DNA from: a virus
Lineage: Duplodnaviria > Caudoviricetes
Direction: 5' to 3' (one strand)
IMG/VR virus record: IMGVR_UViG_3300008110_000042
Location: 2,204 to 66,203 of that record
DNA length: 64,000 nucleotides
Shown: piece after piece, positions 1 to 64,000 of the stretch
Layout: the number at the start of each line of letters is the position of its first letter
Numbering within the stretch: the first letter of the stretch is position 1
Translations under genes and position numbers: made by a program
The notes under the pieces: model-generated
The model's input: the letters and a program-made list of their open reading frames with translations, nothing else
Databases searched by the model: none
What the model was told of the DNA's origin: nothing

Positions 1-1043
1 TATGTTTCAGCAAAGTCAAATGCTGAGAAGTCATACGCAGGAAGATTAGCTTCCCGTGTATTATTCTTAAACAAGTTCTCCATTACTTCAAGTACTTTAG
101 TATTGATAGTCCACTCAGTATGCATCATTGCATTAAGACCATCAAGCACAGTCTGTGATGGTGTACTACCATTCTGCTGTACCTTCTCATCCCACATTAC
201 ATCTTTAAACTTCTGAACCACAGGCTTACGAACATACTGGAGAAGATTACCTCCGCTGCTGGTAAGCGTGTGCTCAATAGGTGGAACAATCATAGGACGA
301 TAAAGCAATGCTGCCTTAGCAATAACATCTTGATGTCGCTTGTGCAACTCGCTAAGAATATCATCAGTAAAGGTAACAACTACTCGCTCAGTCCATCGCT
401 TGCCTGTATGCTTACGAATATTCTTGAGCTGAATAATCTCAGACATCTCTGCAATACGCAGCATGTGATGTCCAAAGTCTTCTCGTTGTTTCCTATTGAA
501 GTTCTTCTTGTTTAGCGTACCCATCTTATAAGCAAATGCTTTGCATCGCTTAGCAGTCCACTTCTTTTGGTAGTGAGATTGCTTAAGCCAATCCTCACGG
601 AACTGTTTCTTAGCTTGCTGATAAGCAACAATCTCAATTACCATCTCAGATATAACATGAGCAATATGCTGAGCAGTAGGCAGAGGAAAGAGATCTCCCT
701 CATACTTACGCTCCCAGAAAGATGAGTTGAACCACTCAAGAATCAAAGCTCTGATAGTAATGTCAGCCATCTTTGCAGCACCTACTGCAAACAAAGGCGT
801 AGCCCACTCAGGAGTCTTTCTATTCTCTGAGATAGTATCAATCCACTGCTGATAGAAAGGAGTAAGATGAATAACACAAGCATCAATCAATGTCTGTTCT
901 GGAATACCTTCATCGGGATTAGCATTGTATGCATCCCAATACTTATTCTCAGATAGAGCAAGCATCTCCTCTTCAGTAACGATCTGAAGGGTTGTTCTCT
1001 TCTCCTGTTCCGTCTTCGTCATCTGATTCCATAGTCTCGTCAA
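1..1043 (-). CDS. T7-like single-subunit DNA-directed RNA polymerase, N-terminal part (runs off the window edge)
   Basis: Absent from the ORF track. Manual translation gives an open frame from TTG at 1043, preceded by AGGAGGA at 1049-1055. It contains YRPMIVPP and EWTINTKVLEV, matching the T7 RNAP PCVVPP and WKINKKVL segments. Confidence 0.9.
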   Translation of the reverse strand, partial: MTRLWNQMTKTEQEKRTTLQIVTEEEMLALSENKYWDAYNANPDEGIPEQTLIDACVIHLTPFYQQWIDTISENRKTPEWATPLFAVGAAKMADITIRALILEWFNSSFWERKYEGDLFPLPTAQHIAHVISEMVIEIVAYQQAKKQFREDWLKQSHYQKKWTAKRCKAFAYKMGTLNKKNFNRKQREDFGHHMLRIAEMSEIIQLKNIRKHTGKRWTERVVVTFTDDILSELHKRHQDVIAKAALLYRPMIVPPIEHTLTSSGGNLLQYVRKPVVQKFKDVMWDEKVQQNGSTPSQTVLDGLNAMMHTEWTINTKVLEVMENLFKNNTREANLPAYDFSAFDFAET

Positions 1044-1173
1044 GTATATCCTCCTGTTCGTCTACATATTCTTGACAAATCCAACAGAGCATTTCGTATG
1101 GGTCTTCTGTTCTTCGACAGTCACACACATACCCATGCTCGTCACTATAGTAAGCACGATTACGCTTACACAT
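973..1173 (-). CDS. small Cys-rich protein with acidic tail (possible Zn-binding), overlapping the RNAP start
   Basis: CDC and CWIC motifs, D/E-rich C-terminus, AGGAG upstream. Confidence 0.55.
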   Translation of the reverse strand: MCKRNRAYYSDEHGYVCDCRRTEDPYEMLCWICQEYVDEQEDILDETMESDDEDGTGEENNPSDRY

Positions 1174-1182
1174 TGTTACTCC

Positions 1183-1464
1183 TTATCCGATATACCAATC
1201 ATCATCGTCACCGTCATCATAGCCATCGTCATCGTCTTGAACTACTTCAATAGTATCAAGTGCCTTATCAAGTGCATGGCACAGTTCAAACAAACGCTCT
1301 ACTAGTTCCTTATTACTAACCTCTCCGATAAAAACATCATCCTTTAGATGGAAGAGACTATAGTGAACCTCACTAACCTCATCGGCAAAGGTCTTATAAA
1401 GAGTCAATTCTTCAACAACAACATTCTTTTTCTCAGTCTTCTTCTTAGTCTTCTTAGTAGCCAT
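1183..1464 (-). CDS. hypothetical early protein with basic N-terminus and acidic C-terminus
   Basis: ORF track; start moved to MATKK, which follows AAGGAG. Confidence 0.65.
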   Translation of the reverse strand: MATKKTKKKTEKKNVVVEELTLYKTFADEVSEVHYSLFHLKDDVFIGEVSNKELVERLFELCHALDKALDTIEVVQDDDDGYDDGDDDDWYIG

Positions 1465-1474
1465 AGTGTTCTCC

Positions 1475-2455
1475 TTAAGCGAAAGTAAGAGCATACTTCA
1501 TAACCTCAATAGTAGCATCCTGATTCTTACCCAACAAGTTATTGTAAGCAGCCGACTCAAAGGTAGGCTTCTTACCACGGGCAGGAATACGATGCTGCAT
1601 TTCCTTAGTCACAGCATTAGCAACAAGCCACAGATTAGCAGTGCTATTAAGAGACTGCCGCTCACTATCAAAGGTATCAGACCACTTAGCAATCGTGGTA
1701 GTAGCCTTAAGGTAGTTAGTATACTCAGCCTCAGTCTGCGGATTGGCAACAATAGGAGTCTCAATCATACCCCAAACATCCATCCAGAACTTCTGGATCT
1801 CAGTCTTGGTAAACTCCTTGTTAACAAGGGCAGACACCTTCTCTTCAAACAACTTACCAGTCTTCTGGTAGAACTTAAGAGCATCAGCCATAGCTTCCTG
1901 CTTCTTCTTGATATCACCAGTATGAGTAATACGGAAAGCCTTCTTAGCACCCGCTGCCATAGCCATACTCAAAGTATTCTGACAGACAATGCGGATACTG
2001 GTAGGCATAACAGACTTAGCAAGCGTACCATCATGGCTGTTAATAAAAGCCATGTACTTCTCAATTGGATCATTACTTCCTGCACCATCCATAGTTCCCG
2101 TCTTACAGAGAACAACAAGACGGCGACCACCATTCATTGAGAGGGCAGACTCAACCTTAATGTCAGCACCAAGATTGTATGCCATCTCAAACACTTCGCT
2201 ATTCTGAATCACCTGATAATCAGGGGACTGAATAGACAAGATAGCGTTAGTATCATCACGAACAATAGCATTGTACTCATCAGACTGAGCATCACCAGCA
2301 AACACAGGGCCAACCTTAGAGACAGTCCAGTTAAGACCAGCAATCTCCATAGCCTCAGTTGGACTCATATCATTCTGAATAACAACACCAAGTCCATGCC
2401 AAGCAGCTTCCTTATGAAAGACTGCGCCATCAGTATCGGTAATATTGTGAGCCAT
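1475..2455 (-). CDS. DUF932 (TIGR03299-type) phage/plasmid protein
   Basis: AWHGLG, GLNWTV, YQVIQN, NSHDG and RIVCQNTL motifs typical of this family. Confidence 0.85.
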   Translation of the reverse strand: MAHNITDTDGAVFHKEAAWHGLGVVIQNDMSPTEAMEIAGLNWTVSKVGPVFAGDAQSDEYNAIVRDDTNAILSIQSPDYQVIQNSEVFEMAYNLGADIKVESALSMNGGRRLVVLCKTGTMDGAGSNDPIEKYMAFINSHDGTLAKSVMPTSIRIVCQNTLSMAMAAGAKKAFRITHTGDIKKKQEAMADALKFYQKTGKLFEEKVSALVNKEFTKTEIQKFWMDVWGMIETPIVANPQTEAEYTNYLKATTTIAKWSDTFDSERQSLNSTANLWLVANAVTKEMQHRIPARGKKPTFESAAYNNLLGKNQDATIEVMKYALTFA

Positions 2456-2463
2456 TAGTTTCC

Positions 2464-2622
2464 TTAATAGGTTTCTTCGCCATCTTCGTAGCGACCATGA
2501 CGATCATTGTCGCGTACCTTACTCCGTCTATAAGGATCAAGCTTAGGCTTGACCTTCTCCAGTTCCTTGTGCTTCTGCTTCTCTAGCAGCCGCTTCTTTC
2601 TTTTCTCTCTGTCTTCGCTCAT
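2464..2622 (-). CDS. small charged hypothetical protein (52 aa)
   Basis: Manual translation MSEDREKRKKRLL...GEETY*; fills the gap before the DUF932 gene. Confidence 0.5.
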   Translation of the reverse strand: MSEDREKRKKRLLEKQKHKELEKVKPKLDPYRRSKVRDNDRHGRYEDGEETY

Positions 2623-2845
2623 AGTTAGCAGTTGCTTCCCAAGAAATCATTGAAAGGTTTTTAAGATCATTGTAAGTAATAAACTGCGAGACAGCAGTGA
2701 TAGTACCATGATCATTCTTAATCACATTAAAAGTAAAGCCATCTTCAATACCAAGATAATCCTTATAGGAAATATCCATGATAGAGACAATGCTATAATT
2801 ATCCGGGCGTTCTCCAATAGTTTTAGTATACGAATTATTAATCAT
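2543..2845 (-). CDS. hypothetical protein
   Basis: ORF track; ATGA-coupled to the upstream gene. Confidence 0.55.
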   Translation of the reverse strand: MINNSYTKTIGERPDNYSIVSIMDISYKDYLGIEDGFTFNVIKNDHGTITAVSQFITYNDLKNLSMISWEATANYERRQREKKEAAAREAEAQGTGEGQA

Positions 2846-3132
2846 TTGTACCTTTCATTCATAAGTGGATTGACAAAGACGATCTTAGTAATACATCCAA
2901 GTGGAATACAGTTTACATCGGAGACAATAGTCTTCTCTTCATCCCATGTAGCAACAAGAGTTAAATACTCTTCAGTCATTTCAAGGATACGACCAATTGA
3001 TATACAAGAGTGAGGACGCATATCAATAATGTTATTGCGCTCCATCCATGAGTCAGAGTATCCTGCAATGTCTTCCCAATAAATGTAGACATCGTGATCA
3101 ATGAATCGCTCAAGTGTTTCATCATGTTTCAT
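2842..3132 (-). CDS. conserved small phage hypothetical protein
   Basis: W-x-D...C-x-S-x-G...IPLGCI pattern, tightly packed between neighbours. Confidence 0.7.
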   Translation of the reverse strand: MKHDETLERFIDHDVYIYWEDIAGYSDSWMERNNIIDMRPHSCISIGRILEMTEEYLTLVATWDEEKTIVSDVNCIPLGCITKIVFVNPLMNERYK

Positions 3133-3492
3133 TTACCACCACCCAATAACTTGTCCATTATTTTCCTTTATAACTGTAAACCAATCAAGCAGTCCTTTAA
3201 CTTCTTTCAAAGAAAAACCCCATGACTTATGTAAAGTATACACAGCATTAGTATTAGTGGGATCGGCAGCACCTGCGTAGTATACACTAAGTTGCGTTAC
3301 GATGCGCTGCAAATCTTTAGTGGGAAGTTTCTCCTGATAAACATCAACATCACAAATGTCGCTGATAAATTTAGCATAAACTTTACCACGAATACTAGAC
3401 TGACCATCAGTAAACATACTGCCACACAGAACAGTAGGAAGATCCTGAAACGCTTGAGGATCAACACCATGTGCAAACAAATCAAGTCCCAT
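3133..3492 (-). CDS. hypothetical protein (MGLD-start type)
   Basis: ORF track; AAAGGA RBS. Confidence 0.7.
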   Translation of the reverse strand: MGLDLFAHGVDPQAFQDLPTVLCGSMFTDGQSSIRGKVYAKFISDICDVDVYQEKLPTKDLQRIVTQLSVYYAGAADPTNTNAVYTLHKSWGFSLKEVKGLLDWFTVIKENNGQVIGWW

Positions 3493-3511
3493 TATAATCC
3501 TTTCTATGGAA

Positions 3512-3584
3512 TGGGTCGGGAGAGACTTGAACTCTCAACCAATTGATTAAAAGTCAACTGCTCTACCTATTGAGCTACCAACCC
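3512..3584 (-). tRNA. tRNA-Lys (UUU)
   Basis: GGGTTGG acceptor, TAGCTCAATAGGTAGAGC D-arm, anticodon arm GTTGA-CT-TTT-AA-TCAAT, T-loop GTTCAAG. Confidence 0.95.
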
Positions 3585-3587
3585 TAA

Positions 3588-3660
3588 TAGCACTGGTGGG
3601 AGTCGAACCCACACTTTATTGATTTTGAGTCAACTGTCTCTGCCTTTGGACTACAGTGCC
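3588..3660 (-). tRNA. tRNA-Leu (CAA) with short variable loop
   Basis: GGCACTG/CAGTGCT acceptor, anticodon arm GTTGA-CT-CAA-AA-TCAAT, T-loop GTTCGAC. Confidence 0.9.
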
Positions 3661-3744
3661 ATATAGATTCTATGTACCTTGGATGGGTCAAAGCCATCTG
3701 TATACATAGAATCCGTAATAAAAATGTACCAGTATTTCTTACAA

Positions 3745-3818
3745 CATCCCTGACAGGGATCGAACCTGTAGCCTATGACTTAGAAGGTCATTGCTCTATC
3801 CAGTTGAGCTACAGGGAT
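3745..3818 (-). tRNA. tRNA-Arg (UCU)
   Basis: ATCCCTG/CAGGGAT acceptor, anticodon arm ATGAC-CT-TCT-AA-GTCAT, GTTCGAT. Confidence 0.95.
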
Positions 3819-3823
3819 ATACA

Positions 3824-3899
3824 TGGAAGGGGCGGGAGTTGCACCCACATATTCACGCTTATAAGGCATGCGCTCTATCTACTTTTCAGCCACCCTTCC
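3824..3899 (-). tRNA. tRNA-Ile (UAU) with atypical T-loop
   Basis: GGAAGGG/CCCTTCC acceptor, anticodon arm CATGC-CT-TAT-AA-GCGTG, T-loop reads GTGCAAC. Confidence 0.85.
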
Positions 3900-3905
3900 T
3901 ATTAA

Positions 3906-4091
3906 TTACTTCTTCTTAGACGAACACTTCTTAGTTAGGCCAGCAATCTTTTTATCTTGCTCGTTAATACGTCTGTTTAGAAGATAAAACTGATCGGTAA
4001 TAATATCAAACTTATTTGCAGCAACCCAGCTAATACCAAGAATTCCAATATACGGCAACACAATAAACAAAGTTTCAAAAAACACAGTCAT
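3906..4091 (-). CDS. small membrane-anchored protein
   Basis: N-terminal hydrophobic segment, basic tail, AAAGGA RBS. Confidence 0.6.
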   Translation of the reverse strand: MTVFFETLFIVLPYIGILGISWVAANKFDIITDQFYLLNRRINEQDKKIAGLTKKCSSKKK

Positions 4092-4103
4092 ATAGTTCCT
4101 TTC

Positions 4104-4349
4104 TTAATCGTCGTGGTCATCGTCGTTATCAGGCAACTCTTCCCACTCATCTTCATCATCATCCCCGAGAACATCTTCATCAAGCCATTCATCGGGAACC
4201 ATATCCATAAAGTAATCACCGACAGCTTCTTCCATCTCATTCATCCATTCGACTAGATCCTTATTAGGAATCTTAGTATAGTCAATACGATGTGCGTCCA
4301 ACCAATCCATCCAATAGTTAAGGGTAGTATCCTGATTAGGTTCACTCAT
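4104..4349 (-). CDS. very acidic small early protein
   Basis: ORF track; D/E- and W-rich; TAATG coupling. Confidence 0.7.
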   Translation of the reverse strand: MSEPNQDTTLNYWMDWLDAHRIDYTKIPNKDLVEWMNEMEEAVGDYFMDMVPDEWLDEDVLGDDDEDEWEELPDNDDDHDD

Positions 4350-4591
4350 TAATCGACCTCAATACGGAGAGAGACATTGCTCACATGATCATCAATAATA
4401 TCAGACATCTTTTCCTTGATAGTATCCTCAAGGCTATAGAGGAAGTCACCATTATCCATGTAGTCCTCAATGGCACGGCTGATCTTAAGGTTAATAGTAT
4501 CGTTAAGATTCTTAGTAACTCGCTCAGCAATAGCCTCAGACAGAACAGCAAGAGCCTCAGTCATAGCATCAGTCTTAGTAGTGTTATCCAT
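4349..4591 (-). CDS. hypothetical protein
   Basis: ORF track; start at MDNTT with TAATG coupling. Confidence 0.6.
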   Translation of the reverse strand: MDNTTKTDAMTEALAVLSEAIAERVTKNLNDTINLKISRAIEDYMDNGDFLYSLEDTIKEKMSDIIDDHVSNVSLRIEVD

Positions 4592-4821
4592 TAGCAGCAA
4601 CTTTCAATAGTGTGAATAGCCTGATTGATAAAAAGTTCCTCATCGTCAGTCAACCAGTACTGATCGTGAGTCATATGATCAAACTCATTTAGCATACTCA
4701 TGCACAGATCCCTCTTCTTAGGGTCGTCCATCCAGTTATGCCTATTCTCAAAAACTTCTACAATAAAACTAATGTTATCACTTGTGATATAGGTTGTCAA
4801 AGTCTTTCTCCAAGTTAGCAA
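4591..4821 (-). CDS. hypothetical protein
   Basis: ORF track; start uncertain. Confidence 0.45.
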   Translation of the reverse strand: MLTWRKTLTTYITSDNISFIVEVFENRHNWMDDPKKRDLCMSMLNEFDHMTHDQYWLTDDEELFINQAIHTIESCC

Positions 4822-5023
4822 TCATAGGATTAAGTTTGTTACGCTCATACTCCATATACTCAGGCAGATCCTCAACAACCTTGCCGCTATCGACAAGTGT
4901 GAAGTATCCGTTAAGCTCACGCTCATCAATCATCTGTTGAAGAACTTCATATAGAAGCCACTGCTTCTCTTCATCTTCAACTTCAATCAACATAATAAGT
5001 CTCTTCATCGGGATCTCCTGCAT
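4778..5023 (-). CDS. hypothetical protein
   Basis: ORF track; part of the packed early run. Confidence 0.55.
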   Translation of the reverse strand: MQEIPMKRLIMLIEVEDEEKQWLLYEVLQQMIDERELNGYFTLVDSGKVVEDLPEYMEYERNKLNPMIANLEKDFDNLYHK

Positions 5024-5249
5024 AATCTAGAGGCGAAATACCTGACTCAATAATTTTATCTGTGATAATATCATAGACTAGATCAAGGGGCATAACATCA
5101 GGATCAATATCATTGATACAAATACCTGCAAATAGCCATTCATTATCAGTAGGATCTATAGTCCAATTAATATCATATTCTATATCAACATAGCCATAGG
5201 CTTTAGTATAAATTTTTGTATTGTGTCTATTAGTTCTTGCTACAATCAT
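4983..5249 (-). CDS. acidic hypothetical protein
   Basis: ORF track; AGGAG RBS; immediately downstream of a promoter-motif copy. Confidence 0.65.
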   Translation of the reverse strand: MIVARTNRHNTKIYTKAYGYVDIEYDINWTIDPTDNEWLFAGICINDIDPDVMPLDLVYDIITDKIIESGISPLDYAGDPDEETYYVD

Positions 5250-5398
5250 TTAGTCTCCTGTAGTACTGTATCAGTAGCCCCAACCATTCGGCATGCAGCC
5301 GTAAGTGCTAGCGTTGGAGTTTCACCAGCACAGATTGGTTCCCATACGGGGTAATCATAGGTTAGAATCTGGGCCAACCATATATGACTGTCGTTCAT
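5246..5398 (-). CDS. hypothetical protein
   Basis: 3' part of the track ORF, starting at MNDSH. Confidence 0.45.
   Translation of the reverse strand: MNDSHIWLAQILTYDYPVWEPICAGETPTLALTAACRMVGATDTVLQETK
5271..5292 (-). promoter_or_regulatory. candidate phage RNAP promoter, copy 1
   Basis: GCCGAATGGTTGGGGCTACTGA; one of four co-oriented copies of a 22-bp motif. Confidence 0.7.
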
Positions 5399-5555
5399 TA
5401 GTACTTTCTTTACTTGAATTTGTATACCATTCTCCAAAGAGATAGGCATCTTTCGGATCTCTGAAGCCATCAATGGGGTGTTCTCCAACATACACTGTGA
5501 ACCATACTCCATTGATGTCATGTTCCTTTACAATATTATAATATGAATCAGCCAT
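5355..5555 (-). CDS. hypothetical protein
   Basis: ORF track; AAGGA RBS. Confidence 0.55.
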   Translation of the reverse strand: MADSYYNIVKEHDINGVWFTVYVGEHPIDGFRDPKDAYLFGEWYTNSSKESTNERQSYMVGPDSNL

Positions 5556-5563
5556 TTGTTTCC

Positions 5564-6403
5564 TTACTGAACGCAGTGATATCCAAAGTCAATACACACA
5601 AGTTCACCGTTCCAATAACCCATGTTACTAGCATGGAGATCACCACCCATAGTACGGTGGCATCCAAGAATACCAATGGCATGCCAATCATTCTGCACAT
5701 GACTGATGTCAATGTTCCTTAGATTCTCATAGAGATTATTCTTACCGTTGTACTGCTCATAGCCATTATCATCACACCAATCATGGAAGTTACAATCATC
5801 AGGATGAGAGCCAATCTCTCCGGCAATATCATTTAGGATACTACGGCTATAGATACCCATCCCATCCAAGAGATCAGAGATCTCATCATACTTATCCCAC
5901 TTATGCATCTGCTCAGTAACATAGGAATTATACTCACACATGGAGTCATCACATTCCTCAATATCCCCAACACTACCTGCTACACAAGAAAGATATCCCC
6001 AATAAGTGGTGACACTACGATTCTCTTTATTGTAATACTTGAAGCAGCACATACCATGAACAGGGGGAGCACAGAATGCCTCAGCTGCTGCCTTCTGTCT
6101 TTGATACATAGCAAACGCTGCTGCCTTAGCCTTACCATCACCAATGTTTTGAGCAGTAAGTTTAATACCAAACTCTTCTTCGTTGTCTTCTTCTGCATTA
6201 TTCTCAAGCCACATACATTGTGCTCCACCGTTATCACCACGGAATGGAACATCAACCCAATAGAAAGACACCCATTCATTCAGATCAGCATCAAAAAGAT
6301 ACTGCTTAGGTTTATACTTCTGCCTATCAAAAGAGGGTGCGGACTTAGGAGAACGAACAATAGTATTGAACTCACCAGTAGAGTTCTTTTGAAGAATAGT
6401 CAT
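5564..6403 (-). CDS. Ser/Thr protein kinase-like protein
   Basis: Catalytic loop DLHASNMG followed by CIDFG; candidate ATP-binding Lys in FGIKL. Confidence 0.75.
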   Translation of the reverse strand: MTILQKNSTGEFNTIVRSPKSAPSFDRQKYKPKQYLFDADLNEWVSFYWVDVPFRGDNGGAQCMWLENNAEEDNEEEFGIKLTAQNIGDGKAKAAAFAMYQRQKAAAEAFCAPPVHGMCCFKYYNKENRSVTTYWGYLSCVAGSVGDIEECDDSMCEYNSYVTEQMHKWDKYDEISDLLDGMGIYSRSILNDIAGEIGSHPDDCNFHDWCDDNGYEQYNGKNNLYENLRNIDISHVQNDWHAIGILGCHRTMGGDLHASNMGYWNGELVCIDFGYHCVQ

Positions 6404-6407
6404 TTAT

Positions 6408-6554
6408 TTACTCCGTTACATCGTCAATGTACCATTCAATCAGATCGCCAGCATATTTCTTCATGTCATATGATAGACATTCAATAGTAAAGTCTGCTTC
6501 GGTAGACTCAACATCCTTCACAGCAGGAAAGTCAAACACAACATGAATCTTCAT
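6408..6554 (-). CDS. small hypothetical protein (48 aa)
   Basis: Manual translation MKIHVVFDFP...DDVTE*; GAGGA RBS. Confidence 0.5.
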   Translation of the reverse strand: MKIHVVFDFPAVKDVESTEADFTIECLSYDMKKYAGDLIEWYIDDVTE

Positions 6555-6668
6555 CGGTGTCATCCTCGTAATAGGTATTGATCACTATATCAATGGCATC
6601 ATACCACTCATTGATAACTTCGGTTCGCTCTTCATACAGAGCATCTACATCAGGGTAATAGTCTTCCA

Positions 6669-6884
6669 TTAGAACTGAGTATCCATATTATAAATGTGTC
6701 CCCAACTACTCCAACGAGTACCACAACACTCACAGTACTCATCAGTATACCAAGACTGTGCCTTAAGAATTTCCCATGCCTCATCAAGACTAAAGGCAGT
6801 CACAACAAACTCATCAGGCCCAACATAATATCCACCACTATTGTTTTGCTGAAACACATAATGCAGATAATCATTACTTGCCAT
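6669..6884 (-). CDS. small phage protein with QNNSGG and CxCCG motifs
   Basis: FQQNNSGGY...YCECCGTRWS. Confidence 0.7.
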   Translation of the reverse strand: MASNDYLHYVFQQNNSGGYYVGPDEFVVTAFSLDEAWEILKAQSWYTDEYCECCGTRWSSWGHIYNMDTQF

Positions 6885-7029
6885 TGTAGACCACCTGCAC
6901 ATTAGATCCTGCGTAATTAGAAGCATAGGCAATAGCGTACCTATTAGCCTCATACTTATTACAGAAAGAAGCAAGGCACATACCATTCACGACCACATCA
7001 TACACATGTTCAACGGTAGAAACGCTCAT
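6874..7029 (-). CDS. small hypothetical protein (51 aa)
   Basis: Manual translation MSVSTVEHVYD...; AAGGAG RBS. Confidence 0.5.
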   Translation of the reverse strand: MSVSTVEHVYDVVVNGMCLASFCNKYEANRYAIAYASNYAGSNVQVVYNGK

Positions 7030-7452
7030 TGACAATCTCCTTTATCCAATTAAAGAAACCTAGATAGTCTAGGTAACAACACAGCAAGAGAGAAAGAATA
7101 GTACCTGAAACAATGAATGGAATATACATTATCCTTCAGCCCCAAAGATGATAGCAATGATAGTAGTATCCTTATAGAGCGCACGAATAGAAAGTATTAC
7201 TTCATCTTCAGTACCCGCATACACAAGATGCGTAATCACTTCCTCATTACCAGTAACAACAGCAATATCATACGGTCCCATTGTATTCCTTTATGCAGAA
7301 ACAACGATGTAGTTAGTACCACCACGATAGTTCATCTTCTTAGCACATTCCTCTGCATCATTACGATTGAGGAACCAAGCAACGCTAGTATACTTGCCCC
7401 ATACAAAGTAACCCTTAACAGTCATATGTATTCCTTTAGAAAGAAAGAAAGT

Positions 7453-7501
7453 AATCCCTAGCCTTGTCGAAACAAGACACAGCCGAAGCCTATTCGGGAT
7501 T
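7453..7501 (-). other. small intergenic RNA structure with two UUCG-capped hairpins
   Basis: AATCCC...GGGATT closing stem encloses GGC-TTCG-GCT and CTTGT-TTCG-ACAAG. Confidence 0.5.
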
Positions 7502-7520
7502 TACCAAGGTGGACAAAAGA

Positions 7521-7718
7521 TTAGGTAGTAACTTCAACAACAGAGCAATCAATGGCATCAAACCAATCACCATTGATACGACAAACATTCATCTTATGCT
7601 TTGCCATACCAATCACATGCTCTCTTTCGCTTTCCCGTTGCGTCATTGTTTCCACAGTAACAGAAACAGAAACACCACAACAGGTATTACATGCCCAAGT
7701 TACCTTGAAGGTACGCAT
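7521..7718 (-). CDS. hypothetical protein
   Basis: ORF track; AGGAG RBS. Confidence 0.6.
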   Translation of the reverse strand: MRTFKVTWACNTCCGVSVSVTVETMTQRESEREHVIGMAKHKMNVCRINGDWFDAIDCSVVEVTT

Positions 7719-7732
7719 TTATTTCTCCTAGA

Positions 7733-8002
7733 TCAAGTACCGTACACAGAGACAGTCTGAACCCGTGCCATATAAGTAGCAACAGGTTGAATGTAATCAT
7801 CCGTAGTAACAATCACTACAAAGTCACTATGCCTTGCGTGTTCAATGTGAATGTGGAAGTTACCACCATCCGAATAGAAGTCACGCATGAGGATATAACT
7901 AATGGCCTCCACAATATCAGTATCATCCTTCTTATTCTCACCAAGGATGCACAGATTAAAGGGATTCTTACCATTCAAATCAGAGAGAGTAATGACTCGC
8001 AT
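7733..8002 (-). CDS. hypothetical protein
   Basis: ORF track; AGGAG RBS. Confidence 0.65.
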   Translation of the reverse strand: MRVITLSDLNGKNPFNLCILGENKKDDTDIVEAISYILMRDFYSDGGNFHIHIEHARHSDFVVIVTTDDYIQPVATYMARVQTVSVYGT

Positions 8003-8014
8003 TGTTATCTCCTA

Positions 8015-8107
8015 TTAAAGATTCTTATTCTCTTCAGCACACCAAAGAAGAACATACACACCAAAGATTCCAAGCAAAGCCACACCAATCAAAAGAAGTG
8101 TAGACAT
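8015..8107 (-). CDS. 30-aa single-pass membrane peptide
   Basis: Manual translation MSTLLLIGVALLGIFGVYVLLWCAEENKNL*. Confidence 0.5.
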   Translation of the reverse strand: MSTLLLIGVALLGIFGVYVLLWCAEENKNL

Positions 8108-8108
8108 G

Positions 8109-8357
8109 TCAAACCTTTCCCGGCATAGCCGGAGTGCTCATTCCTTCAAGATCCTTGCGGAGATTCTTGTTCTGTTCCATACAATCTTCTAGATCTTGAG
8201 CAAAGTAATTCATTGTCTGAAACATACACTCAAGAAGTCCGTGCTTATCTTCAGGAAGGGATTCCTTCAAACGAGAGTAGAAGATTTCCTGACAACCAAT
8301 GATCGACATAACAGTACGATCCTTAAAGTTAGATGAATGTCTAATTGCGATTGCCAT
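8109..8357 (-). CDS. hypothetical protein
   Basis: ORF track; AAAGGT RBS. Confidence 0.6.
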   Translation of the reverse strand: MAIAIRHSSNFKDRTVMSIIGCQEIFYSRLKESLPEDKHGLLECMFQTMNYFAQDLEDCMEQNKNLRKDLEGMSTPAMPGKV

Positions 8358-8372
8358 TGTATCATACCTTTC

Positions 8373-8654
8373 TTAGTTAGATTGGAGTTTCATAACTGCA
8401 CCCGAATCACCACGGGTAAGATGGCAAACCTTCACTTCCCGCTGCCTAACATAGACACCGGAGAGAGAACCACTGGCATAGAAGAACAAAGCATCTTCTC
8501 GCCATTCATTGTGCCAACCAACACAATCATCCTCACCAAAGAAGTCTTCATTCTTCAGCAAAGAAACAAGATGTGCTGGCGTAAAGGGAACGAAAGAAAC
8601 ACAAAGAACTTTGTAATCTTCCGAACCATCAAGACGAAACTCAACAAGTTGCAT
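8373..8654 (-). CDS. hypothetical protein
   Basis: ORF track; AAAGGT RBS. Confidence 0.6.
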   Translation of the reverse strand: MQLVEFRLDGSEDYKVLCVSFVPFTPAHLVSLLKNEDFFGEDDCVGWHNEWREDALFFYASGSLSGVYVRQREVKVCHLTRGDSGAVMKLQSN

Positions 8655-8844
8655 TGTCTTATACCTTTCTCGGCATTGCCGGATAGAGCATGTGGTTTAT
8701 GTCTATAGTTATTCCTTACGGAATAGTTGGAGTCCTCACACAAGATCCAACATCACAAGGTTTACCACAAACCCTAGTTACTTCCACAAACCCAAGGCAC
8801 ACAAAGAGGGTGCTACTTGTTGCACGGATAGTAACTATTCGACT

Positions 8845-9233
8845 GAAAGATATACCATAGGTTTCCCTACGATATACCGCTATGATAACACCGACAGGTT
8901 ACATAGTTAGCCTGTCTGCAAGTCCTATATAAACCATCAACACTAGGGACTAATCGTGTCGTGGGAAAGATATACCATAGGTTTCCCTATGATATATCAA
9001 CAGGCTTATGATTCAAATGCTAGTGACTACCTGTGGCGTATAGCAAGTATGTGCAATGTAACGCCCTGCACACTAGACGGTAGATTCGAGAGTCATTTAT
9101 TATAGAGTAGGATAAAGCGGTACTTACCATAAGAGATGCCTTTAGTGCATGTTATGGCAACACATAGCCATCCTACCCAGATTGTGTAAACTCTCAATCC
9201 AAAGGTATACCATAGGCTTCCCTAGGGTATACC
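8845..9233 (-). repeat. three copies of a ~33-nt hairpin repeat (about 8845-8878, 8965-8998, 9200-9233)
   Basis: Minus strand: G(G/A)TATA(T/C)C(G/A/C)TAGG-GAA(A/G)-CCTATGGTATA(T/C)C-TTT. Confidence 0.85.
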
Positions 9234-9239
9234 GAATAA

Positions 9240-9518
9240 TCAGTACCGACCACGAGCCATGCGATCCAAGTTAGGCATATGCCCATGAGTATCACTATGG
9301 CGTTCCTGCCACCTTCCAGACCGTTCTCGCGTAGACCATGTAGGAACATAGTCACGCATCCTGCGAACATCCTCAATCGTAGCATGAATACCACGATGTC
9401 GGTGAATGAACACCAAAGCATCAGATACTGATACTTTAGCAAACTTGGCAAGCCTAGGGGCAAGCGTAGCCGCATCGTTCACCGAACGGACATTCGCCAG
9501 ACAAACCGCTAGATTCAT
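9240..9518 (-). CDS. early hypothetical protein
   Basis: Start moved to MNLAV, 6 nt after GGAGGT; GC-rich codon usage. Confidence 0.6.
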   Translation of the reverse strand: MNLAVCLANVRSVNDAATLAPRLAKFAKVSVSDALVFIHRHRGIHATIEDVRRMRDYVPTWSTRERSGRWQERHSDTHGHMPNLDRMARGRY

Positions 9519-9533
9519 AGCCATACCTCCGTT

Positions 9534-9584
9534 GGGTATTCCATCGGATACCCTAGACCATCTAGGGTACCCGAAGGAATACCC
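9534..9584 (-). promoter_or_regulatory. long intergenic hairpin, candidate RNase III site
   Basis: ~24-bp stem with one G.U and one T-T on the minus strand, directly before an RBS, as with T7 early RNase III sites. Confidence 0.55.
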
Positions 9585-9609
9585 CGCGCCGTAGCACGGG
9601 GTAATCCAG

Positions 9610-9924
9610 TTAGCGACCGTCGAGCAAAGCATCCAACTTACCCTGCGCCGACCGCTTATTCACGACCTTGCCGATGTACATCGTACCGACAGCCTCCCAC
9701 ATGAGGCGCTTCGTTTCCTTATCCATGTGGGGAACCGAATCCATGACGATGTAGCAAGCGCACCGAACCTTGTTGCGGTAGTGCTTGTGATCATGGAAAC
9801 ATTCCATGCCGTACTTCACAACATCTGCGAACATATCCGGGCGAACTGCGCCGGAATTCCGCGTCTTATCAATGGCTTCCTTCACGGCGCCCCGGAGCAT
9901 CGTACCATTCGTAGTAGACATCAT
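9610..9924 (-). CDS. probable first early protein (hypothetical)
   Basis: Start moved to MMSTT after GAGGA. Confidence 0.65.
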   Translation of the reverse strand: MMSTTNGTMLRGAVKEAIDKTRNSGAVRPDMFADVVKYGMECFHDHKHYRNKVRCACYIVMDSVPHMDKETKRLMWEAVGTMYIGKVVNKRSAQGKLDALLDGR

Positions 9925-9960
9925 GTAATCCTCGCTAGATTGCGTACCGATACCCAACGC

Positions 9961-10014
9961 GGGTATCGGCTAGGATACACTAGGTTATCCCTAGTGTACC
10001 CTAGCCGATATCCC
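9961..10014 (-). promoter_or_regulatory. long hairpin upstream of the first early gene, candidate RNase III site
   Basis: ~24-bp stem GGGATATCGGCTAGGGTACACTAGG / CCTAGTGTATCCTAGCCGATACCC. Confidence 0.55.
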
Positions 10015-10129
10015 CTACGAAAGAACGCAGGGGATACCAGCCACGCGAATCAATCGCGGGATTATCCGGGCGAATATTGAGGAGGCGTGCGCCTTATCGG
10101 ATGTAGGCTACCCTTGAGGGTACTTTCCC

Positions 10130-10397
10130 GCCGTCTCCACGCATGGTGCTACCCATGAACAGAGCGGAACCTAGTCCATTTCCGTGACCCCATACTCATA
10201 CCTAGGCTAGTGAGCGTTGACAACGCAGACCTAGGTACCCCTTTGGGTACACCGTAGACTCACCGTTATACTCCGGGAGAGTAGCGTCTACGAGACTTTC
10301 ATACTAGACCGAGTGACAGCCTAGAGCGGATCGGTAGACTCCGCTATACACCGATGATCGCCAGACCTTACCGCTCTAAATACTGCGGGGAGGCGAC
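10130..10397 (-). ncRNA. candidate ~270-nt structured non-coding RNA
   Basis: 14-bp terminal helix, at least 6 internal hairpins, no ORF in the track, weak sigma70-like promoter just upstream. Confidence 0.55.
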
Positions 10398-10401
10398 CAC
10401 T

Positions 10402-10430
10402 ACACTACCGAACGCCGGAGCCGGATGGAA
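10402..10430 (-). promoter_or_regulatory. possible host sigma70-type early promoter
   Basis: TTCCAT-17 nt-TAGTGT; the predicted start coincides with the 5' end of the structured RNA; weak consensus. Confidence 0.3.
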
Positions 10431-10449
10431 TGCTAAAGCATCCCAGGGT

Positions 10450-10940
10450 TTGCGTCCGATAACATCGTGGGGGCGTTCCTAGATTATCGGACGATGCCTA
10501 CAGAGGTTATCGGACACGGGCTAGCAAGTCCGATAACTCTGGCCGGGGGTGACGGGGGGCGCGCAAGGGGGGATCAGGGGGGATACCCCTTCGCTAATTT
10601 TTGACCCCTAAGTCGATTTCTTACGGGAGCTGTGGTCCCTGCCTTGTTTCTAAGGGGGCTAGGATGCCTCAGGATTGATTATCTGATTGAGGTCCACCCT
10701 GCGGTCCCCTTGGGGTCCGGGGCCATCCCTCCGGTCAACTGGAGGGAAATCGACAAGGGATAAAACCGGGGGGTTAAACCCCGGAGTGCTTGTTCCTATT
10801 GGGTTATTATTGTTGTTGTAATTAACAAGGGATATACCTAGGTTAACCTAGGGGTCTTAGCTAAGACTATACACAACAATAATTAAAACTATAGGGGTTA
10901 ACAGCTAAGGGATAACCTAAGGTTATACTATGGTATATCT
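10450..10940. other. probable genome-end / terminal-repeat / packaging region
   Basis: Non-coding, between the last late gene and the first early gene; G-tracts followed by AATTTTT; perfect palindromes CCTAGGTTAACCTAGG and GTCTTAGCTAAGAC; promoter copy at its edge. Confidence 0.55.
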
Positions 10941-10962
10941 TCATTAGCCCCAACTATTCGGA
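10941..10962 (-). promoter_or_regulatory. candidate phage RNAP promoter, copy 2 (phiOR-like position)
   Basis: TCCGAATAGTTGGGGCTAATGA, just after the last late terminator. Confidence 0.7.
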
Positions 10963-10974
10963 ATACATGTCGAT

Positions 10975-11016
10975 AAAACAAATGGGGCTACCTAGGTTTC
11001 CCTAGGTAGCCCCCAT
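10975..11016 (-). terminator. intrinsic terminator after the giant gene
   Basis: GGGGCTACCTAGG-GAAA-CCTAGGTAGCCCC followed by ATTTGTTTT. Confidence 0.75.
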
Positions 11017-11019
11017 AGA

Positions 11020-14000
11020 TTACTCTAACAATTTGCCTAATTCTTCTGATACACCTCTCTGGTCGTAACCCATAGTCTTTTGTTTACCTAAGGCTTTTTC
11101 TGCTTGAGCTGTCTCCATCACATAGTTGCGTGGAGCTGGCTGATTAACATCCAGAGATATAGGACGGAACATAGTTCCGGCTTTCTTCTGGTATGGGTAA
11201 GGTTCTCTTTGAACCATATCCAAGTATTGTTGAATAGCATTCATTTCCTTAAATACCTGAGCATCTTCCAATACTCGTACTGGAATTGCTACTGGACTAC
11301 GATTAACTAGGGAGGTAGGGCCAAACAAGTTACTGGCTTCCTTAACAGCGTTTATTGAAAAGGGATCTTCAATAAGTCGCTGAGCACTTCGGAAGTCAGA
11401 CTCTAGTGTATTCATTCCTGCTCCAGCACCAGCTGGTAGGAAAGGTACACCATAGTACTTATAAGTACCACCTGTTAGACCAGCTACAGTGCTTACACCG
11501 GATTCAAGGAATCCGTTGTATAGACCAAGGAATGGAACTCTGGTTAATCCACGAAGAACATACTGGCTTGGTTGTTTATCAAGTTCTTCCATTATATCTT
11601 CTGTTTCACGACCAGCTAACCATTCTTTGAACAAGCCTACAATTGTATCCATAGCGGCATATAAGAATATACCACCAGCTAAATACTTAAGTGTGCTTCG
11701 TCCACCGTAATCAAGAATAACATTGTCCTGATAGGACTGTACCCAAGAAGTAAGAGCATACCACATTCTACCTAGGGCTGACTTAGAATCAAGAGAAGTC
11801 ATCTTGTTAAGTCCACCCAATTCAGATGTAGCTGTCTTTATAATTAGGTCTTCAACCATGAAGGCATAAGATGAAATAGCTGATTCCATTACATCCATAT
11901 CAATACCTTCTACTGGGTTGTTTCTAAGATCTTCATGGATATCCATTAGATCTAGAATGTTGACTCGGCCATCTCTATGGTTGGCTTTTTCCATTGCCCA
12001 CTTAAGATGTCGAATCTGTTCTTTAGTTGTCAAGCCATACTTTAAGAACAAGGCAGCTTCGTTTGCATCACCAAACTTTGCTGTATGTCTTGCAATACCA
12101 GCAAACTCCTTCCACAACTTGGCTTCAGCTTTGGCATCAGTAGCCGCAGCTTTCTTTAACTCAGCCAATTGGGAAGCAGTTGTAGTCTCAGTCAAGGCAT
12201 CAAATAAAGTCTCAACTCTACCCTTGCTAATATCCCTCCAGATCATTCTCTGGATTCGTTGCTTAGCTAGAGCGCGTGTACCATTTGTAATTGCCTGTAG
12301 AGAACCAATACTTTGCATCCATTTACCAGCTTCTTCCAAAGTTCTGGTTCCTTTTTCCAAAGCACCTACACCATTCTTTACATTGATTATAGTGTCGTTT
12401 ACACGAGTTCCAAATCTTGAATCAGATTTGAATGCACCATATCCAATCTCTCCCATATATCTATTAGCTAGATCTGTACGGAAGCTTTCAAGAATAAAAG
12501 TCATGTCACCAATATCAGACTCCAATAGCTTTCGCTTTGAAGCACGATAATCAGCTAGGACATAACGCATAGCCTTAATAATGTTTTTTGGTATTGTATA
12601 TAACTCAGGACTTTGCTTAGCCAACTCAGTCATGGTTTCAGTGAAAGCTGAAATACCATAACCAGCGGAGAACTTAAAGCGGATTGCTGCCAATCCAATT
12701 CTAGCTGAGTGTCCTGTCTCTGACTTTAGATATGGCAAGGTATCAGCATTAAACTGATACTCTTCATACAATCTATTAAGACCTTCTTCCAAACTATTCT
12801 TTGCTGTTCGTAGTTCAGCTTCTGACCAGTCCTGATCCTTTGACAGATTATCAAAGCTATCATAAGTTTTCTTACGAACATAATTAAATACATCTAGAAT
12901 AGTAATACCTGTCTTACCTAACATTCGGTCAAGTTCTCTCTGGAATGCTAGCTCAAAGTATCTACCCTTTAGGAAATAGAAGTAAGCCTCTGCAAGATTA
13001 GTTCTAAGGATAGCCTTAGTCTCGGGAGTACTAAACATCTCTTCTGGGGTTAATCCCTTGATTGGTAATATAGTCTTACCTTCTGGATCTAACTTAAAGA
13101 AAGGTTGGTTATAAATAGAGTTAAAGTCTTTAGTGCTGTTATAGGGATAACTCTTAGTTTTAAACTTAAGCATCTCTTCCATCTCAACACGAACTAGATT
13201 TCTACCATCTAGTTTCTTTCGCCACTTCTCTATGTACATCGCAGTGTCTCCTTGGATAGCTGCTATGTACTTGGTCTTATCATGTGGAGCAAGATCTGTA
13301 ACTCTTTCTGGAATACGATAAACAGAATATCTGTCATCAAATTCCAATACAAAGTATTTCTCTGGATTACTCTTTCTAAGGAGTTTTAGAATATCAGATT
13401 TCTTTCCAGAGATTCCAGACTTAGTGATATCGCTCTCATGTAACTTTTGTAAAGTATCTAAACTAAACATATTAGCTGCTTCTGAATAAGTGATGGTTCT
13501 ATCAGGAGCAAATATATTTAATGTCTGGTCTTTCTCGTTGTATTCAACATCGAGCCAGCCCAAGACAATCAATGTATTGATGTCTAGTTTATCGTCCTTT
13601 AACTTTCTATTTGTGCGAACTTCTACTAGTTTATCCAGTAGATTACTACGAGCAGCCCTGTCTCTCATTATAGATTCAAGACCTTCGTGATCAACTTGCG
13701 TTGGTGCAAAGACATCAGGAGATATTGGATTACCATCTGCATCTACAGTTAACAAACGACCTGTGTTTGTTTCTAGATCCAGAATGTTTTTGTTTGCCAA
13801 TCTAGCAGCTTTTAATAATAGAGATAGTTGTTTTGTTATTGGCTCAGCATACAATGCTGGAATACCAAGAGCAACTATATCTGCTTTATTAGGCTGTTTG
13901 TTTGTAAACAAAGTTTCATAAGTATATATATCAAGTTGTGCTTTTTGATCATTAGTCATGCGTGGCATGATTGTATTGATTTTAGCATACTCTTTAAATA

Positions 14001-17000
14001 TACGGGTAATCAATCTACCTTCTTCACCTCTGAGTTGCATTGCTGTCTTAAAGGCAGTCTTTCCAGCACCTACCAAATGTCCTGTTTGAGTCTTACGATC
14101 ATCAAAGAAACGAGACACAAACGAAAGTAGTGGAGCAACACTTCGCAGAGTATCACCTTGTCGTGATCCATTCTGTGTTGCATTCACACTCTTGTTCATT
14201 AAGTTTTCCCACCATGTTCGACTATCTCTTTGGTTTCCACCAAAGATTGCTCCAACAAGATTGTTAACTCTTAGTAAACGAGAAGTACCACTCTCTACAT
14301 TATTGATTGCATTCTCAATAACTTTTTCATTTGGTAACTCAGGCTCGGGTGCTGTTGGTTCTGGTGGAATCTCAGCTTCTTTAATATCTTTAATAACAGC
14401 ATCTGTTGATGGAGGACCGGGAATCTTTGCGTCTATTCCGGCTTCATCAATCAAGGATTTAACCTTTTTTGTTTTGCCGTTTAAACGATAATTACCTGCT
14501 TCATCTACTTTAGTAAATACAATATCTTCAGGCAATACAGGAATTACAAATTCTGGTTTGCCTTCAATTTGAATTTCTTTTGCTGCTTTATCTAAGAGCT
14601 GACGATAGGTAAGTGGTTTCTTTCCTGCTGGTCCTTCAGTTACTTTTACTCGTAATGAATCAGACACATACAATCTATCAACCGCTTGCCAGAACTTTGT
14701 CAGTATATCTTCACCAAGCACACGCTTATTTGCATCAGCAATAAACTGATTTACATTTACATAGTGTGACCAAAGCATTTCAAACATTGGGGTGACAGTC
14801 TCTGAGCCATCTGGTTCAACCTTTGATTCCCAATATTTCTTTAGGAACTTTCGGAGGAATCCAGAATCCATTCCAGAAACTCTTAGCAACTCAATGTCTT
14901 CATTAAACTTGCGTTCAATCTTTTCTGCTTTAGTTGTTTCAACAACATCAGTTGGAATTTCTTTGACAGTTGCAACTATCTTCTCAATAGTTGGTAGTCT
15001 AGTTTCTCCAGTTGGTACTGTTGTTGTTTTAGATTTTGGTTTTCTTGGTACTCTAATTTTTTTAGTAGCAACAGGTAAACCTTCTTTTTTCTGTTTAGGT
15101 GCATCTATTCTTGGTCTGTTAATAACATTTATAACAGGGGTATTATCAGCAGCCTTTGCAATCTCTAACATCTTAGGTTGTTCAGGCACAGCATCAATTA
15201 CAGTTGCTCCTAACACTGGCAGATCTGAAGTTGTTAAAGGAATAACAGAACCATCTTTAAATACTAAAGCATCAGAACCAATTCTACTTGCTGTCTTTTT
15301 TACACTTTCAAGTTTTACTGGATCTGCTGAAAGTATATCAGCTGACTCAACATCCATCTTCAATGGACGCTTTGGAGTAAAGCCGATAGCTTCTTTCTTA
15401 CCAGAGTTTGTTCCATTGAGAATAGCATCAACTTGTTTAGCAGGACGAATAGTTTGTTCTGGCTTTTTACCAGTAATAGTTTCTTCTGTTGCTCTAAATA
15501 GTGATGCTTCTGTTTCTGGAATAGTAGGAGTTGCTAGTGACTCTGGATTCTTATTCTTTAAGCTTTCAGCTAAAGCTTGAGTCTGTCGTATACGCGAACC
15601 AGCTTCAACAATTGTTCTTTGTTTCGTAACTGGTTGAACTCTTGTAGTATTTTTAATTTCCTTATTTGCTTTTTCTGCATTCTTTCTTGATTCTTCAATA
15701 GCTTTCTTTTTATCATTATCTAGTTCACGAAGCTTTTGTCCAGCTTCATTTAGAGTTGATTCAAGTAGTTTATGCTTAGCAACTTCTTCAGTAATAAAAA
15801 GTTTTAGGGTGTTTAGTCTAGCAGTAATAGCAGCTCTCTTAATAGCTTTTCCAAACAGCTTTTCAGATTGTGCTGCTACTTTAGAGTCTGTACCTAAAGC
15901 AAGTTTTGCTTTTAATAAAGATACAGCTTCAGGCGTTAACCAACTACCATTAGATGCTTCATGCCACTCTAAAGCTTTTTGTAAATAGACATCACTAAGT
16001 TCTGCTTTACCTAGTTTCTTTTTCTCATACAAATTAGCTAGTCTATTAGTTTGTACTGGCTTTTCATTTGTGCCTTCATCAGAATCAACATTGAGTCTTC
16101 CAGCTCTTTGGTCTTTTCTTTCTTGATCTTTAGTTGCATTCTTACCAGTGGTTGTTAAATAAGCCATTAGATTATTAATAGTAGCAATATCACCATTAGC
16201 AACTGCTAGTTCTAAAGATGCTGTTCTCTTTTCACTTACCTGAATGACAGTATAAGCGTCTATTAAATCTGGACGAAGAGTTATAACTTTAATCAAAGCT
16301 TCTTCTAAGTTATCAGTAGTCACTACTTCTGAGAGTTCACTAGCAGCTTTTTCTTCTGACTTTAACTTTGTTGCTGAAGTAGACTCAGCTGCTTTCTTTC
16401 TTTTTGACTTTGTTGTAGGTTTGTTTATTACCCACTTACCAGATCCTTTGGTTTGCTTTACTTGATCGGTATTAATCATATCATATAAAGTACCAATGAA
16501 TTCTTCAGGTGATTTACTACCAGTCAAAATTTTATTTACAATAGCTTCATCTATATTAGCAGCCGCTACTTTAACTAATAGACCTATGTCAACTTTGGTA
16601 TCTTTTAACATTACAATATTAGCTAAAGCATCTTCTTTATTTTGCCATCTTACAATATCTTCAGCTGGAGTATTATCTCCATCTAGTTTATTGAATAATG
16701 GTAGACCGTCTTTTAGAATAGCCATTCGCATTTCATCTGTAATAGGTAGATAAGGCTGTTTACCTATGCCATTAACTTCTTGTAGTTTTACAGAGGTTTT
16801 ATATTTCTTGCCAATTTTGTTAGCAACTTTTACCATTATGTTTTCATAGAACTCTAGATAACCAGTAGCACCAAACAACATAGTCCCACCTTCTTCAGAT
16901 GGTTTTATAACAAAAGGTTCAAATACATTATCACGACTACTATCTGTAATCTCTTTAGCTTTTGCTTTACCTACATAATTATGCAGTTCATTTGCAGAAA

Positions 17001-20000
17001 TATCATCGAAGTTTCGTTTATTACCAGATTTTTCATCAATAGTTATATCGTAAGAACCAAGATAATTTTTAGTTACAAAAATTTCAGAAACATTATCAAT
17101 TATAATTTTGTTATAACGATCAGCTTGTTGTTGTCCTGTAGTCCAAGCAACACCATCAAAGCCATGCTCTACAGCATACTTTAACATGCGTTTGAATATC
17201 AAACCACCCCATGCTTCTGATGATTTAAAAGGAGCTAAAGGTAATAGATCTGGATCTATAAGATTAAGACCTTCATTTAATGCTGTTAAGTCATCTAACT
17301 CTCTTGCTAAAGTACTTTCATATGTGAATAAAAAGTCTAATTCCTCAATATGCTGTTTATATGGTTTTACATTAGGTAAAACATCAGATGGCAATTTAGA
17401 CATTAATTGCTGCTTTAAAAAGTATTTAACTAAAACAAGAGCATCTGCTAAGTCTTTAGGTTCTTTTATTAGTTTTAATTCTAAATTCATTCTACTTATT
17501 ATATTGTCAACACTACTACTACGATAGCCGTATGCAAACGAAGAAGAATATTTAAATAAAGGATGTTGACTTATACTAATAATGTTATTGCCCATACTAT
17601 AAACAATATCTTTTGCTTTTGTCATTCCAGTAAGATCAAAATTACCTTCTGGAAATATAGCACCTACTCCAACTTCTTGTGAGCCATCAGCTATATCATA
17701 TAAAATATGTGCAGTAGAATCATTAAATGCATAGTTATTGTCCATAAGATCAAAAGTTTTATTACGAATAACAATATAAACTGGTTGTGTTATATCAACT
17801 CCATACGCATCAATAGATTGTTTAGATTTCCACGCTTTTTTAATTTCATCAGCATTAAAAGAAAGCTCAAACAATATATTATACTTATCTAGTTGTTGTG
17901 TTTTAGTTGAAAATAATTTATCAGGTAGTTCAGTATTAGAAAGTTTTACTTCATTATCCATAATTTTTTTTATATCAGGAACAATTGTATCTAATCTTTC
18001 ACTAACTTCTTTTATTCTCTGTTCGTTGTTAACAAACTCTTCAGGTTTTTCTGGTGTATCTTTAGGACGATAACCTTTTTCGTTTCCTTTTTGATGCCAA
18101 TCGCTTTGAAATTCTTCACCAAATAAAACTTTAAAGTTTTCTGGAGTATATCTAGTATTAGCACGACCATGTACAACAACATTTGTTACTGGAGTGTTAT
18201 TACCATGCCAGCCTCCTTCCCAATGTGTCATACCACTTTGTAATTCAATATCAGGAAATCTAATTAAGAATTCTCTTTGATCTTCACCATTAGGTAAAAC
18301 TAAAGTTTCGTGTTGATATTTATCCCAGATAGTATGACCACCGGGTAGTGGCTTTTCTATTGTTTCTCTATAAGGTGCAAATAAATCTAAGATAGCACTC
18401 TGAATATTTTCTGGTAATTTATCTAATTCGGTTTTAAGATATTCTTCAACTTGATTAAAAACAGTACTATAAACCTGAGCGCGTAATTCTTTATTTCTGA
18501 AATAAGGATATAATTCAGGTTGTTCTCTCATTAATCTTTCTTTAGGTAAATTATTGCCCCATAAAAGTGATTCATTAGCTTTAATTACATTTTCAGCAGT
18601 TACTTTACCATATTTAGATTCAGGTATTACTTCTTCAGGATAGAAAGTTGTAGCTTGCTCTTTACTAGTTACAAATTCAATATTATCTTTACTTGAATTA
18701 ATTAGATTACCATCTTTTAATTTTACATATTCCATACCACCAAAGACTTCTGACTTTTCAATATTAGCTGCAATAAACTCTTTAATGGCTGCAATAAGAA
18801 GCGGCCAATTATCTTTATCTGTTATTTCTGCTTGTTTTTCTAAAGCGTATTCTCCTAGCTTTTTAAAAAACAAAGGATCTCTAAGTGTTTTAGAAACAGG
18901 AATAACGCTAGAAGGAAATACAATTGTTTTGTAAGTTTTACCGCCGCTACTAGTAACTGAATCAGTTATTGGAAGTGTATCTGTTTTAATAAAATCGTGT
19001 ACTAAAACTCTTGAAACATTTTTCGTAGAATGAACTATTGTTGTTTCCGAGCCTTTAATAACTTCTTCTATTTTAACAGGTTTAATAATAGAAATAAGTG
19101 TATTTAAATCTACTTTAGCATCTTCAGGTAATGCATCCATATATTCTTTTAGACCAGTCCATTCAATCTCTTCTTGTTTAATACTACCCTTAACCAACAA
19201 AGCAGCAAGTTGTTGCTTTGTCATTGTTCTTTGTGGATTAGTCTTTATTGTTTCAACAAGACTAGAATAGAATGTAGACAACATCAATTCTTTTTGCGGT
19301 GTTGTGTTAAACGAAATATCAAATAGTTTATTTGAAGGATCATCAAAGCCTAAAATAAAAGCGGCTCTTCCAAGAAGACCAGTAACACTAGCCATTTCAC
19401 TTAAACCATTTTTCTCTAATCTATCTCTAACCAAATCTAAAATAGAATTATTAAAGTATTCATTTGAGCTAACAGTCTGTAGCAAGTTTGCTCTGTCTTC
19501 AACAGACATAAGATCTTTATTAGTAAAAGAAACAAAATCATACTTAGGATCTAATACAGGTTTTGCTTTACTACCAAAGACAGTCTTATCAAATAGAGGA
19601 TCTGAAGCAACTTCAAACAAACGCTTACCTGTAGTAACTAAGTAAGCATAGTCATACTTACCTTCAGGAATCTTTTCTTTCTTTGCATATTGTTCAAACA
19701 CATCAAGGATCTTAAGTGAGCGTTCTTCATAAGTAGCTGGAATAGCTCCCATGTTTCTTCGCTCAGCGCTGATTGAGAAGAACTGTTCTTTAAAGTATTT
19801 TAGTCTTTCTTCGGTAGTCATGTTAATAAACTTATCGTAGTCTTTAGCTGACTCAAAGAAATACATTACTTTATAAAGAAGAGAGTTAGTCTGTGTCTTT
19901 TTATATTCAGAGTAAGCTTCAACAAACATATTAAAATGTTTGCCTATTCTACCACCAGAATCAATTGCAGATAGCCCTTGGCTTTTAACTATAGTCATAG

Positions 20001-23000
20001 CAGCTATCATAGCTGGATCAAAGTATTGACCATTCATCAAGAATTCATACTCACCTCTAGTAAGCATGTACTTGTCATTGATTCCTTTTTTATGGATTAT
20101 TGTAGCAAACTCACGCGCATTAGTAGCAAACTTAGTATAGCCACCAGTTAACTGTGCAGATCTTGCAAAGACTTCATTTAACTCATGGACAGATAATGTT
20201 TGATCTGCCATTTGTTTATTGATGTTTGTAATTTCTTTTACAAGAGCACTAGCAGTATCATAAAACTCAGAACTATTTAAAATCCTAGTTGCGACTAGAA
20301 CTGCTTTCTGAATATCTAATAAAATAGATTTAGTCCAAGAGACATCTATTGGATTCATCTGTTGTATTATTGTTTCAGCTTCTGTTAACAATACTTTTGA
20401 AAAAGTCTGTACAAAAAATTCTTCAGCATTTATTAAATGATAAGTACTTAAGAATCTTTCGTTTAACATAGGATCATCTAGCTTTAAGGTAGATTTAAAA
20501 CCCTTGTCTTGAACAAGAGCCATACCAAAAGATGAAACAGCTTTGTTGTATAACTTAAGATTTGATAAATAGATATTACCTGTAGCTCTTGATTTAAAAT
20601 AAGCGTGACCTATCTCATGTAGGATAGATCTAATGCGCTGATTTGATCTTGCTTTTGGAGATAGGAAATAACCAAAGTTTGCATTAAGTGTAATCTTCTT
20701 CTTATCATATTCCCATTTAGCAACAGTAGAAGCATCGCTTACTATTGACTTTGTTCCAGTAACTTCATCTGTCTTTACTGTTGTCATTTTTTCTACACCA
20801 AACTCAAGGAATGGAACATCACTAAAGTTTAGATGAACAACAGAAGCAAATAAAAGAATACGATCTTCGCTTGTAAGCATGGAGTTAGTTACAAGACTGT
20901 CAACATAGTCTGCAAACTTTTTAGCGGAGTCTTTGCTACCTGAAACAATAGAAACAAAAGCATTTGATACATCTGCTTTGTTATCATTTAGATATTTAAT
21001 CTTAGCTACTCTATCTTTATCAACCTTTGCAATATTAATTGCGTTTCTAATTTGCATTGATAGAGCGTTAAAAATAGTTTCTTTGCGTTCCTTAGCTCCA
21101 GCAATATCTCTTACGGCATTCTCAGTTGTTTCACTGATTTCACCAGTAAGCTTTGCTTCTAAAATAGCAGCATCAACAACATCAGAAGCTTCTGTTGGAA
21201 TACCAGCTTTTACAGTCGCTTCTCTTTCTGGAGAGGTTGCAGCAGATTCAATAGCTTCAAGTAACTTATGAGCTGCTTCTTCTGCCGCTACTTTTCTTTC
21301 AGCTGCTGGCTTTGCTGTGTCTCTTGCTTCCTTAATTAGATCAGGAATATTACGCTGAGATCTTTTTTTTAATCCTTCTAGTTCTGCCTTAAGTGCCTTA
21401 TAACGATCTGAACCTAGACGCTTACGAAGTCTAAAAAACTCTCCCTTGCGTTGTCTTTCTAGTTCTTCATAGACACGCTCTCGTTCTTTTGGTAGACCAA
21501 CAGCTTCTGTTTCTACCTTCTTGGCATCTTCTAGAAACTTCTTACCAGCAAACAAGACACGCATTTTATCAGATACTGACATTTGATCAAAGACTTCACC
21601 AGACTCAATAAATCGCTCAGAGCCTTCATTATTAGTACGACGAGCAAACTCAGTCATTACTTCATGTATATTTCTAAAGACACGATTAGGCGCTGCTCTA
21701 GCAATATATTCTGCTGTAGTTTCATTCTCATATCGGCGTGTACCTACATCTTCTGGTGTTGATCTAGCTACTTCAGGAGAATTCAAAGCTTCTCTTGTTT
21801 CAACACGATCAACTCTTGCTTCAGTTTCGGTTGCCATTTTTTCTGCAGTAATATCAGTATTTTCAATTACTGCTTCTTTAGCTAGCTTTTCTGGAACTGG
21901 AGCATCAATGATTGGCTTTTCAGGCTTCTTCATAAGACCAGAAATATTATCAATTGTATTACCTAGTGGAGTTCCTTCAAGGGTAAGACGCTTATCCAAT
22001 GAGTTTCTAAGCCCACGACCAGCATCAATCTCTACGCCTTGCACTCTGTTTCTAACAGCACCAACACCACTGCGTAACAATCCACCACCAAGACCAAACA
22101 CACCACCAAACGCCAAGCCTTCTTCTAATGCTGTTGTAGCAATCAAAGAAGCATTATAATCAGTGAGTGCGTATGGGTTGGCGTATAGAGTTGCAGCACC
22201 AAAGGCAATTTCTCTTTGCTGTCTAGCATACTCAGCTAAGCCACCTTGTACTGCTCCGAATGTAAACGCAGCAGCAGCTCCACGCAGCAAACCAAAGTTA
22301 CTTACATAACTAGGCATAATGCCAAGTGGTAGTTTATAAAGTGTTTCAGTTGTGTAAGCAGTTGCCCTTAAAGCCTTACCAGCAACAGATGCAGAATCAT
22401 AGACACGCTTTAAGCGCATAAACAAAGATGTCCCACCTAAAGCAGTGGCTGTTGCTTCTGCTGCCATAACACCACCAGCTAAACCAGCGGCGGTTCCTAC
22501 TCCCGGAACAAGAGATCCAATGGCTGTTGTAATACCAGCTAATGCCAACTCAGCACCAATACTTGGAATAGTGTCAGGGCTATTAATCATACCTCCAACA
22601 AGACCATCTCGGAATAAACGAACATAGTCTAGTGTTGTTGGTTTGTATGTTCCAATTCTTTTTTGAATGTCAGTAACATTTAGCTGATGCATGATACGAA
22701 TCATTGCATGGTCAGCATTTGGAGAATCACTTACAAAAGAAGAATCAATACCATTTTCTAATAGATATTGATTTACAATTGGATTTGAAAACTTACTTGA
22801 AAACCAATTATTTGGTTCAAAGTTTGGGTCTTCTCTTGCCATAATCTTTTCAATATCTTTTGTATCTCCAGCTAATTCTGTATCAGAGAATGAACTAGTA
22901 ATTCCAAACAAATCTTGAGCGACAAATTGATCGAACCAGTTAAAGCCTAGCTTTTCATCAGCTTTGCTTTGTGCTTCTGCATACAAAAGCTTTGTTGAAA

Positions 23001-23484
23001 TATCTCTAATTTGTTTCTGTCTATCAGTAAGTTCGTCATAAGACAAACCACTAAGATCCTGTAACTGCTCGGCTTGAAGCATCATGTCTAGATTTTTTCT
23101 ATCGACATCTAATGCTTCTGTGGTAAGCTCGCTATCCCCATAGCGCATTGGGGATAGCGGAGCCTTACCGATTAATTGTCGCCATGCAGCACCCTTAGTA
23201 GGATCATTAGCAATACCAAGAAGACCGTCTGATACGCCAGTGAGATTTCCTTCTAATGAGCCTAAAGCCTGAGTCAAAGCATAAAACTGATTATAGGTTT
23301 CGACCTTCTTAATGTCACCCTTTACATATGAAAGAGGATCAGTAAGACGCGCTGGGTCTAAAAATTCTAAATTATCTCCGTCATAAGCAGCTAATACTTG
23401 GGCTGGTCTATAAGCATTTAGTTGGAGTAAACCAGCTGATGGTTTCTCCGAACCTATAGGAAATCCTTCTGAGTAATTTAACAT
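11020..23484 (-). CDS. giant internal virion (ejection) protein, gp16-like position, multi-domain
   Basis: 4154 aa; last of the internal-virion run; Gly/Ala hydrophobic segments near both ends; HEIGH and EEFQSDWHQ motifs. Confidence 0.8.
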   Translation of the reverse strand: MLNYSEGFPIGSEKPSAGLLQLNAYRPAQVLAAYDGDNLEFLDPARLTDPLSYVKGDIKKVETYNQFYALTQALGSLEGNLTGVSDGLLGIANDPTKGAAWRQLIGKAPLSPMRYGDSELTTEALDVDRKNLDMMLQAEQLQDLSGLSYDELTDRQKQIRDISTKLLYAEAQSKADEKLGFNWFDQFVAQDLFGITSSFSDTELAGDTKDIEKIMAREDPNFEPNNWFSSKFSNPIVNQYLLENGIDSSFVSDSPNADHAMIRIMHQLNVTDIQKRIGTYKPTTLDYVRLFRDGLVGGMINSPDTIPSIGAELALAGITTAIGSLVPGVGTAAGLAGGVMAAEATATALGGTSLFMRLKRVYDSASVAGKALRATAYTTETLYKLPLGIMPSYVSNFGLLRGAAAAFTFGAVQGGLAEYARQQREIAFGAATLYANPYALTDYNASLIATTALEEGLAFGGVFGLGGGLLRSGVGAVRNRVQGVEIDAGRGLRNSLDKRLTLEGTPLGNTIDNISGLMKKPEKPIIDAPVPEKLAKEAVIENTDITAEKMATETEARVDRVETREALNSPEVARSTPEDVGTRRYENETTAEYIARAAPNRVFRNIHEVMTEFARRTNNEGSERFIESGEVFDQMSVSDKMRVLFAGKKFLEDAKKVETEAVGLPKERERVYEELERQRKGEFFRLRKRLGSDRYKALKAELEGLKKRSQRNIPDLIKEARDTAKPAAERKVAAEEAAHKLLEAIESAATSPEREATVKAGIPTEASDVVDAAILEAKLTGEISETTENAVRDIAGAKERKETIFNALSMQIRNAINIAKVDKDRVAKIKYLNDNKADVSNAFVSIVSGSKDSAKKFADYVDSLVTNSMLTSEDRILLFASVVHLNFSDVPFLEFGVEKMTTVKTDEVTGTKSIVSDASTVAKWEYDKKKITLNANFGYFLSPKARSNQRIRSILHEIGHAYFKSRATGNIYLSNLKLYNKAVSSFGMALVQDKGFKSTLKLDDPMLNERFLSTYHLINAEEFFVQTFSKVLLTEAETIIQQMNPIDVSWTKSILLDIQKAVLVATRILNSSEFYDTASALVKEITNINKQMADQTLSVHELNEVFARSAQLTGGYTKFATNAREFATIIHKKGINDKYMLTRGEYEFLMNGQYFDPAMIAAMTIVKSQGLSAIDSGGRIGKHFNMFVEAYSEYKKTQTNSLLYKVMYFFESAKDYDKFINMTTEERLKYFKEQFFSISAERRNMGAIPATYEERSLKILDVFEQYAKKEKIPEGKYDYAYLVTTGKRLFEVASDPLFDKTVFGSKAKPVLDPKYDFVSFTNKDLMSVEDRANLLQTVSSNEYFNNSILDLVRDRLEKNGLSEMASVTGLLGRAAFILGFDDPSNKLFDISFNTTPQKELMLSTFYSSLVETIKTNPQRTMTKQQLAALLVKGSIKQEEIEWTGLKEYMDALPEDAKVDLNTLISIIKPVKIEEVIKGSETTIVHSTKNVSRVLVHDFIKTDTLPITDSVTSSGGKTYKTIVFPSSVIPVSKTLRDPLFFKKLGEYALEKQAEITDKDNWPLLIAAIKEFIAANIEKSEVFGGMEYVKLKDGNLINSSKDNIEFVTSKEQATTFYPEEVIPESKYGKVTAENVIKANESLLWGNNLPKERLMREQPELYPYFRNKELRAQVYSTVFNQVEEYLKTELDKLPENIQSAILDLFAPYRETIEKPLPGGHTIWDKYQHETLVLPNGEDQREFLIRFPDIELQSGMTHWEGGWHGNNTPVTNVVVHGRANTRYTPENFKVLFGEEFQSDWHQKGNEKGYRPKDTPEKPEEFVNNEQRIKEVSERLDTIVPDIKKIMDNEVKLSNTELPDKLFSTKTQQLDKYNILFELSFNADEIKKAWKSKQSIDAYGVDITQPVYIVIRNKTFDLMDNNYAFNDSTAHILYDIADGSQEVGVGAIFPEGNFDLTGMTKAKDIVYSMGNNIISISQHPLFKYSSSFAYGYRSSSVDNIISRMNLELKLIKEPKDLADALVLVKYFLKQQLMSKLPSDVLPNVKPYKQHIEELDFLFTYESTLARELDDLTALNEGLNLIDPDLLPLAPFKSSEAWGGLIFKRMLKYAVEHGFDGVAWTTGQQQADRYNKIIIDNVSEIFVTKNYLGSYDITIDEKSGNKRNFDDISANELHNYVGKAKAKEITDSSRDNVFEPFVIKPSEEGGTMLFGATGYLEFYENIMVKVANKIGKKYKTSVKLQEVNGIGKQPYLPITDEMRMAILKDGLPLFNKLDGDNTPAEDIVRWQNKEDALANIVMLKDTKVDIGLLVKVAAANIDEAIVNKILTGSKSPEEFIGTLYDMINTDQVKQTKGSGKWVINKPTTKSKRKKAAESTSATKLKSEEKAASELSEVVTTDNLEEALIKVITLRPDLIDAYTVIQVSEKRTASLELAVANGDIATINNLMAYLTTTGKNATKDQERKDQRAGRLNVDSDEGTNEKPVQTNRLANLYEKKKLGKAELSDVYLQKALEWHEASNGSWLTPEAVSLLKAKLALGTDSKVAAQSEKLFGKAIKRAAITARLNTLKLFITEEVAKHKLLESTLNEAGQKLRELDNDKKKAIEESRKNAEKANKEIKNTTRVQPVTKQRTIVEAGSRIRQTQALAESLKNKNPESLATPTIPETEASLFRATEETITGKKPEQTIRPAKQVDAILNGTNSGKKEAIGFTPKRPLKMDVESADILSADPVKLESVKKTASRIGSDALVFKDGSVIPLTTSDLPVLGATVIDAVPEQPKMLEIAKAADNTPVINVINRPRIDAPKQKKEGLPVATKKIRVPRKPKSKTTTVPTGETRLPTIEKIVATVKEIPTDVVETTKAEKIERKFNEDIELLRVSGMDSGFLRKFLKKYWESKVEPDGSETVTPMFEMLWSHYVNVNQFIADANKRVLGEDILTKFWQAVDRLYVSDSLRVKVTEGPAGKKPLTYRQLLDKAAKEIQIEGKPEFVIPVLPEDIVFTKVDEAGNYRLNGKTKKVKSLIDEAGIDAKIPGPPSTDAVIKDIKEAEIPPEPTAPEPELPNEKVIENAINNVESGTSRLLRVNNLVGAIFGGNQRDSRTWWENLMNKSVNATQNGSRQGDTLRSVAPLLSFVSRFFDDRKTQTGHLVGAGKTAFKTAMQLRGEEGRLITRIFKEYAKINTIMPRMTNDQKAQLDIYTYETLFTNKQPNKADIVALGIPALYAEPITKQLSLLLKAARLANKNILDLETNTGRLLTVDADGNPISPDVFAPTQVDHEGLESIMRDRAARSNLLDKLVEVRTNRKLKDDKLDINTLIVLGWLDVEYNEKDQTLNIFAPDRTITYSEAANMFSLDTLQKLHESDITKSGISGKKSDILKLLRKSNPEKYFVLEFDDRYSVYRIPERVTDLAPHDKTKYIAAIQGDTAMYIEKWRKKLDGRNLVRVEMEEMLKFKTKSYPYNSTKDFNSIYNQPFFKLDPEGKTILPIKGLTPEEMFSTPETKAILRTNLAEAYFYFLKGRYFELAFQRELDRMLGKTGITILDVFNYVRKKTYDSFDNLSKDQDWSEAELRTAKNSLEEGLNRLYEEYQFNADTLPYLKSETGHSARIGLAAIRFKFSAGYGISAFTETMTELAKQSPELYTIPKNIIKAMRYVLADYRASKRKLLESDIGDMTFILESFRTDLANRYMGEIGYGAFKSDSRFGTRVNDTIINVKNGVGALEKGTRTLEEAGKWMQSIGSLQAITNGTRALAKQRIQRMIWRDISKGRVETLFDALTETTTASQLAELKKAAATDAKAEAKLWKEFAGIARHTAKFGDANEAALFLKYGLTTKEQIRHLKWAMEKANHRDGRVNILDLMDIHEDLRNNPVEGIDMDVMESAISSYAFMVEDLIIKTATSELGGLNKMTSLDSKSALGRMWYALTSWVQSYQDNVILDYGGRSTLKYLAGGIFLYAAMDTIVGLFKEWLAGRETEDIMEELDKQPSQYVLRGLTRVPFLGLYNGFLESGVSTVAGLTGGTYKYYGVPFLPAGAGAGMNTLESDFRSAQRLIEDPFSINAVKEASNLFGPTSLVNRSPVAIPVRVLEDAQVFKEMNAIQQYLDMVQREPYPYQKKAGTMFRPISLDVNQPAPRNYVMETAQAEKALGKQKTMGYDQRGVSEELGKLLE

Positions 23485-23520
23485 TACAGTCCTTTCTGGG
23501 AGCTATGCGCCATGAATAGG

Positions 23521-26500
23521 TTATAGCTGTAGCATTGCTGCTATAGCTTCAATTCGTGTTTGTTTAGTTGATCTATTAGTCTTACTCATATACCCATCAG
23601 GATATAGAGTCATTTGAAAGTATTTTCTTTTGATATTTACAAGTTTACTTGGATCTTTAATCGCTTCTAAAATACTATCAGTATTTGTTATTTTTACATT
23701 TCTTAAAGAATAAGCTTGTAAGATTTCATCCTTAAGTTTAATTTCTCTTAGTTCATCTAGAGTAAATTCATTTGGATTAAGCTGTCCAATAACTTCATTC
23801 ATTGTCTTAGCTGCTTCTTCTTTAGTTGGTTTATTCCAATCTAATGCACCATTATTTTTCCGAATAGCTTGAGTATTGTTTGGTTGTTTACCAGCAATAA
23901 CTCTAAGTTGATATTCTAGTTCTGGTTTTGTTAGTGGAGAATCTTGAATTGTTTTCCAAGATTGCTCACTTAAACCAAAAGAAGACTCAGCATTATAAGG
24001 ATTGTTTGAGCTTTTAATATAATGAACTACATTAAAAGTTTGTTCTGGAATATTCCATACTGTTCTTCCTGTTGATCTACGGATTACAGATAATTCGTCA
24101 GTTCCAAAAAGAGAGTTCAACCAATCTTGTGGATCAGCATCTATATTATTTTCTCTGAAGATTTCTATATCTCGCTTGTTTGTATCCACAAAACTAGAAT
24201 AAACACCACGAACAAAACCTTCAGTACCAGCAATAACAGTAGGAGCTGCTGCTAATTCAGGCATTACATTAGGACTAGAAGGTGTTCTTTCTTTGATTGT
24301 TTCTTCTATACCTTGCCCAATATAACCCTGCTCTCTTCCTTGAATTGCAATTCTAGCTCTAAGAGGTAGGGTTGAAGAGTGTCCGGGTAGGAAATATTCA
24401 CTAGGAATTTCTTCTGGGTTATCTGGAAAACTTCCAGTGTCTGTATATAGCTGAGTCCAGTTAATATATCTAAAGTCAGGATTATTTATAAGATCCTTGC
24501 TATACGCATATTTCATAAAGTCTTGCTGGAATGTAGCAAGTTTTTCCTGAGAAATTGTAGAAGGCTTTGCTAAATTTTCAAGAGCTTCAGTAGATATTCT
24601 TGGAATAGGCTGCGTATAAAAAATTGATTTAGCTGCTTTTGCTTTTTCTTGCTTGGCTTTTAAACCAGTTAATTCTGATGAATCTGCAGCAGTCGCGGAA
24701 TCTATAATAAGACGGTAGTCTTTATTACTTTCTTCAGGACGAAGCATATAATACTTACCGCTCTTATAATATAGATTCAATCCATTGGAAAGATTAGTCT
24801 CAACACCAGTAATAAACTTCTCACTGTTTGGAGAATAAAGAATTAAACCTTTATTATCTCCTCTTTGAACAGCAAAATCAGTTGAGGAAGATTTAGTAGC
24901 TCTTTCCATATTAGTATTTCTACCAAAGTCTACTTGAGAATTATCTTGATATACACGCATAGCGTTAAAAATATAACCAAGAAATTCTACATTAGTTTTT
25001 GCGCCATTAGCAACTGCTTTATCAAACAACTGCTTTAAGTTAGCGTCAGTAAACAATGCTTTATTTTCATCATAGGTTTGAGTACCATCAGCATCTCTTG
25101 CAATTTCCCAAGCTAAGTTTTTAGATTTCTTTAACTGTGAATCTGACATAACAATATCATGGAATGCTGTATTGTTTTGAGCAAAGAATGCTTTAGCATC
25201 TTCAAAGGTAGTTAAAGGACTATTTACATTAGCAAGAATAGCAGATTTAGTTGGTAGATAAGGTTCATTAACAGCGTAAATAACTTGATCTGCTTCCATT
25301 GGTCCAAAATTAGGGGCTGATTCAGAATCAAAAGGAACAAAAGTATAAGGATATATACCTCGTTCGGCTTCTAAATACTTAGACATTCCTTTTTCAAGGC
25401 TTAGTCTATTACCGCCACTAGCATCTGTTTCTTGTGGAATATACAATAGTGGTGTTCCATCAGCAGTCATTGGAGTAATGGCGCCTAGTTGTCGTGATCC
25501 TTTTGGTGTAATTACTTCTATGTAATCTGTACCAGAAGCTCCAGTTAATTTTGTAATTTTAATGGGACGGCCTCCTCTTGGAGTTCCCATAAAATTATAC
25601 ATAGTTTGGCTATAATTAAAAGACGCATCAAACCAAGGAATTGCACCTGTACTAGAAGTAATTGGTAAATCATCAAAGACTTGCTTTGCTGCTACTAATC
25701 TAGCTTCAAATGCTGGAGTATATCCCTCAGCAAATACAATACCATTCTTACCTTTTGATGTTCGTTTTTCCATTGCAGTTGGAGAAGAAGCAATAGTAAA
25801 GCGTAGTAAATCAAAACCAGTAATAGAAGTTTGAATTCTAACTCCATTTTTATCTCTGGTTGTGTTTACAGCGCCATCAAGCAAAGCTTCAAAAACTTCA
25901 GTATCAACTTGTGGGTTGATTTGTTTTGCAAAATTTAAAGCACTGCTTTTAAAATCTCTATCAGCAGTCATAGTATTAAGCCAGTTATTCCCAAACATAT
26001 GGGCTTTAATCAAAGCTTTATCTTTTTCTACTGGATCTTTTAACAGTTCCTTTTTTTCTTTAGGCAAACCAGCAAGCATAGGAGATTTATCCAAAGATGC
26101 TTTTATGTTTTCCATATAAGACATGTTAGGAGCATATAGAATAAGAGGCATGCCTGTATTTGGATTATTAGTTACAATGTAACCTTCTCTTCTTACTTGT
26201 TCATCAAGTAAAGTTTCAATTGCTGTTTTTCTAGCTTCACTATCAGTACCGAATAAACCGGGATTACTTTCTAATGTAGCAGAAACTCTGGCAAGTATAG
26301 GAACAAGTGCTGGATTTTCTGCCAATAAAGAAGAAGCTGAAATATTTGGAGTCTCGTCTATTAGATTACCTGCTTTAGCAGTTAATTCAAGACTACCTTC
26401 TTCAATATCTGCTCCAAATTTTTTTAGTAAAGAATAGGTTACGCCAACTAATTCTTCAAACTTAGCTACATCTTGTGGATTTTGAGAACCATTAAAGATT

Positions 26501-27768
26501 GTAGTTCCAGCTCTAAGTTGTTGTATTCTTTTAAAGGTGTCTTTTAAAGCATCTCTCTTTAAACCAGTAATTTGACCTAACTGAGTAAGATCAAATTTAT
26601 TCTTAACATGTAGACGCATCATAGATAGTTTAAGTTTTTGTCCTTCATCAAGACCATCAATTCTATCTATTGCATTTTCTGCTAGGTGATCTGGCATTTC
26701 AGCAAAAGTTGTTGCAACAAGAGCAGCCATACCATTGTTTGGTTGCTCAGTTTCAACAACATCTTTAGTCATTCTTTCCATATCTACAGTAAGTTGACCA
26801 GTAGCATTCATAACAGCACTGTATGGACCATAATAAAAATTATCTGTCTGTACTAATGTTTGAAGATCTTCTGGTGATGTTATAGTATCAATATGTTGAA
26901 TTTGAAAATACCATTTACCATCTGCTCGTTTAATAACGGGAGAATTTTCTGTTCCTGTTACTGGATCTATACTAGTTATTTGTTTCCAATTACCTGCCAT
27001 ATCTTTTTTAAACCCTACTATTGGTATGTTTGGGTTTTCAGGATGTGGGGGTAGTGAGTAAGCACCAAGAAGAACTTGTGGTTGAATCTTTGGATCTCTA
27101 ACTCCAGCACCATTCTTCCAAGCAGCATAATTTTCTTCTTCTTTTACGACACCATTAATAACTCGCTGAGTTTCATATAGTAACTTGTTAGCAAATCTAT
27201 CAATATCTCTTAAGGAGTTTCTAGACGATAAAGCAAGCTCTTGGTATTTTAAACCTAGTTTTGTTATATCTAAATCTGGTGCAAAGTATTTCTCATCGCC
27301 TAAAACTTTAATAGCATCGGTTCTAAAATCTTCTTTAGTTTGCTTAATCTGAGTAACTAAATCATTAATTACTTTGCTATTAGCTGGTCTTTTTTCTTTA
27401 TCTGCATTGTAGATTTCAGTACTCTGTTGAAGATAAAAATCATCTAAAGTGCTCTGGTACTTATCTTTAAGTTCTACTACACCGTTTCTTTTTGAATCAA
27501 TAAGGTAGTCTAATACAGTTTCAAAAGTCTGTGATGCCATTTGAAAAGCATTTTGACCTAGGTTATACCAATAAATATCAGCGTTATCAATTCCAATTTG
27601 CTGTTGTGCGAATTGTACTTGACCTTCTTGATAAACATTAGCAACCTCTGGAGGAGTGAATCCAGCCTGTGGGCCTGTCTCAAATACTGTTTGTTCAATG
27701 GGATCTAAATTCTTAGAACCACCAAGTAAATTTTGTAGTTCTTTACTTACATTATTCTGTTGTGCCAT
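23521..27768 (-). CDS. large internal virion protein (gp15-like position)
   Basis: 1415 aa; synteny only. Confidence 0.6.
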   Translation of the reverse strand: MAQQNNVSKELQNLLGGSKNLDPIEQTVFETGPQAGFTPPEVANVYQEGQVQFAQQQIGIDNADIYWYNLGQNAFQMASQTFETVLDYLIDSKRNGVVELKDKYQSTLDDFYLQQSTEIYNADKEKRPANSKVINDLVTQIKQTKEDFRTDAIKVLGDEKYFAPDLDITKLGLKYQELALSSRNSLRDIDRFANKLLYETQRVINGVVKEEENYAAWKNGAGVRDPKIQPQVLLGAYSLPPHPENPNIPIVGFKKDMAGNWKQITSIDPVTGTENSPVIKRADGKWYFQIQHIDTITSPEDLQTLVQTDNFYYGPYSAVMNATGQLTVDMERMTKDVVETEQPNNGMAALVATTFAEMPDHLAENAIDRIDGLDEGQKLKLSMMRLHVKNKFDLTQLGQITGLKRDALKDTFKRIQQLRAGTTIFNGSQNPQDVAKFEELVGVTYSLLKKFGADIEEGSLELTAKAGNLIDETPNISASSLLAENPALVPILARVSATLESNPGLFGTDSEARKTAIETLLDEQVRREGYIVTNNPNTGMPLILYAPNMSYMENIKASLDKSPMLAGLPKEKKELLKDPVEKDKALIKAHMFGNNWLNTMTADRDFKSSALNFAKQINPQVDTEVFEALLDGAVNTTRDKNGVRIQTSITGFDLLRFTIASSPTAMEKRTSKGKNGIVFAEGYTPAFEARLVAAKQVFDDLPITSSTGAIPWFDASFNYSQTMYNFMGTPRGGRPIKITKLTGASGTDYIEVITPKGSRQLGAITPMTADGTPLLYIPQETDASGGNRLSLEKGMSKYLEAERGIYPYTFVPFDSESAPNFGPMEADQVIYAVNEPYLPTKSAILANVNSPLTTFEDAKAFFAQNNTAFHDIVMSDSQLKKSKNLAWEIARDADGTQTYDENKALFTDANLKQLFDKAVANGAKTNVEFLGYIFNAMRVYQDNSQVDFGRNTNMERATKSSSTDFAVQRGDNKGLILYSPNSEKFITGVETNLSNGLNLYYKSGKYYMLRPEESNKDYRLIIDSATAADSSELTGLKAKQEKAKAAKSIFYTQPIPRISTEALENLAKPSTISQEKLATFQQDFMKYAYSKDLINNPDFRYINWTQLYTDTGSFPDNPEEIPSEYFLPGHSSTLPLRARIAIQGREQGYIGQGIEETIKERTPSSPNVMPELAAAPTVIAGTEGFVRGVYSSFVDTNKRDIEIFRENNIDADPQDWLNSLFGTDELSVIRRSTGRTVWNIPEQTFNVVHYIKSSNNPYNAESSFGLSEQSWKTIQDSPLTKPELEYQLRVIAGKQPNNTQAIRKNNGALDWNKPTKEEAAKTMNEVIGQLNPNEFTLDELREIKLKDEILQAYSLRNVKITNTDSILEAIKDPSKLVNIKRKYFQMTLYPDGYMSKTNRSTKQTRIEAIAAMLQL

Positions 27769-28804
27769 TTAAATCTCCGAACATGTTTGGATACTTTGTC
27801 ATTGCTGTATAAATACTTTCAGCAAGTTCTTGTTCATTAGTAATACGCTTGCTAGCAATCTCTCCCTTAAGACCACGAATAATCTGATCTTGTGGGCTGC
27901 TTTCAGCGTTAATTGAAAAAGCTTCACCCCAACGATCAAGAGTATAAAAGCCTTGCTCAAGAAGTTTAGTAGACTCCATAGCAGCTTGTCTTTCTTGCAT
28001 TGAGATGACTGAGCGCTGTGCTGATAGTTTCATATCAACAGCTTGCTTGATTGGATTGATTGCGCTGTCTCTAACTAAGACTTGCTCAGCAAATGAGGGC
28101 GCACCAAACTGATCCTTTGGAAATACTTGCTGTCTATTTTCCACAGCAAAGCCGGGAATAAAACCTGTATTTTGTCCATAGATTCCAATGCGGCCATTAA
28201 CAACATTAGCCACATCAAATAAATTTAATTGCTCTAATCTTACAAAGTCAGCAGTATGCTGTTCAACAGAAACATCTGGATCAAGATCATTCTTCAAAAT
28301 AAAGTTATTTACTTTATCTGATAATGACTTACTGTAGACTTGATTAGCTTTGCTTAGATTAGCATTGGCAACTGTTGTTGATAACTTTGCCAACTCAGGT
28401 TCCAATACGGATCTTGCCCATGTTGGTGAGTTGTCAATACGATCTCTCAAAAAGAATTCTTTATTGGAGACACCATTAATTAAATTGGTTTCGTTTAAAG
28501 TTACATTAACAAAGTCAGACTGTGCGCCTTCTAATCCCCGTGGATGCATGTTCTCGTATGTTTTCCAATATGTATTTCTAGCATTATTGGACATACCGTC
28601 AATATTAATATTCTTCTTCCAGTAGTTAAAACGACTGGCTGGATTATTTGGATACATGTTGGATGCGACTTCAGCAACTTGCTTGATCTTTGCGACATCC
28701 TGTGTATCAATCATATCTTGTTCTTTGGCTTCTGGTATTGTTGTCCCTGATACGGACTCAGAAGCAATCTTCTGCAAAGAAGACATAAGATCTTTCTTAG
28801 CCAT
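27752..28804 (-). CDS. putative internal virion protein
   Basis: 350 aa between the gp14-like and gp15-like genes; GGAGG RBS. Confidence 0.55.
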   Translation of the reverse strand: MAKKDLMSSLQKIASESVSGTTIPEAKEQDMIDTQDVAKIKQVAEVASNMYPNNPASRFNYWKKNINIDGMSNNARNTYWKTYENMHPRGLEGAQSDFVNVTLNETNLINGVSNKEFFLRDRIDNSPTWARSVLEPELAKLSTTVANANLSKANQVYSKSLSDKVNNFILKNDLDPDVSVEQHTADFVRLEQLNLFDVANVVNGRIGIYGQNTGFIPGFAVENRQQVFPKDQFGAPSFAEQVLVRDSAINPIKQAVDMKLSAQRSVISMQERQAAMESTKLLEQGFYTLDRWGEAFSINAESSPQDQIIRGLKGEIASKRITNEQELAESIYTAMTKYPNMFGDLNGTTE

Positions 28805-28819
28805 TAACTACCTCCGTTT

Positions 28820-29581
28820 TTATTTAAATTGAAAAGTGGGAATACCTGTATAAGTAGTACTGCCCATTCCAGTATATACAGGGACAACATTGGAAGGCGT
28901 AGGAACTGAGCCACCACCAGCGCCGCCTCCACCACCTTGACCGGGGAAGCCATACTTAGCACCAGCACCAACGAATGCAGAAGCTCCAGATAGACCAGCC
29001 TGAATTAAACCAGTTGTTAAAGCAGTGCTTGAGTTGTCTGGGATACCGCCTTTAGCTGGAATAAATACTCCTAGATCTGGGGCAATAGATGAGGCTCTTT
29101 GAGAAAGCCGTGCTTGCTGTTGTGTCACAATATCTTGATATGCACTTCTATGGTTTAACTTTAAAGCAGCCATATTATTACCAAGCGATTCAATGTTCTG
29201 TCTAAACAAAGCTCGGGCTGTTCCACTTGTTGGATTCATTCCTCGGCCTGTCGTTGCTGCCAAGAACTGTGCGTTTACCTGAGCAGTTTGTTTGCTTAGT
29301 GTACTCTTTTGATTTGAAAAAGACTTGTCCAAATAAAGCTCAGCCATTGCTCGTTCTTTATTTGCCGCTTTTTCGATCTGAGTATTTCTTTCAAGATTGG
29401 CTTGAAACTGTCGCATTGTATTGCGATCTTGTGCTTGTTTCTGCCATTGATTCTGGAAGTTAGCATTACGCTGTTGAATTTCAGCAGCCATTGCCTGAGA
29501 CTCAGCCTGACTTGACTGACCCAATGCACCCATAACGCCGGAAGCCAAAGCCATTACGCCCATTCCGATTGCTACTGGCAT
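28820..29581 (-). CDS. internal virion protein (gp14-like)
   Basis: Hydrophobic G/A/M N-terminus, Q/A-rich helical core, G-rich C-terminus. Confidence 0.7.
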   Translation of the reverse strand: MPVAIGMGVMALASGVMGALGQSSQAESQAMAAEIQQRNANFQNQWQKQAQDRNTMRQFQANLERNTQIEKAANKERAMAELYLDKSFSNQKSTLSKQTAQVNAQFLAATTGRGMNPTSGTARALFRQNIESLGNNMAALKLNHRSAYQDIVTQQQARLSQRASSIAPDLGVFIPAKGGIPDNSSTALTTGLIQAGLSGASAFVGAGAKYGFPGQGGGGGAGGGSVPTPSNVVPVYTGMGSTTYTGIPTFQFK

Positions 29582-30069
29582 GATAATCCTCTTTCTATAA
29601 ATGAGAGAATACTATTTATGGAAGAATCTAGGTCTTCAGTATACACTCTCATAACTTGTTTATTGTTCAGTGATGATAACCACTGCTCTGTATTTTCTAT
29701 GAATGGAAGTAGTAAAGAAGATGGTGAATCTAAAGATAGTAACTGGTTATTTAGTTTGCACTCGTCTTTAAATACTTTGTAAAGACTGGCAACTTGAGCT
29801 ACTTTATCCTTACGCTCAAGAGCAACAACACCAACTATCTTATTAACATCAATGTCTAAATAAGAAGGATACCATAGCTTAACCAAACAGTTATTAATTG
29901 TTGGATCATATATAACAGCATCCCAATATCCATCTACATTGTGTTGTTCGACTGTAAAGTTAGGTATAAACTTATAACCATGTATTGGTATTCCTTTTTG
30001 TTTTGCTTGCTGCATAACAAATGATGTTCCTGTCCGTGGACCTAAGCCTGTTACAATAACTATACTCAT
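29572..30069 (-). CDS. sulfotransferase-like P-loop protein
   Basis: IVIVTGLGPRTGTSFVMQ resembles the PAPS-binding loop; later ALER..AQVAS and VYTEDL. Confidence 0.6.
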   Translation of the reverse strand: MSIVIVTGLGPRTGTSFVMQQAKQKGIPIHGYKFIPNFTVEQHNVDGYWDAVIYDPTINNCLVKLWYPSYLDIDVNKIVGVVALERKDKVAQVASLYKVFKDECKLNNQLLSLDSPSSLLLPFIENTEQWLSSLNNKQVMRVYTEDLDSSINSILSFIERGLSCQ

Positions 30070-31751
30070 CTTCGTTTACGGTTTAAAATAGATTTACCAA
30101 ACTTATTTTCTTTTGGTTCTTTCCCATTCAGTAGGATAGCACCAGAGATTCTATCACCTAGAATACCTAGGGATCTCTTGTTGCTCATCCAATCTTTTAC
30201 TTTATTCTTATAATCTTCTTCTTGTCTATTGATCATTTCTCTTTCGGGATCAACCGCCAGAGCTTCAGTCCAATAGGATACAGCAGCAGCGAGTACATCT
30301 ACACGGTCATCGTGCTTTAGTGCGCCACGCTTTTCCTGCATTCTAGTAATTTGAATTTGATTATCTTTATTTTTTAATACTTCGGTATCCATAACTAATC
30401 TATGCTGTGCCATAATTGGCTCTAGTATATTAATTATTCTATGTTCCTTTTGTCCTGATACTTTGAATTCTTCAATGGCAACAGCACCACAATTCTGCAT
30501 TACGACAGGTGTAAGGATCTTGCCAAACATACCATCACCGTAGTTAGACTCATACCTTACGAGATTAATGTCGTACTGATTAATCAACTTACAGATTTGT
30601 TTAAGTGTTGGTGTATCATAGCCACCCTGAATACCTAGTAGTTCATGGATGACAACATAACCATGAGCGAACGATGCAACGCATACCGCAGTTTCATCCG
30701 CGCCTCTACCAGATGGGTCGATAAACAATACAGTCTGTGAATACGGGACAAACTTAGGTTCAATGTGCATTGGTTCATATACAAGATCTCCTTTCATACC
30801 AAAAGAAGAAACTCTTCTATTTACCACGCTCTTAGCATGAACAATTTTTACCGGAAAGACTTCTGGATCGACATCAATAACGATGATGTCTTCCAATCTG
30901 AGGGGATATTTCTTGTTGTCAGCTGAAGTCGTTTTGAGTTTATAGTGGAGTTCAAAATTTGTAGGACCAATCTTTGCTTCAAGTTCAGCAAGTTTCTCAT
31001 CCGAGAATCGCTCTGGCTGTGTCGAACAACCCGGCTCCATGCCCAACTGCAACACATAGGAATCAACATCTTCAACATCCTCTGCATTATCCAAGTCTGG
31101 CATTACTGCCGGAAACTTGATAATCTTGTAGATACCACCTAGTTTGTTATATACAGAGTCTTTGGATTGTGGTGTACCAAGGAATCTGATAGAGCAGTCT
31201 TCACCTTTGTTCTTGACATTCTCAAGTTCAAGGCAACGCTCCCATAATTTCTCTCTAGCCTGTGGGCTATCTGAGTTCTCAGGAATCTCTACATCGTCAC
31301 CAATGATCTTGTCTGCGTGTAGACCTGTGATCTGGGAGGTAATACCTCTAGCGGTAACGGATAGATCCTGAGTAAATTTAGTTCTACTGTTTACATTAAA
31401 ACCAAAAGCACTATCCTTATCGGACTCCTTTGGTTCTAGGTTTGCCATGTATGGAACCAGAGTTAAAATGTTTCTGGCCTGAGATACAAACTTAATTGCC
31501 TTATCCGCTGTAGCAGAAAGTACAAGTATTGTTGTATTAGGATTCCGTAGTAGAATCCAAGATACATAACAAGCTGTGATTACACTCTTACCAGCACCAC
31601 GCCCTGCCTGTAGGATATGATCACTTGGACCTTCCTGTAGACGGTTAGCTATGGCATACTGGAGAGGGGTGGGTTCACCTAAACCCAAATACTTAAAACA
31701 AAAATAAAGGTGATTGCGGAAGTCGTCTATGACCTCTGGGGGTGGCTTCAT
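30066..31751 (-). CDS. terL: terminase large subunit
   Basis: AGRGAGKS Walker A, IIGDDVE Walker B, IDPSGRGADET and HDDRVD nuclease motifs as in T7 gp19. Confidence 0.95.
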   Translation of the reverse strand: MKPPPEVIDDFRNHLYFCFKYLGLGEPTPLQYAIANRLQEGPSDHILQAGRGAGKSVITACYVSWILLRNPNTTILVLSATADKAIKFVSQARNILTLVPYMANLEPKESDKDSAFGFNVNSRTKFTQDLSVTARGITSQITGLHADKIIGDDVEIPENSDSPQAREKLWERCLELENVKNKGEDCSIRFLGTPQSKDSVYNKLGGIYKIIKFPAVMPDLDNAEDVEDVDSYVLQLGMEPGCSTQPERFSDEKLAELEAKIGPTNFELHYKLKTTSADNKKYPLRLEDIIVIDVDPEVFPVKIVHAKSVVNRRVSSFGMKGDLVYEPMHIEPKFVPYSQTVLFIDPSGRGADETAVCVASFAHGYVVIHELLGIQGGYDTPTLKQICKLINQYDINLVRYESNYGDGMFGKILTPVVMQNCGAVAIEEFKVSGQKEHRIINILEPIMAQHRLVMDTEVLKNKDNQIQITRMQEKRGALKHDDRVDVLAAAVSYWTEALAVDPEREMINRQEEDYKNKVKDWMSNKRSLGILGDRISGAILLNGKEPKENKFGKSILNRKRR

Positions 31752-31830
31752 GGTTTGCCTCCTAATGGCCCTAGAATGGCCTATAAACGGTTTTAATGTG
31801 TTCAGGCTATCTGGGTAGCCTCGGCATACG

Positions 31831-31863
31831 AAAAACCCTAGGGAGCAATTAAGCTCCCTAGGG
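31831..31863 (-). terminator. intrinsic terminator between small and large terminase genes
   Basis: CCCTAGGGAGC-TTAATT-GCTCCCTAGGG-TTTTT. Confidence 0.75.
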
Positions 31864-31870
31864 CGAACTT

Positions 31871-32095
31871 TTAAATCTGTGAAGACTTAAACTTGAATGG
31901 TATCTTGGCCTTCATGCTATCCTCAAGGGTGTTGAGGGTACTGGAGGGGATGCCATCTAGCACCTCCCGGTTGTCGTTTACCACGCCACGAATGACTTGG
32001 TATAGTCCGGGGGTACTCTTTGTATCGTCCTTGAGATCGTCCAATAGACGCTCAATAAGACGAGAGTTCAATAAATTGATTAGTTCTGGATTCAC
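31871..32095 (-). CDS. terS: terminase small subunit (T7 gp18-like)
   Basis: LLDDLKD...TPGLYQVI resembles T7 gp18; directly upstream of terL. Confidence 0.75.
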   Translation of the reverse strand: MNPELINLLNSRLIERLLDDLKDDTKSTPGLYQVIRGVVNDNREVLDGIPSSTLNTLEDSMKAKIPFKFKSSQI

Positions 32096-32205
32096 TTCTT
32101 CTTGAACAACTCAGGAAGCTTACTTACGGGAACGACTGAACCCGCAACATAGCCTACTACGAAGAGCATGAGAGCAAACCAAACTGAACCTAGGAATGAT
32201 TCCAT
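32092..32205 (-). CDS. 37-aa membrane peptide (lysis-block candidate)
   Basis: Manual translation MESFLGSVWFALMLFVVGYVAGSVVPVSKLPELFKKK*. Confidence 0.6.
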   Translation of the reverse strand: MESFLGSVWFALMLFVVGYVAGSVVPVSKLPELFKKK

Positions 32206-32210
32206 AATTA

Positions 32211-32681
32211 TTATCCTTCTACTTTCTTATATGCAGCATTGAATGCGGGATCTGAGGCCCGTAGTACTGCAATTGCTTCACGAATTGTTGTGGGGTCTGT
32301 TTCATCCTTGGCCTCGGCAAGTACCTTGGCCTGTTGAATCTTTTTCTCTGGGATGAATAGACCTAATGAATAAACAGTTTTTTGAATTAAAGTTCCGACA
32401 CCTGTGTACCACAACAATACACAGACACCGATGATAGCCAAGGCTATGAAACCATAGCTTAACATATCTCCCCACCACGGCGTGATGTCTTTTACATTGC
32501 CAACGGCTCCTGCTATGTCAGTAGACTCACCAAGGATATTGTGGGCATGCTTGTGAGCAGTCTTAATATCCGTGGTTTGAATAATAGCCATAGCCTCTTG
32601 TTGAATATAGTGATTGCTTGTGGATATCTCCTGTGTAGAAGAACATCCAGCCAAAGCAACCAACCAGAATAGATAACGCAT
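32211..32681 (-). CDS. lipoprotein with internal transmembrane helix (spanin-like candidate)
   Basis: Lipobox LAG-C at residue 13, then TM segment YGFIALAIIGVCVLLWY. Confidence 0.65.
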   Translation of the reverse strand: MRYLFWLVALAGCSSTQEISTSNHYIQQEAMAIIQTTDIKTAHKHAHNILGESTDIAGAVGNVKDITPWWGDMLSYGFIALAIIGVCVLLWYTGVGTLIQKTVYSLGLFIPEKKIQQAKVLAEAKDETDPTTIREAIAVLRASDPAFNAAYKKVEG

Positions 32682-32935
32682 TACTTGGACTCCAGCATTT
32701 CTACACGATAGCGTAGTGCCTTGAGATCTCCTATGACGGTTATGATACTCTTCCCATTTTCAATATCAGCCTTTACTAAGTCTTTGGTTATTTCCTTGAG
32801 TTGTCTAAGCTCATCGGCATTAGATTCAATCAAGGCTTCTCGCTTACCTAGTCTGACAATCACAGTGACCACACCAATGGTGAGAATAGCCAACTGCATA
32901 AATGAAACAAATATTGCAAGGTTATTCTCTGTCAT
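32681..32935 (-). CDS. membrane protein, N-terminal TM plus coiled coil (holin-like position)
   Basis: Hydrophobic residues 7-27; follows the tail fibre gene. Confidence 0.6.
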   Translation of the reverse strand: MTENNLAIFVSFMQLAILTIGVVTVIVRLGKREALIESNADELRQLKEITKDLVKADIENGKSIITVIGDLKALRYRVEMLESK

Positions 32936-32945
32936 TATTTATTCC

Positions 32946-35900
32946 TTAAGTTAAACGAGTAATAAGAAGTTGTGCATATCTACTAGCTGTTCCTGTGGCT
33001 ACACCAGCATTTCTAAGTTTTGCTATTGTAAAAGACCCAGCAGTTCCAATAAAAGGACCAACACTGTATGTAGCTGGAGCAATACCAAGAGTTTGTAATG
33101 CGACGGCCTCTATAAGAGAGTGAGCAACAGCACTAGGAATACTCTGGTTTGCTGCATCAAAGTCCCAAGTATAAGTTGTACTACTACCATAACCATAAAA
33201 AGCACCTGTGGTGACTAAGAATGTTCCAGTTCCAGTTATAACAACACTTGAGTTTCTACAATCAACACCAGTAGCTAGTGTAACTTTTAAAAGAGTGGGT
33301 GTGTTAATAGTAAAAGATGAAATATTAACATTTATAGTTTGACTTTGTGCAGTAATAGCCGCTGTTACTAAAGTGCTAGTTGGTTTTAAAGTGTCTACAT
33401 AACCCTTAGTAGCTGCATGATTAGCTACAGTAGGTGTAGCAACTCCGCTGATTACACCGTTTACTGTTAGTGTACCATAGATAGCAGAGCTACCATTGGT
33501 ACTTCCAGCAGTACCAGTAGTTAAACCACCAGCAGTAATGGTAACACCATTTGCTTCTACAGTAAGACCATTCTTAATAGTTGTTCCACCAGTACCAGCA
33601 ATTGTTAATCTATCTGTGTTATTTGTTTGAATAGCAAAGGTATTAGCAGTACTTGTACCAAGGGTTTGAGGAGTAGCGCTGACTGCTCCGTTTGTAGGCA
33701 TGAAGCCGCTGATACCAGAGATTGCAGTATCTAGCACACCCTTAGTAATTACTGCATCATTAGCAGTAGTGACTGTTGTGTTTGTAGCATTTGATACTAT
33801 ATAAGCCTTACCACTGGCAGGGGTGCGAAGAATAATATCTCCTATACTGCTTACACCAGCAGCAGCACCAAGACGCTCAATAGATGTTGTGGCTGCTGCA
33901 GCTGTTCCACCGAGGGCAACCTTAGCAGCAGCCGCGCCTAGGGCAAGACTGTCATTAAGAGTTACTGCCCCACCTAGTGTGGTAGTGTTGCTGCCAGTAA
34001 CAGTCAATGAACCAGCAATGCTAGTAGTATCGTTAATTGTGGTAGTTCCACCAAAAGAATCTAGAATTAAACCACCAGTAGAGGTGTTGATTGTATTAGT
34101 AGCTAGAGTAATATTACCAAGAGTAGCAGAACCAAACTGAACTGCGCTGTTAGTGGCAATATTTTGTGGTAGAGTTAAAGCAACTGAGTCACCTGTTCTT
34201 GTTGCAGTTATTGCGTTTGCTCCAGCACCAGTAACAGCAGTTACCGCTTGACCAGCAGCAAGAGTGGTAGTAAAAGTTAAGTTACTACTTCCTGTAAAAG
34301 TTTGCGCTGCTGAAGTTACTGCGCCAGCAATAGCAATAGTAGCACCGGGAGTTAAAGCTGTGGCTGTTGCTGCGTTACCAGTAATGCTGCTTGAAGTATA
34401 TGCAATATCTCTTGTTGTACTGCCGTCAATACGAACCTTTAGTGTACCGCTTTGATTCCACACATCTCCAGCAACTGGAGATCCTGTAGTACCAGATGGT
34501 AGGTTTAAACCAGCGTTAGTGCTTGGCGTAGCTGTAGTCAGCTTTCCAGTCATAGCCTGAGTGCCATCGCGTAGCATGGTTAAACCACGCAGGTCATTTA
34601 CCGCCTTAGAGTTAGCTACAGTTGTGGTACTTGAGCTACTAGTGCTATCAGTTAGATCGACTGCGATAAGACCAGAGATATTTGTCAAACCACCTGTTGA
34701 AGTGTTTACTTTAACACCGCCTAATTGGGTTGGTGAGGCGGTTGGTAAAGACAGAGCACCTGTCCCAGTGTCTAAATTTAAACCACTGGTATTAACAGCA
34801 GCAACCATGACTTGACCAAGGGTGGAGTTTCCAGCAACTGAAGTAACACTAACAATACCACTAGCAATAGAAAGACCAGTACCAATTTTAATACCACCAA
34901 GTTGAGAAGCTGTAGCAGTATTAAGAGTAATATCTCCTGTACCACTATTGATTAGTAAACCACCAGCTGTAGGAACTTGAACTAAACCTAGTGTAGCAGC
35001 ACCAGCAATACTTGCTGAGACTGATCTAGATGTTCCAAAGTTTCGGATAAAGACAGAACCAGATGGAGTAACTGCACTATCTAAATAAACAATTACTTTT
35101 TTAGGGCTTACGCCTGTATCTAAACGGAAGAATCTACCAGCTGCGGCTGGAACCGCTGTACTTGGAATATAAATACGACCTTCTGAATCAGTTACTATTA
35201 GCATTTCTGCTGTTGTTGCAGCAAGAGTGGCTAAAGAAAACTCATAAGGTTTATTACCATTTACTATAGTACCAGCAGTAGGCCAAGCATTTGTAAAGGT
35301 TTGTGGATCTGTGACAGCCTGACCATAAAGAGTAAGGGCTTGTACATATCCGTAGTTTACAGCATCATTAGCGGCTAGCGAACCACCAGAACGCATTGTA
35401 ACATTAATGATTGGGTTGCTATTAGCGTTAATAAGACCGCCAGAAATAGCCAAAGCATTGGCTTCTAAATAACTCCTTGTGACTACATCTTGAGCACTTG
35501 TTGGATCTACAACATTACTAATCTTTTTAGTACCAGCGCTAAGAACGCCACCTGTTAGGAATACGGAATTAGTAGCTAATCGGTTATCAATAACGGTGTT
35601 AAGACCTGAAGTTAAAGTGTAGTTTGTGTCTACATAATTCTTAGTAACAGCGTCTGTAGAAAGAGTAGGCTCACCTAAAAGTAGAATCTTTTGGTTATTA
35701 AGACTTACAGCTGCTGTAGGCGCAGTCATTTGATCAAGTCTATTTGCTTGGACTGCGGTATTAAAATTGGAAACATTACTGGCTGTAATACTGCCACCAG
35801 ATACGGAAGTCACACGACCATAGGTATCGACAGTGATGCTATTGGGGATGCTAGTAACACCTAGACCTGTGGTAATAACTCCAGAAGGAAGATTAGATGC

Positions 35901-37229
35901 AGCCAATGCACCAGTAACTGCGCTAGCATTAACAGCAGGAATATCTGTTGCAGTTAGTGCTCTCTCAGAGGCTGCTGTGATACGACCAGTACTGTCCACA
36001 GTTACCTGTGTTAGCACGGTAGTACTATCACCATAAGTACCTGCAACTCCTCCAACAGTTGGAAGATCTGCGGTAACTAGGCTGCGATGACCAATAGAAG
36101 TAATTCTTCCCTTAGTATCTACAGATGCGTATAGCATGTTATTGGCATTACTACCAGTGCTAGCACCAAAGGATGTGGTTGATCCCAAGCTGTTTGCTAC
36201 AGGAAGAGCATCCGAGGGCAGGACATAACCCTGACCAGACGCATTGGAAAGCTTTCCTAAAGAAAGACTGCTATTGGCGATTAGTGCAGCGGCTAGTGTA
36301 CCTGTTGTTAGGTTGCTGGCATTGCTAATCTGGCTAATAGTTGCAGCATCTGTAGCAGACACACCATTGGCTAGATTTGTTAGCTTAAGACCACCAGCAG
36401 TATAGTCTCCGGTAAATGTAGGAGGAGTGGTATCAATACCAGTTCTGTGCAATGTACCATTAACTATAGCATTGCGTAATGTTAATAAATTTGTAGCAAA
36501 TGTTTGAGCATAATAACTTAAATTACCATCAGAAATCTGAGTTCCATACTGCGTTAGAGCAGGAGAATTCATATCCTTAATGAAATTATTATTCATCTTA
36601 AAGTCAGCTTGACCAAGGAATGGACCATCTACGGCATTCTCGTCATACTTTAGAATAGCTTCATTACGGAATCGTGCAACAAGTTCCTGTACAATGTACT
36701 TTAACTGATCAAACTGCAGATTTAACTGTGTTGTAGTCAGGCGAGTACCGGGAGCAAAGGTAACAATGCTGTTGATTGATGGGGTTTTACGGCGAATGTA
36801 GACTTTATCTGCTTCTCTAACAGGAGGACCAGCTGTAGATCCTGCTTGTACAGTGGGAATTAATAAATCCTCTTCACTTTCTATAATGTAAGTTCTAGAA
36901 TTTGGGTAATATAATCCATTATCTTCAAAGGTAGGTATTGTACTAAGGTCTACAAATGTTAGTACCTTTGTTTGCTCATTGATTGTATACCAGTTTTTTG
37001 GGAAAATAAAAATCTGCCTACGATCAGCAATTGTAAAACCATACCCACCAAATTTAGTATCCGTTCCTGTATCAAAAATACGCTCTACTTCAATTTGATC
37101 AATAAGAGGAACATTAGGTAAAAAGCTTAGTGTACTTAAATCAAATGTACCTGCAGAAATTGATGGGTTATTATTCCCATCAAAGATCAGGGTTGTTGTA
37201 GCTATATTTAAATTATCATATGTTGTCAT
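32946..37229 (-). CDS. tail fibre protein
   Basis: gp17-like anchor motif IRRKTP..IVTF..G..LT..QL..Q; repeated DA.TK.YVD and TVD..GR.T units; G/T/S/A-rich. Confidence 0.85.
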   Translation of the reverse strand: MTTYDNLNIATTTLIFDGNNNPSISAGTFDLSTLSFLPNVPLIDQIEVERIFDTGTDTKFGGYGFTIADRRQIFIFPKNWYTINEQTKVLTFVDLSTIPTFEDNGLYYPNSRTYIIESEEDLLIPTVQAGSTAGPPVREADKVYIRRKTPSINSIVTFAPGTRLTTTQLNLQFDQLKYIVQELVARFRNEAILKYDENAVDGPFLGQADFKMNNNFIKDMNSPALTQYGTQISDGNLSYYAQTFATNLLTLRNAIVNGTLHRTGIDTTPPTFTGDYTAGGLKLTNLANGVSATDAATISQISNASNLTTGTLAAALIANSSLSLGKLSNASGQGYVLPSDALPVANSLGSTTSFGASTGSNANNMLYASVDTKGRITSIGHRSLVTADLPTVGGVAGTYGDSTTVLTQVTVDSTGRITAASERALTATDIPAVNASAVTGALAASNLPSGVITTGLGVTSIPNSITVDTYGRVTSVSGGSITASNVSNFNTAVQANRLDQMTAPTAAVSLNNQKILLLGEPTLSTDAVTKNYVDTNYTLTSGLNTVIDNRLATNSVFLTGGVLSAGTKKISNVVDPTSAQDVVTRSYLEANALAISGGLINANSNPIINVTMRSGGSLAANDAVNYGYVQALTLYGQAVTDPQTFTNAWPTAGTIVNGNKPYEFSLATLAATTAEMLIVTDSEGRIYIPSTAVPAAAGRFFRLDTGVSPKKVIVYLDSAVTPSGSVFIRNFGTSRSVSASIAGAATLGLVQVPTAGGLLINSGTGDITLNTATASQLGGIKIGTGLSIASGIVSVTSVAGNSTLGQVMVAAVNTSGLNLDTGTGALSLPTASPTQLGGVKVNTSTGGLTNISGLIAVDLTDSTSSSSTTTVANSKAVNDLRGLTMLRDGTQAMTGKLTTATPSTNAGLNLPSGTTGSPVAGDVWNQSGTLKVRIDGSTTRDIAYTSSSITGNAATATALTPGATIAIAGAVTSAAQTFTGSSNLTFTTTLAAGQAVTAVTGAGANAITATRTGDSVALTLPQNIATNSAVQFGSATLGNITLATNTINTSTGGLILDSFGGTTTINDTTSIAGSLTVTGSNTTTLGGAVTLNDSLALGAAAAKVALGGTAAAATTSIERLGAAAGVSSIGDIILRTPASGKAYIVSNATNTTVTTANDAVITKGVLDTAISGISGFMPTNGAVSATPQTLGTSTANTFAIQTNNTDRLTIAGTGGTTIKNGLTVEANGVTITAGGLTTGTAGSTNGSSAIYGTLTVNGVISGVATPTVANHAATKGYVDTLKPTSTLVTAAITAQSQTINVNISSFTINTPTLLKVTLATGVDCRNSSVVITGTGTFLVTTGAFYGYGSSTTYTWDFDAANQSIPSAVAHSLIEAVALQTLGIAPATYSVGPFIGTAGSFTIAKLRNAGVATGTASRYAQLLITRLT

Positions 37230-37240
37230 ATGTGTCTCCG

Positions 37241-40200
37241 TTAAGTATCAATGGTTGTGTATTTCTGTTTGAACTTGCCCTTGAACTCCATATTTGTAAT
37301 GTTTACTGGAGTGGGGTATTCGCTAGAAATAGATATAGTAGTTGAGTCTGAATAACCCATAATCTTTGTGACAAACTCACCCTGTACTTGAAAGATTTCA
37401 AGTGGAAGAGTGTCTTCATAGGCTGTGTATTCAGGTCTAGTTGGAATATAGCTTGTAGTGAAAGCTGTTCTTCCTCTATGAGTAACTTCAATATCATATG
37501 GTCCCGTATAGTAGTGTCTAAAGACAGCACTACGGATATTTAGTACACCATCAATGATGTTGTTATTCTCATCTCTCACAAACAATGTACTAAGCTCTAC
37601 TCGCATCTTATACTTAATACCAATATACACATAATAATTCTGTACTGCATAATCTGCACCAAGGACTACAATTTCTGTGTATGGATTAGAACTACCATCT
37701 ACTTTGTTTGTTACAGAAATAGGTTGAATAGAAACATTACTTAGATCTTCTTCATTAATATTTCCATTGTTATTCCATCCTTTAAATAACACAATAAAAT
37801 ATTTGCTAGTATCTGTAATATCAGTATGACCGGGTAATCTGTATGTTGTACTTGCTGTGTATGGATCATACTTAGCATTATAGTTAGTTGGTTCACTATC
37901 CGAGTTAATAATCTTCATCTTAAACATACGATCAAGACGAGGAACATAAACATCTTCATTTAACATTAGATTTCTATATAAATAGTAAACGTAAGAAGAA
38001 CTATTTGCACTAACTAATCTTTTGCTAACAACATACATATGACTATCATAGCATTGAAGAGTTTCAATAGACTCTTCATCAGCTAACATATATCTATAGA
38101 AAGAGTTTTGAATAACTCTATCTCCACTGAATCTATTAATGTAACCGTAAATATGATTACGATTTTCATCATCAACAAACAATAATGTATCTTGTGCAGG
38201 AGCGGTAGCCGCTGCCCTGTACTGCCGTGGTAGATATCCAGCGGCTTGGCTAGATACTTCAGCAGCTGAGGCATAGCCCATCGTTCCTTTACCTGTAAAC
38301 AGGAATAGACGCTGTGAGTCAAAGAAGTACAAGCGAGATCCAATGAACTGTGGATCTAAAATAGGAGCAGTGCCATAGTATGTAACAGGGGCAACAGCCA
38401 CATTGGTTGGAGACATCTCTTGACCATTGGCAGACATCAATTGGAATTGGATGTTTGCTTTAGTATTAATAAACATATACTCTTCAAAGGGAGTCATACT
38501 TGTGATTTCACAGTAATTGTTTGAAGAGACACGAATATCAATAGGATCAGTAATTACAAGATTAGATGGATCATCATAGAATAGATTTTCATATTCTCCC
38601 ATCTGAGATGAGAAGATGACATCATCCGCAGCAAACCAAAGTCTATCTTTGAATACTGCAATGCTTGTAATTGGTACATGTCTTAATGACTTTCTATCGA
38701 CAGTCTTAAAGATACTTGGACCGGGGTTAGATCGCTTGTCACCACTAGTTCTAGCAGTCCATTTAATTGGTTCCATGTTCCATGAAGTTACATTGGAAGA
38801 ATCAATTGTTACCACAAGTTTTTGTGGCATTCTGCGGGGATCAATATAAGAATGCTCATCAGGTGTTCTTACCTTCTGTAGATAAGGGCGACCTGTGGTT
38901 GTAATTTCGGTTGTGTGGACTACACCACCAGTTGTGCCACTAGTTTTATAAATACCTTTAGTTGTATCTGAAGGACTATAATAAAACTTTTGATCAGTTG
39001 GATTCCAAGAGATAACTCTATAGAAACCAGAAGTTGAATTTAAATATGGATTAACCATAAAGAAAATCTTACCACGACCATCAATCTTACCATCTAAATC
39101 TGTATCAGGATCATACAATAGACGAAGCATTTGTCTTGCTTTGATGTCTGTGGTTGTAGTAAGCTTTGAGTTATTAGAGTACCAATCATCTGCCTCGGGT
39201 GGTAGCTTTACTTCTGAAAGATCATCTACCTTTTGACCAAGGTATTGTTGAGTTGACTCATAATAAAAGTAATCATCTACTGAAATATAATCGGCACCGG
39301 GAACTGCAATTGAATAAGTTGTTGTAGTATCAGGATGAGCACCGGGCCATGAAGCAACAGAAACTTCTCTTGTACTACCTACATAATCTGTAATAAGAAC
39401 AGCTGTTGAGCTTGCTCCAGTACCACTAGTTAGAGTAATATACATACCATTATATGTATCATCTACATCAACAGCTGTTGTTGCTAATTGAATTTTTGTA
39501 CTTGATCCAGATCGTGCTAAGCCTGTAACTACACCGGGTTTCCACCCAAGAAGAATATCATCAGCTGTCGCTGGCTTTGCATCATCTCCAGTATCATATA
39601 CTTTCATAACTTTAGATGCAGTATAGTAAGTAAGCTTACGACCTTCAATATCATCATTTGCTGTGACAACACCATTAAGATCAAATAACTTACCACCAGT
39701 AGCACCACTATCCGAACTAAAACCAGCTCGTACATTCTTATTTAGAATAACAATACTTGATCCTAAAGAAACAGCTTTAAGAGATTCTTTAGCTGTCTTG
39801 CTATTAGGGTTATGTGTAATGTATGCTCTAGTAACTGAACTTACTACACCACTTGCATTAGTCTGTGTGGCTGGGGTTAGATCTTCCCAAGATCCTGTGG
39901 GGTATACACGAAAGATATAGAACAATTTATCACTATCAGCTGTTGCATCAAAATCAACAACAACTAAAAAGGTATTATCTTCATTAATGCTATACCAATA
40001 GTACCACAGATCATGGTCTGGAGAAACAGCGGCTAATGAATATAAATCAAGACGAATTGAGTTTGATCCTATGTTCCATGATGAAGCCGTAGTTACAGTC
40101 TTCTGTGGAACAATCTCAAAGCCGGGACGCTTCTCAAAGTTTCGCTCTAGGGAGACTAGAGCATTGTCAATATTCTGTGCTTCATTAGGCTGGCGTCTAT

Positions 40201-40291
40201 TTGGAGACTGTCGCCCTACACTATTTAGGGAATAAATAGGAAGCTTAGTTGTAACTAAACCAGCCTGTGGTCCTCGTCTTCGTATAGCCAT
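37241..40291 (-). CDS. tail tubular protein B (gp12-like nozzle)
   Basis: GRQ...Q..N...EKRPG N-terminus; W..R..GD..SNP.PS; FKDRLWF; DPID. Confidence 0.9.
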   Translation of the reverse strand: MAIRRRGPQAGLVTTKLPIYSLNSVGRQSPNRRQPNEAQNIDNALVSLERNFEKRPGFEIVPQKTVTTASSWNIGSNSIRLDLYSLAAVSPDHDLWYYWYSINEDNTFLVVVDFDATADSDKLFYIFRVYPTGSWEDLTPATQTNASGVVSSVTRAYITHNPNSKTAKESLKAVSLGSSIVILNKNVRAGFSSDSGATGGKLFDLNGVVTANDDIEGRKLTYYTASKVMKVYDTGDDAKPATADDILLGWKPGVVTGLARSGSSTKIQLATTAVDVDDTYNGMYITLTSGTGASSTAVLITDYVGSTREVSVASWPGAHPDTTTTYSIAVPGADYISVDDYFYYESTQQYLGQKVDDLSEVKLPPEADDWYSNNSKLTTTTDIKARQMLRLLYDPDTDLDGKIDGRGKIFFMVNPYLNSTSGFYRVISWNPTDQKFYYSPSDTTKGIYKTSGTTGGVVHTTEITTTGRPYLQKVRTPDEHSYIDPRRMPQKLVVTIDSSNVTSWNMEPIKWTARTSGDKRSNPGPSIFKTVDRKSLRHVPITSIAVFKDRLWFAADDVIFSSQMGEYENLFYDDPSNLVITDPIDIRVSSNNYCEITSMTPFEEYMFINTKANIQFQLMSANGQEMSPTNVAVAPVTYYGTAPILDPQFIGSRLYFFDSQRLFLFTGKGTMGYASAAEVSSQAAGYLPRQYRAAATAPAQDTLLFVDDENRNHIYGYINRFSGDRVIQNSFYRYMLADEESIETLQCYDSHMYVVSKRLVSANSSSYVYYLYRNLMLNEDVYVPRLDRMFKMKIINSDSEPTNYNAKYDPYTASTTYRLPGHTDITDTSKYFIVLFKGWNNNGNINEEDLSNVSIQPISVTNKVDGSSNPYTEIVVLGADYAVQNYYVYIGIKYKMRVELSTLFVRDENNNIIDGVLNIRSAVFRHYYTGPYDIEVTHRGRTAFTTSYIPTRPEYTAYEDTLPLEIFQVQGEFVTKIMGYSDSTTISISSEYPTPVNITNMEFKGKFKQKYTTIDT

Positions 40292-40971
40292 TAAATTCCT
40301 CCGGTACGCCAGTACCTAAATCTGTTTGGATCACTAAAGTAACGAGAGCGCATTGCTGCATCTCTAAGAATACTTGAGGATGAAAAGATATTTTTCTTCT
40401 TGTCATTTACATCTGAGGCTTTGCCTTTGATACTATGGAGTTGTTCCTGATATCCTAGGAAAGCATCAGTTGCTTCGTCACCTTGGGTAATACTCTGGTA
40501 GTGGCGCATAGCTGTAGCAAGGATAGCTCGCTGTGCTGCGGTTTCCAGATTCTCCCAAGGAAGTTTCATTGTATATTCAATATAGTAAGGACCAGACTCA
40601 TACTTCCAGATATCTGTATTATCTGTAATATTCCAAAGTCTAGCAGGAGAAGAATTAAATAATCCTCTTGCTTTAATAATGGTCATGCCATCTGCAGCAA
40701 AATGATTTGAGACTAGCTCAAGTGCTAGAATACCTTCTTCATCACTGTCTGGTGTAGGAAATACAATTGTACTATTAGCGGTCAATTCATATTTCTTAAT
40801 AAATTTATTTGAAGCAAGACCTCTTAACTGATAGTCAAGACTAGTCTGCTCTAGGATTGTGTCGGCAATACCAGTATCAATACCCGACTCACCTTCTAGG
40901 TCGGCTACAAGGTTTTCACCTGAAGCCAACAGCATTTGGTTAATTGCTTGTAACTTAGTAATTAAGCCCAT
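40291..40971 (-). CDS. tail tubular protein A (gp11-like)
   Basis: TKLQAINQMLLASGE N-terminus; follows the capsid gene. Confidence 0.9.
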   Translation of the reverse strand: MGLITKLQAINQMLLASGENLVADLEGESGIDTGIADTILEQTSLDYQLRGLASNKFIKKYELTANSTIVFPTPDSDEEGILALELVSNHFAADGMTIIKARGLFNSSPARLWNITDNTDIWKYESGPYYIEYTMKLPWENLETAAQRAILATAMRHYQSITQGDEATDAFLGYQEQLHSIKGKASDVNDKKKNIFSSSSILRDAAMRSRYFSDPNRFRYWRTGGI

Positions 40972-40984
40972 ATAGCCTCCTTAG

Positions 40985-41025
40985 AAAAAAAACCACCCGG
41001 CTCCCACTTAAGGGAGCCGGGGGTA
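40985..41025 (-). terminator. T-phi-like terminator after the capsid gene
   Basis: CCCGGCTCCC-TTAAGT-GGGAGCCGGG-TGG-T8. Confidence 0.85.
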
Positions 41026-41096
41026 GATAATGATCACCTCCTCTTCAAGCTAGGTTAGTAAACAAACTAAACCCCTTTCAGAAGTGGATAAGATCA

Positions 41097-42353
41097 TTAG
41101 GCAGTTACAGCGTATTCTGCAGCGAAGCCAGAAGTACCAAAGATAGCAGCTAGTTCAGAACGGGTATCAATCTCAGCAGAAGTATCACCAGCAGCAACGT
41201 TGGTAGTACCAACGAGAAGCTGGCAAAGCTCTGGACGGAGGATACCAGTACCCTTTAGCATGCTTGCTACGGTAAACTGGGTGTTGCGACGAACATCCTG
41301 TACAGTATCAACCTTCATTCCCTGTAGGGATAGACCAGCAATTGCTTCTGGCTGGAAGATCATACCGAAGATGTTTACACTGTTGCAAACTAGGTTGTAC
41401 TTAGCCATACCGATTGAAGCACCAGTAAGGTCAACACGAGGAATGTGGTTGGTCTTAATGATCTTGACGCCCATGTAATCAAGGGTATCAGAGAGCATGT
41501 TCATACCAACTGAGATTGGCGCACCAGCACCGTACTCATCACTACCAGTGAAGAGTGGGTTATTTGCAAAGTTATTAGTAGCGGCAACTACGCCAGATGT
41601 ACCAACAACACCAGCATTTGTAACAGCAGTAAATGCTGAACGAGGAATACCAAGCGCACGAATGACTTGGAAAACCTTTGGAGTTACAGCGCAATAAACA
41701 TTCTGAACAGGGAAATCATTCTCTTGCATAAATACAAGATAGTTTTCGATTGCCTGTAGAATGTTAAGTGCAGCTGTTTCAGTGCAGCCACTAACAGCAA
41801 CACCAATAGCTGAAGTAGTAGTATCAACAACTACTGGAGCTGGGAAGTTTGCTACTGTAAGATTACGGGGATCTGAAGCAAGTGGAGCCACTACGCTAGC
41901 AGCAATGAGAGTAGAAACAATCTGACGGTCACGGGTGTTAGCGAGCTGTACACCAGTCTGACGAGCTAGTTCTGAGCGGTAATCCCACTGACTAATAAGC
42001 ATGTCGATGTTATCTGTCTCAAAGTGAGCAGCCATTGGACGAGCATCAAGGTTTACCTTGAAGGTGGTTGAAGTTGAAGCACCACCACCAAGCTCAATAC
42101 CAGCATTCCAAGATGGGTTTAAAGTGACAGTACCAGTAACTGGGAACTCATAAGAGTATCCGCCAGTAAGACTCTTGGTTGTGATTAGATTTTCAAATAC
42201 ATTGTACTGATCGTAAGTATTGATTACTTCACCAGACCAGAGTGGTAGCCAAAGCTTGTTAGCTCCTGCTGCTCCACCTGCTGTGGCTGCGCTTATTGAT
42301 GTACGCTGTAGTGCAAAATCGCTTGCTCCAATATTATCGCCTGAAATTGGCAT
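41097..42353 (-). CDS. major capsid protein
   Basis: LWLPLWSGEV, K.L.GG.SY.FP..G, DYRSELA.Q.G.QLA..RDR and G.GILRPE as in T7 gp10. Confidence 0.95.
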   Translation of the reverse strand: MPISGDNIGASDFALQRTSISAATAGGAAGANKLWLPLWSGEVINTYDQYNVFENLITTKSLTGGYSYEFPVTGTVTLNPSWNAGIELGGGASTSTTFKVNLDARPMAAHFETDNIDMLISQWDYRSELARQTGVQLANTRDRQIVSTLIAASVVAPLASDPRNLTVANFPAPVVVDTTTSAIGVAVSGCTETAALNILQAIENYLVFMQENDFPVQNVYCAVTPKVFQVIRALGIPRSAFTAVTNAGVVGTSGVVAATNNFANNPLFTGSDEYGAGAPISVGMNMLSDTLDYMGVKIIKTNHIPRVDLTGASIGMAKYNLVCNSVNIFGMIFQPEAIAGLSLQGMKVDTVQDVRRNTQFTVASMLKGTGILRPELCQLLVGTTNVAAGDTSAEIDTRSELAAIFGTSGFAAEYAVTA

Positions 42354-42529
42354 AGTATTAATTCCTTATATAAGTAGACTAAAAATTTGAGACAATAAAA
42401 TAAACTCAATCGTTCGATTATTCCTAAAGGAGTCTACTTGTTTGAGTGAGTCCAGCCAAGGGTCATCCATTACCTTTCGGGGGATTTACCCATAGGCTGT
42501 TCTCAGTCAATCCGTTGTCTCGGAACGGA

Positions 42530-43453
42530 TTATTTGGGTAGTTTTGTAAAGTCGGTTCGTAACATCCGTTGTTCAACATATTCGCGGAACTTTGGATTAA
42601 GTTCAAACCGTCTATCATTCCGCTCAAACATGAACTCTCGCTTAGTTTGGTAAGCGGTAATTCCTTGCTGAGTGCTTGCCATTGGAACTTGTCCTCTGGC
42701 TGTTTGTTTTGGTTCAGCAGCCTTGCTTGTTCCTGTAGCCTTGGCAAACTTTGCCTGTAGACCATAGAGAGCAACATCCCAAGAAGGTGATGCGAGGTTC
42801 TGATTAATTGCATTCTGTTCAGCTTGGGTAAGATTCTTACTTGCCCAATCAAACATTTTTGCTAGTTGATCCTTTCCACCAATAAGCTCAGCAGCCTTGC
42901 TATAAGCAATCTCTAGCTTTGCCTTTTGACCTATCATATATTCACTAATGATAGATTCGGGTAGATTAGTCTTCTTCTTAATCGTGTCTAGAGTTTCAGT
43001 AGATAGATTATTATTAGTAGCGAACTCAACAGTCCACTGCTTCCAATCATCTTCGGTAGCAACAGCTGGAGTTTCAGCTTTAACTTCTTCTACCTTCTTC
43101 TCTGGGATCTTCAGAACTTCTGGTACGACAGGAATCTCTTCCTTTGTTGGAGCAGCGTCCTGTTTGACTGGGTTTGCTGTAGTGGGATTCTGCTCGTACT
43201 TCTTCTTGAGATCTGCTACTTCCTGCCGTGACTTGGTGTATTCCTTTTGAGCAGTCTTAAGACTTTCAAACCAAGCTCCTGCGTCCTTAAAGTTTTCAGG
43301 AACAGCCATACCTTGGTTTCTTACATAAGCGTCAAAAGCAGCCTTCTCACGGGAGAGAATAGCATCCTCTGCTGTCGATGTAAGAGATTGTTCCTGTGAT
43401 ATTACTGGAGTCTCGGAAGATTGTTCCATCATATCGGGAGTCTCTTCATTCAT
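42530..43453 (-). CDS. capsid assembly scaffolding protein
   Basis: VPENFKD, IGGKDQL..M.DWA..NL, C-terminal D.RF...P.FR..VE. Confidence 0.9.
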   Translation of the reverse strand: MNEETPDMMEQSSETPVISQEQSLTSTAEDAILSREKAAFDAYVRNQGMAVPENFKDAGAWFESLKTAQKEYTKSRQEVADLKKKYEQNPTTANPVKQDAAPTKEEIPVVPEVLKIPEKKVEEVKAETPAVATEDDWKQWTVEFATNNNLSTETLDTIKKKTNLPESIISEYMIGQKAKLEIAYSKAAELIGGKDQLAKMFDWASKNLTQAEQNAINQNLASPSWDVALYGLQAKFAKATGTSKAAEPKQTARGQVPMASTQQGITAYQTKREFMFERNDRRFELNPKFREYVEQRMLRTDFTKLPK

Positions 43454-43481
43454 AGTGTGTATCTTTCGTTAGAGTTAAAAA

Positions 43482-43574
43482 TTAATAAGACTTCTTCTTA
43501 GCAGCCATCTTCTTAACAGCTGCCATCTTCTTTTCAGCAGCCTTCTTGACTGCCTTCTTCATTGGCTTCTTCAT
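43482..43574 (-). CDS. 30-aa Lys/Ala-rich histone-H1-like peptide
   Basis: Manual translation MKKPMKKAVKKAAEKKMAAVKKMAAKKKSY*; AAAGGA RBS; ATGA coupling. Confidence 0.65.
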   Translation of the reverse strand: MKKPMKKAVKKAAEKKMAAVKKMAAKKKSY

Positions 43575-43669
43575 TTCTTTCCTTTCTTTGGGTACATTAT
43601 TTTTTGTGCGTCTTTACCAGTGCATGTTGTGGTCTTTCCACAGTTACACTTATATGTTTTCTTTGCCAT
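43571..43669 (-). CDS. 32-aa basic Cys-containing peptide
   Basis: Manual translation MAKKTYKCNCGKTTTCTGKDAQKIMYPKKGKK*; TAATG coupling. Confidence 0.6.
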   Translation of the reverse strand: MAKKTYKCNCGKTTTCTGKDAQKIMYPKKGKK

Positions 43670-43989
43670 TATATAAATATCCTGTACGGAATTGCTGGAG
43701 ATGGATCGACCTGAGGAAGAGCATCTATCTGTTCTTCGGTTAATTCAAAGGTGACACGAATATTAGTATGCCAGCGTGTGTCTGTTGTGCTAGGGAGCGT
43801 AATGACCATATCCTCACCTTCGCCCTCAGTTATAGCTGGCTTTGTGATTGTACCGATGTGGTCAACATAAACACCTGAAACCGGAAGTTTAACTTCTTGT
43901 CCATCAATTGTGCGTACTTCAAGTAAAGCAGCATTAATCAAAGCTTGTTCCATTTGTTCTTTTGTATTTGCGCGGAGTAGGTAGTCCAT
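43669..43989 (-). CDS. fibre-associated small protein
   Basis: MDYLLRA...DHIG.I...WH.NIR...P..P.R.F pattern; directly after the fibre/spike gene. Confidence 0.65.
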   Translation of the reverse strand: MDYLLRANTKEQMEQALINAALLEVRTIDGQEVKLPVSGVYVDHIGTITKPAITEGEGEDMVITLPSTTDTRWHTNIRVTFELTEEQIDALPQVDPSPAIPYRIFI

Positions 43990-43993
43990 GTTT

Positions 43994-45814
43994 TTATCCT
44001 GCGGTAAGTGCGTTGAGTTCGGATGCGGTCATTTGACGGGGCCAAAACTTGATATCCCGGATCGTTATGCTTGCGTAAGCAGTCCCCAATGCATTCGTAT
44101 TGAATGAAAGCGTAGTTGTGCTTCCCATCGGCCCAACCGCGGTTCGGCTGGCCGAGAGTGGCGACTGATTCAATGATCCAAGCATTGTGTTTGTCGCAAG
44201 GTCAGCATCAAGCGCCCACGCAAAGCGGAAGTCTTGATTAAGTGTGGCTGCGGCAGATATCTCGGCAATCGCTGCGTTTGACGAATTGCGAGAAGTACCA
44301 AACAGAGTGTTATTGTTTACTGGCATTCCGATTTGTTCGGTTGAAGCATCATGCAAACGCACGGATCTTGCAAAGGACAGTCCGAACTTGTTTTGTCGTC
44401 CACGAACCCGCATTGTGTAGCGGTTCAAATCAAATCCAAGTTGCGCGGCAGTAATTGCCATCGTTGCCGAATCTTCAGTTCTGCTCCCCGTGCTCCCTCC
44501 GGTCGGGATGTACGAAGATGCACCGTTTCCCGCTTCAAGTTGTACGCCCCAAATTGAAACATCTGCTGCGACCGAAGTCGATTCGTTTGCGATGTAGATG
44601 TAGCCAACCAGAGATGTTCCTGAAGTGTTGACTACTTGAAACCGCTGCCATGTTGGTGTTACGGTGACAAGGTTGTTTCCAGTTGTACTGTAAAGGTTAA
44701 TGGTGTAATTAGTTCCAGCGGTATTGCTTTTCATCCACACCGAAACGGTGTATGGATTTGCAGTAGTTGGGTTGGTTGTATAGGTGGTTTGTTGGATGAT
44801 TCTGCTTGGACTTCCACCGGAACTGATTCCAAACTGGATTCTTGTTGGATAAGTAACGTTGTCTGGAGCAAACCCGCCACCCGTGTAATCAACGGTAGGT
44901 GTCGGAAGATTTGTTCCAGCAGTTGACCAAGGAGATGAGACCGGATTAACAGTACTACGCAAAACGTAATTAACAGCGCTTCCCTCAATCAGCAGCCCGC
45001 GAGGAGTCAGCGTGGTGGGGTCGTAGTCAAAACGGGGGGCTTGGTAGTCAGCACTCTTGTAACGATCCGCCGTACTGTTGTTGGTTGCGGAAGTGTTCGG
45101 GTAGTACGGGACGGTTGCACTCCCATTCCACATCGTCCAACGAGGATTGGAGAACGTGGCAGATCCGGCAAAGCCATTTCCTTGGCATCCAATTCCAAAA
45201 TAAACACTCGTTGTTCCGCTGGTCAAAGAATCAGTAGCAAATGACAAGTTGAATGGAGTGTTCGTTGGAAGAACGTCACTTCCGGGCCAAAGTGGATGTA
45301 AATTATTCCAAGCAACTCCATTCACATAGTGTTGTGAATTCGCTGGATTTCCAGTATTGATTACTTGGTTTGACGGAAGTGAGCCAGACGTAATTGTCAC
45401 ATCAACAGATGCGATAACACGAAGACCTCCTCCCGTAAATCCAGTTGAACGAAATATTGCCCGACGATCCGCAGTAGTCACGGTAACCGTAACCGTTCCA
45501 TCTCCATTGAAGACAGCAGTTCCCCCAGTAAATCCTCCATAACTCCATCCTGATGATGTCAACGACGGGTTTGATCCGCTCAATCCCTCAAATGCCGTGT
45601 TCCAATACATATTGGAGTTCGCCCACTCAACGTACCCCCGCGAGTTGATGAAGGTGGCGTTGGTGGTGCGCGTAAACGACAGGCGCGGGTCAAGGACACC
45701 GCCAGTGAAGTCAAGCGACAGCGTGGAGCCATCTCCTCCTTCAGCTGGAAGCAAACGATTTCTTTGCGTTCTCCACTCAGGGGGATCTAAAGTCCAAGAA
45801 CGAAATCTATGCAT
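43994..45814 (-). CDS. fibre/spike-like structural protein with beta-sandwich (carbohydrate-binding-like) domains
   Basis: LSLDFT...FTRTTNAT, PRFDYDP..L.PRGLLIEGS.VN, YTVSVW.K, WG.QLEAG..ASSYIPT. Confidence 0.75.
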   Translation of the reverse strand: MHRFRSWTLDPPEWRTQRNRLLPAEGGDGSTLSLDFTGGVLDPRLSFTRTTNATFINSRGYVEWANSNMYWNTAFEGLSGSNPSLTSSGWSYGGFTGGTAVFNGDGTVTVTVTTADRRAIFRSTGFTGGGLRVIASVDVTITSGSLPSNQVINTGNPANSQHYVNGVAWNNLHPLWPGSDVLPTNTPFNLSFATDSLTSGTTSVYFGIGCQGNGFAGSATFSNPRWTMWNGSATVPYYPNTSATNNSTADRYKSADYQAPRFDYDPTTLTPRGLLIEGSAVNYVLRSTVNPVSSPWSTAGTNLPTPTVDYTGGGFAPDNVTYPTRIQFGISSGGSPSRIIQQTTYTTNPTTANPYTVSVWMKSNTAGTNYTINLYSTTGNNLVTVTPTWQRFQVVNTSGTSLVGYIYIANESTSVAADVSIWGVQLEAGNGASSYIPTGGSTGSRTEDSATMAITAAQLGFDLNRYTMRVRGRQNKFGLSFARSVRLHDASTEQIGMPVNNNTLFGTSRNSSNAAIAEISAAATLNQDFRFAWALDADLATNTMLGSLNQSPLSASRTAVGPMGSTTTLSFNTNALGTAYASITIRDIKFWPRQMTASELNALTAG

Positions 45815-46548
45815 TATAATACTCCGTAGAAAGCGTTAGCTGAATTGGCTGCTGTTGCTGCTCCGTGAAAGAACTCAACTTCAATAAGCTCACAACCAAG
45901 AGTATCTACTAATACAAAAGCAGTATCTAGAATACCAGTAGCATTGTAAATTTTACCATCACCATTTAATTTTACAATTGTTTGAGGTACATTAAAATTA
46001 GTAAATGCTCTAACATTAAAAGTAATAGCGCCAAGTGTTGCATGATCTACACTTGCAGTAAACTGAGTACCAGAATTAATAGCTGTAATTGTTGGTGTTG
46101 CACCAAAAGCGCCAGCACCAGATGTTTTAACAAGAGTTTGTCCAACTTGTAAACCAGCAGTACTTGCTACTGTTACAACAGCAGTACCTGTAGCAAGGGT
46201 AGCTGTTAAACCAGTTGCAGATAAATAATCAAAGTTATTAGCATAAAGGGTAGCTTGACCTTCAAACAACAACTGAGGAATCTGAGTTGGTGGGTTTGAA
46301 TTAGTCTTAGAATAACCAGTTACTTTAAATTTAATAGGAGAAGTTAATCCAGAACTAGCAAAAACAGGAACTAGTTTTACATAGTTTAAACTTGAGTTTG
46401 GAATAATAATAGCACCAGCAGATGTAGTAATACTAGTTGCTGGTCTATTAGCTCCATAAGCATTCATAACTGAAAGACTTGTTGGAGCAAGAAGCTTCAT
46501 AGGATCTTGCGCTGTCTTTAGTTGTGTCATTGTGTGTGTATGAATCAT
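45814..46548 (-). CDS. putative structural protein
   Basis: T/A/G-rich; VTVASTAGLQVGQ beta module. Confidence 0.6.
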   Translation of the reverse strand: MIHTHTMTQLKTAQDPMKLLAPTSLSVMNAYGANRPATSITTSAGAIIIPNSSLNYVKLVPVFASSGLTSPIKFKVTGYSKTNSNPPTQIPQLLFEGQATLYANNFDYLSATGLTATLATGTAVVTVASTAGLQVGQTLVKTSGAGAFGATPTITAINSGTQFTASVDHATLGAITFNVRAFTNFNVPQTIVKLNGDGKIYNATGILDTAFVLVDTLGCELIEVEFFHGAATAANSANAFYGVL

Positions 46549-46670
46549 TTCTTTTTCTTCCTTTTTGTTTTAGGAAGCTTGCCCTTTGGTGTTTCTTTTT
46601 GCCACCGGGCAGCTATTTTTGGATGTACAGCGTACATAAACTTTTGTTGTTGACGAGATTTGAATGGCAT
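46545..46670 (-). CDS. 41-aa basic protein (MPFKS type)
   Basis: Manual translation MPFKSRQQQKFMYAVHPKIAARWQKETPKGKLPKTKRKKKK*; coupled at both ends. Confidence 0.7.
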   Translation of the reverse strand: MPFKSRQQQKFMYAVHPKIAARWQKETPKGKLPKTKRKKKK

Positions 46671-46906
46671 TATTCCCACCTTACTTGCTTACCACTTTTC
46701 TTGGCGCGAACGCCTTTAGCAGTACACATTGATTTGGTTGGGCGACAGGCAGGATACTTCCTACCTTTTTCGCTTGCGCTCTTACGGCCACATGGCTTAC
46801 CTGTTTTGCAGTCGATCCAACCTTTTCCGTTGTTTCGTGCAAACCAACCATGTAACCCTTTCTTTTTCTCAAGAGAGAAGTCTGCTTTCTTTTTCTTTTT
46901 AGCCAT
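46670..46906 (-). CDS. small basic Cys-containing protein
   Basis: GL.GWF...W.DCKTGKPCGR...YPACRP; start at MAKKK with TAATG coupling. Confidence 0.75.
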   Translation of the reverse strand: MAKKKKKADFSLEKKKGLHGWFARNNGKGWIDCKTGKPCGRKSASEKGRKYPACRPTKSMCTAKGVRAKKSGKQVRWE

Positions 46907-47043
46907 TACTTTTTCTTCTTGGATTTGTTGCCCCACTTTGCAGCACCGACTTTACGGCACTGAACCAAAGCACCTGAGGCATAAGCCGAAGGCCACTTCT
47001 TATAGCGGGATTTTACTTTGCGATAGCATGCATCTTTAGCCAT
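46906..47043 (-). CDS. 45-aa basic protein with PSAYASG motif
   Basis: Manual translation MAKDACYRKVKSRYKKWPSAYASGALVQCRKVGAAKWGNKSKKKK*. Confidence 0.7.
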   Translation of the reverse strand: MAKDACYRKVKSRYKKWPSAYASGALVQCRKVGAAKWGNKSKKKK

Positions 47044-47342
47044 TATTTTTTACACTTTCTACCTTTTGGGCATGATGTCTTAGACTTACCGGGTCCACCC
47101 CAGAGATCTTTACATGCCCAGTATTGTGCAGAGAGTTTATTTTTTGCAGATCCACACTTATGTCTTGCACGAAAAGACTTACGAGCACCAGCGCTATAAT
47201 TATTACCATAGCCTGTTGCTCCATAATGAATAATCTTTTCTTGTCCATTAGCGCAAGCTTTTACCACACGCTTCTTAGCGGGGTTAGGAGACTTGCGTGG
47301 TTGATTACAAGGCATGTTAGCTTTGTTTACTTTCTTAGCCAT
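47043..47342 (-). CDS. small basic protein with RKSFRARH..C..SA.YWAC..LW motif
   Basis: ORF track; coupled to the portal stop codon. Confidence 0.75.
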   Translation of the reverse strand: MAKKVNKANMPCNQPRKSPNPAKKRVVKACANGQEKIIHYGATGYGNNYSAGARKSFRARHKCGSAKNKLSAQYWACKDLWGGPGKSKTSCPKGRKCKK

Positions 47343-48946
47343 TACTGACCTCCCATAAAGGCTGACATATCAGCACCTGAATTCTGTAGGACATTCATAA
47401 TACCCTGTCCACCATTCTGAGCAAGATCTTGCTGACCAGCAGTTACTGCTAGGTTACCTAGCGCACCAGCTACAGCCTGACCACCAGCTTGCATTGTTTG
47501 CTGTTGCATCATCATGCGCTGCTCTTGCATTTGCTCCATCTGAATATCTTCAGCAGATCGTACCCAATTACGGGCATCAAAACCAAGAGAAGTAATTAAT
47601 GCTCTTGCATATTCATCCCACTTGAATGACATTGCTGCCTGTTCTGGTAGGTTGCGTACCATCTCACCCATTTGCATAAGTTTTTGGAGATCGGTGTCGC
47701 GGCTAAGAGCCTGTAGACCAGTGATTACTTCTACGGATAAAGAACCTTCAGCGTCAAAGAACTGTTCATACATGCGTTGATCTAGTTCTTCAGCTTCAAT
47801 CATTAAGAAGACTGAACGCTTAACAATTGGTTCCATAAGATCTCTAGCAATAGCGGAGAATGCGCCACCTAAGACTGTCTCAAGTTCTGATCCAATCATC
47901 CTAACGGCAGTAGCAGTAACACGATCACCACTAGGAATAGATGCACTAGACATGAGGAAGGCTTGGCCAATCTCATTACGCATTGTTTGCACAGCAGTCT
48001 GTGCTGCACCAATCTGTGGATTCATTGTCTGTGATGGAGATAAGACGAATACATCCTGCTGTCGTACAGGAACCCATGAGCCATTGGTAGAGTCGGCAAT
48101 GTCATCTACTTCAGTAATACCGGATGGATCAATACACATCCAGAAAGCTGAAGCAGCGGCCATGCCATCAAGCATTGCGCGTGTATAGCCATCAAGACTT
48201 GAGAGATCTCCTAGGATATCTTCGCAGTGCGACCTTCCGTAGTTTTCTCCGGGTATGCCATACCACCGTAGAACCGTTACAGGACAGACTTCGTAGACAC
48301 CTTCCGCTAGTACTGAACCATCGGAGTCTTCTTTCTTGTACTTCCATACATTATCCTCCTTTAGATACTGGCAGTAGGTAGTCTTATAACCTTTTCTAGA
48401 AGACTGAGGAAGTGAATAGTGATAACTAATAACTTCTGAATCTACTAGATCGTATTCAATATGAATGATTTCATTTACATCTCCAGCTACAGTACGCTGA
48501 ACCACATACTGATCCAAGCGGGTAACACGGAACTTAAAATCATCCATCTCATGTACCAAGCAATCTCCAACAACAATTAAGTTTTGAATAGCTTGATAGA
48601 TTGTTTCTCGTAAATTAGTGCCAATAAGCTTTCGGTAAACCTGATAGCTCATTGTTTCTAAGTACTGGCCAATTTCTGCGGTAGGTTCTACACCAGACCG
48701 CAGACCAAACTTAAAGAATGGAGTATCATTTAAAGGCATCATTGCCGAAAGCATTCGGCTTGCTAGGGAAGTTACTCCTCTAGCACCAACAGAAGATGTT
48801 GGTTGTGGTAATTCCATTTCTTCAGTCCACCCTTCAGGCGGTAGAAGACTGGGAATTGTTAGAGCAGAGCATAGTCTTGCTCGGTATAGCTTAGATGTTC
48901 GCATAGCATCCAGCATTCGGAAGCGATCAACTAGATTGCCTGTCAT
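47342..48946 (-). CDS. portal (head-tail connector) protein
   Basis: SVGARGV.SLASR, RW..IPGENYGRS, RVTAT.VR...ELE..LGG as in T7 gp8. Confidence 0.95.
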   Translation of the reverse strand: MTGNLVDRFRMLDAMRTSKLYRARLCSALTIPSLLPPEGWTEEMELPQPTSSVGARGVTSLASRMLSAMMPLNDTPFFKFGLRSGVEPTAEIGQYLETMSYQVYRKLIGTNLRETIYQAIQNLIVVGDCLVHEMDDFKFRVTRLDQYVVQRTVAGDVNEIIHIEYDLVDSEVISYHYSLPQSSRKGYKTTYCQYLKEDNVWKYKKEDSDGSVLAEGVYEVCPVTVLRWYGIPGENYGRSHCEDILGDLSSLDGYTRAMLDGMAAASAFWMCIDPSGITEVDDIADSTNGSWVPVRQQDVFVLSPSQTMNPQIGAAQTAVQTMRNEIGQAFLMSSASIPSGDRVTATAVRMIGSELETVLGGAFSAIARDLMEPIVKRSVFLMIEAEELDQRMYEQFFDAEGSLSVEVITGLQALSRDTDLQKLMQMGEMVRNLPEQAAMSFKWDEYARALITSLGFDARNWVRSAEDIQMEQMQEQRMMMQQQTMQAGGQAVAGALGNLAVTAGQQDLAQNGGQGIMNVLQNSGADMSAFMGGQ

Positions 48947-48956
48947 TGATAGCTCC

Positions 48957-49292
48957 TTACTGGTTGTTCATACCATTGTATAGTGAAGAATAGAAATCTA
49001 ATGAGCGAACATTAGTACCTTGAATGCCCTGCGTCTGAGTTTCTTCAGCCTGAGCCTGTGCTTCTAGTACTGCTTCTTGTTCAGCTTGCGAGGCTTCTTG
49101 TATAGCCTGTTCTTCTTCTGCTTTAAGTTTAGACTTTTCAGTCGCTTCTCTAGCAACTCTACGAGTCTCTGCATCTTCAGCAGCTTTTCTTCGTTCTTCT
49201 TCTTGTTGTTTCTGGAATTCTCTTTCTTCTGCCATTAGCTTTTGCTGCTCGGCATAGGTCATTCCACCACTAATCTTAGGTGATCCACCCAT
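48957..49292 (-). CDS. small virion-associated protein (gp7.3-like position)
   Basis: MGG.PK start, charged helix, just upstream of portal. Confidence 0.6.
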   Translation of the reverse strand: MGGSPKISGGMTYAEQQKLMAEEREFQKQQEEERRKAAEDAETRRVAREATEKSKLKAEEEQAIQEASQAEQEAVLEAQAQAEETQTQGIQGTNVRSLDFYSSLYNGMNNQ

Positions 49293-49293
49293 A

Positions 49294-49485
49294 TTACTTT
49301 CCTCCTTGCTGTTGTTTGAGGACAGCTTTCAGTTTATTGACAACCTCTATCTGTCCTGCTCTAAACGCAGCTTGTCTAGCAAACTTTAGTTCATTAACAT
49401 CGGGGTCGTATTCTAAAGGTTTATAAAGTTCTTCCAGAATCTTTATTAGATCTGGGTCGATTCTCGGAAACTTTTCTAATTTCAT
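49294..49485 (-). CDS. conserved small T7-like phage protein
   Basis: P.I...L...L...AGQ.EVV.KL pattern. Confidence 0.7.
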   Translation of the reverse strand: MKLEKFPRIDPDLIKILEELYKPLEYDPDVNELKFARQAAFRAGQIEVVNKLKAVLKQQQGGK

Positions 49486-49600
49486 TTGTTAATTCATCTA
49501 GCTTAGCGTAGATGTCTTTAAGCATAAGCTTAACTTCTGGCATATCAATACCAGAAGCAAGCGTTAATTTTGTTCTTGCTGATTGAATATTTGTAACCAT
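49421..49600 (-). CDS. hypothetical protein (59 aa)
   Basis: Manual translation MVTNIQSARTKL...; fills the gap. Confidence 0.5.
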   Translation of the reverse strand: MVTNIQSARTKLTLASGIDMPEVKLMLKDIYAKLDELTNEIRKVSENRPRSNKDSGRTL

Positions 49601-49603
49601 AGT

Positions 49604-50452
49604 TTATTTCTTTGCTGCTATCTTTTTTGTTAGGTCTGTTATCTTATCAGTAGTTTTTGTTTGTTTTTTAGTAAAATCAGCTATGCTATTTTTTAGTTCA
49701 TCAGCATAATAATTTGCCCATGTCTTTTGTAAATCAGCGGAAGACATAAAACGAGTAGTTTCAATCTCTCTTGTTAATTCTCTTTTTGCAGCTGACTCTG
49801 ACTCAGACAATTTAATTGAATAGATAGGTTCTGTTTTTTTAGTAACTGGATTGTAACTATATGTTACTTCTTTATTACTTCTTTTAGCTGCATTCCATCT
49901 AGCTAATTCAGCTGGGTTTTTAAGATTTATTTGATCATACTGAAATGGATTTATTCCACCTCTAGGAACAACAGGATTTAAAACAGAAGATAAATATTTT
50001 TGTAATACTCCTGATTGAGCTGTTTGTTTTTCACTATTTAAAAACTTTGCAATGTCTTCTTGCTGTTTTTGATAAGCTAAATTATTTTTTTCTACTTCAC
50101 CAATCTGCTGTTCTGTCTTTTGTTCAGCTGTTCTAGCTGCATTAAATACATAAAAAGCCTTGTCAGTGTTTGAAGCAGTAACAGCATCACCACCAAGTGT
50201 AAACTGAACATCTTTAATAGCAGAATATTCTTTATCATATACATCAGTATATCTAGGAACTTCTTTTGTTGCTAGTTTTTGAGCACCTGTTTGTTTAAAG
50301 TAAGCGGATTCACCGATGTCTCTAAAATCTAAAAGACCTGACTGAACAGTACTTAATGTTTTTCCAAGACTTTGTAATGAAGAGTTATAACTATTTAAGT
50401 CAGCTGTTCTTGTTGCAAGTGCTGCTTCAAGTTGGGCTAGTGTTTTTCCCAT
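49604..50452 (-). CDS. hypothetical protein
   Basis: ORF track; AT-rich, helical. Confidence 0.65.
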   Translation of the reverse strand: MGKTLAQLEAALATRTADLNSYNSSLQSLGKTLSTVQSGLLDFRDIGESAYFKQTGAQKLATKEVPRYTDVYDKEYSAIKDVQFTLGGDAVTASNTDKAFYVFNAARTAEQKTEQQIGEVEKNNLAYQKQQEDIAKFLNSEKQTAQSGVLQKYLSSVLNPVVPRGGINPFQYDQINLKNPAELARWNAAKRSNKEVTYSYNPVTKKTEPIYSIKLSESESAAKRELTREIETTRFMSSADLQKTWANYYADELKNSIADFTKKQTKTTDKITDLTKKIAAKK

Positions 50453-50455
50453 GTT

Positions 50456-52348
50456 TTATCCTTTAAGATCTATGATCTCACATGCACCAGCAGTGCATGC
50501 CATTGTATGAGAGGATGTTGTTGTGTCTGTCTTTTCATAGAAAGATAGATTATTGAAATCGACAGGAACCATTACATATGAATCATATGTTTCTTTAGTG
50601 ATTGATTCAAATGGAGCCTGAGCATAGATATGATCAGACTTAGGTAGGAAAGAGATACCAGAAATCTTATCAAAGTTCTCCCATACCCACTGACCTACTG
50701 GCATAAACTCACTATCGGAATAATTAACAGTAATGCTTGGCTTATGCTGGCAGTAATACTCTTGGTAAGCAAGCCACAGATTAAGGTGGTCGATTGCTTG
50801 TAGTTCATCTTGGGTAAGAGAACCTGATGGAGCAGACTGAGCAAAGGTAAAGACAGCGGTTGAATCTGGATTCATTACGCAGTCTTCTACCATAACCTGT
50901 GCATCACGCATAAGCTGATAGATAGGATCTTTCTTGTCGATACGAACTCTACGATAATAGTGCTCGGCATATCGTGGGTGTAGACCACTGGCTGAATTAG
51001 CTAAGCATGAGGTAGTTCCCTCTGGCTTGATGCAAGTGATTGACTTGCTTGGGTTGACGCCCAATTGTTTAGCCCAATCAAGGTTAGTCTTGATTGCGAT
51101 CTCACGGAGATTCTCAAGAACATGCTTGAGCTTTCCGTAACCATGAATGCCGGACATTAGCTTGTTATCAAAGATGCCTGTCATAGATACACCAAGTAGT
51201 CTCTCTTCTTCACAGTTCTTTGTCCATGAAGAATCTTCACGGGAAAGATAAGGAAAGTAAGTAAACATACTTTGAATTGTACCAATGATTGTAGCCATCT
51301 CAATCTTCTTAGCTAATGTCTCAGGTGTATCTGAAGCGCGGACTACAACGGTCGATAGGTTGCAGAACTGATTGGGTCTGAGAATAATCTCAGAGCAAGG
51401 GTTGGTTCCATAATAAATACTTTCATCACGACCAGCCTTGACTGCAATAGCCCTCATCGCATCACGGTTGCAGATACCGCGCTCTCCACTGTGAGAATTG
51501 TACAGATCAGTCCACTCCTCTAGAAATTGTCCCATTGAAGGGCGACCATTGTACACAGCGGAATTATTGGCTAGGGCGCGGTGACCTGATGATTCCCACC
51601 AAGCACCGCTCTTACATGTTGCCATCTCACGATCCGCGAGATCACTGAGAGAGATCATTGCTGAGCGGCGAACGCCACCAACGATGACTGACTGAGCAAT
51701 CTTGCAGCAAATATCGTGACACTCAAGCGGAGTGAGTCTTCGTCCCTGAGCCTTATAAAATGTCTGAACAATAAAGCGGAATACTTCCTCAAGCGGGGCA
51801 GGACCACTTGCGCGTCCTCCGAAAGTCTTGAGTTTTTCTCCAGCCTTGCGTACCTTACTAGTGTCCCACTTTAAGTGAACACCTTTGTATAGATTGTCGA
51901 TTAGTTGATGGAGTGAATCACACCAGCCTTCACGACTATCTTCTACGAACATTACATTGTCAAACATCTTATGGATGGTTGGAATAGTTGGCATCTTGTC
52001 TGTGCATCTACGCTCAACAGTATAGCCAACACCAGTACCACACATAAGAATATACATTAGATTAGAGAAAGACTTTGATGAGTCGATCTCTAAATATGAG
52101 CAGTTGTATAATGCGGTATGATCGCGGTCCAAAGCTGGCCCTGCGGTCATAAGCCCACGCATTGAGGGTAGAACCTCAAGATTTAGAATTGCATCACGAA
52201 CATCTGGTCGTGAAGCTAGGGCTGGAACCTTGGTTGTAAAGTAATTCCACCAACGATTTACAGTTTCATCCCAAGTTTCACGACGAGATTCAGAATCCAT
52301 CCATCGGCTATAGCGAGAGATGGCAATAAAGTTTTGAAATGTATCCAT
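50456..52348 (-). CDS. nrdJ: class II (B12-dependent) ribonucleotide reductase
   Basis: PSMRGL, YNCSY, GGVRRSA, GTNPCSEI, CIKPEGT and C-terminal CTAGAC; no beta subunit in the window. Confidence 0.92.
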   Translation of the reverse strand: MDTFQNFIAISRYSRWMDSESRRETWDETVNRWWNYFTTKVPALASRPDVRDAILNLEVLPSMRGLMTAGPALDRDHTALYNCSYLEIDSSKSFSNLMYILMCGTGVGYTVERRCTDKMPTIPTIHKMFDNVMFVEDSREGWCDSLHQLIDNLYKGVHLKWDTSKVRKAGEKLKTFGGRASGPAPLEEVFRFIVQTFYKAQGRRLTPLECHDICCKIAQSVIVGGVRRSAMISLSDLADREMATCKSGAWWESSGHRALANNSAVYNGRPSMGQFLEEWTDLYNSHSGERGICNRDAMRAIAVKAGRDESIYYGTNPCSEIILRPNQFCNLSTVVVRASDTPETLAKKIEMATIIGTIQSMFTYFPYLSREDSSWTKNCEEERLLGVSMTGIFDNKLMSGIHGYGKLKHVLENLREIAIKTNLDWAKQLGVNPSKSITCIKPEGTTSCLANSASGLHPRYAEHYYRRVRIDKKDPIYQLMRDAQVMVEDCVMNPDSTAVFTFAQSAPSGSLTQDELQAIDHLNLWLAYQEYYCQHKPSITVNYSDSEFMPVGQWVWENFDKISGISFLPKSDHIYAQAPFESITKETYDSYVMVPVDFNNLSFYEKTDTTTSSHTMACTAGACEIIDLKG

Positions 52349-52368
52349 GTCTATCCTTCCTTAGTTAG

Positions 52369-52881
52369 TTATAAACCTGTACTTCCAAAACCACCAGTTC
52401 CCCGCGCAGTCTCTGGAAGTTTATCGACAGAGATGAATGGGAATTGAGTAACAGGTAGGAAGACAATCTGAGCAATACGATCACCAGTATTTAGTGTGAC
52501 AACATCATAAGAGTTGTTTACCAAGGATACCATGATCTCACCACGATAATCACAATCAATAACACCCACAGAATTCTTGAGTGTAATACCCTTTGTAGCC
52601 AGACCAGAGCGTGGGAATATAAGACCCACGAATCCCTCTGGAATAGCAAAGGATACTCCAGTAGCAACCATCTGATTACTACCGGGATGCAGTACAATAT
52701 CTAGAGCGCACTTAAGATCTGCACCAGCAGCACCCTTGGTCTTATACTCAGGATTGCACTTAAGATCGTGGAGAACCATAGGGATACCCTTTGATCTATG
52801 GGTATAAGTAGAAGTATTGTAATTATTATTATCAGCAAAGGTAGCTGAGTTTGTATCAAAGCAAGTAACTTCAGTATCCAT
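52369..52881 (-). CDS. dut: trimeric dUTPase
   Basis: AGADL, PRSGLA, GVIDCDYRGEI, RIAQ and RGTGGFGSTG motifs; start uncertain. Confidence 0.95.
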   Translation of the reverse strand: MDTEVTCFDTNSATFADNNNYNTSTYTHRSKGIPMVLHDLKCNPEYKTKGAAGADLKCALDIVLHPGSNQMVATGVSFAIPEGFVGLIFPRSGLATKGITLKNSVGVIDCDYRGEIMVSLVNNSYDVVTLNTGDRIAQIVFLPVTQFPFISVDKLPETARGTGGFGSTGL

Positions 52882-53641
52882 TAGTATCTCCTAGGGTTTG
52901 TTCTTCAGTAGCCCCAACTATTGGGCAATATAGTTTTACCTGTTTAGTAGCCTTGTCGTACTCACCATCCCGTAGGATGCGGACAGATCGGGCCATAGCC
53001 AAACAGTAATCATAATCATATTTACCGCCATCTGCGGTCTTAGCTTGGTCATAAGCTGCCAGTACAGCAGCCGACCAGTTCCGGGGGTGGACATACTTAA
53101 GCCACTTCTCAGCCTTAGCTGGCCCCCACTTCCAGATACCGGGGATATTATCGGTCGTATCCCCGGTAATCCACTGCTTGTGGAAGTTATAGTCAGCAGT
53201 GTAATCATCTACCATATCTGGTGTATGTTCCTTGTCAGGATTCCAGTGCCACCCCGGTACAGACTTGAGATCTTTATCAATGGTAACAGCTATCCCCTTA
53301 CCAGAAGAAGCCATAAGTCCCATAATATCATCAGCCTCTAGCCTTGGTACTGTCAGAATGTCATGCTCTTTGATAAGCTCAAGAGCGTAGTCCATGCAAT
53401 CTGGGGTCTGTTTACGCACATCACGATGTGCCTTATAGGGTTCCCAGAAGTCCCGTCTGTAGTTATCCTTGCGGCTACAAGACATGGCAATGTAGACCTT
53501 CTTCATTCCCATTGGTGTCCAAGCCTTAACATCATGGGATAGCCGTTCTTCTAGATACTCAACACCTTCTTGATCAGCCCAGAAAGCAGCACGGTAACAC
53601 AAGATATCTCCATCTAGAACAGCAACATCAGGTCTTTCCAT
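52871..53641 (-). CDS. 5'-3' exonuclease (gp6-like)
   Basis: LDGD, YKAHR, LEADD, DKDL and GDTTDNIPG. Confidence 0.92.
   Translation of the reverse strand: MERPDVAVLDGDILCYRAAFWADQEGVEYLEERLSHDVKAWTPMGMKKVYIAMSCSRKDNYRRDFWEPYKAHRDVRKQTPDCMDYALELIKEHDILTVPRLEADDIMGLMASSGKGIAVTIDKDLKSVPGWHWNPDKEHTPDMVDDYTADYNFHKQWITGDTTDNIPGIWKWGPAKAEKWLKYVHPRNWSAAVLAAYDQAKTADGGKYDYDYCLAMARSVRILRDGEYDKATKQVKLYCPIVGATEEQTLGDTNGY
52905..52926 (-). promoter_or_regulatory. candidate phage RNAP promoter, copy 3
   Basis: GCCCAATAGTTGGGGCTACTGA, in the 3' end of the exonuclease gene ahead of dut/nrdJ/structural genes. Confidence 0.7.
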
Positions 53642-54359
53642 TATCTTTTTCCTCGTCTAGTAGTTTAAGAATGTCTTGAATAATTTGCTCTTCATCAGGA
53701 GAGCGATCCTCACGGCATGACATACACAGTTCACAGTTACAAAGATCACCAAGCAATCCTTCAGTTAGAATGTGAAACCATTCTTCAAACCTTTGGGTTG
53801 CTTTTTCTTTGTACTTCTTTTCTGTACCGTCATTACGAAGTAAGTAATTAAAGACATCAGAATAATTCTTGTCTTCATTTTCTAATGAGTTAGCCATTGC
53901 TTCTGACTCATGCTTTCTCCACTCAGCAGTATCTTCGGGCAACACACGATTACCATGTGATACAAAGACAGTCAATGCTCGTAGTTCACGGGCAGCGGCA
54001 ACCTCATTCATGTATCGGCAGTCATCTACAATGACAACCTTCTCATGCCATGTCTCTGGGTCTTGGTCTAATGCTTTCTTTTCTTGTTCGTATAAGAACT
54101 TAATCTTTTCTTTAAACTTCTTTACCCAGAAGTCGGAGTCAATAGTTCTCATGTCTGAACCAAGAGTCTGGCAAAATGCACGATACTCTTCTGGGTTCTT
54201 GTCTTTTGAGAAGCCTCTTGTTTCTGCTTCTTCCTTTAAAGCCTGAGCAAAAGGAAGTAAGATAGGCGAGTAGCCTTCATTGTAAGCGTATTCACTTAGC
54301 CATTTGGCCAGTGTTGTTTTGCCCACGCGGGCCTTTCCACCGATCATTATTATTAGCAT
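53628..54359 (-). CDS. deoxynucleoside monophosphate kinase-like P-loop kinase
   Basis: GGKARVGKTT, FA.ALK, DDCRY.NE and H.SE. Confidence 0.8.
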   Translation of the reverse strand: MLIIMIGGKARVGKTTLAKWLSEYAYNEGYSPILLPFAQALKEEAETRGFSKDKNPEEYRAFCQTLGSDMRTIDSDFWVKKFKEKIKFLYEQEKKALDQDPETWHEKVVIVDDCRYMNEVAAARELRALTVFVSHGNRVLPEDTAEWRKHESEAMANSLENEDKNYSDVFNYLLRNDGTEKKYKEKATQRFEEWFHILTEGLLGDLCNCELCMSCREDRSPDEEQIIQDILKLLDEEKDNGKT

Positions 54360-54795
54360 GTAAGCTCTCCCATAGTTCCTTTGGACTGAAGAGGTCAGGG
54401 ATATCCCAACCTTTAAACTTTAAATAGTCACAGATAAATGTAACACAACTAGCTGGTTTCTTCATACCAAAGAAACGACCAACTGCACAATAAAAGATCA
54501 TCTTAACCGCGTTAATCTTCGGATAGGTTTGGAAGAATGTAAAGTCAGCAGAAGATAACTCAAGATCGCCAATGTTATACTCATAATACTTTTCTGCTTT
54601 TAGTTTAGATAAAGTTTTTACCTTTGTAATTTCAGCAGCCTTACCATCAATAACAATAACAGCTATTGGTGGTTCGGTACTAAACTCAAGATGAGCATGA
54701 GTATGCTTAGCATTAGTAAGTATCCGAATAAAGGCATAACGCCACGCTTGTATTGGCTTGAATTTATAGAAACAAATTTTAACATTAACTCTCAT
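54292..54795 (-). CDS. permuted papain-like (NlpC/P60 superfamily) protein
   Basis: His in HTHAHL precedes Cys in SCVTF; ends with SP.EL. Confidence 0.5.
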   Translation of the reverse strand: MRVNVKICFYKFKPIQAWRYAFIRILTNAKHTHAHLEFSTEPPIAVIVIDGKAAEITKVKTLSKLKAEKYYEYNIGDLELSSADFTFFQTYPKINAVKMIFYCAVGRFFGMKKPASCVTFICDYLKFKGWDIPDLFSPKELWESLHANNNDRWKGPRGQNNTGQMAK

Positions 54796-55117
54796 AAAAG
54801 ATTGGCATCCCTAAATATGTTGCGAGTGAATGCTCAACTCTTGCTCCTTCAGAATGCTCCCATCCATGCAGCATTACCATAGCATTGCAGTTTAGAATTG
54901 CATCAAGATCCCTCTTCATGCATGAGCGGAGGTGTTCCTTAGAATCCTCTGCTGTTGTTGGATCAAAGCCTTCATCCTCATCCATACGGGCGGGATTATA
55001 AATCTTTTCAATCATTGGGTTCTTTACCCACTTCTTCTCTGCATTATAGAAAGCATCAAAGTTGTGGTTCGGGTATCCCCGCATAGGACCAGCAATGTAC
55101 ATAGTAAGTGAACTCAT
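54785..55117 (-). CDS. DUF4406 / nucleoside 2-deoxyribosyltransferase-like protein
   Basis: YIAGPMRG..N..AF, NPA and L.GWE.S.GAR.E. Confidence 0.85.
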   Translation of the reverse strand: MSSLTMYIAGPMRGYPNHNFDAFYNAEKKWVKNPMIEKIYNPARMDEDEGFDPTTAEDSKEHLRSCMKRDLDAILNCNAMVMLHGWEHSEGARVEHSLATYLGMPIFYES

Positions 55118-55125
55118 ATTACTCC

Positions 55126-56817
55126 TTAGTGGGTTTCTGCCCAATTATTACCGATGCGATACTCAGCATCAATACGAATATTAAGATTAAGCTGCTCACC
55201 AGCAGTCGTTGCAGCAGCAGTCACAGCCTTGCCAAACTCATCGGCAACAGACTTGGGACAACTGTACTGCAACTCGTCATGGATATAAGCCAGCTGATTG
55301 GCGCGTAGGCGCGTTGCTGCTTTGCTAGCCTCAACCATCCAGTACTTCGATACGATGGCTCCTGAGCCTTGCAGGAGGGTATTGAGGGCAGCGTGTTCGC
55401 TACGGACGGGTACGCTTCTACCATCGGGTAGTCGTACCTTGCCTGTCTTGATTGTCTCAAAGCGTACAGCATCCTGTACTTTAGCAAGTGCAGGGATTTC
55501 CTTTTGGAAACGCTCACGCAATTTACGAGCGGCATCAACAGAGCAGTCGCATACCATAGCAATCTTCTTATCGCCAGCACCATAAAGGTAAGCGTAGATG
55601 AATGACTTGGCAAGCGAACGACTAGACAAACCAGCAGCATGTTGATTGTGTGTATGAATGTCACCAGTAAGCAGCACCTTAGCATACTCACCATTGTCAT
55701 ACTTAGCCATGAAGTGAGCAAGCATACGCAGCTCAAGACCTGACAAGTCAGCACCAACCAAAGACTCACCAGCATTTGCAACCCATAGTTCTCTTGCACG
55801 GTGGTCGCCACTTACCTGAGCAATGTTAGGTTGGCTGTGTGTGCAACGACCTGTAGCAGCACCTTGTGCATTGATGCCACCGTGGATACGATGATCTCTG
55901 CTAGATGTTACACGGGTGTTCCAGTCTTCAACCATACCCATAAGCTTGACTGTGTTAAAGTACTCAGTCAACTTCTTTGCTTCGGGATAGTCAAGAGTAG
56001 CAAGCACTGCTTCGTCTACCTTGGGATTTCCCTTGTCAGTTAGTGGTGGTTCCCATCCATACTTCTCATTTAAGCGGGATGCAATTTGCTGTCGGCTACC
56101 GGGATTAAAGATCTCAATCTTATCCTTTAGTCTTTTGCCTGTCTTTTCTGAATGACGGATAATGATCTTGTTAGGAAAGATCTCACGCATTTCATCTTCA
56201 ATACCAAGCTTCTCAAGCATAAGCTTTTGATACAGCTTGTCTCCTGCATCACTGTCATAATTAAATCCATGCTCTACTTGCTCCATTAGAACTTCAGATA
56301 CACTACTCTCAAAGCGAACTAGTTCTTTGTTCTTTGTAATGAATTGTTTCTGGGCTTGATAGATAGCCATGCCTAGTCTGACATCTTGTAAGCAGTAAGT
56401 ACCCATCTCATCTGAGTACTGGCTCCATCCACCCTTGTAATCTATCTTGGGATACTTAAGATACTTACCCCAAGATTCCAGAGAGTTATCACCTAGTGGG
56501 TGATTGTTAATATCTGGATGCATTAACTTGCTGATAACGAGCGTATCAACAATGCACTTCGGTCGCGCCATCCCATGCAGTCTACGCATCACGGGAAAAT
56601 CGTAGCCCCAGATATTGTGTCCGATAATCACGGGCATCTCACTGAGGTACTTGACCAGATCTTTCATCTGGTGTTCTAACCAAAGGATAGGATCTTCGTC
56701 ATTGACCTTAGTAGCGGCACACAGAATTCTAGTAACCTCTGCATAAGGCTTACCCTTACTATCAAGGATTAGTTCACCAAGTCCGTTACCTTCAATGTCA
56801 AGGACGCATACCTTCAT
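55126..56817 (-). CDS. family A DNA polymerase with 3'-5' exonuclease
   Basis: DIE, GHN..YD, ATGRCTHS.PN, DLSGLELR, AKSFIYAYLYG and IHDE. Confidence 0.95.
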   Translation of the reverse strand: MKVCVLDIEGNGLGELILDSKGKPYAEVTRILCAATKVNDEDPILWLEHQMKDLVKYLSEMPVIIGHNIWGYDFPVMRRLHGMARPKCIVDTLVISKLMHPDINNHPLGDNSLESWGKYLKYPKIDYKGGWSQYSDEMGTYCLQDVRLGMAIYQAQKQFITKNKELVRFESSVSEVLMEQVEHGFNYDSDAGDKLYQKLMLEKLGIEDEMREIFPNKIIIRHSEKTGKRLKDKIEIFNPGSRQQIASRLNEKYGWEPPLTDKGNPKVDEAVLATLDYPEAKKLTEYFNTVKLMGMVEDWNTRVTSSRDHRIHGGINAQGAATGRCTHSQPNIAQVSGDHRARELWVANAGESLVGADLSGLELRMLAHFMAKYDNGEYAKVLLTGDIHTHNQHAAGLSSRSLAKSFIYAYLYGAGDKKIAMVCDCSVDAARKLRERFQKEIPALAKVQDAVRFETIKTGKVRLPDGRSVPVRSEHAALNTLLQGSGAIVSKYWMVEASKAATRLRANQLAYIHDELQYSCPKSVADEFGKAVTAAATTAGEQLNLNIRIDAEYRIGNNWAETH

Positions 56818-58539
56818 TTAGTTCTCCTCTGGGTCAAAGACAAGAGAGCCATCCTCTGCCATAGCAAAGCCGATCTCTTTCAAACGACCCGTAGTGTGGT
56901 CATAAAATAGTGTTGCTGCAATACCAGCCCTACCTGTCAGGCGATTCTTGAGAACACGAACAATTGTAGTATTGGCAATCTTGTGGTCTGTGTTCTGACG
57001 ATCACGCTCAAGAGCAATAACTGTGTTAGGCACACTAGCCAAAGCACCAGAGCCACGCAGATCTTGCAAAGTAATTCGATCACCTTCTTCATAAGCCTTC
57101 TCTGATTTTTTAAGCTGCGATACAATGTCAATATGCACACCAGTACGAACAGCCAATGCTCTTAGTTCTTTCATAAGTGTATCAATAATGATTCGTTCAG
57201 AACCACCACCCTCAACATCTTTGTCAGACATGCTCATAAGACCAGCGGCTGCTGCCGTGATATGGTCTAGGACAATGACCTGAACACCAAGAGACACAGC
57301 CATAAACTCCATACGAGCAAGCAGATTCTGCATGGCATTGTTGCCAAGGTGATCATAGATATAGAAGCTAGTCTCGCTTAGCTTACGCTTAGCAGTGTAG
57401 TACTCTTCATCTGTAAGATCATCAATCATCTGCATGTTGATAGGATTCTTACCCATCTGTACCCGTAGCTCATTCATCATACGACAAGCACGGATAGCAC
57501 GGACAGGCTTGTTAAGCATAAGGCTAATCATGTCATCCATTGTCTCCTGCGGAGACTCCTCAAGCATGATACAACCTACGCTGCGACCTTCTGTAAGATG
57601 GTGCATCATAAGTTCGCGGAGGATAGTAGACTTACCTGAGCCAGTACCAGATGCCCATAGACTAATCTCTCCACCACGCTGACCAATCAGGAACTCTGAT
57701 AGACCATCGTATGGGAAGGGATACACCTTACTGTTTGTTATAGTCTCTGATGCATCTACAATCTTAGAGATATGTAGAATCTCATCTGGAGAATACTGGT
57801 GGGCTTCCCAGATAGCAGACACAAGCTGCTTAGTCTGAGCATTGACAAGACACTCATTGGCATCCTTGTAAGGAAGCTTAGCAATCTTGCACTTGCCCGG
57901 TGGTAGTAGTTCGGCAACCTCATTGGCTGCTTTAATACCCGGCTCATCCATGTCAAAACACAGAACAACTTCTGCATAAGAGTTAACAAACTCTAGGTTA
58001 TCACGGATAGATTTAGCTGCTGACTGCGCTCCATTTGGGATGGAGACTACAGGCCAAGTACCACCAAGAACTTGATTGACAGTCATGCAGTCAATCTCAC
58101 CCTCAGTAATCACAAGTCGCTTGCCACCATTCTTCCATAGGTTCTGACCATAAAGCTCAGCACTCTTGGCTGATCCCTTCCAAGCAAACTGCTTGTTAGG
58201 ACCACGAAGATGTTGACCAATCAACTCACCATTGGTATAGTAGTTAGCAATCTGAACTTCCTTGCCATTGACCTTAGCTACCTGATAGCCATAGAGTCGG
58301 CAAGTCTTTTCCGTAATACCGCGATCTTCAAGATCAATGTAAGAACCAGTGAGAGTCTTAAACTCTTTAGGTTGTAGCGTAACAGTCTCATCGGTCATCT
58401 CTTTTCCTTTTGTATTACGGTGATAACTACACTTGAAACAATACACATGGTCATCATAGACCGCAAGATTGTCTCCACTGCGGTCTTCACCATTAGCCGC
58501 GCAGCGTGGACATTCTGTTTTCTTTTGAAATAAGCTCAT
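56818..58539 (-). CDS. primase-helicase (gp4-like)
   Basis: CPRC...YCFKC Zn finger, TEGEID and FDMD TOPRIM motifs, GTGSGKST, LDHI, LRGSG and KNRLTG. Confidence 0.95.
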   Translation of the reverse strand: MSLFQKKTECPRCAANGEDRSGDNLAVYDDHVYCFKCSYHRNTKGKEMTDETVTLQPKEFKTLTGSYIDLEDRGITEKTCRLYGYQVAKVNGKEVQIANYYTNGELIGQHLRGPNKQFAWKGSAKSAELYGQNLWKNGGKRLVITEGEIDCMTVNQVLGGTWPVVSIPNGAQSAAKSIRDNLEFVNSYAEVVLCFDMDEPGIKAANEVAELLPPGKCKIAKLPYKDANECLVNAQTKQLVSAIWEAHQYSPDEILHISKIVDASETITNSKVYPFPYDGLSEFLIGQRGGEISLWASGTGSGKSTILRELMMHHLTEGRSVGCIMLEESPQETMDDMISLMLNKPVRAIRACRMMNELRVQMGKNPINMQMIDDLTDEEYYTAKRKLSETSFYIYDHLGNNAMQNLLARMEFMAVSLGVQVIVLDHITAAAAGLMSMSDKDVEGGGSERIIIDTLMKELRALAVRTGVHIDIVSQLKKSEKAYEEGDRITLQDLRGSGALASVPNTVIALERDRQNTDHKIANTTIVRVLKNRLTGRAGIAATLFYDHTTGRLKEIGFAMAEDGSLVFDPEEN

Positions 58540-58545
58540 TCATTT

Positions 58546-58863
58546 TTACCTCACCGAGTGAGTAAAGTCATCGTGAAACTCAATATCAGCACTTACTTTA
58601 ATAATGCGAACAATCTTAAGAAGTAGTGCGCGTGGCATGCTGAATGAAACAACAGGCTCCTCATTAATACCGCGCAAACCACCACGATCTTCTGGAGTTT
58701 CGTTAATAACAAAGTGAGCACTATCTGAATTCTTATCAAACTCAATCTTCATATAATGATTCTTTGATGGTACAATATCTCCACCAACAATAATCATTGG
58801 ACCAGTACCAACTGGGAAGTTCATCTGCAACCACTCATCACTAAGAACATTATCATTAAACAT
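58546..58863 (-). CDS. hypothetical protein
   Basis: ORF track; start at MFNDN. Confidence 0.6.
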   Translation of the reverse strand: MFNDNVLSDEWLQMNFPVGTGPMIIVGGDIVPSKNHYMKIEFDKNSDSAHFVINETPEDRGGLRGINEEPVVSFSMPRALLLKIVRIIKVSADIEFHDDFTHSVR

Positions 58864-59087
58864 TATTCGTCTTTGCCTTTTCCCCAACCTAATTCGATTG
58901 GATAAGAGTTTGTGTAGGATTTAAAAGCAGCTGCAATATTATTCTTTAAATCGTCACGCTGCTCAACCAGTTTATTATACTTTGCTTGAGTTGAAGTACC
59001 ATCTGTTTCAATACGACCAACCTTATAACTAAGTGCCGCAAGATCATAGACCATCTCTTCAAGTTCGCTTAGTGTCTTTGTCTTCAT
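58863..59087 (-). CDS. hypothetical protein
   Basis: ORF track. Confidence 0.55.
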   Translation of the reverse strand: MKTKTLSELEEMVYDLAALSYKVGRIETDGTSTQAKYNKLVEQRDDLKNNIAAAFKSYTNSYPIELGWGKGKDE

Positions 59088-59217
59088 TGTCTTTTAGTTT
59101 CTTTAAAGCTTTGTCGAATTTTTTGTTGATACGATCAAGAGATCTAAAGATGGCATCATAGTTTTCTTCGTATTTCTTACGATCAACTGGACGATATTTA
59201 CTTCCTTTGCCGTTCAT
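59059..59217 (-). CDS. small protein with GKGS..RP...Y..NYD.IF motif (52 aa)
   Basis: Manual translation; ATGA coupling. Confidence 0.6.
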   Translation of the reverse strand: MNGKGSKYRPVDRKKYEENYDAIFRSLDRINKKFDKALKKLKDNEDKDTKRT

Positions 59218-59390
59218 ATTTTTTTATCCTTTGTAATTAAATAACCCCATCCTCTGGCCTTGGCTGCAGCAGTAACCGACAGCTTACCATGAATGGCATC
59301 ATATGCAATCAATTCCCTACGGGCTTGGTCTCTTTCGTGGGTAACCAACTCTAACTCTTGAACGGCCTGAGATAGAGGATCATCGCTCAC
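59214..59390 (-). CDS. small protein with ERD.ARR...RGW motif (58 aa)
   Basis: Manual translation from GTG; coupled at both ends. Confidence 0.55.
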   Translation of the reverse strand: MSDDPLSQAVQELELVTHERDQARRELIAYDAIHGKLSVTAAAKARGWGYLITKDKKI

Positions 59391-59647
59391 TGTAGACCAA
59401 GCTCCTCATCTAGTTCTACAAGCCGATCCATAGCCTGCTGTGGTTCAAAGGCCTTCTTACAATCCTTCTCGGTAATACCAAGCAGCAGGAAGAAAGCACT
59501 TAGTGACATTGACTCGCCTTCGATATGTACAAAGTGATCATACCAACCATTGATATCCAGTCGATTAGCAGAGGGAGTCCAAGTAATCTCAACACCAGCA
59601 CTAGGATCATACTTCTTATTACGGGGTAATGTTAGGGTCTTAGGCAT
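59387..59647 (-). CDS. hypothetical protein
   Basis: Start at MPKTL after GGAGG. Confidence 0.6.
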   Translation of the reverse strand: MPKTLTLPRNKKYDPSAGVEITWTPSANRLDINGWYDHFVHIEGESMSLSAFFLLLGITEKDCKKAFEPQQAMDRLVELDEELGLQ

Positions 59648-59906
59648 TGCCGTCCTCCATAAAGAAGTTTTTCTCATTAATTTCCTCAGACCGCTTATCA
59701 AGTTCCTCTTGCAACTTCTTGCCAGCATCGGACTGCTTCCACGCTTCGATGACAGGATGGTTGCAAGAGCAGACAAGAGCCTCTTCGGTGTTCGGGCCTA
59801 CAAGCAAGCCGTCCCATTCAACACACCAATGCCAACCCTGATCCCACTCTTCGGGGGTGAGATCCTGTCCTGTGCTGTTGAGTTCAATGTAGCGTTCACG
59901 ATTCAT
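59640..59906 (-). CDS. hypothetical protein (GWHWC.EWDGL)
   Basis: ORF track. Confidence 0.65.
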   Translation of the reverse strand: MNRERYIELNSTGQDLTPEEWDQGWHWCVEWDGLLVGPNTEEALVCSCNHPVIEAWKQSDAGKKLQEELDKRSEEINEKNFFMEDGNA

Positions 59907-60225
59907 TTAAGTCTTCCTTCGGTATGTTATAGTAACTCATGTATGGAGAAAAGTCAATATTGTTTTTCTTGAGTGTTTCTTCAAGATGCACTATATGCAT
60001 CGACATCCGAAATACAAACTCACGAATTTCTTCCTCTTTCCACTTGTCCCGAATCCTATCTGCCGCATCCAAAATTACATCACTCATACGAGGGGAACAA
60101 TTGCGCTGCTCATGCCGTTCGTAGATCATCTTATCTATAATTTCAGGCTGACCAATGCCTCGCTTGATCTTGTAGTATTCATCAAGGAACGGATCATTGG
60201 TCACATTGTCGTAGTCATCAGTCAT
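59896..60225 (-). CDS. hypothetical protein
   Basis: Start at MTDDY after AGGAGG. Confidence 0.6.
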   Translation of the reverse strand: MTDDYDNVTNDPFLDEYYKIKRGIGQPEIIDKMIYERHEQRNCSPRMSDVILDAADRIRDKWKEEEIREFVFRMSMHIVHLEETLKKNNIDFSPYMSYYNIPKEDLNES

Positions 60226-60448
60226 TACCGTGCCTCCTAAAGTATCCAAGCAATCCACCGTGATCCCAAGACTCTTGGCGTAGTTCATCAGCTTCTCGTA
60301 TAGCTTCATCACGCTCCTTGCGGAGTTCCTTTATATACGCGACCACCTGATTAAAGACATCCTCAGTCACACTGAATTGCATGAACCGAGACTTGTATGC
60401 CAAGAAGCGATCAAGAATATCCACACCGTTTGAATCTATATCAGGCAT
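60218..60448 (-). CDS. small protein with KERDEA motif
   Basis: ORF track; AGGAG RBS. Confidence 0.6.
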   Translation of the reverse strand: MPDIDSNGVDILDRFLAYKSRFMQFSVTEDVFNQVVAYIKELRKERDEAIREADELRQESWDHGGLLGYFRRHGND

Positions 60449-60932
60449 GCTTATCTCCTAGGATTTTTCTAAGTGCTTCTTCTTCTTGGAGCCAATCAAG
60501 ATAGGCTTCATCGTTATTATTCTGAAAACAATCAAGCAACTCTGTCTTTGTTCTACGCCCAAACCACGCCTCTTCAGGCACATTGGGTTTATCATTACTG
60601 CCCTCTAACTGATAGACATAAGCCATATCAATATGATAGTCCTGATAAACCTTTACTGTATAGCGGTCTTTAAAATTAGCGGGATTGATTTCAATCTTCT
60701 TATAAGGGACAAAGAACTGGCGTACTGCTTTCTTCATTACATAACGAACCCATTTAATATCTTCAAACGGTAGTGGGCTGCTATCAGTATACCAGTTACC
60801 AATACTGTAGGCTTGTTCGTCTACTGCTTTGTATTCTGGACACATACAAAGCTTATATGGAATCGTCTGTCCATCCTTGGGACCACCGTTGAATACAACA
60901 ATCTGTGGCTGTTCAGATATTTTGTTCAGCAT
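60441..60932 (-). CDS. hypothetical protein (FNGGP.DG)
   Basis: ORF track. Confidence 0.65.
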   Translation of the reverse strand: MLNKISEQPQIVVFNGGPKDGQTIPYKLCMCPEYKAVDEQAYSIGNWYTDSSPLPFEDIKWVRYVMKKAVRQFFVPYKKIEINPANFKDRYTVKVYQDYHIDMAYVYQLEGSNDKPNVPEEAWFGRRTKTELLDCFQNNNDEAYLDWLQEEEALRKILGDKHA

Positions 60933-61276
60933 ATAATCTTACCTTCCTCGTTAGAGTAAACGATTCGATCAAACACATGGGAACACCAAGGCATACAGAA
61001 CTTGCACGGCCTAGCCATTCCTAATCTACCTGTCTTACTAAATCTAAAGTTATAAAGAACCATCTTATCATGTGGTGTCTTTATCTTTCGGAAGGCATCC
61101 AACTCAGAATGAAGATATGGATACATGTACCCATACTCAGCAGTCTTAGGATGAGTCTTCCAATTGTTAGTACCCAGAGCAAGCAGCCTATTCTTTCTAA
61201 CGATCAACGATATATGCGCCCTGTCTCTATCGACAGTCGATGCAATATGTTTAGCTAGATCAATCCACTGTTCCAT
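60926..61276 (-). CDS. Zn-dependent cytidine/dCMP deaminase-fold protein
   Basis: HSE...RPCKFC; start moved to MEQW. Confidence 0.8.
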   Translation of the reverse strand: MEQWIDLAKHIASTVDRDRAHISLIVRKNRLLALGTNNWKTHPKTAEYGYMYPYLHSELDAFRKIKTPHDKMVLYNFRFSKTGRLGMARPCKFCMPWCSHVFDRIVYSNEEGKIIC

Positions 61277-61916
61277 TAAGAGCCTTCCAAGACATTGGGA
61301 ACGCCTGAGCACATGCATCATCAAGACACATGGCAACCTGTCGGCATTCGTTCTGAGCATGGGCATCAAGCCGTAGCTGGCACACACGGGCAAAGCCGTA
61401 CAGAGAACCCGTCCAGTACCACTCAGTCATCATAGACTGAGGAAGCACGGCACGGGCTTGCTCCGGGCATACACCGTTGGCAAGCATGAGGCTATAGGTC
61501 AACATACAATAACGCATGGCATCTTCAAAGATATCTTGAGACTCCAAAGGATCATCGACTAGATCATCCATAGATCCCTGCTTCTTGTTTTCAGCCTTCT
61601 TTCTCCAGTTACCATCTGGACTCCAGAAGGTTGGATCATAGTCAACATAGCGGCGGCTTACTTCATTCCAAGCAAACCCGACCTGATGCTTCTGCAACTG
61701 TCGGGCAACAAAGATAGGAGCCTTGATTCTAAATTGTAGAGTACAATGAGCGAAAGGACTCCAGTGATTATGCTTTGCCAAGTACTTGATAAGCTTACTA
61801 TTCTGCTCTTCTGTGTAGTTGGCAGCTTCTTTGCTGAACGACACTCTAGCAGCATCAACAACCGTGTTGTCTGTTCCCATCTTGTCGATCAACTCAACTG
61901 AAATATTTTCGTACAT
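61260..61916 (-). CDS. thyX: flavin-dependent thymidylate synthase
   Basis: AARVSF, HWSPF, RQLQKHQ...NEVSRRY, EQAR and HAQ.E. Confidence 0.93.
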   Translation of the reverse strand: MYENISVELIDKMGTDNTVVDAARVSFSKEAANYTEEQNSKLIKYLAKHNHWSPFAHCTLQFRIKAPIFVARQLQKHQVGFAWNEVSRRYVDYDPTFWSPDGNWRKKAENKKQGSMDDLVDDPLESQDIFEDAMRYCMLTYSLMLANGVCPEQARAVLPQSMMTEWYWTGSLYGFARVCQLRLDAHAQNECRQVAMCLDDACAQAFPMSWKALNGTVD

Positions 61917-61929
61917 GATTCTCCTTTTG

Positions 61930-61963
61930 AAAAAAGGAAAGGGGATTTCTCCCCTCTCCCTTT
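61930..61963 (-). terminator. intrinsic terminator-like hairpin after the resolvase
   Basis: GGGAGAGGGGA-GAAA-TCCCCTTTCCT followed by TTTTT. Confidence 0.6.
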
Positions 61964-62333
61964 AGTTAGATACTTCTAATGTGAAGTAACCATCTTCACC
62001 TTTATTAGCCCACTGTTTAGATACATAGAGTGATGTGATCTGAGAGTCATCCTTCCAGATCTTAGTATTCATTGTATCCAGAACAGCCTTAGCAAAGTTG
62101 TCTATGTCTGCCTTTGGCCATCCTCTTTCAGTAGACTTTGGTTGCTTTACATACAGTTCTATTGTTACTGATAGCTCACCCTCAAGGGCTTGCCAACTAG
62201 TACCAATAGTATCCCATACAATTTCAGAGGCTTTCTCTCTGAACTCTTTGTATGTGCCTGTATAGTATGCACCCCATTTACCAACCCGTGGTCTTGAAGC
62301 AGCCACGGGATTGATATTAAACTTCCAGTTCAC
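61962..62333 (-). CDS. rusA: RusA-like Holliday junction resolvase
   Basis: RPR, DIDN..KAVLD and WKDDSQI. Confidence 0.88.
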   Translation of the reverse strand: MNWKFNINPVAASRPRVGKWGAYYTGTYKEFREKASEIVWDTIGTSWQALEGELSVTIELYVKQPKSTERGWPKADIDNFAKAVLDTMNTKIWKDDSQITSLYVSKQWANKGEDGYFTLEVSN

Positions 62334-62870
62334 TTAGAATGGAAGGTCTTCGTCCTCAGTCTCTTCAACTTCGGGCGCAGACTTTGGGGTTGCTGCGCCA
62401 ACAAACCCACCATCGACAGCACTAAAGCCACCGCCAGTAGATCCGGTCATGTTGTTGGCATTCTTCTCTACGATCTGGATACCATTAAGATAAACAGACA
62501 GACTGTTATCACGGGCGACAACAGCAGGGGCAAGCTTCAGTCGAACCTTGTCACCGCCAAATGGAACCGCATCAGTTTCCTGTGCAGCAGAGTCAACGCA
62601 AGGGAACTTACCCTGCTCTACATAGACACGGCTCTTAGCCTTGAGTGTCTTGACTCCATCCTTCTCCATGATACCATTGATCTTCTTAGCACCAGACTGC
62701 TTGAGCAACTCAGCGAGCTTCTTCTCAAGAGTCTTGTCCAGAAGAATCGTAATGTTATGATTAGCAGAAGCCTCACCAAAAGCCGTGTCTGGCTTAAGGA
62801 GATTGCTCCACTTAACTTCAGAAACCTCAGTCACAAACTGAGGCATCTTCTTCATCTTCTTATTAACCAT
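62334..62870 (-). CDS. single-stranded DNA-binding protein (gp2.5-like)
   Basis: W..L.KPDT.F, L.GIQIV, acidic tail ending EDEDLPF. Confidence 0.85.
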   Translation of the reverse strand: MVNKKMKKMPQFVTEVSEVKWSNLLKPDTAFGEASANHNITILLDKTLEKKLAELLKQSGAKKINGIMEKDGVKTLKAKSRVYVEQGKFPCVDSAAQETDAVPFGGDKVRLKLAPAVVARDNSLSVYLNGIQIVEKNANNMTGSTGGGFSAVDGGFVGAATPKSAPEVEETEDEDLPF

Positions 62871-63072
62871 TAGTGGTCTTATCCTTATTCATTTCGCCAG
62901 TGATTTGATTCACTTGCATGTTCAGGTCGTTAACAATAGCACTCAGACCGGAAGCAAGTCCGCTGAGATACGCAACTACGCTATCACTACGGATAGCAGG
63001 AACCATTTCCTGTGCGGGAGTGGTGGTAGCTTCAGTAACAACGCCATCAACCATTTCAGTTTCAGTATTCAT
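62863..63072 (-). CDS. hypothetical protein
   Basis: Start at MNTET after AAGGAG. Confidence 0.6.
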   Translation of the reverse strand: MNTETEMVDGVVTEATTTPAQEMVPAIRSDSVVAYLSGLASGLSAIVNDLNMQVNQITGEMNKDKTTNG

Positions 63073-63104
63073 AATTTCTTTTCTCCTTTCTGATATACAG
63101 TATA

Positions 63105-63126
63105 TCTGTAGCCCCAACCATAGGGC
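63105..63126 (-). promoter_or_regulatory. candidate phage RNAP promoter, copy 4
   Basis: GCCCTATGGTTGGGGCTACAGA; intergenic, ahead of the SSB/replication block. Confidence 0.7.
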
Positions 63127-63130
63127 TTAT

Positions 63131-63787
63131 TTAAAGACTCATCATTTCAATATAGGGCTTGCCATCAACGACAACGCCACAACTAATTACGGGTTTCTTA
63201 ATATGGTCTTCACCATACTTCATAGCAAGGTGCTTGCGATCAACACCACATCCAACATTCATTCCAAAGAGCGAATGCATTGGGCTAACTTGCCAGTTAA
63301 TTCCGGCGCAAGAATGGTGATGACCAGCAACCACAGAAATACCCATACCTTTAGCAGTGTTGAAAGCAGGGTATAGACCGCCACCCCCAATACCATGATA
63401 ATAAAACACATTATCAACAGTGTGGTTCTTAACCCAGTGCCAACTTGTATTATAAATTTCATTGAAGCTCCTGATATAAAAGTCTGGAATACCAGCATCA
63501 CCTGCTAGTCGGCGCACTCTATCATCATGGTTACCAACAGTAACAATCATGTTCTTGAATGCAGCCTTCCATTCTTTAATACATTCCATTGCTTGCTTGT
63601 ATTCCGACACAGCACCGGGATGATCCGGGTGCTTAGTATGGAATGAGATACAATGGTGGTCGATCACATCGCCAATATGAATAACCTTGTCACACTTGTA
63701 TTCCTTCTTGACATCCTTCACAAACTGAAGGTATCCATCTAGAACTGCGGGGAAGTGTGTATCCCCGATAATTAAAACTCTACTCAC
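63131..63787 (-). CDS. calcineurin-like metallophosphoesterase
   Basis: GDTH, GDVID, GNHD, HG and GHHH motifs; GTG start after GGAGG. Confidence 0.9.
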   Translation of the reverse strand: MSRVLIIGDTHFPAVLDGYLQFVKDVKKEYKCDKVIHIGDVIDHHCISFHTKHPDHPGAVSEYKQAMECIKEWKAAFKNMIVTVGNHDDRVRRLAGDAGIPDFYIRSFNEIYNTSWHWVKNHTVDNVFYYHGIGGGGLYPAFNTAKGMGISVVAGHHHSCAGINWQVSPMHSLFGMNVGCGVDRKHLAMKYGEDHIKKPVISCGVVVDGKPYIEMMSL

Positions 63788-64000
63788 TTGCCGTCCTCCT
63801 TGAAGCAATCCCATCCACGCCGCTGCGCTTCTCTGCGCGCATCCGCCATCGTTGGCAGATGGTTGGCCTCGTTGTTGCACACTTCCCGCCTCGCCTCGTC
63901 GCGCTCTTTGATTAGCCGCTCAATCACTTCTGCGATCTCATCGGCACAGTTGATGCTGTGAGACAGTCTCTTGATCCTTGCGATGGCATCGTGTTCGTTC
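63784..64000 (-). CDS. partial small protein with ERDEARREVC...RGWDCF motif
   Basis: Manual translation; start lies beyond the window. Confidence 0.6.
   Translation of the reverse strand, partial: NEHDAIARIKRLSHSINCADEIAEVIERLIKERDEARREVCNNEANHLPTMADARREAQRRGWDCFKEDGK

Follow-up and report, generated by a model that had tools for sequence, protein, structure and literature searches.

A clade-wide GAAA-capped hairpin and interchangeable non-coding modules in the presumed early region of an uncultured freshwater T7-like phage

Introduction

Phage early transcripts that are cut at hairpins and small RNAs that are encoded by phages are both known kinds of arrangement. In T7, RNase III sites of ~20 bp, usually two stems around an internal loop, lie between the early and some of the late genes, and cutting at these sites leaves a protective 3' stem-loop on each mRNA. 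Other RNA elements offer points of comparison; for example, lambda boxB has a 5-bp stem and a GNRA-like pentaloop, with a boxA word adjacent and an N-type protein as partner, and 6S RNA, a rod of ~180 nt with a central bubble, sequesters sigma-70 RNA polymerase as an open-promoter mimic and serves as template for a product RNA. Here we describe a non-coding array of an uncultured phage, located in a stretch of 64,000 nucleotides (the window, whose positions are used throughout) of a contig of 66,203 bases rated 98% complete. An earlier inspection of the letters alone (the original prediction) had proposed that this array holds structured units separated by a repeated hairpin and forms a polycistronic small-RNA cassette cut or protected at the repeats; its account of the array proved real and for the most part correct, and the interpretation was half right. 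A full-text literature search returned no account of such an array, as judged from listings and abstracts.

Among the described systems, the RNase III hairpins of T7 appear to be the closest parallel. As in T7, the hairpins of the array lie on the sense strand and between cistrons, share a common sequence and have a few further copies outside the early region, and the phage has the gene order of T7 and a single-subunit polymerase of its own. Unlike the T7 sites, they form 13 continuous base pairs under a GNRA tetraloop, short of two helical turns and with no internal loop, and they bracket non-coding modules, so that the array hairpin would work in a similar way without being a member of that class. 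The array also shares with CRISPR arrays, the solitary repeat units of phages and ToxI-like repeats a short hairpin repeat in one orientation with other sequence between. It differs from a CRISPR array or solitary unit in its spacing of 120 and 235 nt (vs spacers of ~30-40 nt), in having conserved structured RNAs among its units and in that no true copy of the repeat was found in the prokaryote genomes scanned (see below). A ToxI-like antitoxin differs as well, because the repeats here stand 87-202 nt apart with unrelated RNA between them and are not head-to-tail. No toxin or cas gene was found among the genes beside the array, and the neighbouring ORFs have no family. As for lambda nut/boxB, the stem of the array hairpin has 13 bp and its loop 4 nt, and no N-like family was found among the early ORFs scanned.

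Results

Genome setting of the array

All ORFs of at least 300 aa lie on the minus strand in a T7-like order. This order starts with small early ORFs and four tRNA genes (3512-3899); the T7-type single-subunit RNA polymerase of the phage (823 aa; PF00940, E 8.9e-84) crosses the left edge of the window and is followed by primase/helicase, DNA polymerase, ribonucleotide reductase, portal, capsid, tail proteins and terminase. The last two ORFs in this order, of 1415 and 4154 aa, gave no family match. The 4154-aa ORF had suggested N4-type hairpin promoters served by a virion RNA polymerase, an idea that was dropped because no polymerase family matches this ORF and the phage encodes a polymerase of the T7 type. 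The same ORF ends at 11020 and is directly followed by a terminator-like hairpin, next to which comes a promoter-like word, CCGAATAGTTGGGGCTA, with four occurrences before genes and kept in relatives. Past this word lies ~1 kb of G+C-rich non-coding DNA (52% G+C vs 40.5% for the genome), and two small ORFs, each preceded by a long hairpin, stand between this DNA and the array. Two long hairpins with 24-nt arms (9534-9584 and 9961-10013) resemble RNase III substrates more than the array hairpins do. The array itself is located ~1.7 kb downstream of the last late gene, the terminator-like hairpin and the promoter-like word, a position which, by analogy with T7, suggests that it lies at the start of the early region, in the genome end that would enter the cell first.

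The coordinates of the features are given in Table 1. No conserved ORF was found in the gap between the two flanking ORFs (8655-9239), in agreement with the ~530 nt that had been described as lacking a convincing ORF. The ten early ORFs scanned against Pfam and PHROGs included none with an RNA-binding or nuclease family. Sigma-70-like promoters were limited to two weak minus-strand matches in the array (9197-9170 and 9016-8989) and numbered five over 7500-11100, which is not above the number in shuffled sequences (6.0 +/- 2.5). Words of the Bacteroidetes promoter type (TTTG ... TAnnTTTG) around the hairpin were rejected in view of their spacing of ~26 nt, which exceeds the distance allowed for such promoters, and of the strong Shine-Dalgarno sites used by the genes.

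Table 1. Features of the array and related hairpins, in window positions
Feature	Start	End	Strand	Description
Upstream flanking early ORF	9240	9524	minus	94 aa, no known family; conserved as protein in relatives
Hairpin copy 3 (first in transcription order)	9204	9233	minus	13-bp stem with one C.U mismatch, GAAG loop, UUU at 9201-9203
Module A	9082	9200	minus	Rod-like structured RNA of ~120 nt; P1 of 12 bp, 10/11-nt internal bubble, P2-P5
Module H	8999	9081	minus	~80 nt; two small conserved hairpins and conserved tail UUUGAAUCAUAAGCCUGU
Hairpin copy 2	8969	8998	minus	13 bp, GAAA loop, UUU at 8966-8968
Unit 1	8879	8965	minus	87-nt spacer; in this genome only among the fetched loci
Hairpin copy 1 (last in transcription order)	8849	8878	minus	13 bp including three G.U, GAAA loop, UUU at 8846-8848
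Module C	8655	8845	minus	191-nt non-coding leader to ORF 8373-8654; several UUGUG words
Downstream flanking early ORF	8373	8654	minus	93 aa, no known family; conserved as protein in relatives
Long hairpin	9534	9584		24-nt arms
Long hairpin	9961	10013		24-nt arms
Same-build hairpin, terminator-like	10984	11013	minus	13 bp, GAAA, apical CCUAGG-GAAA-CCUAGG, G+C-rich, then AUUUGUUUU
Same-build hairpin	61933	61962	minus	13 bp, GAAA, unrelated purine-rich stem, then UUUUC

DNA of this phage occurs in freshwater and lake metagenomes. A blastn search with 8300-10100 against 50,697 phage records gave no match and the portal protein is at most ~32% identical to its best named relatives, which are cultured podophages; the phage therefore has no close cultured relative. 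In Rfam, the whole window returned only the four tRNAs at gathering thresholds, and at E up to 10 nothing was found in 8650-9240 and only noise in 8300-11100. Two probes, the repeat word and the C terminus of the 4154-aa protein, retrieved ~20 related contigs from IMG/VR and JGI metagenomes, some of them probably duplicates of one contig (e.g. two of 46,300 bases). In one metatranscriptome run, X20, a single 245-nt Logan contig matched the phage (10069-10313) and none covered 8655-9239, assembled contigs being of a kind that cannot show ends or absence and hence carrying no information on expression of the array.

A repeated hairpin conserved as sense RNA

The array contains three copies of a 30-nt hairpin in the same orientation at uneven spacing, which are the three 13-bp copies with GAAA or GAAG loops of the original prediction. 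Copies 3 and 1 fold at -18.0 and -17.1 kcal/mol (z -4.39 and -6.32, respectively), and the 16-nt word of the 3' arm has seven matches with up to three mismatches where 0.84 are expected, a number reached by 0 of 100 shuffles. All of the ~20 related contigs have the hairpin, in one to four copies that lie on the strand coding for the early genes. Outside these phages, a search for the hairpin word in 185,579 prokaryote species, each represented by one genome, gave seven matches but no true copy. The flanks of all seven are unrelated; five pair at 7-9 of the 13 positions and two at 11-12 by chance, the latter within a coding-like stretch that was also found in metagenome matches and that we take to be a GDP-mannose dehydratase-type gene.

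To build an alignment, 37 distinct 50-nt hairpin contexts were collected that pair at 11 or more of the 13 positions, carry a GARR loop and end in a TTT tail. Three were dropped (a low-complexity match in an unrelated locus, a purine-rich hairpin of another type and a misaligned variant), leaving 34 distinct contexts from the window and the ~20 related contigs, with one row replaced by an identical copy from the window. Pairing extends to 98.4% of the 442 cells, a figure inflated by the criteria set on pairing and tail, which affect the covariation counts less. Both sides change at 9 of the 13 pairs and only one pair is invariant; any of five measures was reached by 0 of 500 shuffles, and sliding the partner by 1-3 columns left 24-60% of cells paired. 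Covariation in syntenic relatives, which had been put forward as a check, is thus observed for the hairpin and, as described below, for module A.

A second set of 20 distinct hairpins of the clade was anchored on the 3' arm alone and is less affected by selection for pairing. It shows 29 G.U pairs, no A.C and four other mismatches, so that the proposal of G.U pairs on the minus strand only holds clade-wide. A double-stranded DNA palindrome predicts equal numbers of G.T and A.C, and the count of 29 vs 0 therefore indicates that the hairpin is selected as a single strand of sense polarity; most simply, it would act as sense RNA. The selection at the RNA level that had been suggested for the minus strand is thus found for the repeat and for one of the intervening units, module A. 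Within the hairpin, there is hardly any variation in the 3' arm and the apical UAGG-GAAA-CCUA, and drift via G.U pairs is confined to the 5' arm; this near-invariance points to sequence-specific recognition, of which a passive block to exonucleases would have no need. A GAAA tetraloop-receptor contact (UAUGG in the 3' arm) was ruled out since the helix is fully paired. The word GAAGAUAUACCAUAGG, which follows the promoter-like motif at 10941-10962, is a perfect complement of the 3' arm and tail, and pairing of this anti-repeat with the hairpin was also considered. In L041, the word is kept as GAUAUACC while the hairpin arms read GGUAUACC, which gives an A.C mismatch; as the two do not co-vary there, the idea was set aside.

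Placement of the hairpin past stop codons

Copy 3 starts 6 nt past the stop codon of the upstream flanking ORF. Across the clade, 17 of 42 hairpin instances follow an ORF of 40 aa or longer at a distance of up to 30 nt, in most cases 3-8 nt from its stop codon, and in arrays that have the upstream ORF in the locus, the post-ORF hairpin is the first copy. Extra copies occur 1.2-1.9 kb downstream, some of them directly 3' of ORFs (L046, L051, L060, L063 and L070), and two relatives (L038 and L043) show a minimal form, ORF-hairpin-leader-ORF, with no RNA unit. The repeat had been read as the place where a small-RNA cassette is cut or protected, but it also follows protein-coding ORFs and is not special to small RNAs.

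Hairpins with unrelated stem sequences keep the same build, that is 13 bp and GAAA followed by U-rich sequence. For example, the terminator-like hairpin past the 4154-aa ORF has a counterpart of different sequence in a second sub-clade, and the purine-rich hairpin at 61933-61962, whose start coincides with the final stop-codon base of ORF 61962-62333, is also found in L060. Variants of the array hairpin, GACAUAUUAUGAG-GAAA and GAUAUGCUAUGGA-GAAA, have quite different apical sequences and occupy the same positions. In the genome as a whole there are five long GAAA/GAAG hairpins, all on the sense strand, where ~0.5 would be expected (GNRA loops, stems of at least 12). In view of the post-stop position, the downstream copies, the fixed build and these five sense-strand hairpins, the hairpin looks like a general intercistronic punctuation element, which may be read by a factor sensitive to stem length and loop, with the modules inserted between duplicated copies.

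Module A, a covarying RNA fold

Module A folds at -41.2 kcal/mol, with z -6.07 on the sense strand vs -1.85 on the antisense strand. Its inner stem of ~22 bp is broken by the conserved loops GGCUAUGNGUU and AAGUACCGCUUUA; the latter and AUAAAUGA are its conserved single-stranded words. On its 3' side, the bubble has the sequence UAUAAUAAAUG in the window, where most relatives have UAUAAAUG. From nine distinct sequences, RNAalifold predicted five stacked helices with 34 pairs in total, of which 12 show compensatory changes; 97.4% of cells are paired, and the number of covarying pairs was reached by 0 of 500 shuffles. A covariance model built on these sequences was run on 30 sources (368,776 bases) and found 15 matches at E up to 1, each on the hairpin-bearing strand of its locus. 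One of the 15, a divergent second copy in L046 which stood outside the model, scored 52 bits (E 5.5e-10) and has compensatory changes of its own. The model gave no match in eight loci of the second sub-clade, nor in L037, L040, L056, L038 and L043, and a scan of viral_contigs with the word at the 3' end of the module returned only L035 and five unrelated matches. With no Rfam counterpart at E up to 10, module A is well supported by its covariation as a new structured RNA family.

The stems that had been proposed for 9000-9199 met with different fates. The pairings GGGTAGGAT/ATCCTACTC and CCATAA/TTATGG are kept by compensatory changes, whereas CTAGTG/CACTAG is not kept in relatives, RNAalifold preferring other pairs; moreover, what had been taken for one unit comprises two modules, A and H, that are found separately in relatives. 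By eye, module A is similar to 6S RNA in its rod shape, its closing stem, a bubble of ~10 nt per side and a long irregular inner stem, but it has only ~120 nt, and no 6S match was found in Rfam at E up to 10 (8650-9240 and 8300-11100). 6S-1 RNAs cut down to the central bubble and two short arms are reported to remain functional in vitro, cycling on RNA polymerase (PMC8876501). A 6S-like role of module A is a lead only. A search of the phage's own genome for sequences that the modules might target as antisense RNAs gave matches of 12-16 nt at chance level.

Other modules and their exchange among relatives

In module H, 18 pairs were predicted from seven sequences, four of them with compensatory changes, and the single-sequence fold (z +0.34) is no better than shuffles; the module might be a structured RNA. 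For unit 1, a three-way junction had been proposed at 8880-8962. The fold is not borne out, with z -0.65 on the sense strand, 46 of 200 shuffles folding equally well and no homologue in any fetched locus, the closest relative (L065) included. We regard unit 1, which shows no sign of selection on its fold, as strain-specific filler or a very young insert. At the end of module C, a small hairpin, CCGGCAAUGCCG, stands before a GAAAGG Shine-Dalgarno sequence, and this pair of elements precedes many early genes of these phages. The fold of module C (z -2.77) has 59 predicted pairs, one of them with a compensatory change, in four copies that are 91-96% identical and hence do not allow covariation to be judged.

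The layout varies among the assembled relatives. Writing HP for the hairpin and U1 for unit 1, the window has HP-A-H-HP-U1-HP-C and its closest relative HP-A-H-HP-C. Module A is followed by a second hairpin and a leader in L035 (HP-A-HP-leader) and L055 (HP-A-HP-leader-D), and is joined by module H in L051 (HP-A-H-HP-leader) and L046, where a second, divergent A is found (HP-A-HP-A-H-HP-leader). A further module, B, occurs next to A in L062 (HP-A-B-HP-(~270 nt)-HP-C) and L063 (HP-A-B-HP-C), and without A in the second sub-clade (HP-B-HP-leader in L005, L012, L013 and L018). Some contigs of variant DNA from metagenomes depart from or rejoin the reference beside the repeats. Their joints lie at 8133/8845, 8685/8964 and 8996/9083, and positions 8846, 8882 and 8965 are loose ends; with flanks of <30 nt and a likeness threshold of 85, these joints are a weak hint, and they agree with the module shuffling among the assembled relatives in suggesting that modules may be exchanged at the repeats.

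Discussion

Together, these data favour a reading, to which we give a probability of about one half, in which the clade-wide hairpin punctuates the early transcript and marks or protects RNA ends, with modules lying between and after its duplicated copies. The non-coding stretch would be part of the early operon, transcribed on the minus strand, and the layout fits one early polycistronic transcript, as the original prediction had it. The hairpin would form in the sense RNA just past a cistron, where an endonuclease could use it as target or guide for a cut in the U-rich linker, or where, as a 3' stem-loop, it could block exonucleases. By either route, the long early RNA would be divided into stable pieces, as by the RNase III hairpins of T7. 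Duplication of the hairpin in this genome would have placed non-coding modules between and after the copies; module A would probably be released as a stable small RNA binding a host or phage factor, and module C would serve the gene that follows as a long structured leader. Some observations run against this reading, namely that the continuous 13-bp stem is shorter than the classical T7 RNase III sites, that no nuclease or RNA-binding domain was found in the ten early ORFs scanned and that unit 1 is without sign of selection.

The main rival explanation, which we consider possible but rather unlikely, is that the hairpins are weak, leaky terminators or pause sites, for the host or the T7-type polymerase, which grade early transcription. 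Each module would then gain a terminator-like 3' end, consisting of a stem and a U tail. Stem-loops followed by U residues are indeed features of intrinsic and T7 Tphi-type terminators, and the UUU directly after each hairpin is seen in 34 of 34 aligned rows, although it was a criterion of their selection. The hairpin following the late genes (10984-11013) has the 13-bp GAAA build of the array hairpins and shares its apical sequence with them, and the downstream leader is U-rich (UUUCCGUCUGAUUUCUUUCU in relatives). However, the stem bases of the array hairpins are A+U-rich and just three U follow, where an intrinsic terminator has a G+C-rich stem and at least five U in eight; a terminator scan flagged the 10984-11013 hairpin and none of the three in the array. 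Read-through would also be needed for the downstream early genes, including that of the RNA polymerase, and the promoter-like sites after the array do not exceed chance.

A site for a specific RNA-binding protein of the phage or host is a doubtful alternative, whether the protein is an antiterminator, acts on a translational operator or is a dedicated endoribonuclease that would measure 13 bp from the GAAA loop. The contrast between the near-invariant apex and 3' arm and the drifting 5' arm is in line with such a site, as are the 13-bp length, kept even with unrelated stem sequence, and the one to four copies per genome, a number like that of operator sites. On the other hand, the scan of the early ORFs offers no candidate protein, and the GACAUAUUAUGAG and GAUAUGCUAUGGA variants hold the same positions despite their differing apices.

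An extended form of the processing account, in which one and the same hairpin would act as processing signal and as recombination joint of an early small-RNA cassette system, is improbable as a whole. Each cassette would comprise one structured RNA and one 13-bp GAAA hairpin and be swapped among related phages at the repeat, and the released RNAs, made first after entry, would act as decoys that occupy host machinery. In this scheme, module A would tie up host RNA polymerase as a miniature 6S-like open-promoter mimic, module B of the relatives would use its CCUCCUCA loop as an anti-Shine-Dalgarno mimic, and module C would be a UUGUG-rich protein sponge.

It is very unlikely that the repeat works as DNA, that is as a palindromic operator, a recombination site or a single-stranded DNA hairpin, with an incidental RNA fold. 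A 13-bp inverted repeat in one to four copies near the presumed genome start could be so used, modules are shuffled among relatives at the repeats, and the variant contigs break next to them (8845/8846, 8964/8965 and 8996), although the short flanks make these breaks weak evidence. The mismatch counts speak against it, except for a hairpin in single-stranded DNA of the sense strand alone, with which they are compatible, and so do the sense-strand loop, which is always GAAA or GAAG, and the precise placement of the repeat past stop codons. That the units encode missed small peptides is scarcely credible: minus-strand frames of 34-36 aa at 9197-9093 and 9130-9020 have tblastn matches in close relatives, but these track nucleotide conservation and end at the module A boundary (16-20 aa in L062, L046, L055 and L063), the best candidate, the 36-aa frame at 9130-9020, has no start in L035 and TAA directly after its ATG in L057, and the stem substitutions are compensatory, without codon periodicity.

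Returning to the reading of the hairpin as transcript punctuation, what is new with respect to the known kinds of phage RNA is a 13-bp, GAAA-capped and UUU-tailed hairpin as the apparent common punctuation across a clade of uncultured freshwater T7-like phages, together with its bracketing of interchangeable non-coding modules. Module A adds what appears to be an RNA family with solid covariation and no counterpart in Rfam. If the hairpin is a processing signal, it would provide a handle by which small RNAs of phages could be found in metagenomes, by searching between the repeats. Module A, encoded in DNA that is presumed to be first into the cell, is a candidate for an RNA-based factor of host takeover or counter-defence in uncultured phages.

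Sequence elements downstream of the last late gene

The promoter-like word CC(G/C)AAT(A/G)GTTGGGGCTA lies upstream of genes in this genome, is retained at syntenic sites in three related uncultured phages (L040, L041, and L043), and is likely a promoter for the T7-type polymerase of the phage. One of its copies lies shortly past the last late gene, a likeness to the right-end promoter of T7. The product of this gene, at the last virion-protein position, matched no Pfam or PHROG family along its full length; its C-terminal 499 residues are 63-81% identical across six IMG/VR contigs. Directly downstream of this promoter-like copy is an arm-like word, GAAGATATACCATAG(G/T), which is similar to the 5' arm of the 13-bp GAAA/GAAG-capped hairpins of the non-coding array and complementary to their 3' arm. 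This word is kept in every relative spanning the position; it lacks a partner arm within the window and shows no co-variation with the hairpin arms of those relatives (L041).

The first ~1.8 kb past the last late gene (9240-11019) has a G+C content of 52-53%, whereas that of the genome is 40.5% and that of the 4154-residue ORF is 36%, and it contains runs such as CCCCGGACCCCAAGGGGACC. The genome ends or a terminal repeat may fall within this region. A metatranscriptome contig of 245 nt maps to its G+C-rich non-coding leader at 10069-10313 (minus strand), although the library may include DNA carry-over; it was the sole one on 7800-11100 among the metatranscriptome contigs of one RNA run.

Coordinates of the features discussed (L numbers denote loci on contigs of related uncultured phages)
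Feature	Position	Strand	Description
Early ORF, 326 aa	1475-2455	minus	DUF932 protein (PF06067, E 5.5e-39; phrog_1221)
Promoter-like word	5271-5292, 10941-10962, 52905-52926, 63105-63126	minus	four copies
ORF with DUF7296	6669-6986		
Long hairpin	9534-9584	minus	24-nt arms, 92% complementary
Long hairpin	9961-10013	minus	24-nt arms, 92% complementary
Arm-like word	10927-10942	plus	
4154-aa ORF	11020-23484	minus	last late gene
Module B	L012:9328-9481	minus	other loci: L018, L005, L061, L062, L063

Non-coding modules and long hairpins

Module B, a non-coding unit of the relatives' arrays, is absent from the window. It starts with a covarying hairpin (CUAACAU/AUGUUAG versus CUUGUAU/AUACAAG) whose loop, CCUCCUCA, resembles an anti-Shine-Dalgarno sequence, and in its three other helices 4 of the 30 pairs are compensatory. 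In module C, a non-coding leader, the stretch at 8726-8838 (minus strand) carries five UUGUG words in ~70 nt, several of them in small hairpins, and is almost unchanged across four relatives. The two long hairpins each stop a few bases 5' of an early ORF's Shine-Dalgarno site, and the one at 9534-9584 is conserved in L062 by compensatory changes (CCCUAGA/UCUAGGG to CUCUAGA/UCUAGAG). Compared with the 13-bp hairpins, both are stronger RNase III site candidates.

What the first reader, a model, noticed from the sequence alone, without database searches (positions are those of the whole stretch)
10130..10397. Candidate novel ~270-nt multi-helix ncRNA as the first early transcript
Seen on the minus strand: the 5' end GTCGCCTCCCCGCA pairs with the 3' end TGCGTGGAGACGGC (12 of 14 positions, including one G.U). 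It encloses TAGAGCGG/CCGCTCTA (inner ATCGGT/ACCGAT), CGTAGAC/GTCTACG (inner TACTC/GAGTA), GTACCC-AAAG-GGGTAC, CCTAGG/CCTAGG (inner GCGTT/AACGC), CGGAA/TTCCG and CATGG/CCATG. A linker GGTCTAGT could pseudoknot with ACTAGGTT. A TTCCAT-17-TAGTGT element places +1 at the helix start. I do not recognise it as tmRNA, RNase P, 6S or a ribozyme.
Basis: partly seen in the sequence, partly recalled or inferred. Interest (0 to 1): 0.8.

Follow-up and report, generated by a model that had tools for sequence, protein, structure and literature searches.

The report
Structured early leader RNA in phage
A folded non-coding stretch just ahead of the first early gene of an uncultured freshwater T7-like phage looks like a real structured RNA, but it is one lineage-specific piece of a longer leader, not the self-contained 270-base RNA first proposed.

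Summary
The window is a 66-kb freshwater T7-like podophage. It has its own RNA polymerase and a T7-type terminase, and all genes lie on the minus strand. The stretch 10130-10397 lies in the 1.1-kb non-coding gap between the giant virion gene and the first early gene.

The proposed overall fold is poor: -71.2 kcal/mol against an MFE of -102.1, z only -2.2.

Only one independent relative carries the element (L011).
- **Closing helix:** four L011 substitutions break it.
- **Proposed -10 hexamer:** it is lost in L011.
- **Proposed +1:** an RNA-library contig runs 43 nt upstream of it.

The same comparison supports local minus-strand hairpins. There are 4 compensatory double changes against a null mean of 0.78 (1 of 200 simulations reached 4). 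A 111-nt core has 0 differences, while 15 of 37 four-fold sites differ in the adjacent gene.

Contigs from 3 of 3 RNA libraries laid cover the element but not the flanking genes. More distant relatives have no such module or unrelated structured leaders. There is no Rfam match, no terminator before gene 1 and no second copy.

Best reading (about 0.55): a lineage-specific structured module of the early-operon leader RNA. Function unknown.

The parts
10354..10400 (-). P1: local 5' hairpin (10400-10392 with 10362-10354; inner pairs 10390-10385 with 10374-10366).
   Evidence: RNAalifold of window + L011. L011 changes 10397/10357 G.U>C-G and 10386/10373 G-C>A-U are two-sided. 10396/10358 U-A>U.G and 10394/10360 G-C>G.U are one-sided and keep the pair. 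No real breaks (the two 'lost' pairs listed there are an alignment-end gap, since 10400 and 10399 are unchanged).
10236..10346 (-). Invariant core.
   Evidence: 0 of 111 positions differ between window and L011, so these helices cannot be tested by covariation. RNA-library contigs X16 (10069-10313) and X17 (10069-10298) cover most of it.
10198..10238 (-).
   Evidence: Pairing probability 1.0 and 0.9. 10235/10201 changes C-G>U-A in L011. The apical hairpin is replaced in L011 by a different one with a 10-nt insertion, and the whole domain still folds the same way (-18.6 against -18.0 kcal/mol).
10135..10164 (-). It is incompatible with the closing helix.
   Evidence: 10164/10135 C-G>G.U (two-sided) and 10161/10138 U.G>U-A in L011.
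10070..10134 (-). Conserved linker with the small hairpin UACCC/GGGUA (10122-10109) and a TTATCGGA site (10094-10101, + strand). RNA-library contigs of two studies stop at 10069.
   Evidence: 2 of 60 positions differ from L011. One search gives the motif. One search shows the contig ends: X16 and X17 both end at 10069 with no loose end, while DNA contig X4 runs on. This is only a weak hint of an RNA end.
9947..10041 (-). Three long hairpins directly before the ribosome-binding site of gene 1. They are candidate double-strand-specific (RNase III-type) processing sites that would separate the leader from the mRNA.
   Evidence: Inverted repeats I1 and I14. They are kept in L011 and L004, with one-sided wobble changes and one two-sided change. 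The loop motif CCCCTGCGTTCTTTC is exact in L002, L004 and L011. Cleavage is inferred, not shown.
9610..9921 (-). First early gene (103 aa, no family match). The element is its upstream leader.
   Evidence: ORF list. Four homologues at 92-72% identity. The start is at 9921 because L011 has TAG at the upstream ATG. No PHROG match. 74 of 312 nt and 15 of 37 four-fold sites differ from L011.
10402..10430 (-). Not supported.
   Evidence: Not reported by the sigma-70 scan. The -10 changes to GGGTGT in L011. An RNA-library contig crosses it.
10455..10536 (.). Four TTATCGGA sites in both orientations, present in all relatives. With the fifth site at 10094-10101 they bracket the variable leader module. 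Probably a protein-binding DNA motif.
   Evidence: 8 sites in the window against 1.06 expected, 0 of 100 shuffles reach 8, and 5 of the 8 lie here. The sites are conserved in L002, L004 and L005.
10941..10962 (-). One of four copies of a GTTGGGGCTA-core motif, a candidate promoter for the phage's own RNA polymerase. It lies upstream of the whole non-coding region and could drive RNA across it late in infection.
Evidence: Four exact copies at 5275, 10945, 52909 and 63109, all on the minus strand. The motif is invariant in six relatives. The phage encodes a T7-type RNA polymerase.

Best explanation
The stretch is the lineage-specific, structured upstream part of the long non-coding leader RNA of the phage's early operon. 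It is not a gene of its own.

The leader is read on the minus strand and starts somewhere upstream of 10400. The start could be a host-polymerase promoter near the TTATCGGA sites, and/or the phage-polymerase promoter-like motif at 10962-10941 read across genome junctions.

It folds into a row of local hairpins: P1, an invariant 111-nt core, the H4 domain and a 3' hairpin. It then continues without a terminator through three long hairpins into gene 1.

By analogy with T7, whose early precursor is cut by RNase III, I infer that the long hairpins are processing sites. Cutting there would release the leader as a stable RNA. What the module does once made is unknown: it may stabilise or time the early mRNA in cis, or act on a host factor.

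Shown: position, minus-strand pairing constraints, strong conservation against one relative, and presence in RNA libraries. Inferred: promoter, processing and function.
For: **Context.**
- T7-type RNA polymerase and T7-type terminase; all long ORFs lie on the minus strand.
- The gap 9922-11019 has no ORF of 30 aa or more on the minus strand.
- No terminator-like site lies between 10766 and gene 1 on the minus strand.

**Conservation against L011** (85% identity over 1333 nt).
- 0 of 111 positions differ in 10346-10236, and 5 of 205 in 10129-9925.
- 74 of 312 positions differ in gene 1, and 15 of 37 four-fold sites.

**Pairing.**
- RNAalifold on the two sequences gives 85 pairs on the minus strand: 4 changed on both sides, 4 on one side, 0 broken. 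The + strand gives 1, 1 and 0.
- When the same 25 substitutions are relocated at random, the mean is 0.78 double changes, and 1 of 200 simulations reaches 4.
- The consensus has 8 G.U pairs in the window's own sequence (7 in both sequences), which only work on the minus strand.

**RNA.** Contigs of 3 of 3 RNA libraries laid (three studies) cover 10044-10440. None covers 9600-10043 or 10825-11100.

**Family pattern.**
- The whole leader 9925-10452 folds with z -6.8, 0 of 100 shuffles as good.
- The unrelated leaders of L005 and L004 fold with z -4.3 and -4.1.
- The hairpins before gene 1 are kept in L004.

Against: - Only one independent relative carries the element. L011 and the X18 contigs are the same haplotype, so all covariation rests on 25 substitutions.
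- Only the count of double changes stands out. The sum of one- and two-sided kept pairs (8) is reached by 46.5% of the simulations.
- When the structure is taken from the window sequence alone, 7 changed pairs are kept and 6 are broken on the minus strand, against 3 and 8 on the + strand. Much of the single-sequence fold, especially 10170-10070 and the long-range pairs, is therefore not supported.
- The core helices have no substitutions and cannot be tested.
- The stretch itself folds only marginally better than shuffles (z -2.0 to -2.2).
- The perfect 111-nt identity could come from recent recombination rather than selection.
- The RNA evidence is from assembled contigs of low depth (2-4). 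Contigs cannot show strand, ends or level, and DNA carry-over in the libraries is not excluded. I had one laying call and could not lay a silent control stretch.
- No promoter was found.
- L002 has a leader of about 125 nt without any such module, so the module is dispensable for the family.
Confidence: 0.55

Rival explanations
1. A self-contained ncRNA of about 270 nt: own promoter at 10430-10402, +1 at 10397, a closing helix joining 10397-10384 to 10143-10130, and a 3' end at 10130.
For: The closing helix pairs at 12 of 14 positions and has probability 0.81 when the 268 nt are folded alone. RNA-library contigs cover the region.
Against: Four L011 substitutions (10397, 10392/10135, 10389/10138, 10386) break closing-helix pairs, and none is compensated. 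The closing helix has probability 0.0 in its natural context. The full proposed structure is 31 kcal/mol above the MFE. The -10 is lost in L011. An RNA-library contig spans 10231-10440. There is no terminator at or after 10130. Conservation runs on to 9921.
Confidence: 0.07
2. The conserved feature works as DNA, not RNA. It would be a terminus-proximal cis element (packaging or concatemer processing, replication, or a regulated early promoter region) bound by a protein that recognises the TTATCGGA sites bracketing it.
For: Five of eight TTATCGGA sites in the window lie at 10094-10536, on both sides of the element. Contig ends of three relatives cluster at about 10518-10562, so a physical genome end may be about 120-160 nt upstream. 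T7-type terminases cut at defined ends; that the ends carry direct repeats comes from the abstract of PMC10438801 seen in the search listing. The + strand also folds somewhat better than shuffles (z -1.75).
Against: The kept pairs include G.U pairs and G.U-preserving changes that work on one strand only. The + strand shows 1 double change against 4. The module is absent from L002 and replaced in L004 and L005, while the TTATCGGA sites and the upstream region are kept. That is unexpected for a core packaging or replication signal. No promoter-like site was found on the minus strand. The region is GC-rich (0.52), unlike typical origins (recalled).
Confidence: 0.15
3. There is no function of its own. 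The stretch is mosaic filler recently exchanged between two lineages, and the hairpins come from the local excess of CTAG/CCTAGG palindromes.
For: z is only -2.0 to -2.2. CTAG is threefold enriched. The element is restricted to two lineages. A block of perfect identity beside 24%-divergent coding sequence is what a recent exchange would give. L002 lacks the module.
Against: Identity is not one uniform block. A divergent island at 10235-10130 (11 substitutions and 11 inserted letters in 106 nt) lies between two near-identical blocks. Its changes, and those in 10400-10347, fall into compensatory pairs more often than relocated substitutions do (1 of 200). RNA-library contigs from three studies cover just this part of the 1.5-kb stretch laid.
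Confidence: 0.13
4. The leader module acts on the transcribing host RNA polymerase in cis, as a put-type processive antiterminator. This would let the polymerase read through the many hairpins of the roughly 10-kb early region to reach the phage polymerase gene.
For: Position directly downstream of wherever the early promoter lies, with no terminator before gene 1. Different relatives carry different structured leaders, as expected if the RNA must fit a particular host polymerase. That last point is inference, and put RNA biology is recalled from memory.
Against: There is no direct evidence. The element is several times longer than the two-stem put RNAs (recalled). The downstream hairpins are not scored as terminators, because none has 5 T in 8 after the stem. 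L002 has no long leader.
Confidence: 0.07

Closest known systems
5' leader of the phage T7 early (class I) transcript, cut off at the first RNase III site before gene 0.3
   Same: Same place in a T7-type genome: between the genome end or early promoters and the first early gene. Non-coding, several hundred nt, and followed by long hairpins directly before the first gene. The phage has a T7-type RNA polymerase and terminase. RNase III processing of the T7 early precursor at five sites is stated in PMC4858673 (introduction passage). The layout of the T7 left end is recalled.
   Different: No sequence similarity to any GenBank phage (terminase below 40% identity to all). No sigma-70-type promoters were found. 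The module shows pairing constraints and a 111-nt invariant core of its own, which is not known for the T7 leader (recalled). Processing is not shown here.
Hairpin-punctuated non-coding RNA array at 8700-9233 of the same genome
   Same: Same early region, same strand and the same style: GC-rich hairpins rich in CCTAGG/GGTATACC. L011 also shares parts of that array.
   Different: No sequence or covariance-model similarity. The model of this element finds only itself and L011. This element lies upstream of the first gene rather than after the second.
HK022 put RNAs (cis-acting antiterminator RNAs in phage early leaders); recalled, no model available in the tools
   Same: Structured RNA in the leader of phage early transcripts made by the host polymerase.
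   Different: put RNAs are two stem-loops of about 70 nt in a lambdoid phage (recalled). There is no similarity test and no functional evidence here.
Large phage-associated structured RNAs in Rfam (for example GOLLD, ROOL) and tmRNA, RNase P, 6S
   Same: Multi-helix non-coding RNA in a phage genome that also carries tRNA genes (4 tRNAs at 3512-3899).
   Different: No match to any of the 4227 Rfam families at gathering score, or at E<=10 within 10130-10397.

Membership tests
Any Rfam family (tmRNA, RNase P, 6S, ribozymes, riboswitches, GOLLD/ROOL and others) | Covariance-model score at or above the family's gathering score | tested here: not met
   the whole window gives only 4 tRNAs; at E<=10 over 9800-10700 there are 6 weak hits, none inside 10130-10397, and all are far below gathering (best 21 bits against 80).
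T7-type early-operon leader RNA | Lies between the genome end or early promoters and the first early gene, on the coding strand, with no terminator in between | tested here: met
   Gene order and strand. No terminator-like site on the minus strand between 10766 and 9921. Contig ends of relatives cluster at about 10518-10562.
T7-type early-operon leader RNA | Transcribed from host-polymerase early promoters just upstream | tested here: inconclusive
No sigma-70-like site on the minus strand in 10560-9925. The host and its promoter type are unknown.
T7-type early-operon leader RNA | Separated from the first mRNA by an RNase III cleavage hairpin | not testable with these tools
   Long hairpins with arms of 16-24 nt exist at 10041-9947 and are conserved in L011 and L004. 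Cleavage needs an enzyme assay or end mapping.
Stand-alone small RNA gene | Own promoter and own 3' end (terminator or processing site) bounding the conserved, structured unit | tested here: not met
   The promoter is not supported and there is no terminator. Conservation and RNA-library contigs extend beyond both proposed ends. The closing helix is broken in L011.
Conserved structured RNA class (comparative definition) | Homologues in several lineages with statistically supported covariation | tested here: inconclusive
   One relative only. 4 double changes against a null mean of 0.78 (1 of 200). The core is invariant and untestable. Searches of IMG/VR, JGI metagenomes and GTDB genomes gave no further carriers.
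Miniature mobile insertion (MITE-like) | Several copies in the genome or in relatives, with terminal inverted repeats | tested here: not met
   The covariance model and nhmmer find one copy in the window and one in L011 only. The flanking TTATCGGA sites are in inverted orientation, but they belong to a family-wide array that is also present where the module is absent.

The most novel reading that the evidence does not exclude
The first RNA made from the first DNA to enter the cell is a swappable, lineage-specific structured RNA cassette. It would be released by processing and act on the host, for example as a decoy for a defence or RNA-decay factor, or as a modifier of the host RNA polymerase. 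Relatives would carry non-homologous cassettes at the same slot, between the TTATCGGA sites and the conserved CCCCTGCGTTCTTTC hairpin.
Probability: 0.12. Interest if true: 0.7.

Novelty: new member of a known kind. Interest (0 to 1): 0.35.

Why it matters
If the reading holds, this uncultured freshwater T7-like phage spends several hundred bases of the earliest-transcribed DNA on structured RNA rather than protein. Its relatives fill the same slot with different structured RNAs. That points to an RNA-level layer of early infection control, or of host takeover, in a phage group with no cultured member. It also gives a concrete object for RNA-seq and probing: the leader 10452-9925, with a 111-nt invariant core. 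As it stands it is a modest result: one more unclassified structured leader, seen in two lineages, with no function assigned.

Tried and rejected
**Searches for more carriers of the element**
- GenBank phages, sensitive blastn of 9900-11020: no match.
- IMG/VR exact patterns from the element: 0 hits.
- IMG/VR with the gene-1 protein and with a five-protein alignment: no relative.
- GTDB genome contigs by pattern and by protein alignment: none.
- JGI metagenome pattern scan: 3 loci, of which only L011 is a relative. L012 and L013 share nothing beyond the 19-mer.
- nhmmer and a covariance model of window + L011 found no homologue or second copy in the window, L002, L004, L005, L012, L013 or L014.
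- Four gene-1 homologues at 92-72% identity exist.

**Readings considered and dropped**
- tmRNA, RNase P, 6S, ribozyme or riboswitch: no Rfam hit.
- Small protein gene: no minus-strand ORF of 30 aa or more in 9958-11019.
- Tandem host promoters as in T7 A1-A3: none found.
- Mobile insertion: single copy.

**RNA laying**
- I laid 3 of the 5 RNA runs listed and 1 DNA run.
- The shared contig end at 10069 in X16 and X17 may be a real RNA end. It may equally be an assembly-graph break at the border of a module shared among co-occurring relatives. I could not separate the two.
- Parts of the stretch without RNA-library cover (9600-10043, 10441-10572, 10825-11100) are no evidence of silence.
- A contig in X4 joins 10036 to 10580. 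Both sides share GGTATCCCC, so it may be a relative without the module or an alignment effect.

**Other**
- A sub-threshold Pfam hit in the giant protein (YopH_N, 18.5 bits against a cut-off of 25) is treated as noise.
- No supplementary files were consulted, and no claim here depends on them.
- The PMC10438801 abstract was seen only in the search listing. PMC4858673 was read as passages only.

Full report
**What the window is**

The window is nearly all of a 66,203-base virus record, rated 98% complete and classed linear. All long ORFs lie on the minus strand. The record encodes:
- a T7-type single-subunit RNA polymerase (PF00940, 276 bits);
- primase/helicase, DNA polymerase, portal, capsid and tail proteins;
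- a T7-type large terminase, below 40% identity to every GenBank phage;
- a 4154-aa ORF at 11020-23484.

Read in the direction of transcription, the giant gene is followed by a non-coding gap (11019-9922, GC 0.52 against about 0.40 elsewhere). Small early genes, four tRNAs and the polymerase gene follow. The contig is therefore a permutation of a T7-like map whose natural ends fall in this gap. The runs that hold the sequence are freshwater and lake metagenomes.

**Check of the observation**

The closing helix pairs at 12 of 14 positions and all the others are perfect. The support beyond that is thin.
- The 268 nt fold to -102.1 kcal/mol. Shuffles average -91.1 +/- 4.9 (z -2.24; 5 of 200 as good). 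The + strand gives z -1.75. 10100-10400 gives z -2.0 (5 of 100).
- Only H4 is robust in the ensemble. The closing helix drops from 0.81 to 0.0 when the natural flanks are included.
- CTAG is threefold enriched in the non-coding region (27 against 9.4). This makes self-complementary matches, including the proposed pseudoknot, easy to find.
- By my count the proposed promoter matches the sigma-70 consensus at 5 of 12 positions. The scan does not list it.
- No Rfam family matches.

**Relatives**

The C-terminus of the giant protein found six IMG/VR loci at 65-81% identity.
- Their DNA aligns with the window from the giant gene's stop to about 10452-10504. This includes a promoter-like motif, a conserved hairpin, C-rich tracts and three to four TTATCGGAC-type sites. 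It does not extend across 10130-10397.
- L002 goes from the last TTATCGGAC site to its first gene in about 125 nt.
- L004 and L005 have about 420 and 377 nt of unrelated GC-rich sequence. These also fold far better than shuffles (z -4.1 and -4.3).
- L004 shares only 10092-9924 with the window.
- The motif CCCCTGCGTTCTTTC, the top of the first hairpin before gene 1, is exact in L002, L004 and L011.

The slot between the TTATCGGA sites and that hairpin therefore holds different modules in different relatives.

One metagenome contig, L011, carries the window's module, at 85% identity over 1333 nt. All other searches for carriers were empty.

**What L011 shows**

Differences are very unevenly spread:

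| Window stretch | Differing columns |
|---|---|
| 10518-10453 | 16 of 66 |
| 10452-10401 | 10 of 52 |
| 10400-10347 | 14 of 54 |
| 10346-10236 | 0 of 111 |
| 10235-10130 | 22 (11 substitutions, 11 inserted letters) against 106 window positions |
| 10129-10070 | 2 of 60 |
| 10069-9925 | 3 of 145 |

In gene 1, directly downstream, 74 of 312 nt and 15 of 37 four-fold sites differ. Most of the non-coding leader is thus far better kept than neutral sites. This reflects either selection or recent exchange.

- Four of them break closing-helix pairs (10397/10130, 10392/10135, 10389/10138, 10386/10141), and none is compensated.
- One breaks H5 and one breaks the inner H4 hairpin.
- H1 outer, H3 and the pseudoknot each only tolerate one-sided changes.

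They fit a row of local hairpins instead.
- **P1 (10400-10354):** two double changes and two wobble-preserving single changes.
- **H4 stem:** one double change (10235/10201, C-G to U-A). Its cap is replaced by a different hairpin carrying a 10-nt insertion.
- **3' hairpin (10164-10135):** one double and one single change.

In all, 85 consensus pairs show 4 double changes, 4 single changes and 0 broken on the minus strand. The + strand shows 1, 1 and 0. Relocating the same 25 substitutions at random gives a mean of 0.78 double changes, and 1 of 200 simulations reaches 4.

Results against this reading:
- The total of kept changed pairs (8) is ordinary; 46.5% of simulations reach it.
- With a structure taken from the window alone, 7 changed pairs are kept and 6 are broken, against 3 and 8 on the + strand.
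- Only P1, H4 and the 3' hairpin are really supported. The core helices are untested, and all of this rests on one relative.

**RNA**

Five RNA libraries hold small parts of 9600-11100. I laid three of them and one DNA run.
- X16 has one contig at 10069-10313. X17 has one at 10069-10298. These are two studies with 1 and 2 mismatches.
- X18 has L011-type contigs at 10044-10215 and 10231-10440. The loose end of the first matches L011's insertion. X18 also has contigs at 10573-10824.
- None covers gene 1 or the end of the giant gene.

This fits an abundant RNA from the leader. It also shows RNA, or carried-over DNA, 43 nt upstream of the proposed +1.

Contigs cannot give strand, ends or level. 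The shared stop at 10069 is a weak hint of an RNA end. It lies at the junction before a domain in which 10065-10057 pairs with the ribosome-binding region. It could equally be an assembly break.

The region upstream of 10573 may be transcribed from the GTTGGGGCTA-core motif at 10962-10941. That motif is one of four exact minus-strand copies, is invariant in relatives and is plausibly the phage polymerase's promoter (lead from note e1-6206147).

**Interpretation**

The element is best read as the lineage-specific, structured upstream module of the early-operon leader RNA. There is no terminator before gene 1. The three long hairpins at 10041-9947, kept in L011 and L004, are the obvious candidates for RNase III-type processing, as in T7 (PMC4858673, introduction passage; the T7 left-end layout is recalled). 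Promoter, processing and function are inferred.

Rivals are set out in their own section:
- a DNA-level terminus-proximal element tied to the TTATCGGA sites;
- mosaic filler without function;
- a put-like antiterminator;

**Comparison and novelty**

The element works like a phage early leader. It belongs to no described RNA family. It is seen in two close lineages only, and its function is open. I rate it a new member of a known kind (structured leaders of phage early operons), of moderate interest. The swappable-cassette pattern across relatives is the most interesting lead.

Noticed in passing
window 10518-10562 (with L001, L003, L011): Contig ends of three independent relatives cluster here. 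L001 and L003 stop coming from the giant gene, and L011 starts here going into the early genes. The spot is next to four C5-C6 tracts. It is either the physical genome end or a tract that assemblers fail on.
   Followed up: partly
window 10094-10101, 10455-10462, 10484-10491, 10507-10514, 10529-10536: TTATCGGA occurs 8 times in the window against 1.06 expected. Five of the copies lie here in both orientations, bracket the variable leader module and are conserved in relatives. This is probably a protein-binding DNA motif.
   Followed up: partly
window 10018-10032; L002 8594-8608; L004 8671-8685; L011 496-510: CCCCTGCGTTCTTTC, the top of the first hairpin before gene 1, is exact in all relatives that reach this point (one mismatch in L005), whatever leader module precedes it.
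   Followed up: partly
window 9926-10065: In the minimum-energy fold, 10065-10057 pairs with the Shine-Dalgarno region of gene 1 (about 9937-9929) and encloses the three long hairpins. This could sequester the ribosome-binding site.
   Followed up: no
window 10036/10580 (run X4): One DNA contig at higher depth (13.4) joins 10036 to 10580 and skips 543 nt, including the element. Both sides share GGTATCCCC. It may be a co-occurring relative without the module, or an alignment effect.
   Followed up: no
window 5275-5284, 10945-10954, 52909-52918, 63109-63118 (minus strand): Four exact copies of GTTGGGGCTA within a longer motif. The copy at 10941-10962 is invariant in six relatives. It is a likely promoter for the phage's own T7-type RNA polymerase.
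   Followed up: partly
window 8601-11020: CTAG is threefold over-represented (27 against 9.4 expected). 9 of the window's 19 CCTAGG sites lie in 8001-12000, mostly inside hairpin stems.
   Followed up: no
window 9921-9924: Gene 1 most likely starts at the ATG at 9921, not 9924. L011 has TAG in place of the upstream ATG.
   Followed up: yes
window 10766-10784 and 10984-11013 (minus strand): Two terminator-like hairpins follow the giant gene. The second one (CCGGGGTTTAACCCCCCGG followed by a T-run) is conserved in all six relatives.
   Followed up: no

Follow-up and report, generated by a model that had tools for sequence, protein, structure and literature searches.

A promoter-like motif with a conserved start sequence at the right end of an uncultured T7-like phage genome, and its complementarity to early-leader hairpins

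Directly past the terminator of the last gene of an uncultured phage, we found a promoter-like motif followed by a 15-nt sequence, GAAGATATACCATAG, 14 nt of which are the exact complement of the 3' arm of hairpins in the early leader. We hold with moderate confidence that the motif is a promoter placed like phiOR of phage T7, that its conserved start sequence is an arm of the same hairpin family, and that the complementarity reflects family resemblance. A first-pass annotation of the same DNA had read these elements as a repeat and its anti-repeat. That interpretation is partly supported: the complementarity is exact in this phage, and a conserved repeat/anti-repeat function is not supported by the sequences of relatives.

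The DNA analysed (64,000 nt; hereafter the window) comprises bases 2204-66203 of a 66,203-nt viral record with a completeness of 98%, and carries all of its long ORFs on the minus strand. The genes for primase/helicase, DNA polymerase, ribonucleotide reductase, portal, major head protein, tail proteins and large terminase are T7-like in both content and order, and an 823-aa ORF encodes a single-subunit RNA polymerase (RNAP; PF00940, E 1e-83), the N-terminal part of which is matched by phrog_414. The last two ORFs (1415 aa and 4154 aa) have no convincing family match in Pfam or PHROGs, nor, for the giant one, among PDB sequences. The source is an uncultured T7-like podophage, and the window covers most of its genome. 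Identity to the proteins of any isolate does not exceed 28% for the RNAP and 32% for the portal. A DNA search of 8000-12000 against isolated phages and an Rfam search of 8000-11500 (E up to 1) gave no match, and the sequencing runs holding the stretch are mostly labelled freshwater or lake. For this deep-branching, uncultured freshwater group, which is without close isolates, the analysis provides a candidate consensus for its promoters, together with a right-end promoter whose invariant start sequence is unusually long and a covarying class of RNA hairpins punctuating the early leader.

The 4154-aa ORF (11020-23484, minus strand) closes the late operon; its matches in Pfam, PHROGs and PDB sequences are weak and at most at chance level, and its C-terminal 600 aa recur with 65-81% identity in six viral contigs. 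The early region also holds a cluster of four tRNA genes (3512-3899, minus strand; Lys-TTT, Leu-CAA, Arg-TCT and Ile-TAT).

The promoter-like motif and the invariant 15-mer

In the 66,203-nt record GTTGGGGCTA has four exact copies (starts 63118, 52918, 10954 and 5284), none of which is on the plus strand. A Shine-Dalgarno-like sequence lies closely downstream of three of them, with an ATG visible in two cases. The copy at 10954 is flanked on one side by the terminator hairpin that follows the 4154-aa ORF (11013-10984) and on the other by a long stretch of non-coding DNA (Table 1). Three relatives carry the motif 4, 4 and 3 times, in each on a single strand, and the reversed pattern, used as a control, was found 0 times. 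Scanning viral contigs with the longer form AATAGTTGGGGCTA returned at least 120 matches, and many of the matches listed precede a ribosome-binding site (RBS) and ATG; the known relatives are absent among the matches listed, which would represent other promoters of related phages. A scan with GTAAGTACCGCTTT returned 115 stretches, none of them relevant.

As is typical of T7-type promoters, a motif of ~20 nt recurs upstream of genes on the coding strand of a phage that encodes a single-subunit RNAP. The layout CTA-NN-GA(A/T)(G/A) is reminiscent of CTATA-GAAGA of the SP6 promoter, a likeness that would place the start at G10942. From the recurrence of the motif and the likeness to SP6 we infer promoter activity: it is plausible that GTTGGGGCTA serves as a promoter for the phage's own RNAP, and likewise plausible, by analogy, that a transcript beginning GAAGAUAUACCAUAG starts at ~10942. 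The first-pass annotation had placed a transcription start at the same position; the motif does end just upstream of 10942, and the start itself is assigned by analogy. In one relative, an RNA-library contig ends ~2 nt inside the predicted start (counted from a 63-letter loose end) and continues through the terminator-like hairpin; such contigs cannot show transcription starts and may stem from DNA carry-over, and stretches without RNA-library cover were given no weight. A further likeness to the promoter noted earlier, GGAATAGTTGG at 8720 on the plus strand, was treated as chance (5 matches at up to one mismatch against 1.16 expected).

Table 1. Positions of the promoter-like copies, the 15-mer, the right-end leader and the hairpins in the window
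Feature	Position	Strand	Remarks
Promoter-like AATAGTTGGGGCTA plus two variable bases	10943..10958	-	Candidate single-subunit-RNAP promoter after the last gene, phiOR-like position
Second promoter-like copy, AATAGTTGGGGCTA	52909..52922	-	20/22 identical to the right-end copy; RBS and ATG ~25 nt downstream
Promoter-like copy	63109..63118	-	Followed by GATATAC-T-GTATATC, another start-proximal hairpin from the same word
Promoter-like copy	5275..5284	-	RBS and ATG downstream
15-mer GAAGATATACCATAG ("anti-repeat")	10928..10942	-	Predicted first bases of the transcript; 5' arm of a local hairpin
Predicted 5'-terminal leader hairpin	10911..10939	-	Transcript nt 4-32; 9 pairs, one bulge (window)
Conserved leader, ~186 nt	10757..10942	-	Ends in a terminator-like hairpin; fold z-score -3.1
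Leader-end hairpin CCGGGG...CCCCGG	10784-10766	-	Invariant; followed by TTTTAT; called by the terminator consensus scan
H1, GGTATATCGTAGG-GAAA-CCTATGGTATATC	8849..8878	-	13 bp, GAAA loop, 3 G-U pairs
H2, GATATATCATAGG-GAAA-CCTATGGTATATC	8969..8998	-	13 bp, GAAA loop, 1 G-U pair
H3	9204..9233	-	GAAG loop, one C-T mismatch; begins 6 nt past a small gene's stop codon
Terminator hairpin of the 4154-aa ORF	10984..11013	-	13-bp stem, GAAA loop, T-run; same class as H1-H3; called by the consensus scan

The relatives compared comprise six IMG/VR loci retrieved with the C-terminus of the giant protein (65-81% identity), one more viral contig and fourteen metagenome contigs. In eighteen of these the sequence extends upstream past the conserved leader hairpin, which gives 14 distinct leaders when the window is counted. 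The arrangement GTTGGGGCTA-NN-GAAGATATACCATAG is present in 18/18; the two bases before the 15-mer vary (AT, CA or TG), and the sequences diverge directly after it. At the other end of the leader, the hairpin consists of six pairs invariant in 14 sequences, and TTTTAT or a close variant follows the stem.

The 15-mer matches the 5' arm of H2 at 11/13 positions. Full-length minimum free energy (MFE) folds of the 14 distinct leaders all give it local pairing, with 7-11 of its 15 nt engaged and a partner no further than nt 66. This partner depends on the lineage, and by eye there are about four layouts: the window has GAUA(U)ACC...GGUUAUC, the L004 group GAUAUAC-CAUA-GUAUAUC and the L005 group GAUAU(A)CCAUAGG...CCUAUGGAUAUC, and the partner is ...CCUAGGAUAUC in the L008 group. 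RNAalifold, applied to the 14 leaders, paired the 15-mer with UGUGUAUAGUCUU; nevertheless every pair was invariant, and the result is thus no evidence for that pairing. A purely structural role does not fully account for a 15-mer that is invariant in spite of its changing local partners, so that something appears to read the sequence itself; this is what gives weight to two alternatives, pairing in trans and a protein that recognises the specific sequence on DNA or RNA.

The early-leader hairpins and their complementarity to the 15-mer

The three exact copies of AAGATATACCATAG recorded in the first-pass annotation were recovered at 8847-8860 and 8967-8980 on the plus strand and at 10928-10941 on the minus strand, the last directly after AATAGTTGGGGCTA-AT. 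With one mismatch, an additional copy lies at 9202-9215 (plus strand), and with two mismatches at 11442 (plus strand) and 29148 (minus strand). Read on the coding (minus) strand, the exact plus-strand copies represent the 3' arm of H1 and H2 plus two tail bases.

H1-H3 belong to a wider class, which we defined as 30-nt stretches in which a GAAA or GAAG loop is preceded by AGG, GGG or GAG and at least 12/13 positions are pairable. The window and seven relatives contribute 19 distinct sequences to this set, three of them late-operon terminators. In these examples 98.4% of the cells are paired and both sides have changed in 11/13 pairs; no shuffle out of 500 scored as high, and slid controls were 30-54% paired. 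As the rows were pre-selected, the percentage paired is partly built in, whereas the covariation is not inflated. G-U pairs are frequent, in the sense-strand reading only, indicating that the hairpins act as RNA or as that single strand rather than as duplex palindromes. In several relatives the last class hairpin lies, by eye, 30-50 nt upstream of the RBS of the first early gene, a position that makes these hairpins leader elements rather than efficient terminators. H1-H3 do not qualify as intrinsic terminators, as only TTT(C) follows the stems and the consensus scan made no call.

Nine relatives hold both a class hairpin and the 15-mer, and in each we scored the ungapped match of the best 3' arm to the 14-mer. 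The complement is 14/14 in L006, L140 and L148, 13/14 in L008 and L135, 12/14 in L136 and L138, and 11/14 in L137, and in L004 no complement was found within three ungapped mismatches. L144, from whose locus the promoter DNA is absent, scored 13/14, and five further loci had no class hairpin in their 2,024-nt flank. All arm changes are compensated inside the hairpin, as in L137 (GGTATCCCACGGG/CCTGTGGGGTATC), and none is accompanied by an altered 15-mer. The more distant L055 has the same promoter and leader layout and also carries a class hairpin (GGTATACCGTAGG-GAAA-TCTACGGTATATC), and its start sequence is different; its longest complement is 5 nt, and its best duplex reaches -11.6 kcal/mol against -17.0 kcal/mol for the hairpin. 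The arms of the hairpins thus drift while the 15-mer remains constant, and the complementarity does not co-vary but decays among relatives that keep the hairpins, an outcome that the first-pass annotation had itself named as refuting its reading.

In the window, the duplex between 15-mer and arm is predicted at -19.3 kcal/mol, compared with -15.9 kcal/mol for H1 and -16.9 kcal/mol for H2. We also cofolded each hairpin with the 5'-terminal 40 nt of the leader, using 20 shuffled 15-mers as controls. The net gain with H1-H3 in the window (-6.2 to -8.8 kcal/mol) went beyond all 20 controls, and the same was true of only 1/9 relatives (L148, -14.3 kcal/mol); the gains of the others (-0.7 to -6.2 kcal/mol) fell inside the control range. 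The pairing with the repeat hairpins suggested by the first-pass annotation is accordingly predicted to be favourable for H1-H3 in the window, and it is not general: the gains in the window and L148 indicate that trans pairing is physically possible there, and by these folding models it is not a conserved property.

Competing readings and known systems

Under the preferred reading, the phage's own RNAP would use a promoter directly past the terminator of the last gene, in the position of T7 phiOR, and the right-end transcript would start at ~10942 with GAAGAUAUACCAUAG. Belonging to the promoter and start region would keep the 15-mer from changing, and the same bases would double as the 5' arm of a start-proximal hairpin resembling the standard class (13-bp stem, GAAA tetraloop, sense strand). 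A single hairpin class would then supply both the late-operon terminator and H1-H3 of the early leader. Because any 5' arm of a family complements any 3' arm of that family, the 14-nt match to H1 and H2 would be a resemblance by common descent, with no selected trans-pairing. The short leader itself may serve priming or packaging, as for T7 phiOR, or may form an RNA-stabilising stem-loop at the 5' end. More generally, complementarity among hairpins of one family can mimic a repeat/anti-repeat pair.

At up to two mismatches, AAGATATACCATAG has six matches against a mean of 0.85 in 100 shuffles, none of which reached six. Exact inverted 14-mer pairs, by comparison, number 22 in the window against a mean of 14.9 and a maximum of 25 in 30 first-order Markov simulations, and at least one arose in 5.2% of 2000 simulations of the 2.3 kb from 8700 to 11020; an exact inverted 14-mer by itself is not rare. 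What sets it above chance is how well it is conserved and how closely it resembles the family, rather than how long the match is. Since the 15-mer is invariant in 18/18 relatives, resembles a family 5' arm, and finds an exact or near-exact complement in several lineages, a fortuitous match between two unrelated AT-rich elements is very improbable. A true anti-repeat would be of a different nature: the 5' end of the right-end RNA would pair with the 3' arms of the early leader, in trans or, on concatemers, in cis, opening the hairpins and changing termination, processing or translation of the early transcript. If genuine, this would be a new kind of RNA-based early-to-late switch. The exact complement in the window, L006/L140 and L148, the stability of the duplex relative to the hairpins, the cofolding gains for 3/3 window hairpins and L148, and the constancy of the 15-mer despite its changing local partner are all in keeping with it. 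Nevertheless, we regard it as unlikely, as (i) the arms differ at 1-3 positions in L008, L135, L136, L137, L138 and L144, and at more in L004, next to an unchanged 15-mer, (ii) the same arrays hold class hairpins with unrelated arms, whose duplexes with the 15-mer reach only -4.5 to -5.0 kcal/mol, (iii) the cofolding controls were beaten in a single relative of nine, (iv) L055 keeps the hairpin without the 15-mer, and (v) only 2/14 complementary bases lie outside the stem, leaving almost no toehold.

The 15-mer, together with words such as GGTATAYC, could instead be recognised as duplex DNA by a protein of the phage, such as a terminase, a regulator or an initiator of replication, and the inversion would then reflect the geometry of a site near the genome end. 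We give this a small but appreciable probability. GGTATA[CT]C occurs 10 times in the record, nine of them within 8700-11020; the leader contains perfect palindromes and is, by eye, ~90% identical to that of L004, compared with 73% for the neighbouring protein; four GTCCGATAAC repeats lie nearby in both orientations; and the contigs of several relatives end, by eye, in the adjacent C-rich tract. On the other hand, the arms vary freely with compensation and carry G-U pairs on one strand only, which points to selection on RNA or single-strand folding, and no candidate binder was found, the two small neighbouring ORFs having no family matches. The shared protein-binding site in both orientations that the first-pass annotation also put forward, taken as a site on duplex DNA, fits the hairpins poorly given these features of their arms and stems. 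It is attractive to speculate, improbable as it is, that in some lineages (the window, L148) the 15-mer is the sequence-specific 5' seed of a small phage-RNAP RNA that invades early-leader hairpins and switches termination, processing or translation; acting once the phage RNAP appears, such an antisense seed would be a timing switch not described for T7-like phages.

The elements involved are of known kinds: leader hairpins on the one hand and, on the other, a T7-type promoter whose start is conserved. Like T7 phiOR (see also Chung and Hinkle 1990), the right-end copy would be a promoter for the phage's own RNAP that lies after the last gene and points to the genome end or junction; here, in contrast, the motif sequence is new and the RNAP shares no more than 28% identity with its counterpart in any isolate. 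T7-type promoters share with this motif a conservation extending into the first transcribed bases and an occurrence in few copies on one strand. The conserved start region of T7 reaches about +6, and the 15 invariant start bases found here are longer than is usual. In T3 and T7, pausing of the polymerase at the concatemer junction starts packaging, and at the left end the terminal repeat is accompanied by host promoters, by phiOL and by an RNase III site ahead of the first gene (PMC3276506).

With CRISPR/tracrRNA systems the region has in common a repeated, partly palindromic unit and a nearby inverted partial copy able to pair with it. However, three copies of 32 nt (84-100% identical, 120 and 235 nt from start to start) do not make an array; the complementarity is 14 nt long, shows no co-variation and is not kept across the nine relatives; and the repeats are stand-alone 13-bp hairpins of the terminator's class. 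No Cas-like match was found among 20 ORFs scanned against PHROGs and Pfam, which matched phage replication or structural families or nothing.

As sense-strand RNA hairpins at gene ends and in leaders, H1-H3 and their class are comparable to terminators, stabiliser stem-loops and the early RNase III sites of T7. One member, with a T-run, ends the late operon as an intrinsic terminator would, whereas H1-H3 have AU-rich stems followed only by UUU(C); 13 bp is short for RNase III. Phage N4 similarly has one to three hairpins opening its early region and a giant virion-size ORF. Its hairpin promoters have stems of 5-7 bp, compared with 13 bp here, and the non-template (sense) strand is the only one on which the present hairpins fold well; A-C mismatches would arise on the other. 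We rejected an N4-type hairpin promoter because of this sense-strand folding and because comparison of the giant ORF with Pfam, PHROGs and PDB sequences brought up no RNAP.

Neighbouring elements of the early leader and the genome ends

Several additional elements were observed around the hairpins. The early leaders of L004 (~9920-9950), L149 and L027 contain hairpins of a second type, in which the 8-nt loop TGAAATAT is conserved and the arms vary with compensation. Between H3 and the next hairpin, a unit of ~123 nt (9081-9203, minus strand) is predicted to form three stacked stems. Both-side changes occur in 13/35 of its predicted pairs, in an alignment of four sequences only (window, L008, L136 and L148), all of which keep GUAAGUACCG and AUAAAUGA invariant; the unit has no Rfam match. 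A covariance model built from it recovered, among 16 sources, those four and a truncated copy in L138, and a scan with a longer pattern returned only the contig of L008. On these structural predictions the unit is a candidate for a new structured RNA of the early leader.

Two RNA-library runs from different studies each contain one contig that is at least 99% identical to this region (10069-10313 and 10069-10298). Both stop at 10069, which a DNA run crosses. The stretch 10069-10313 folds no better than shuffles on either strand, and blastn of 10330-10051 against the relatives detected no similarity. It may correspond to an abundant early-leader RNA, an abundance that contigs cannot prove.

G+C content is 50-52% across 9000-11000, compared with ~40% elsewhere. 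Two large inverted repeats (9534-9584 and 9961-10013; 24-nt arms, 92% complementary) lie just upstream of two small GC-rich ORFs (~9926-9610 and ~9521-9240) with no family match. Four copies of GTCCGATAAC, one with a mismatch, are found in both orientations within 84 nt (10454-10537); the window has seven matches against 1.6 expected, and similar repeats occur in L004, L055 and L027. They are possibly iterons of an origin or a packaging site.

Adjacent C-rich tracts (10530-10600) contain five or six consecutive C. At least four relatives (L005, L007, L139 and L146) have contigs that, by eye, end in or near the matching tract, and the contigs of a DNA run also break at 10530-10600; the tract is either a physical genome end or a stretch that is hard to sequence. 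As DNA-run contigs break at several places, the genome ends are not deducible from them, and the IMG/VR end class, "linear" for all five relatives compared, is uninformative on physical ends. The motif CCGGCNATGCCGRGAAAGG, a small hairpin with an RBS, precedes two early genes (8114-8132 and 8664-8682, minus strand), and it also precedes the first early gene in L008, L135, L136 and L148.
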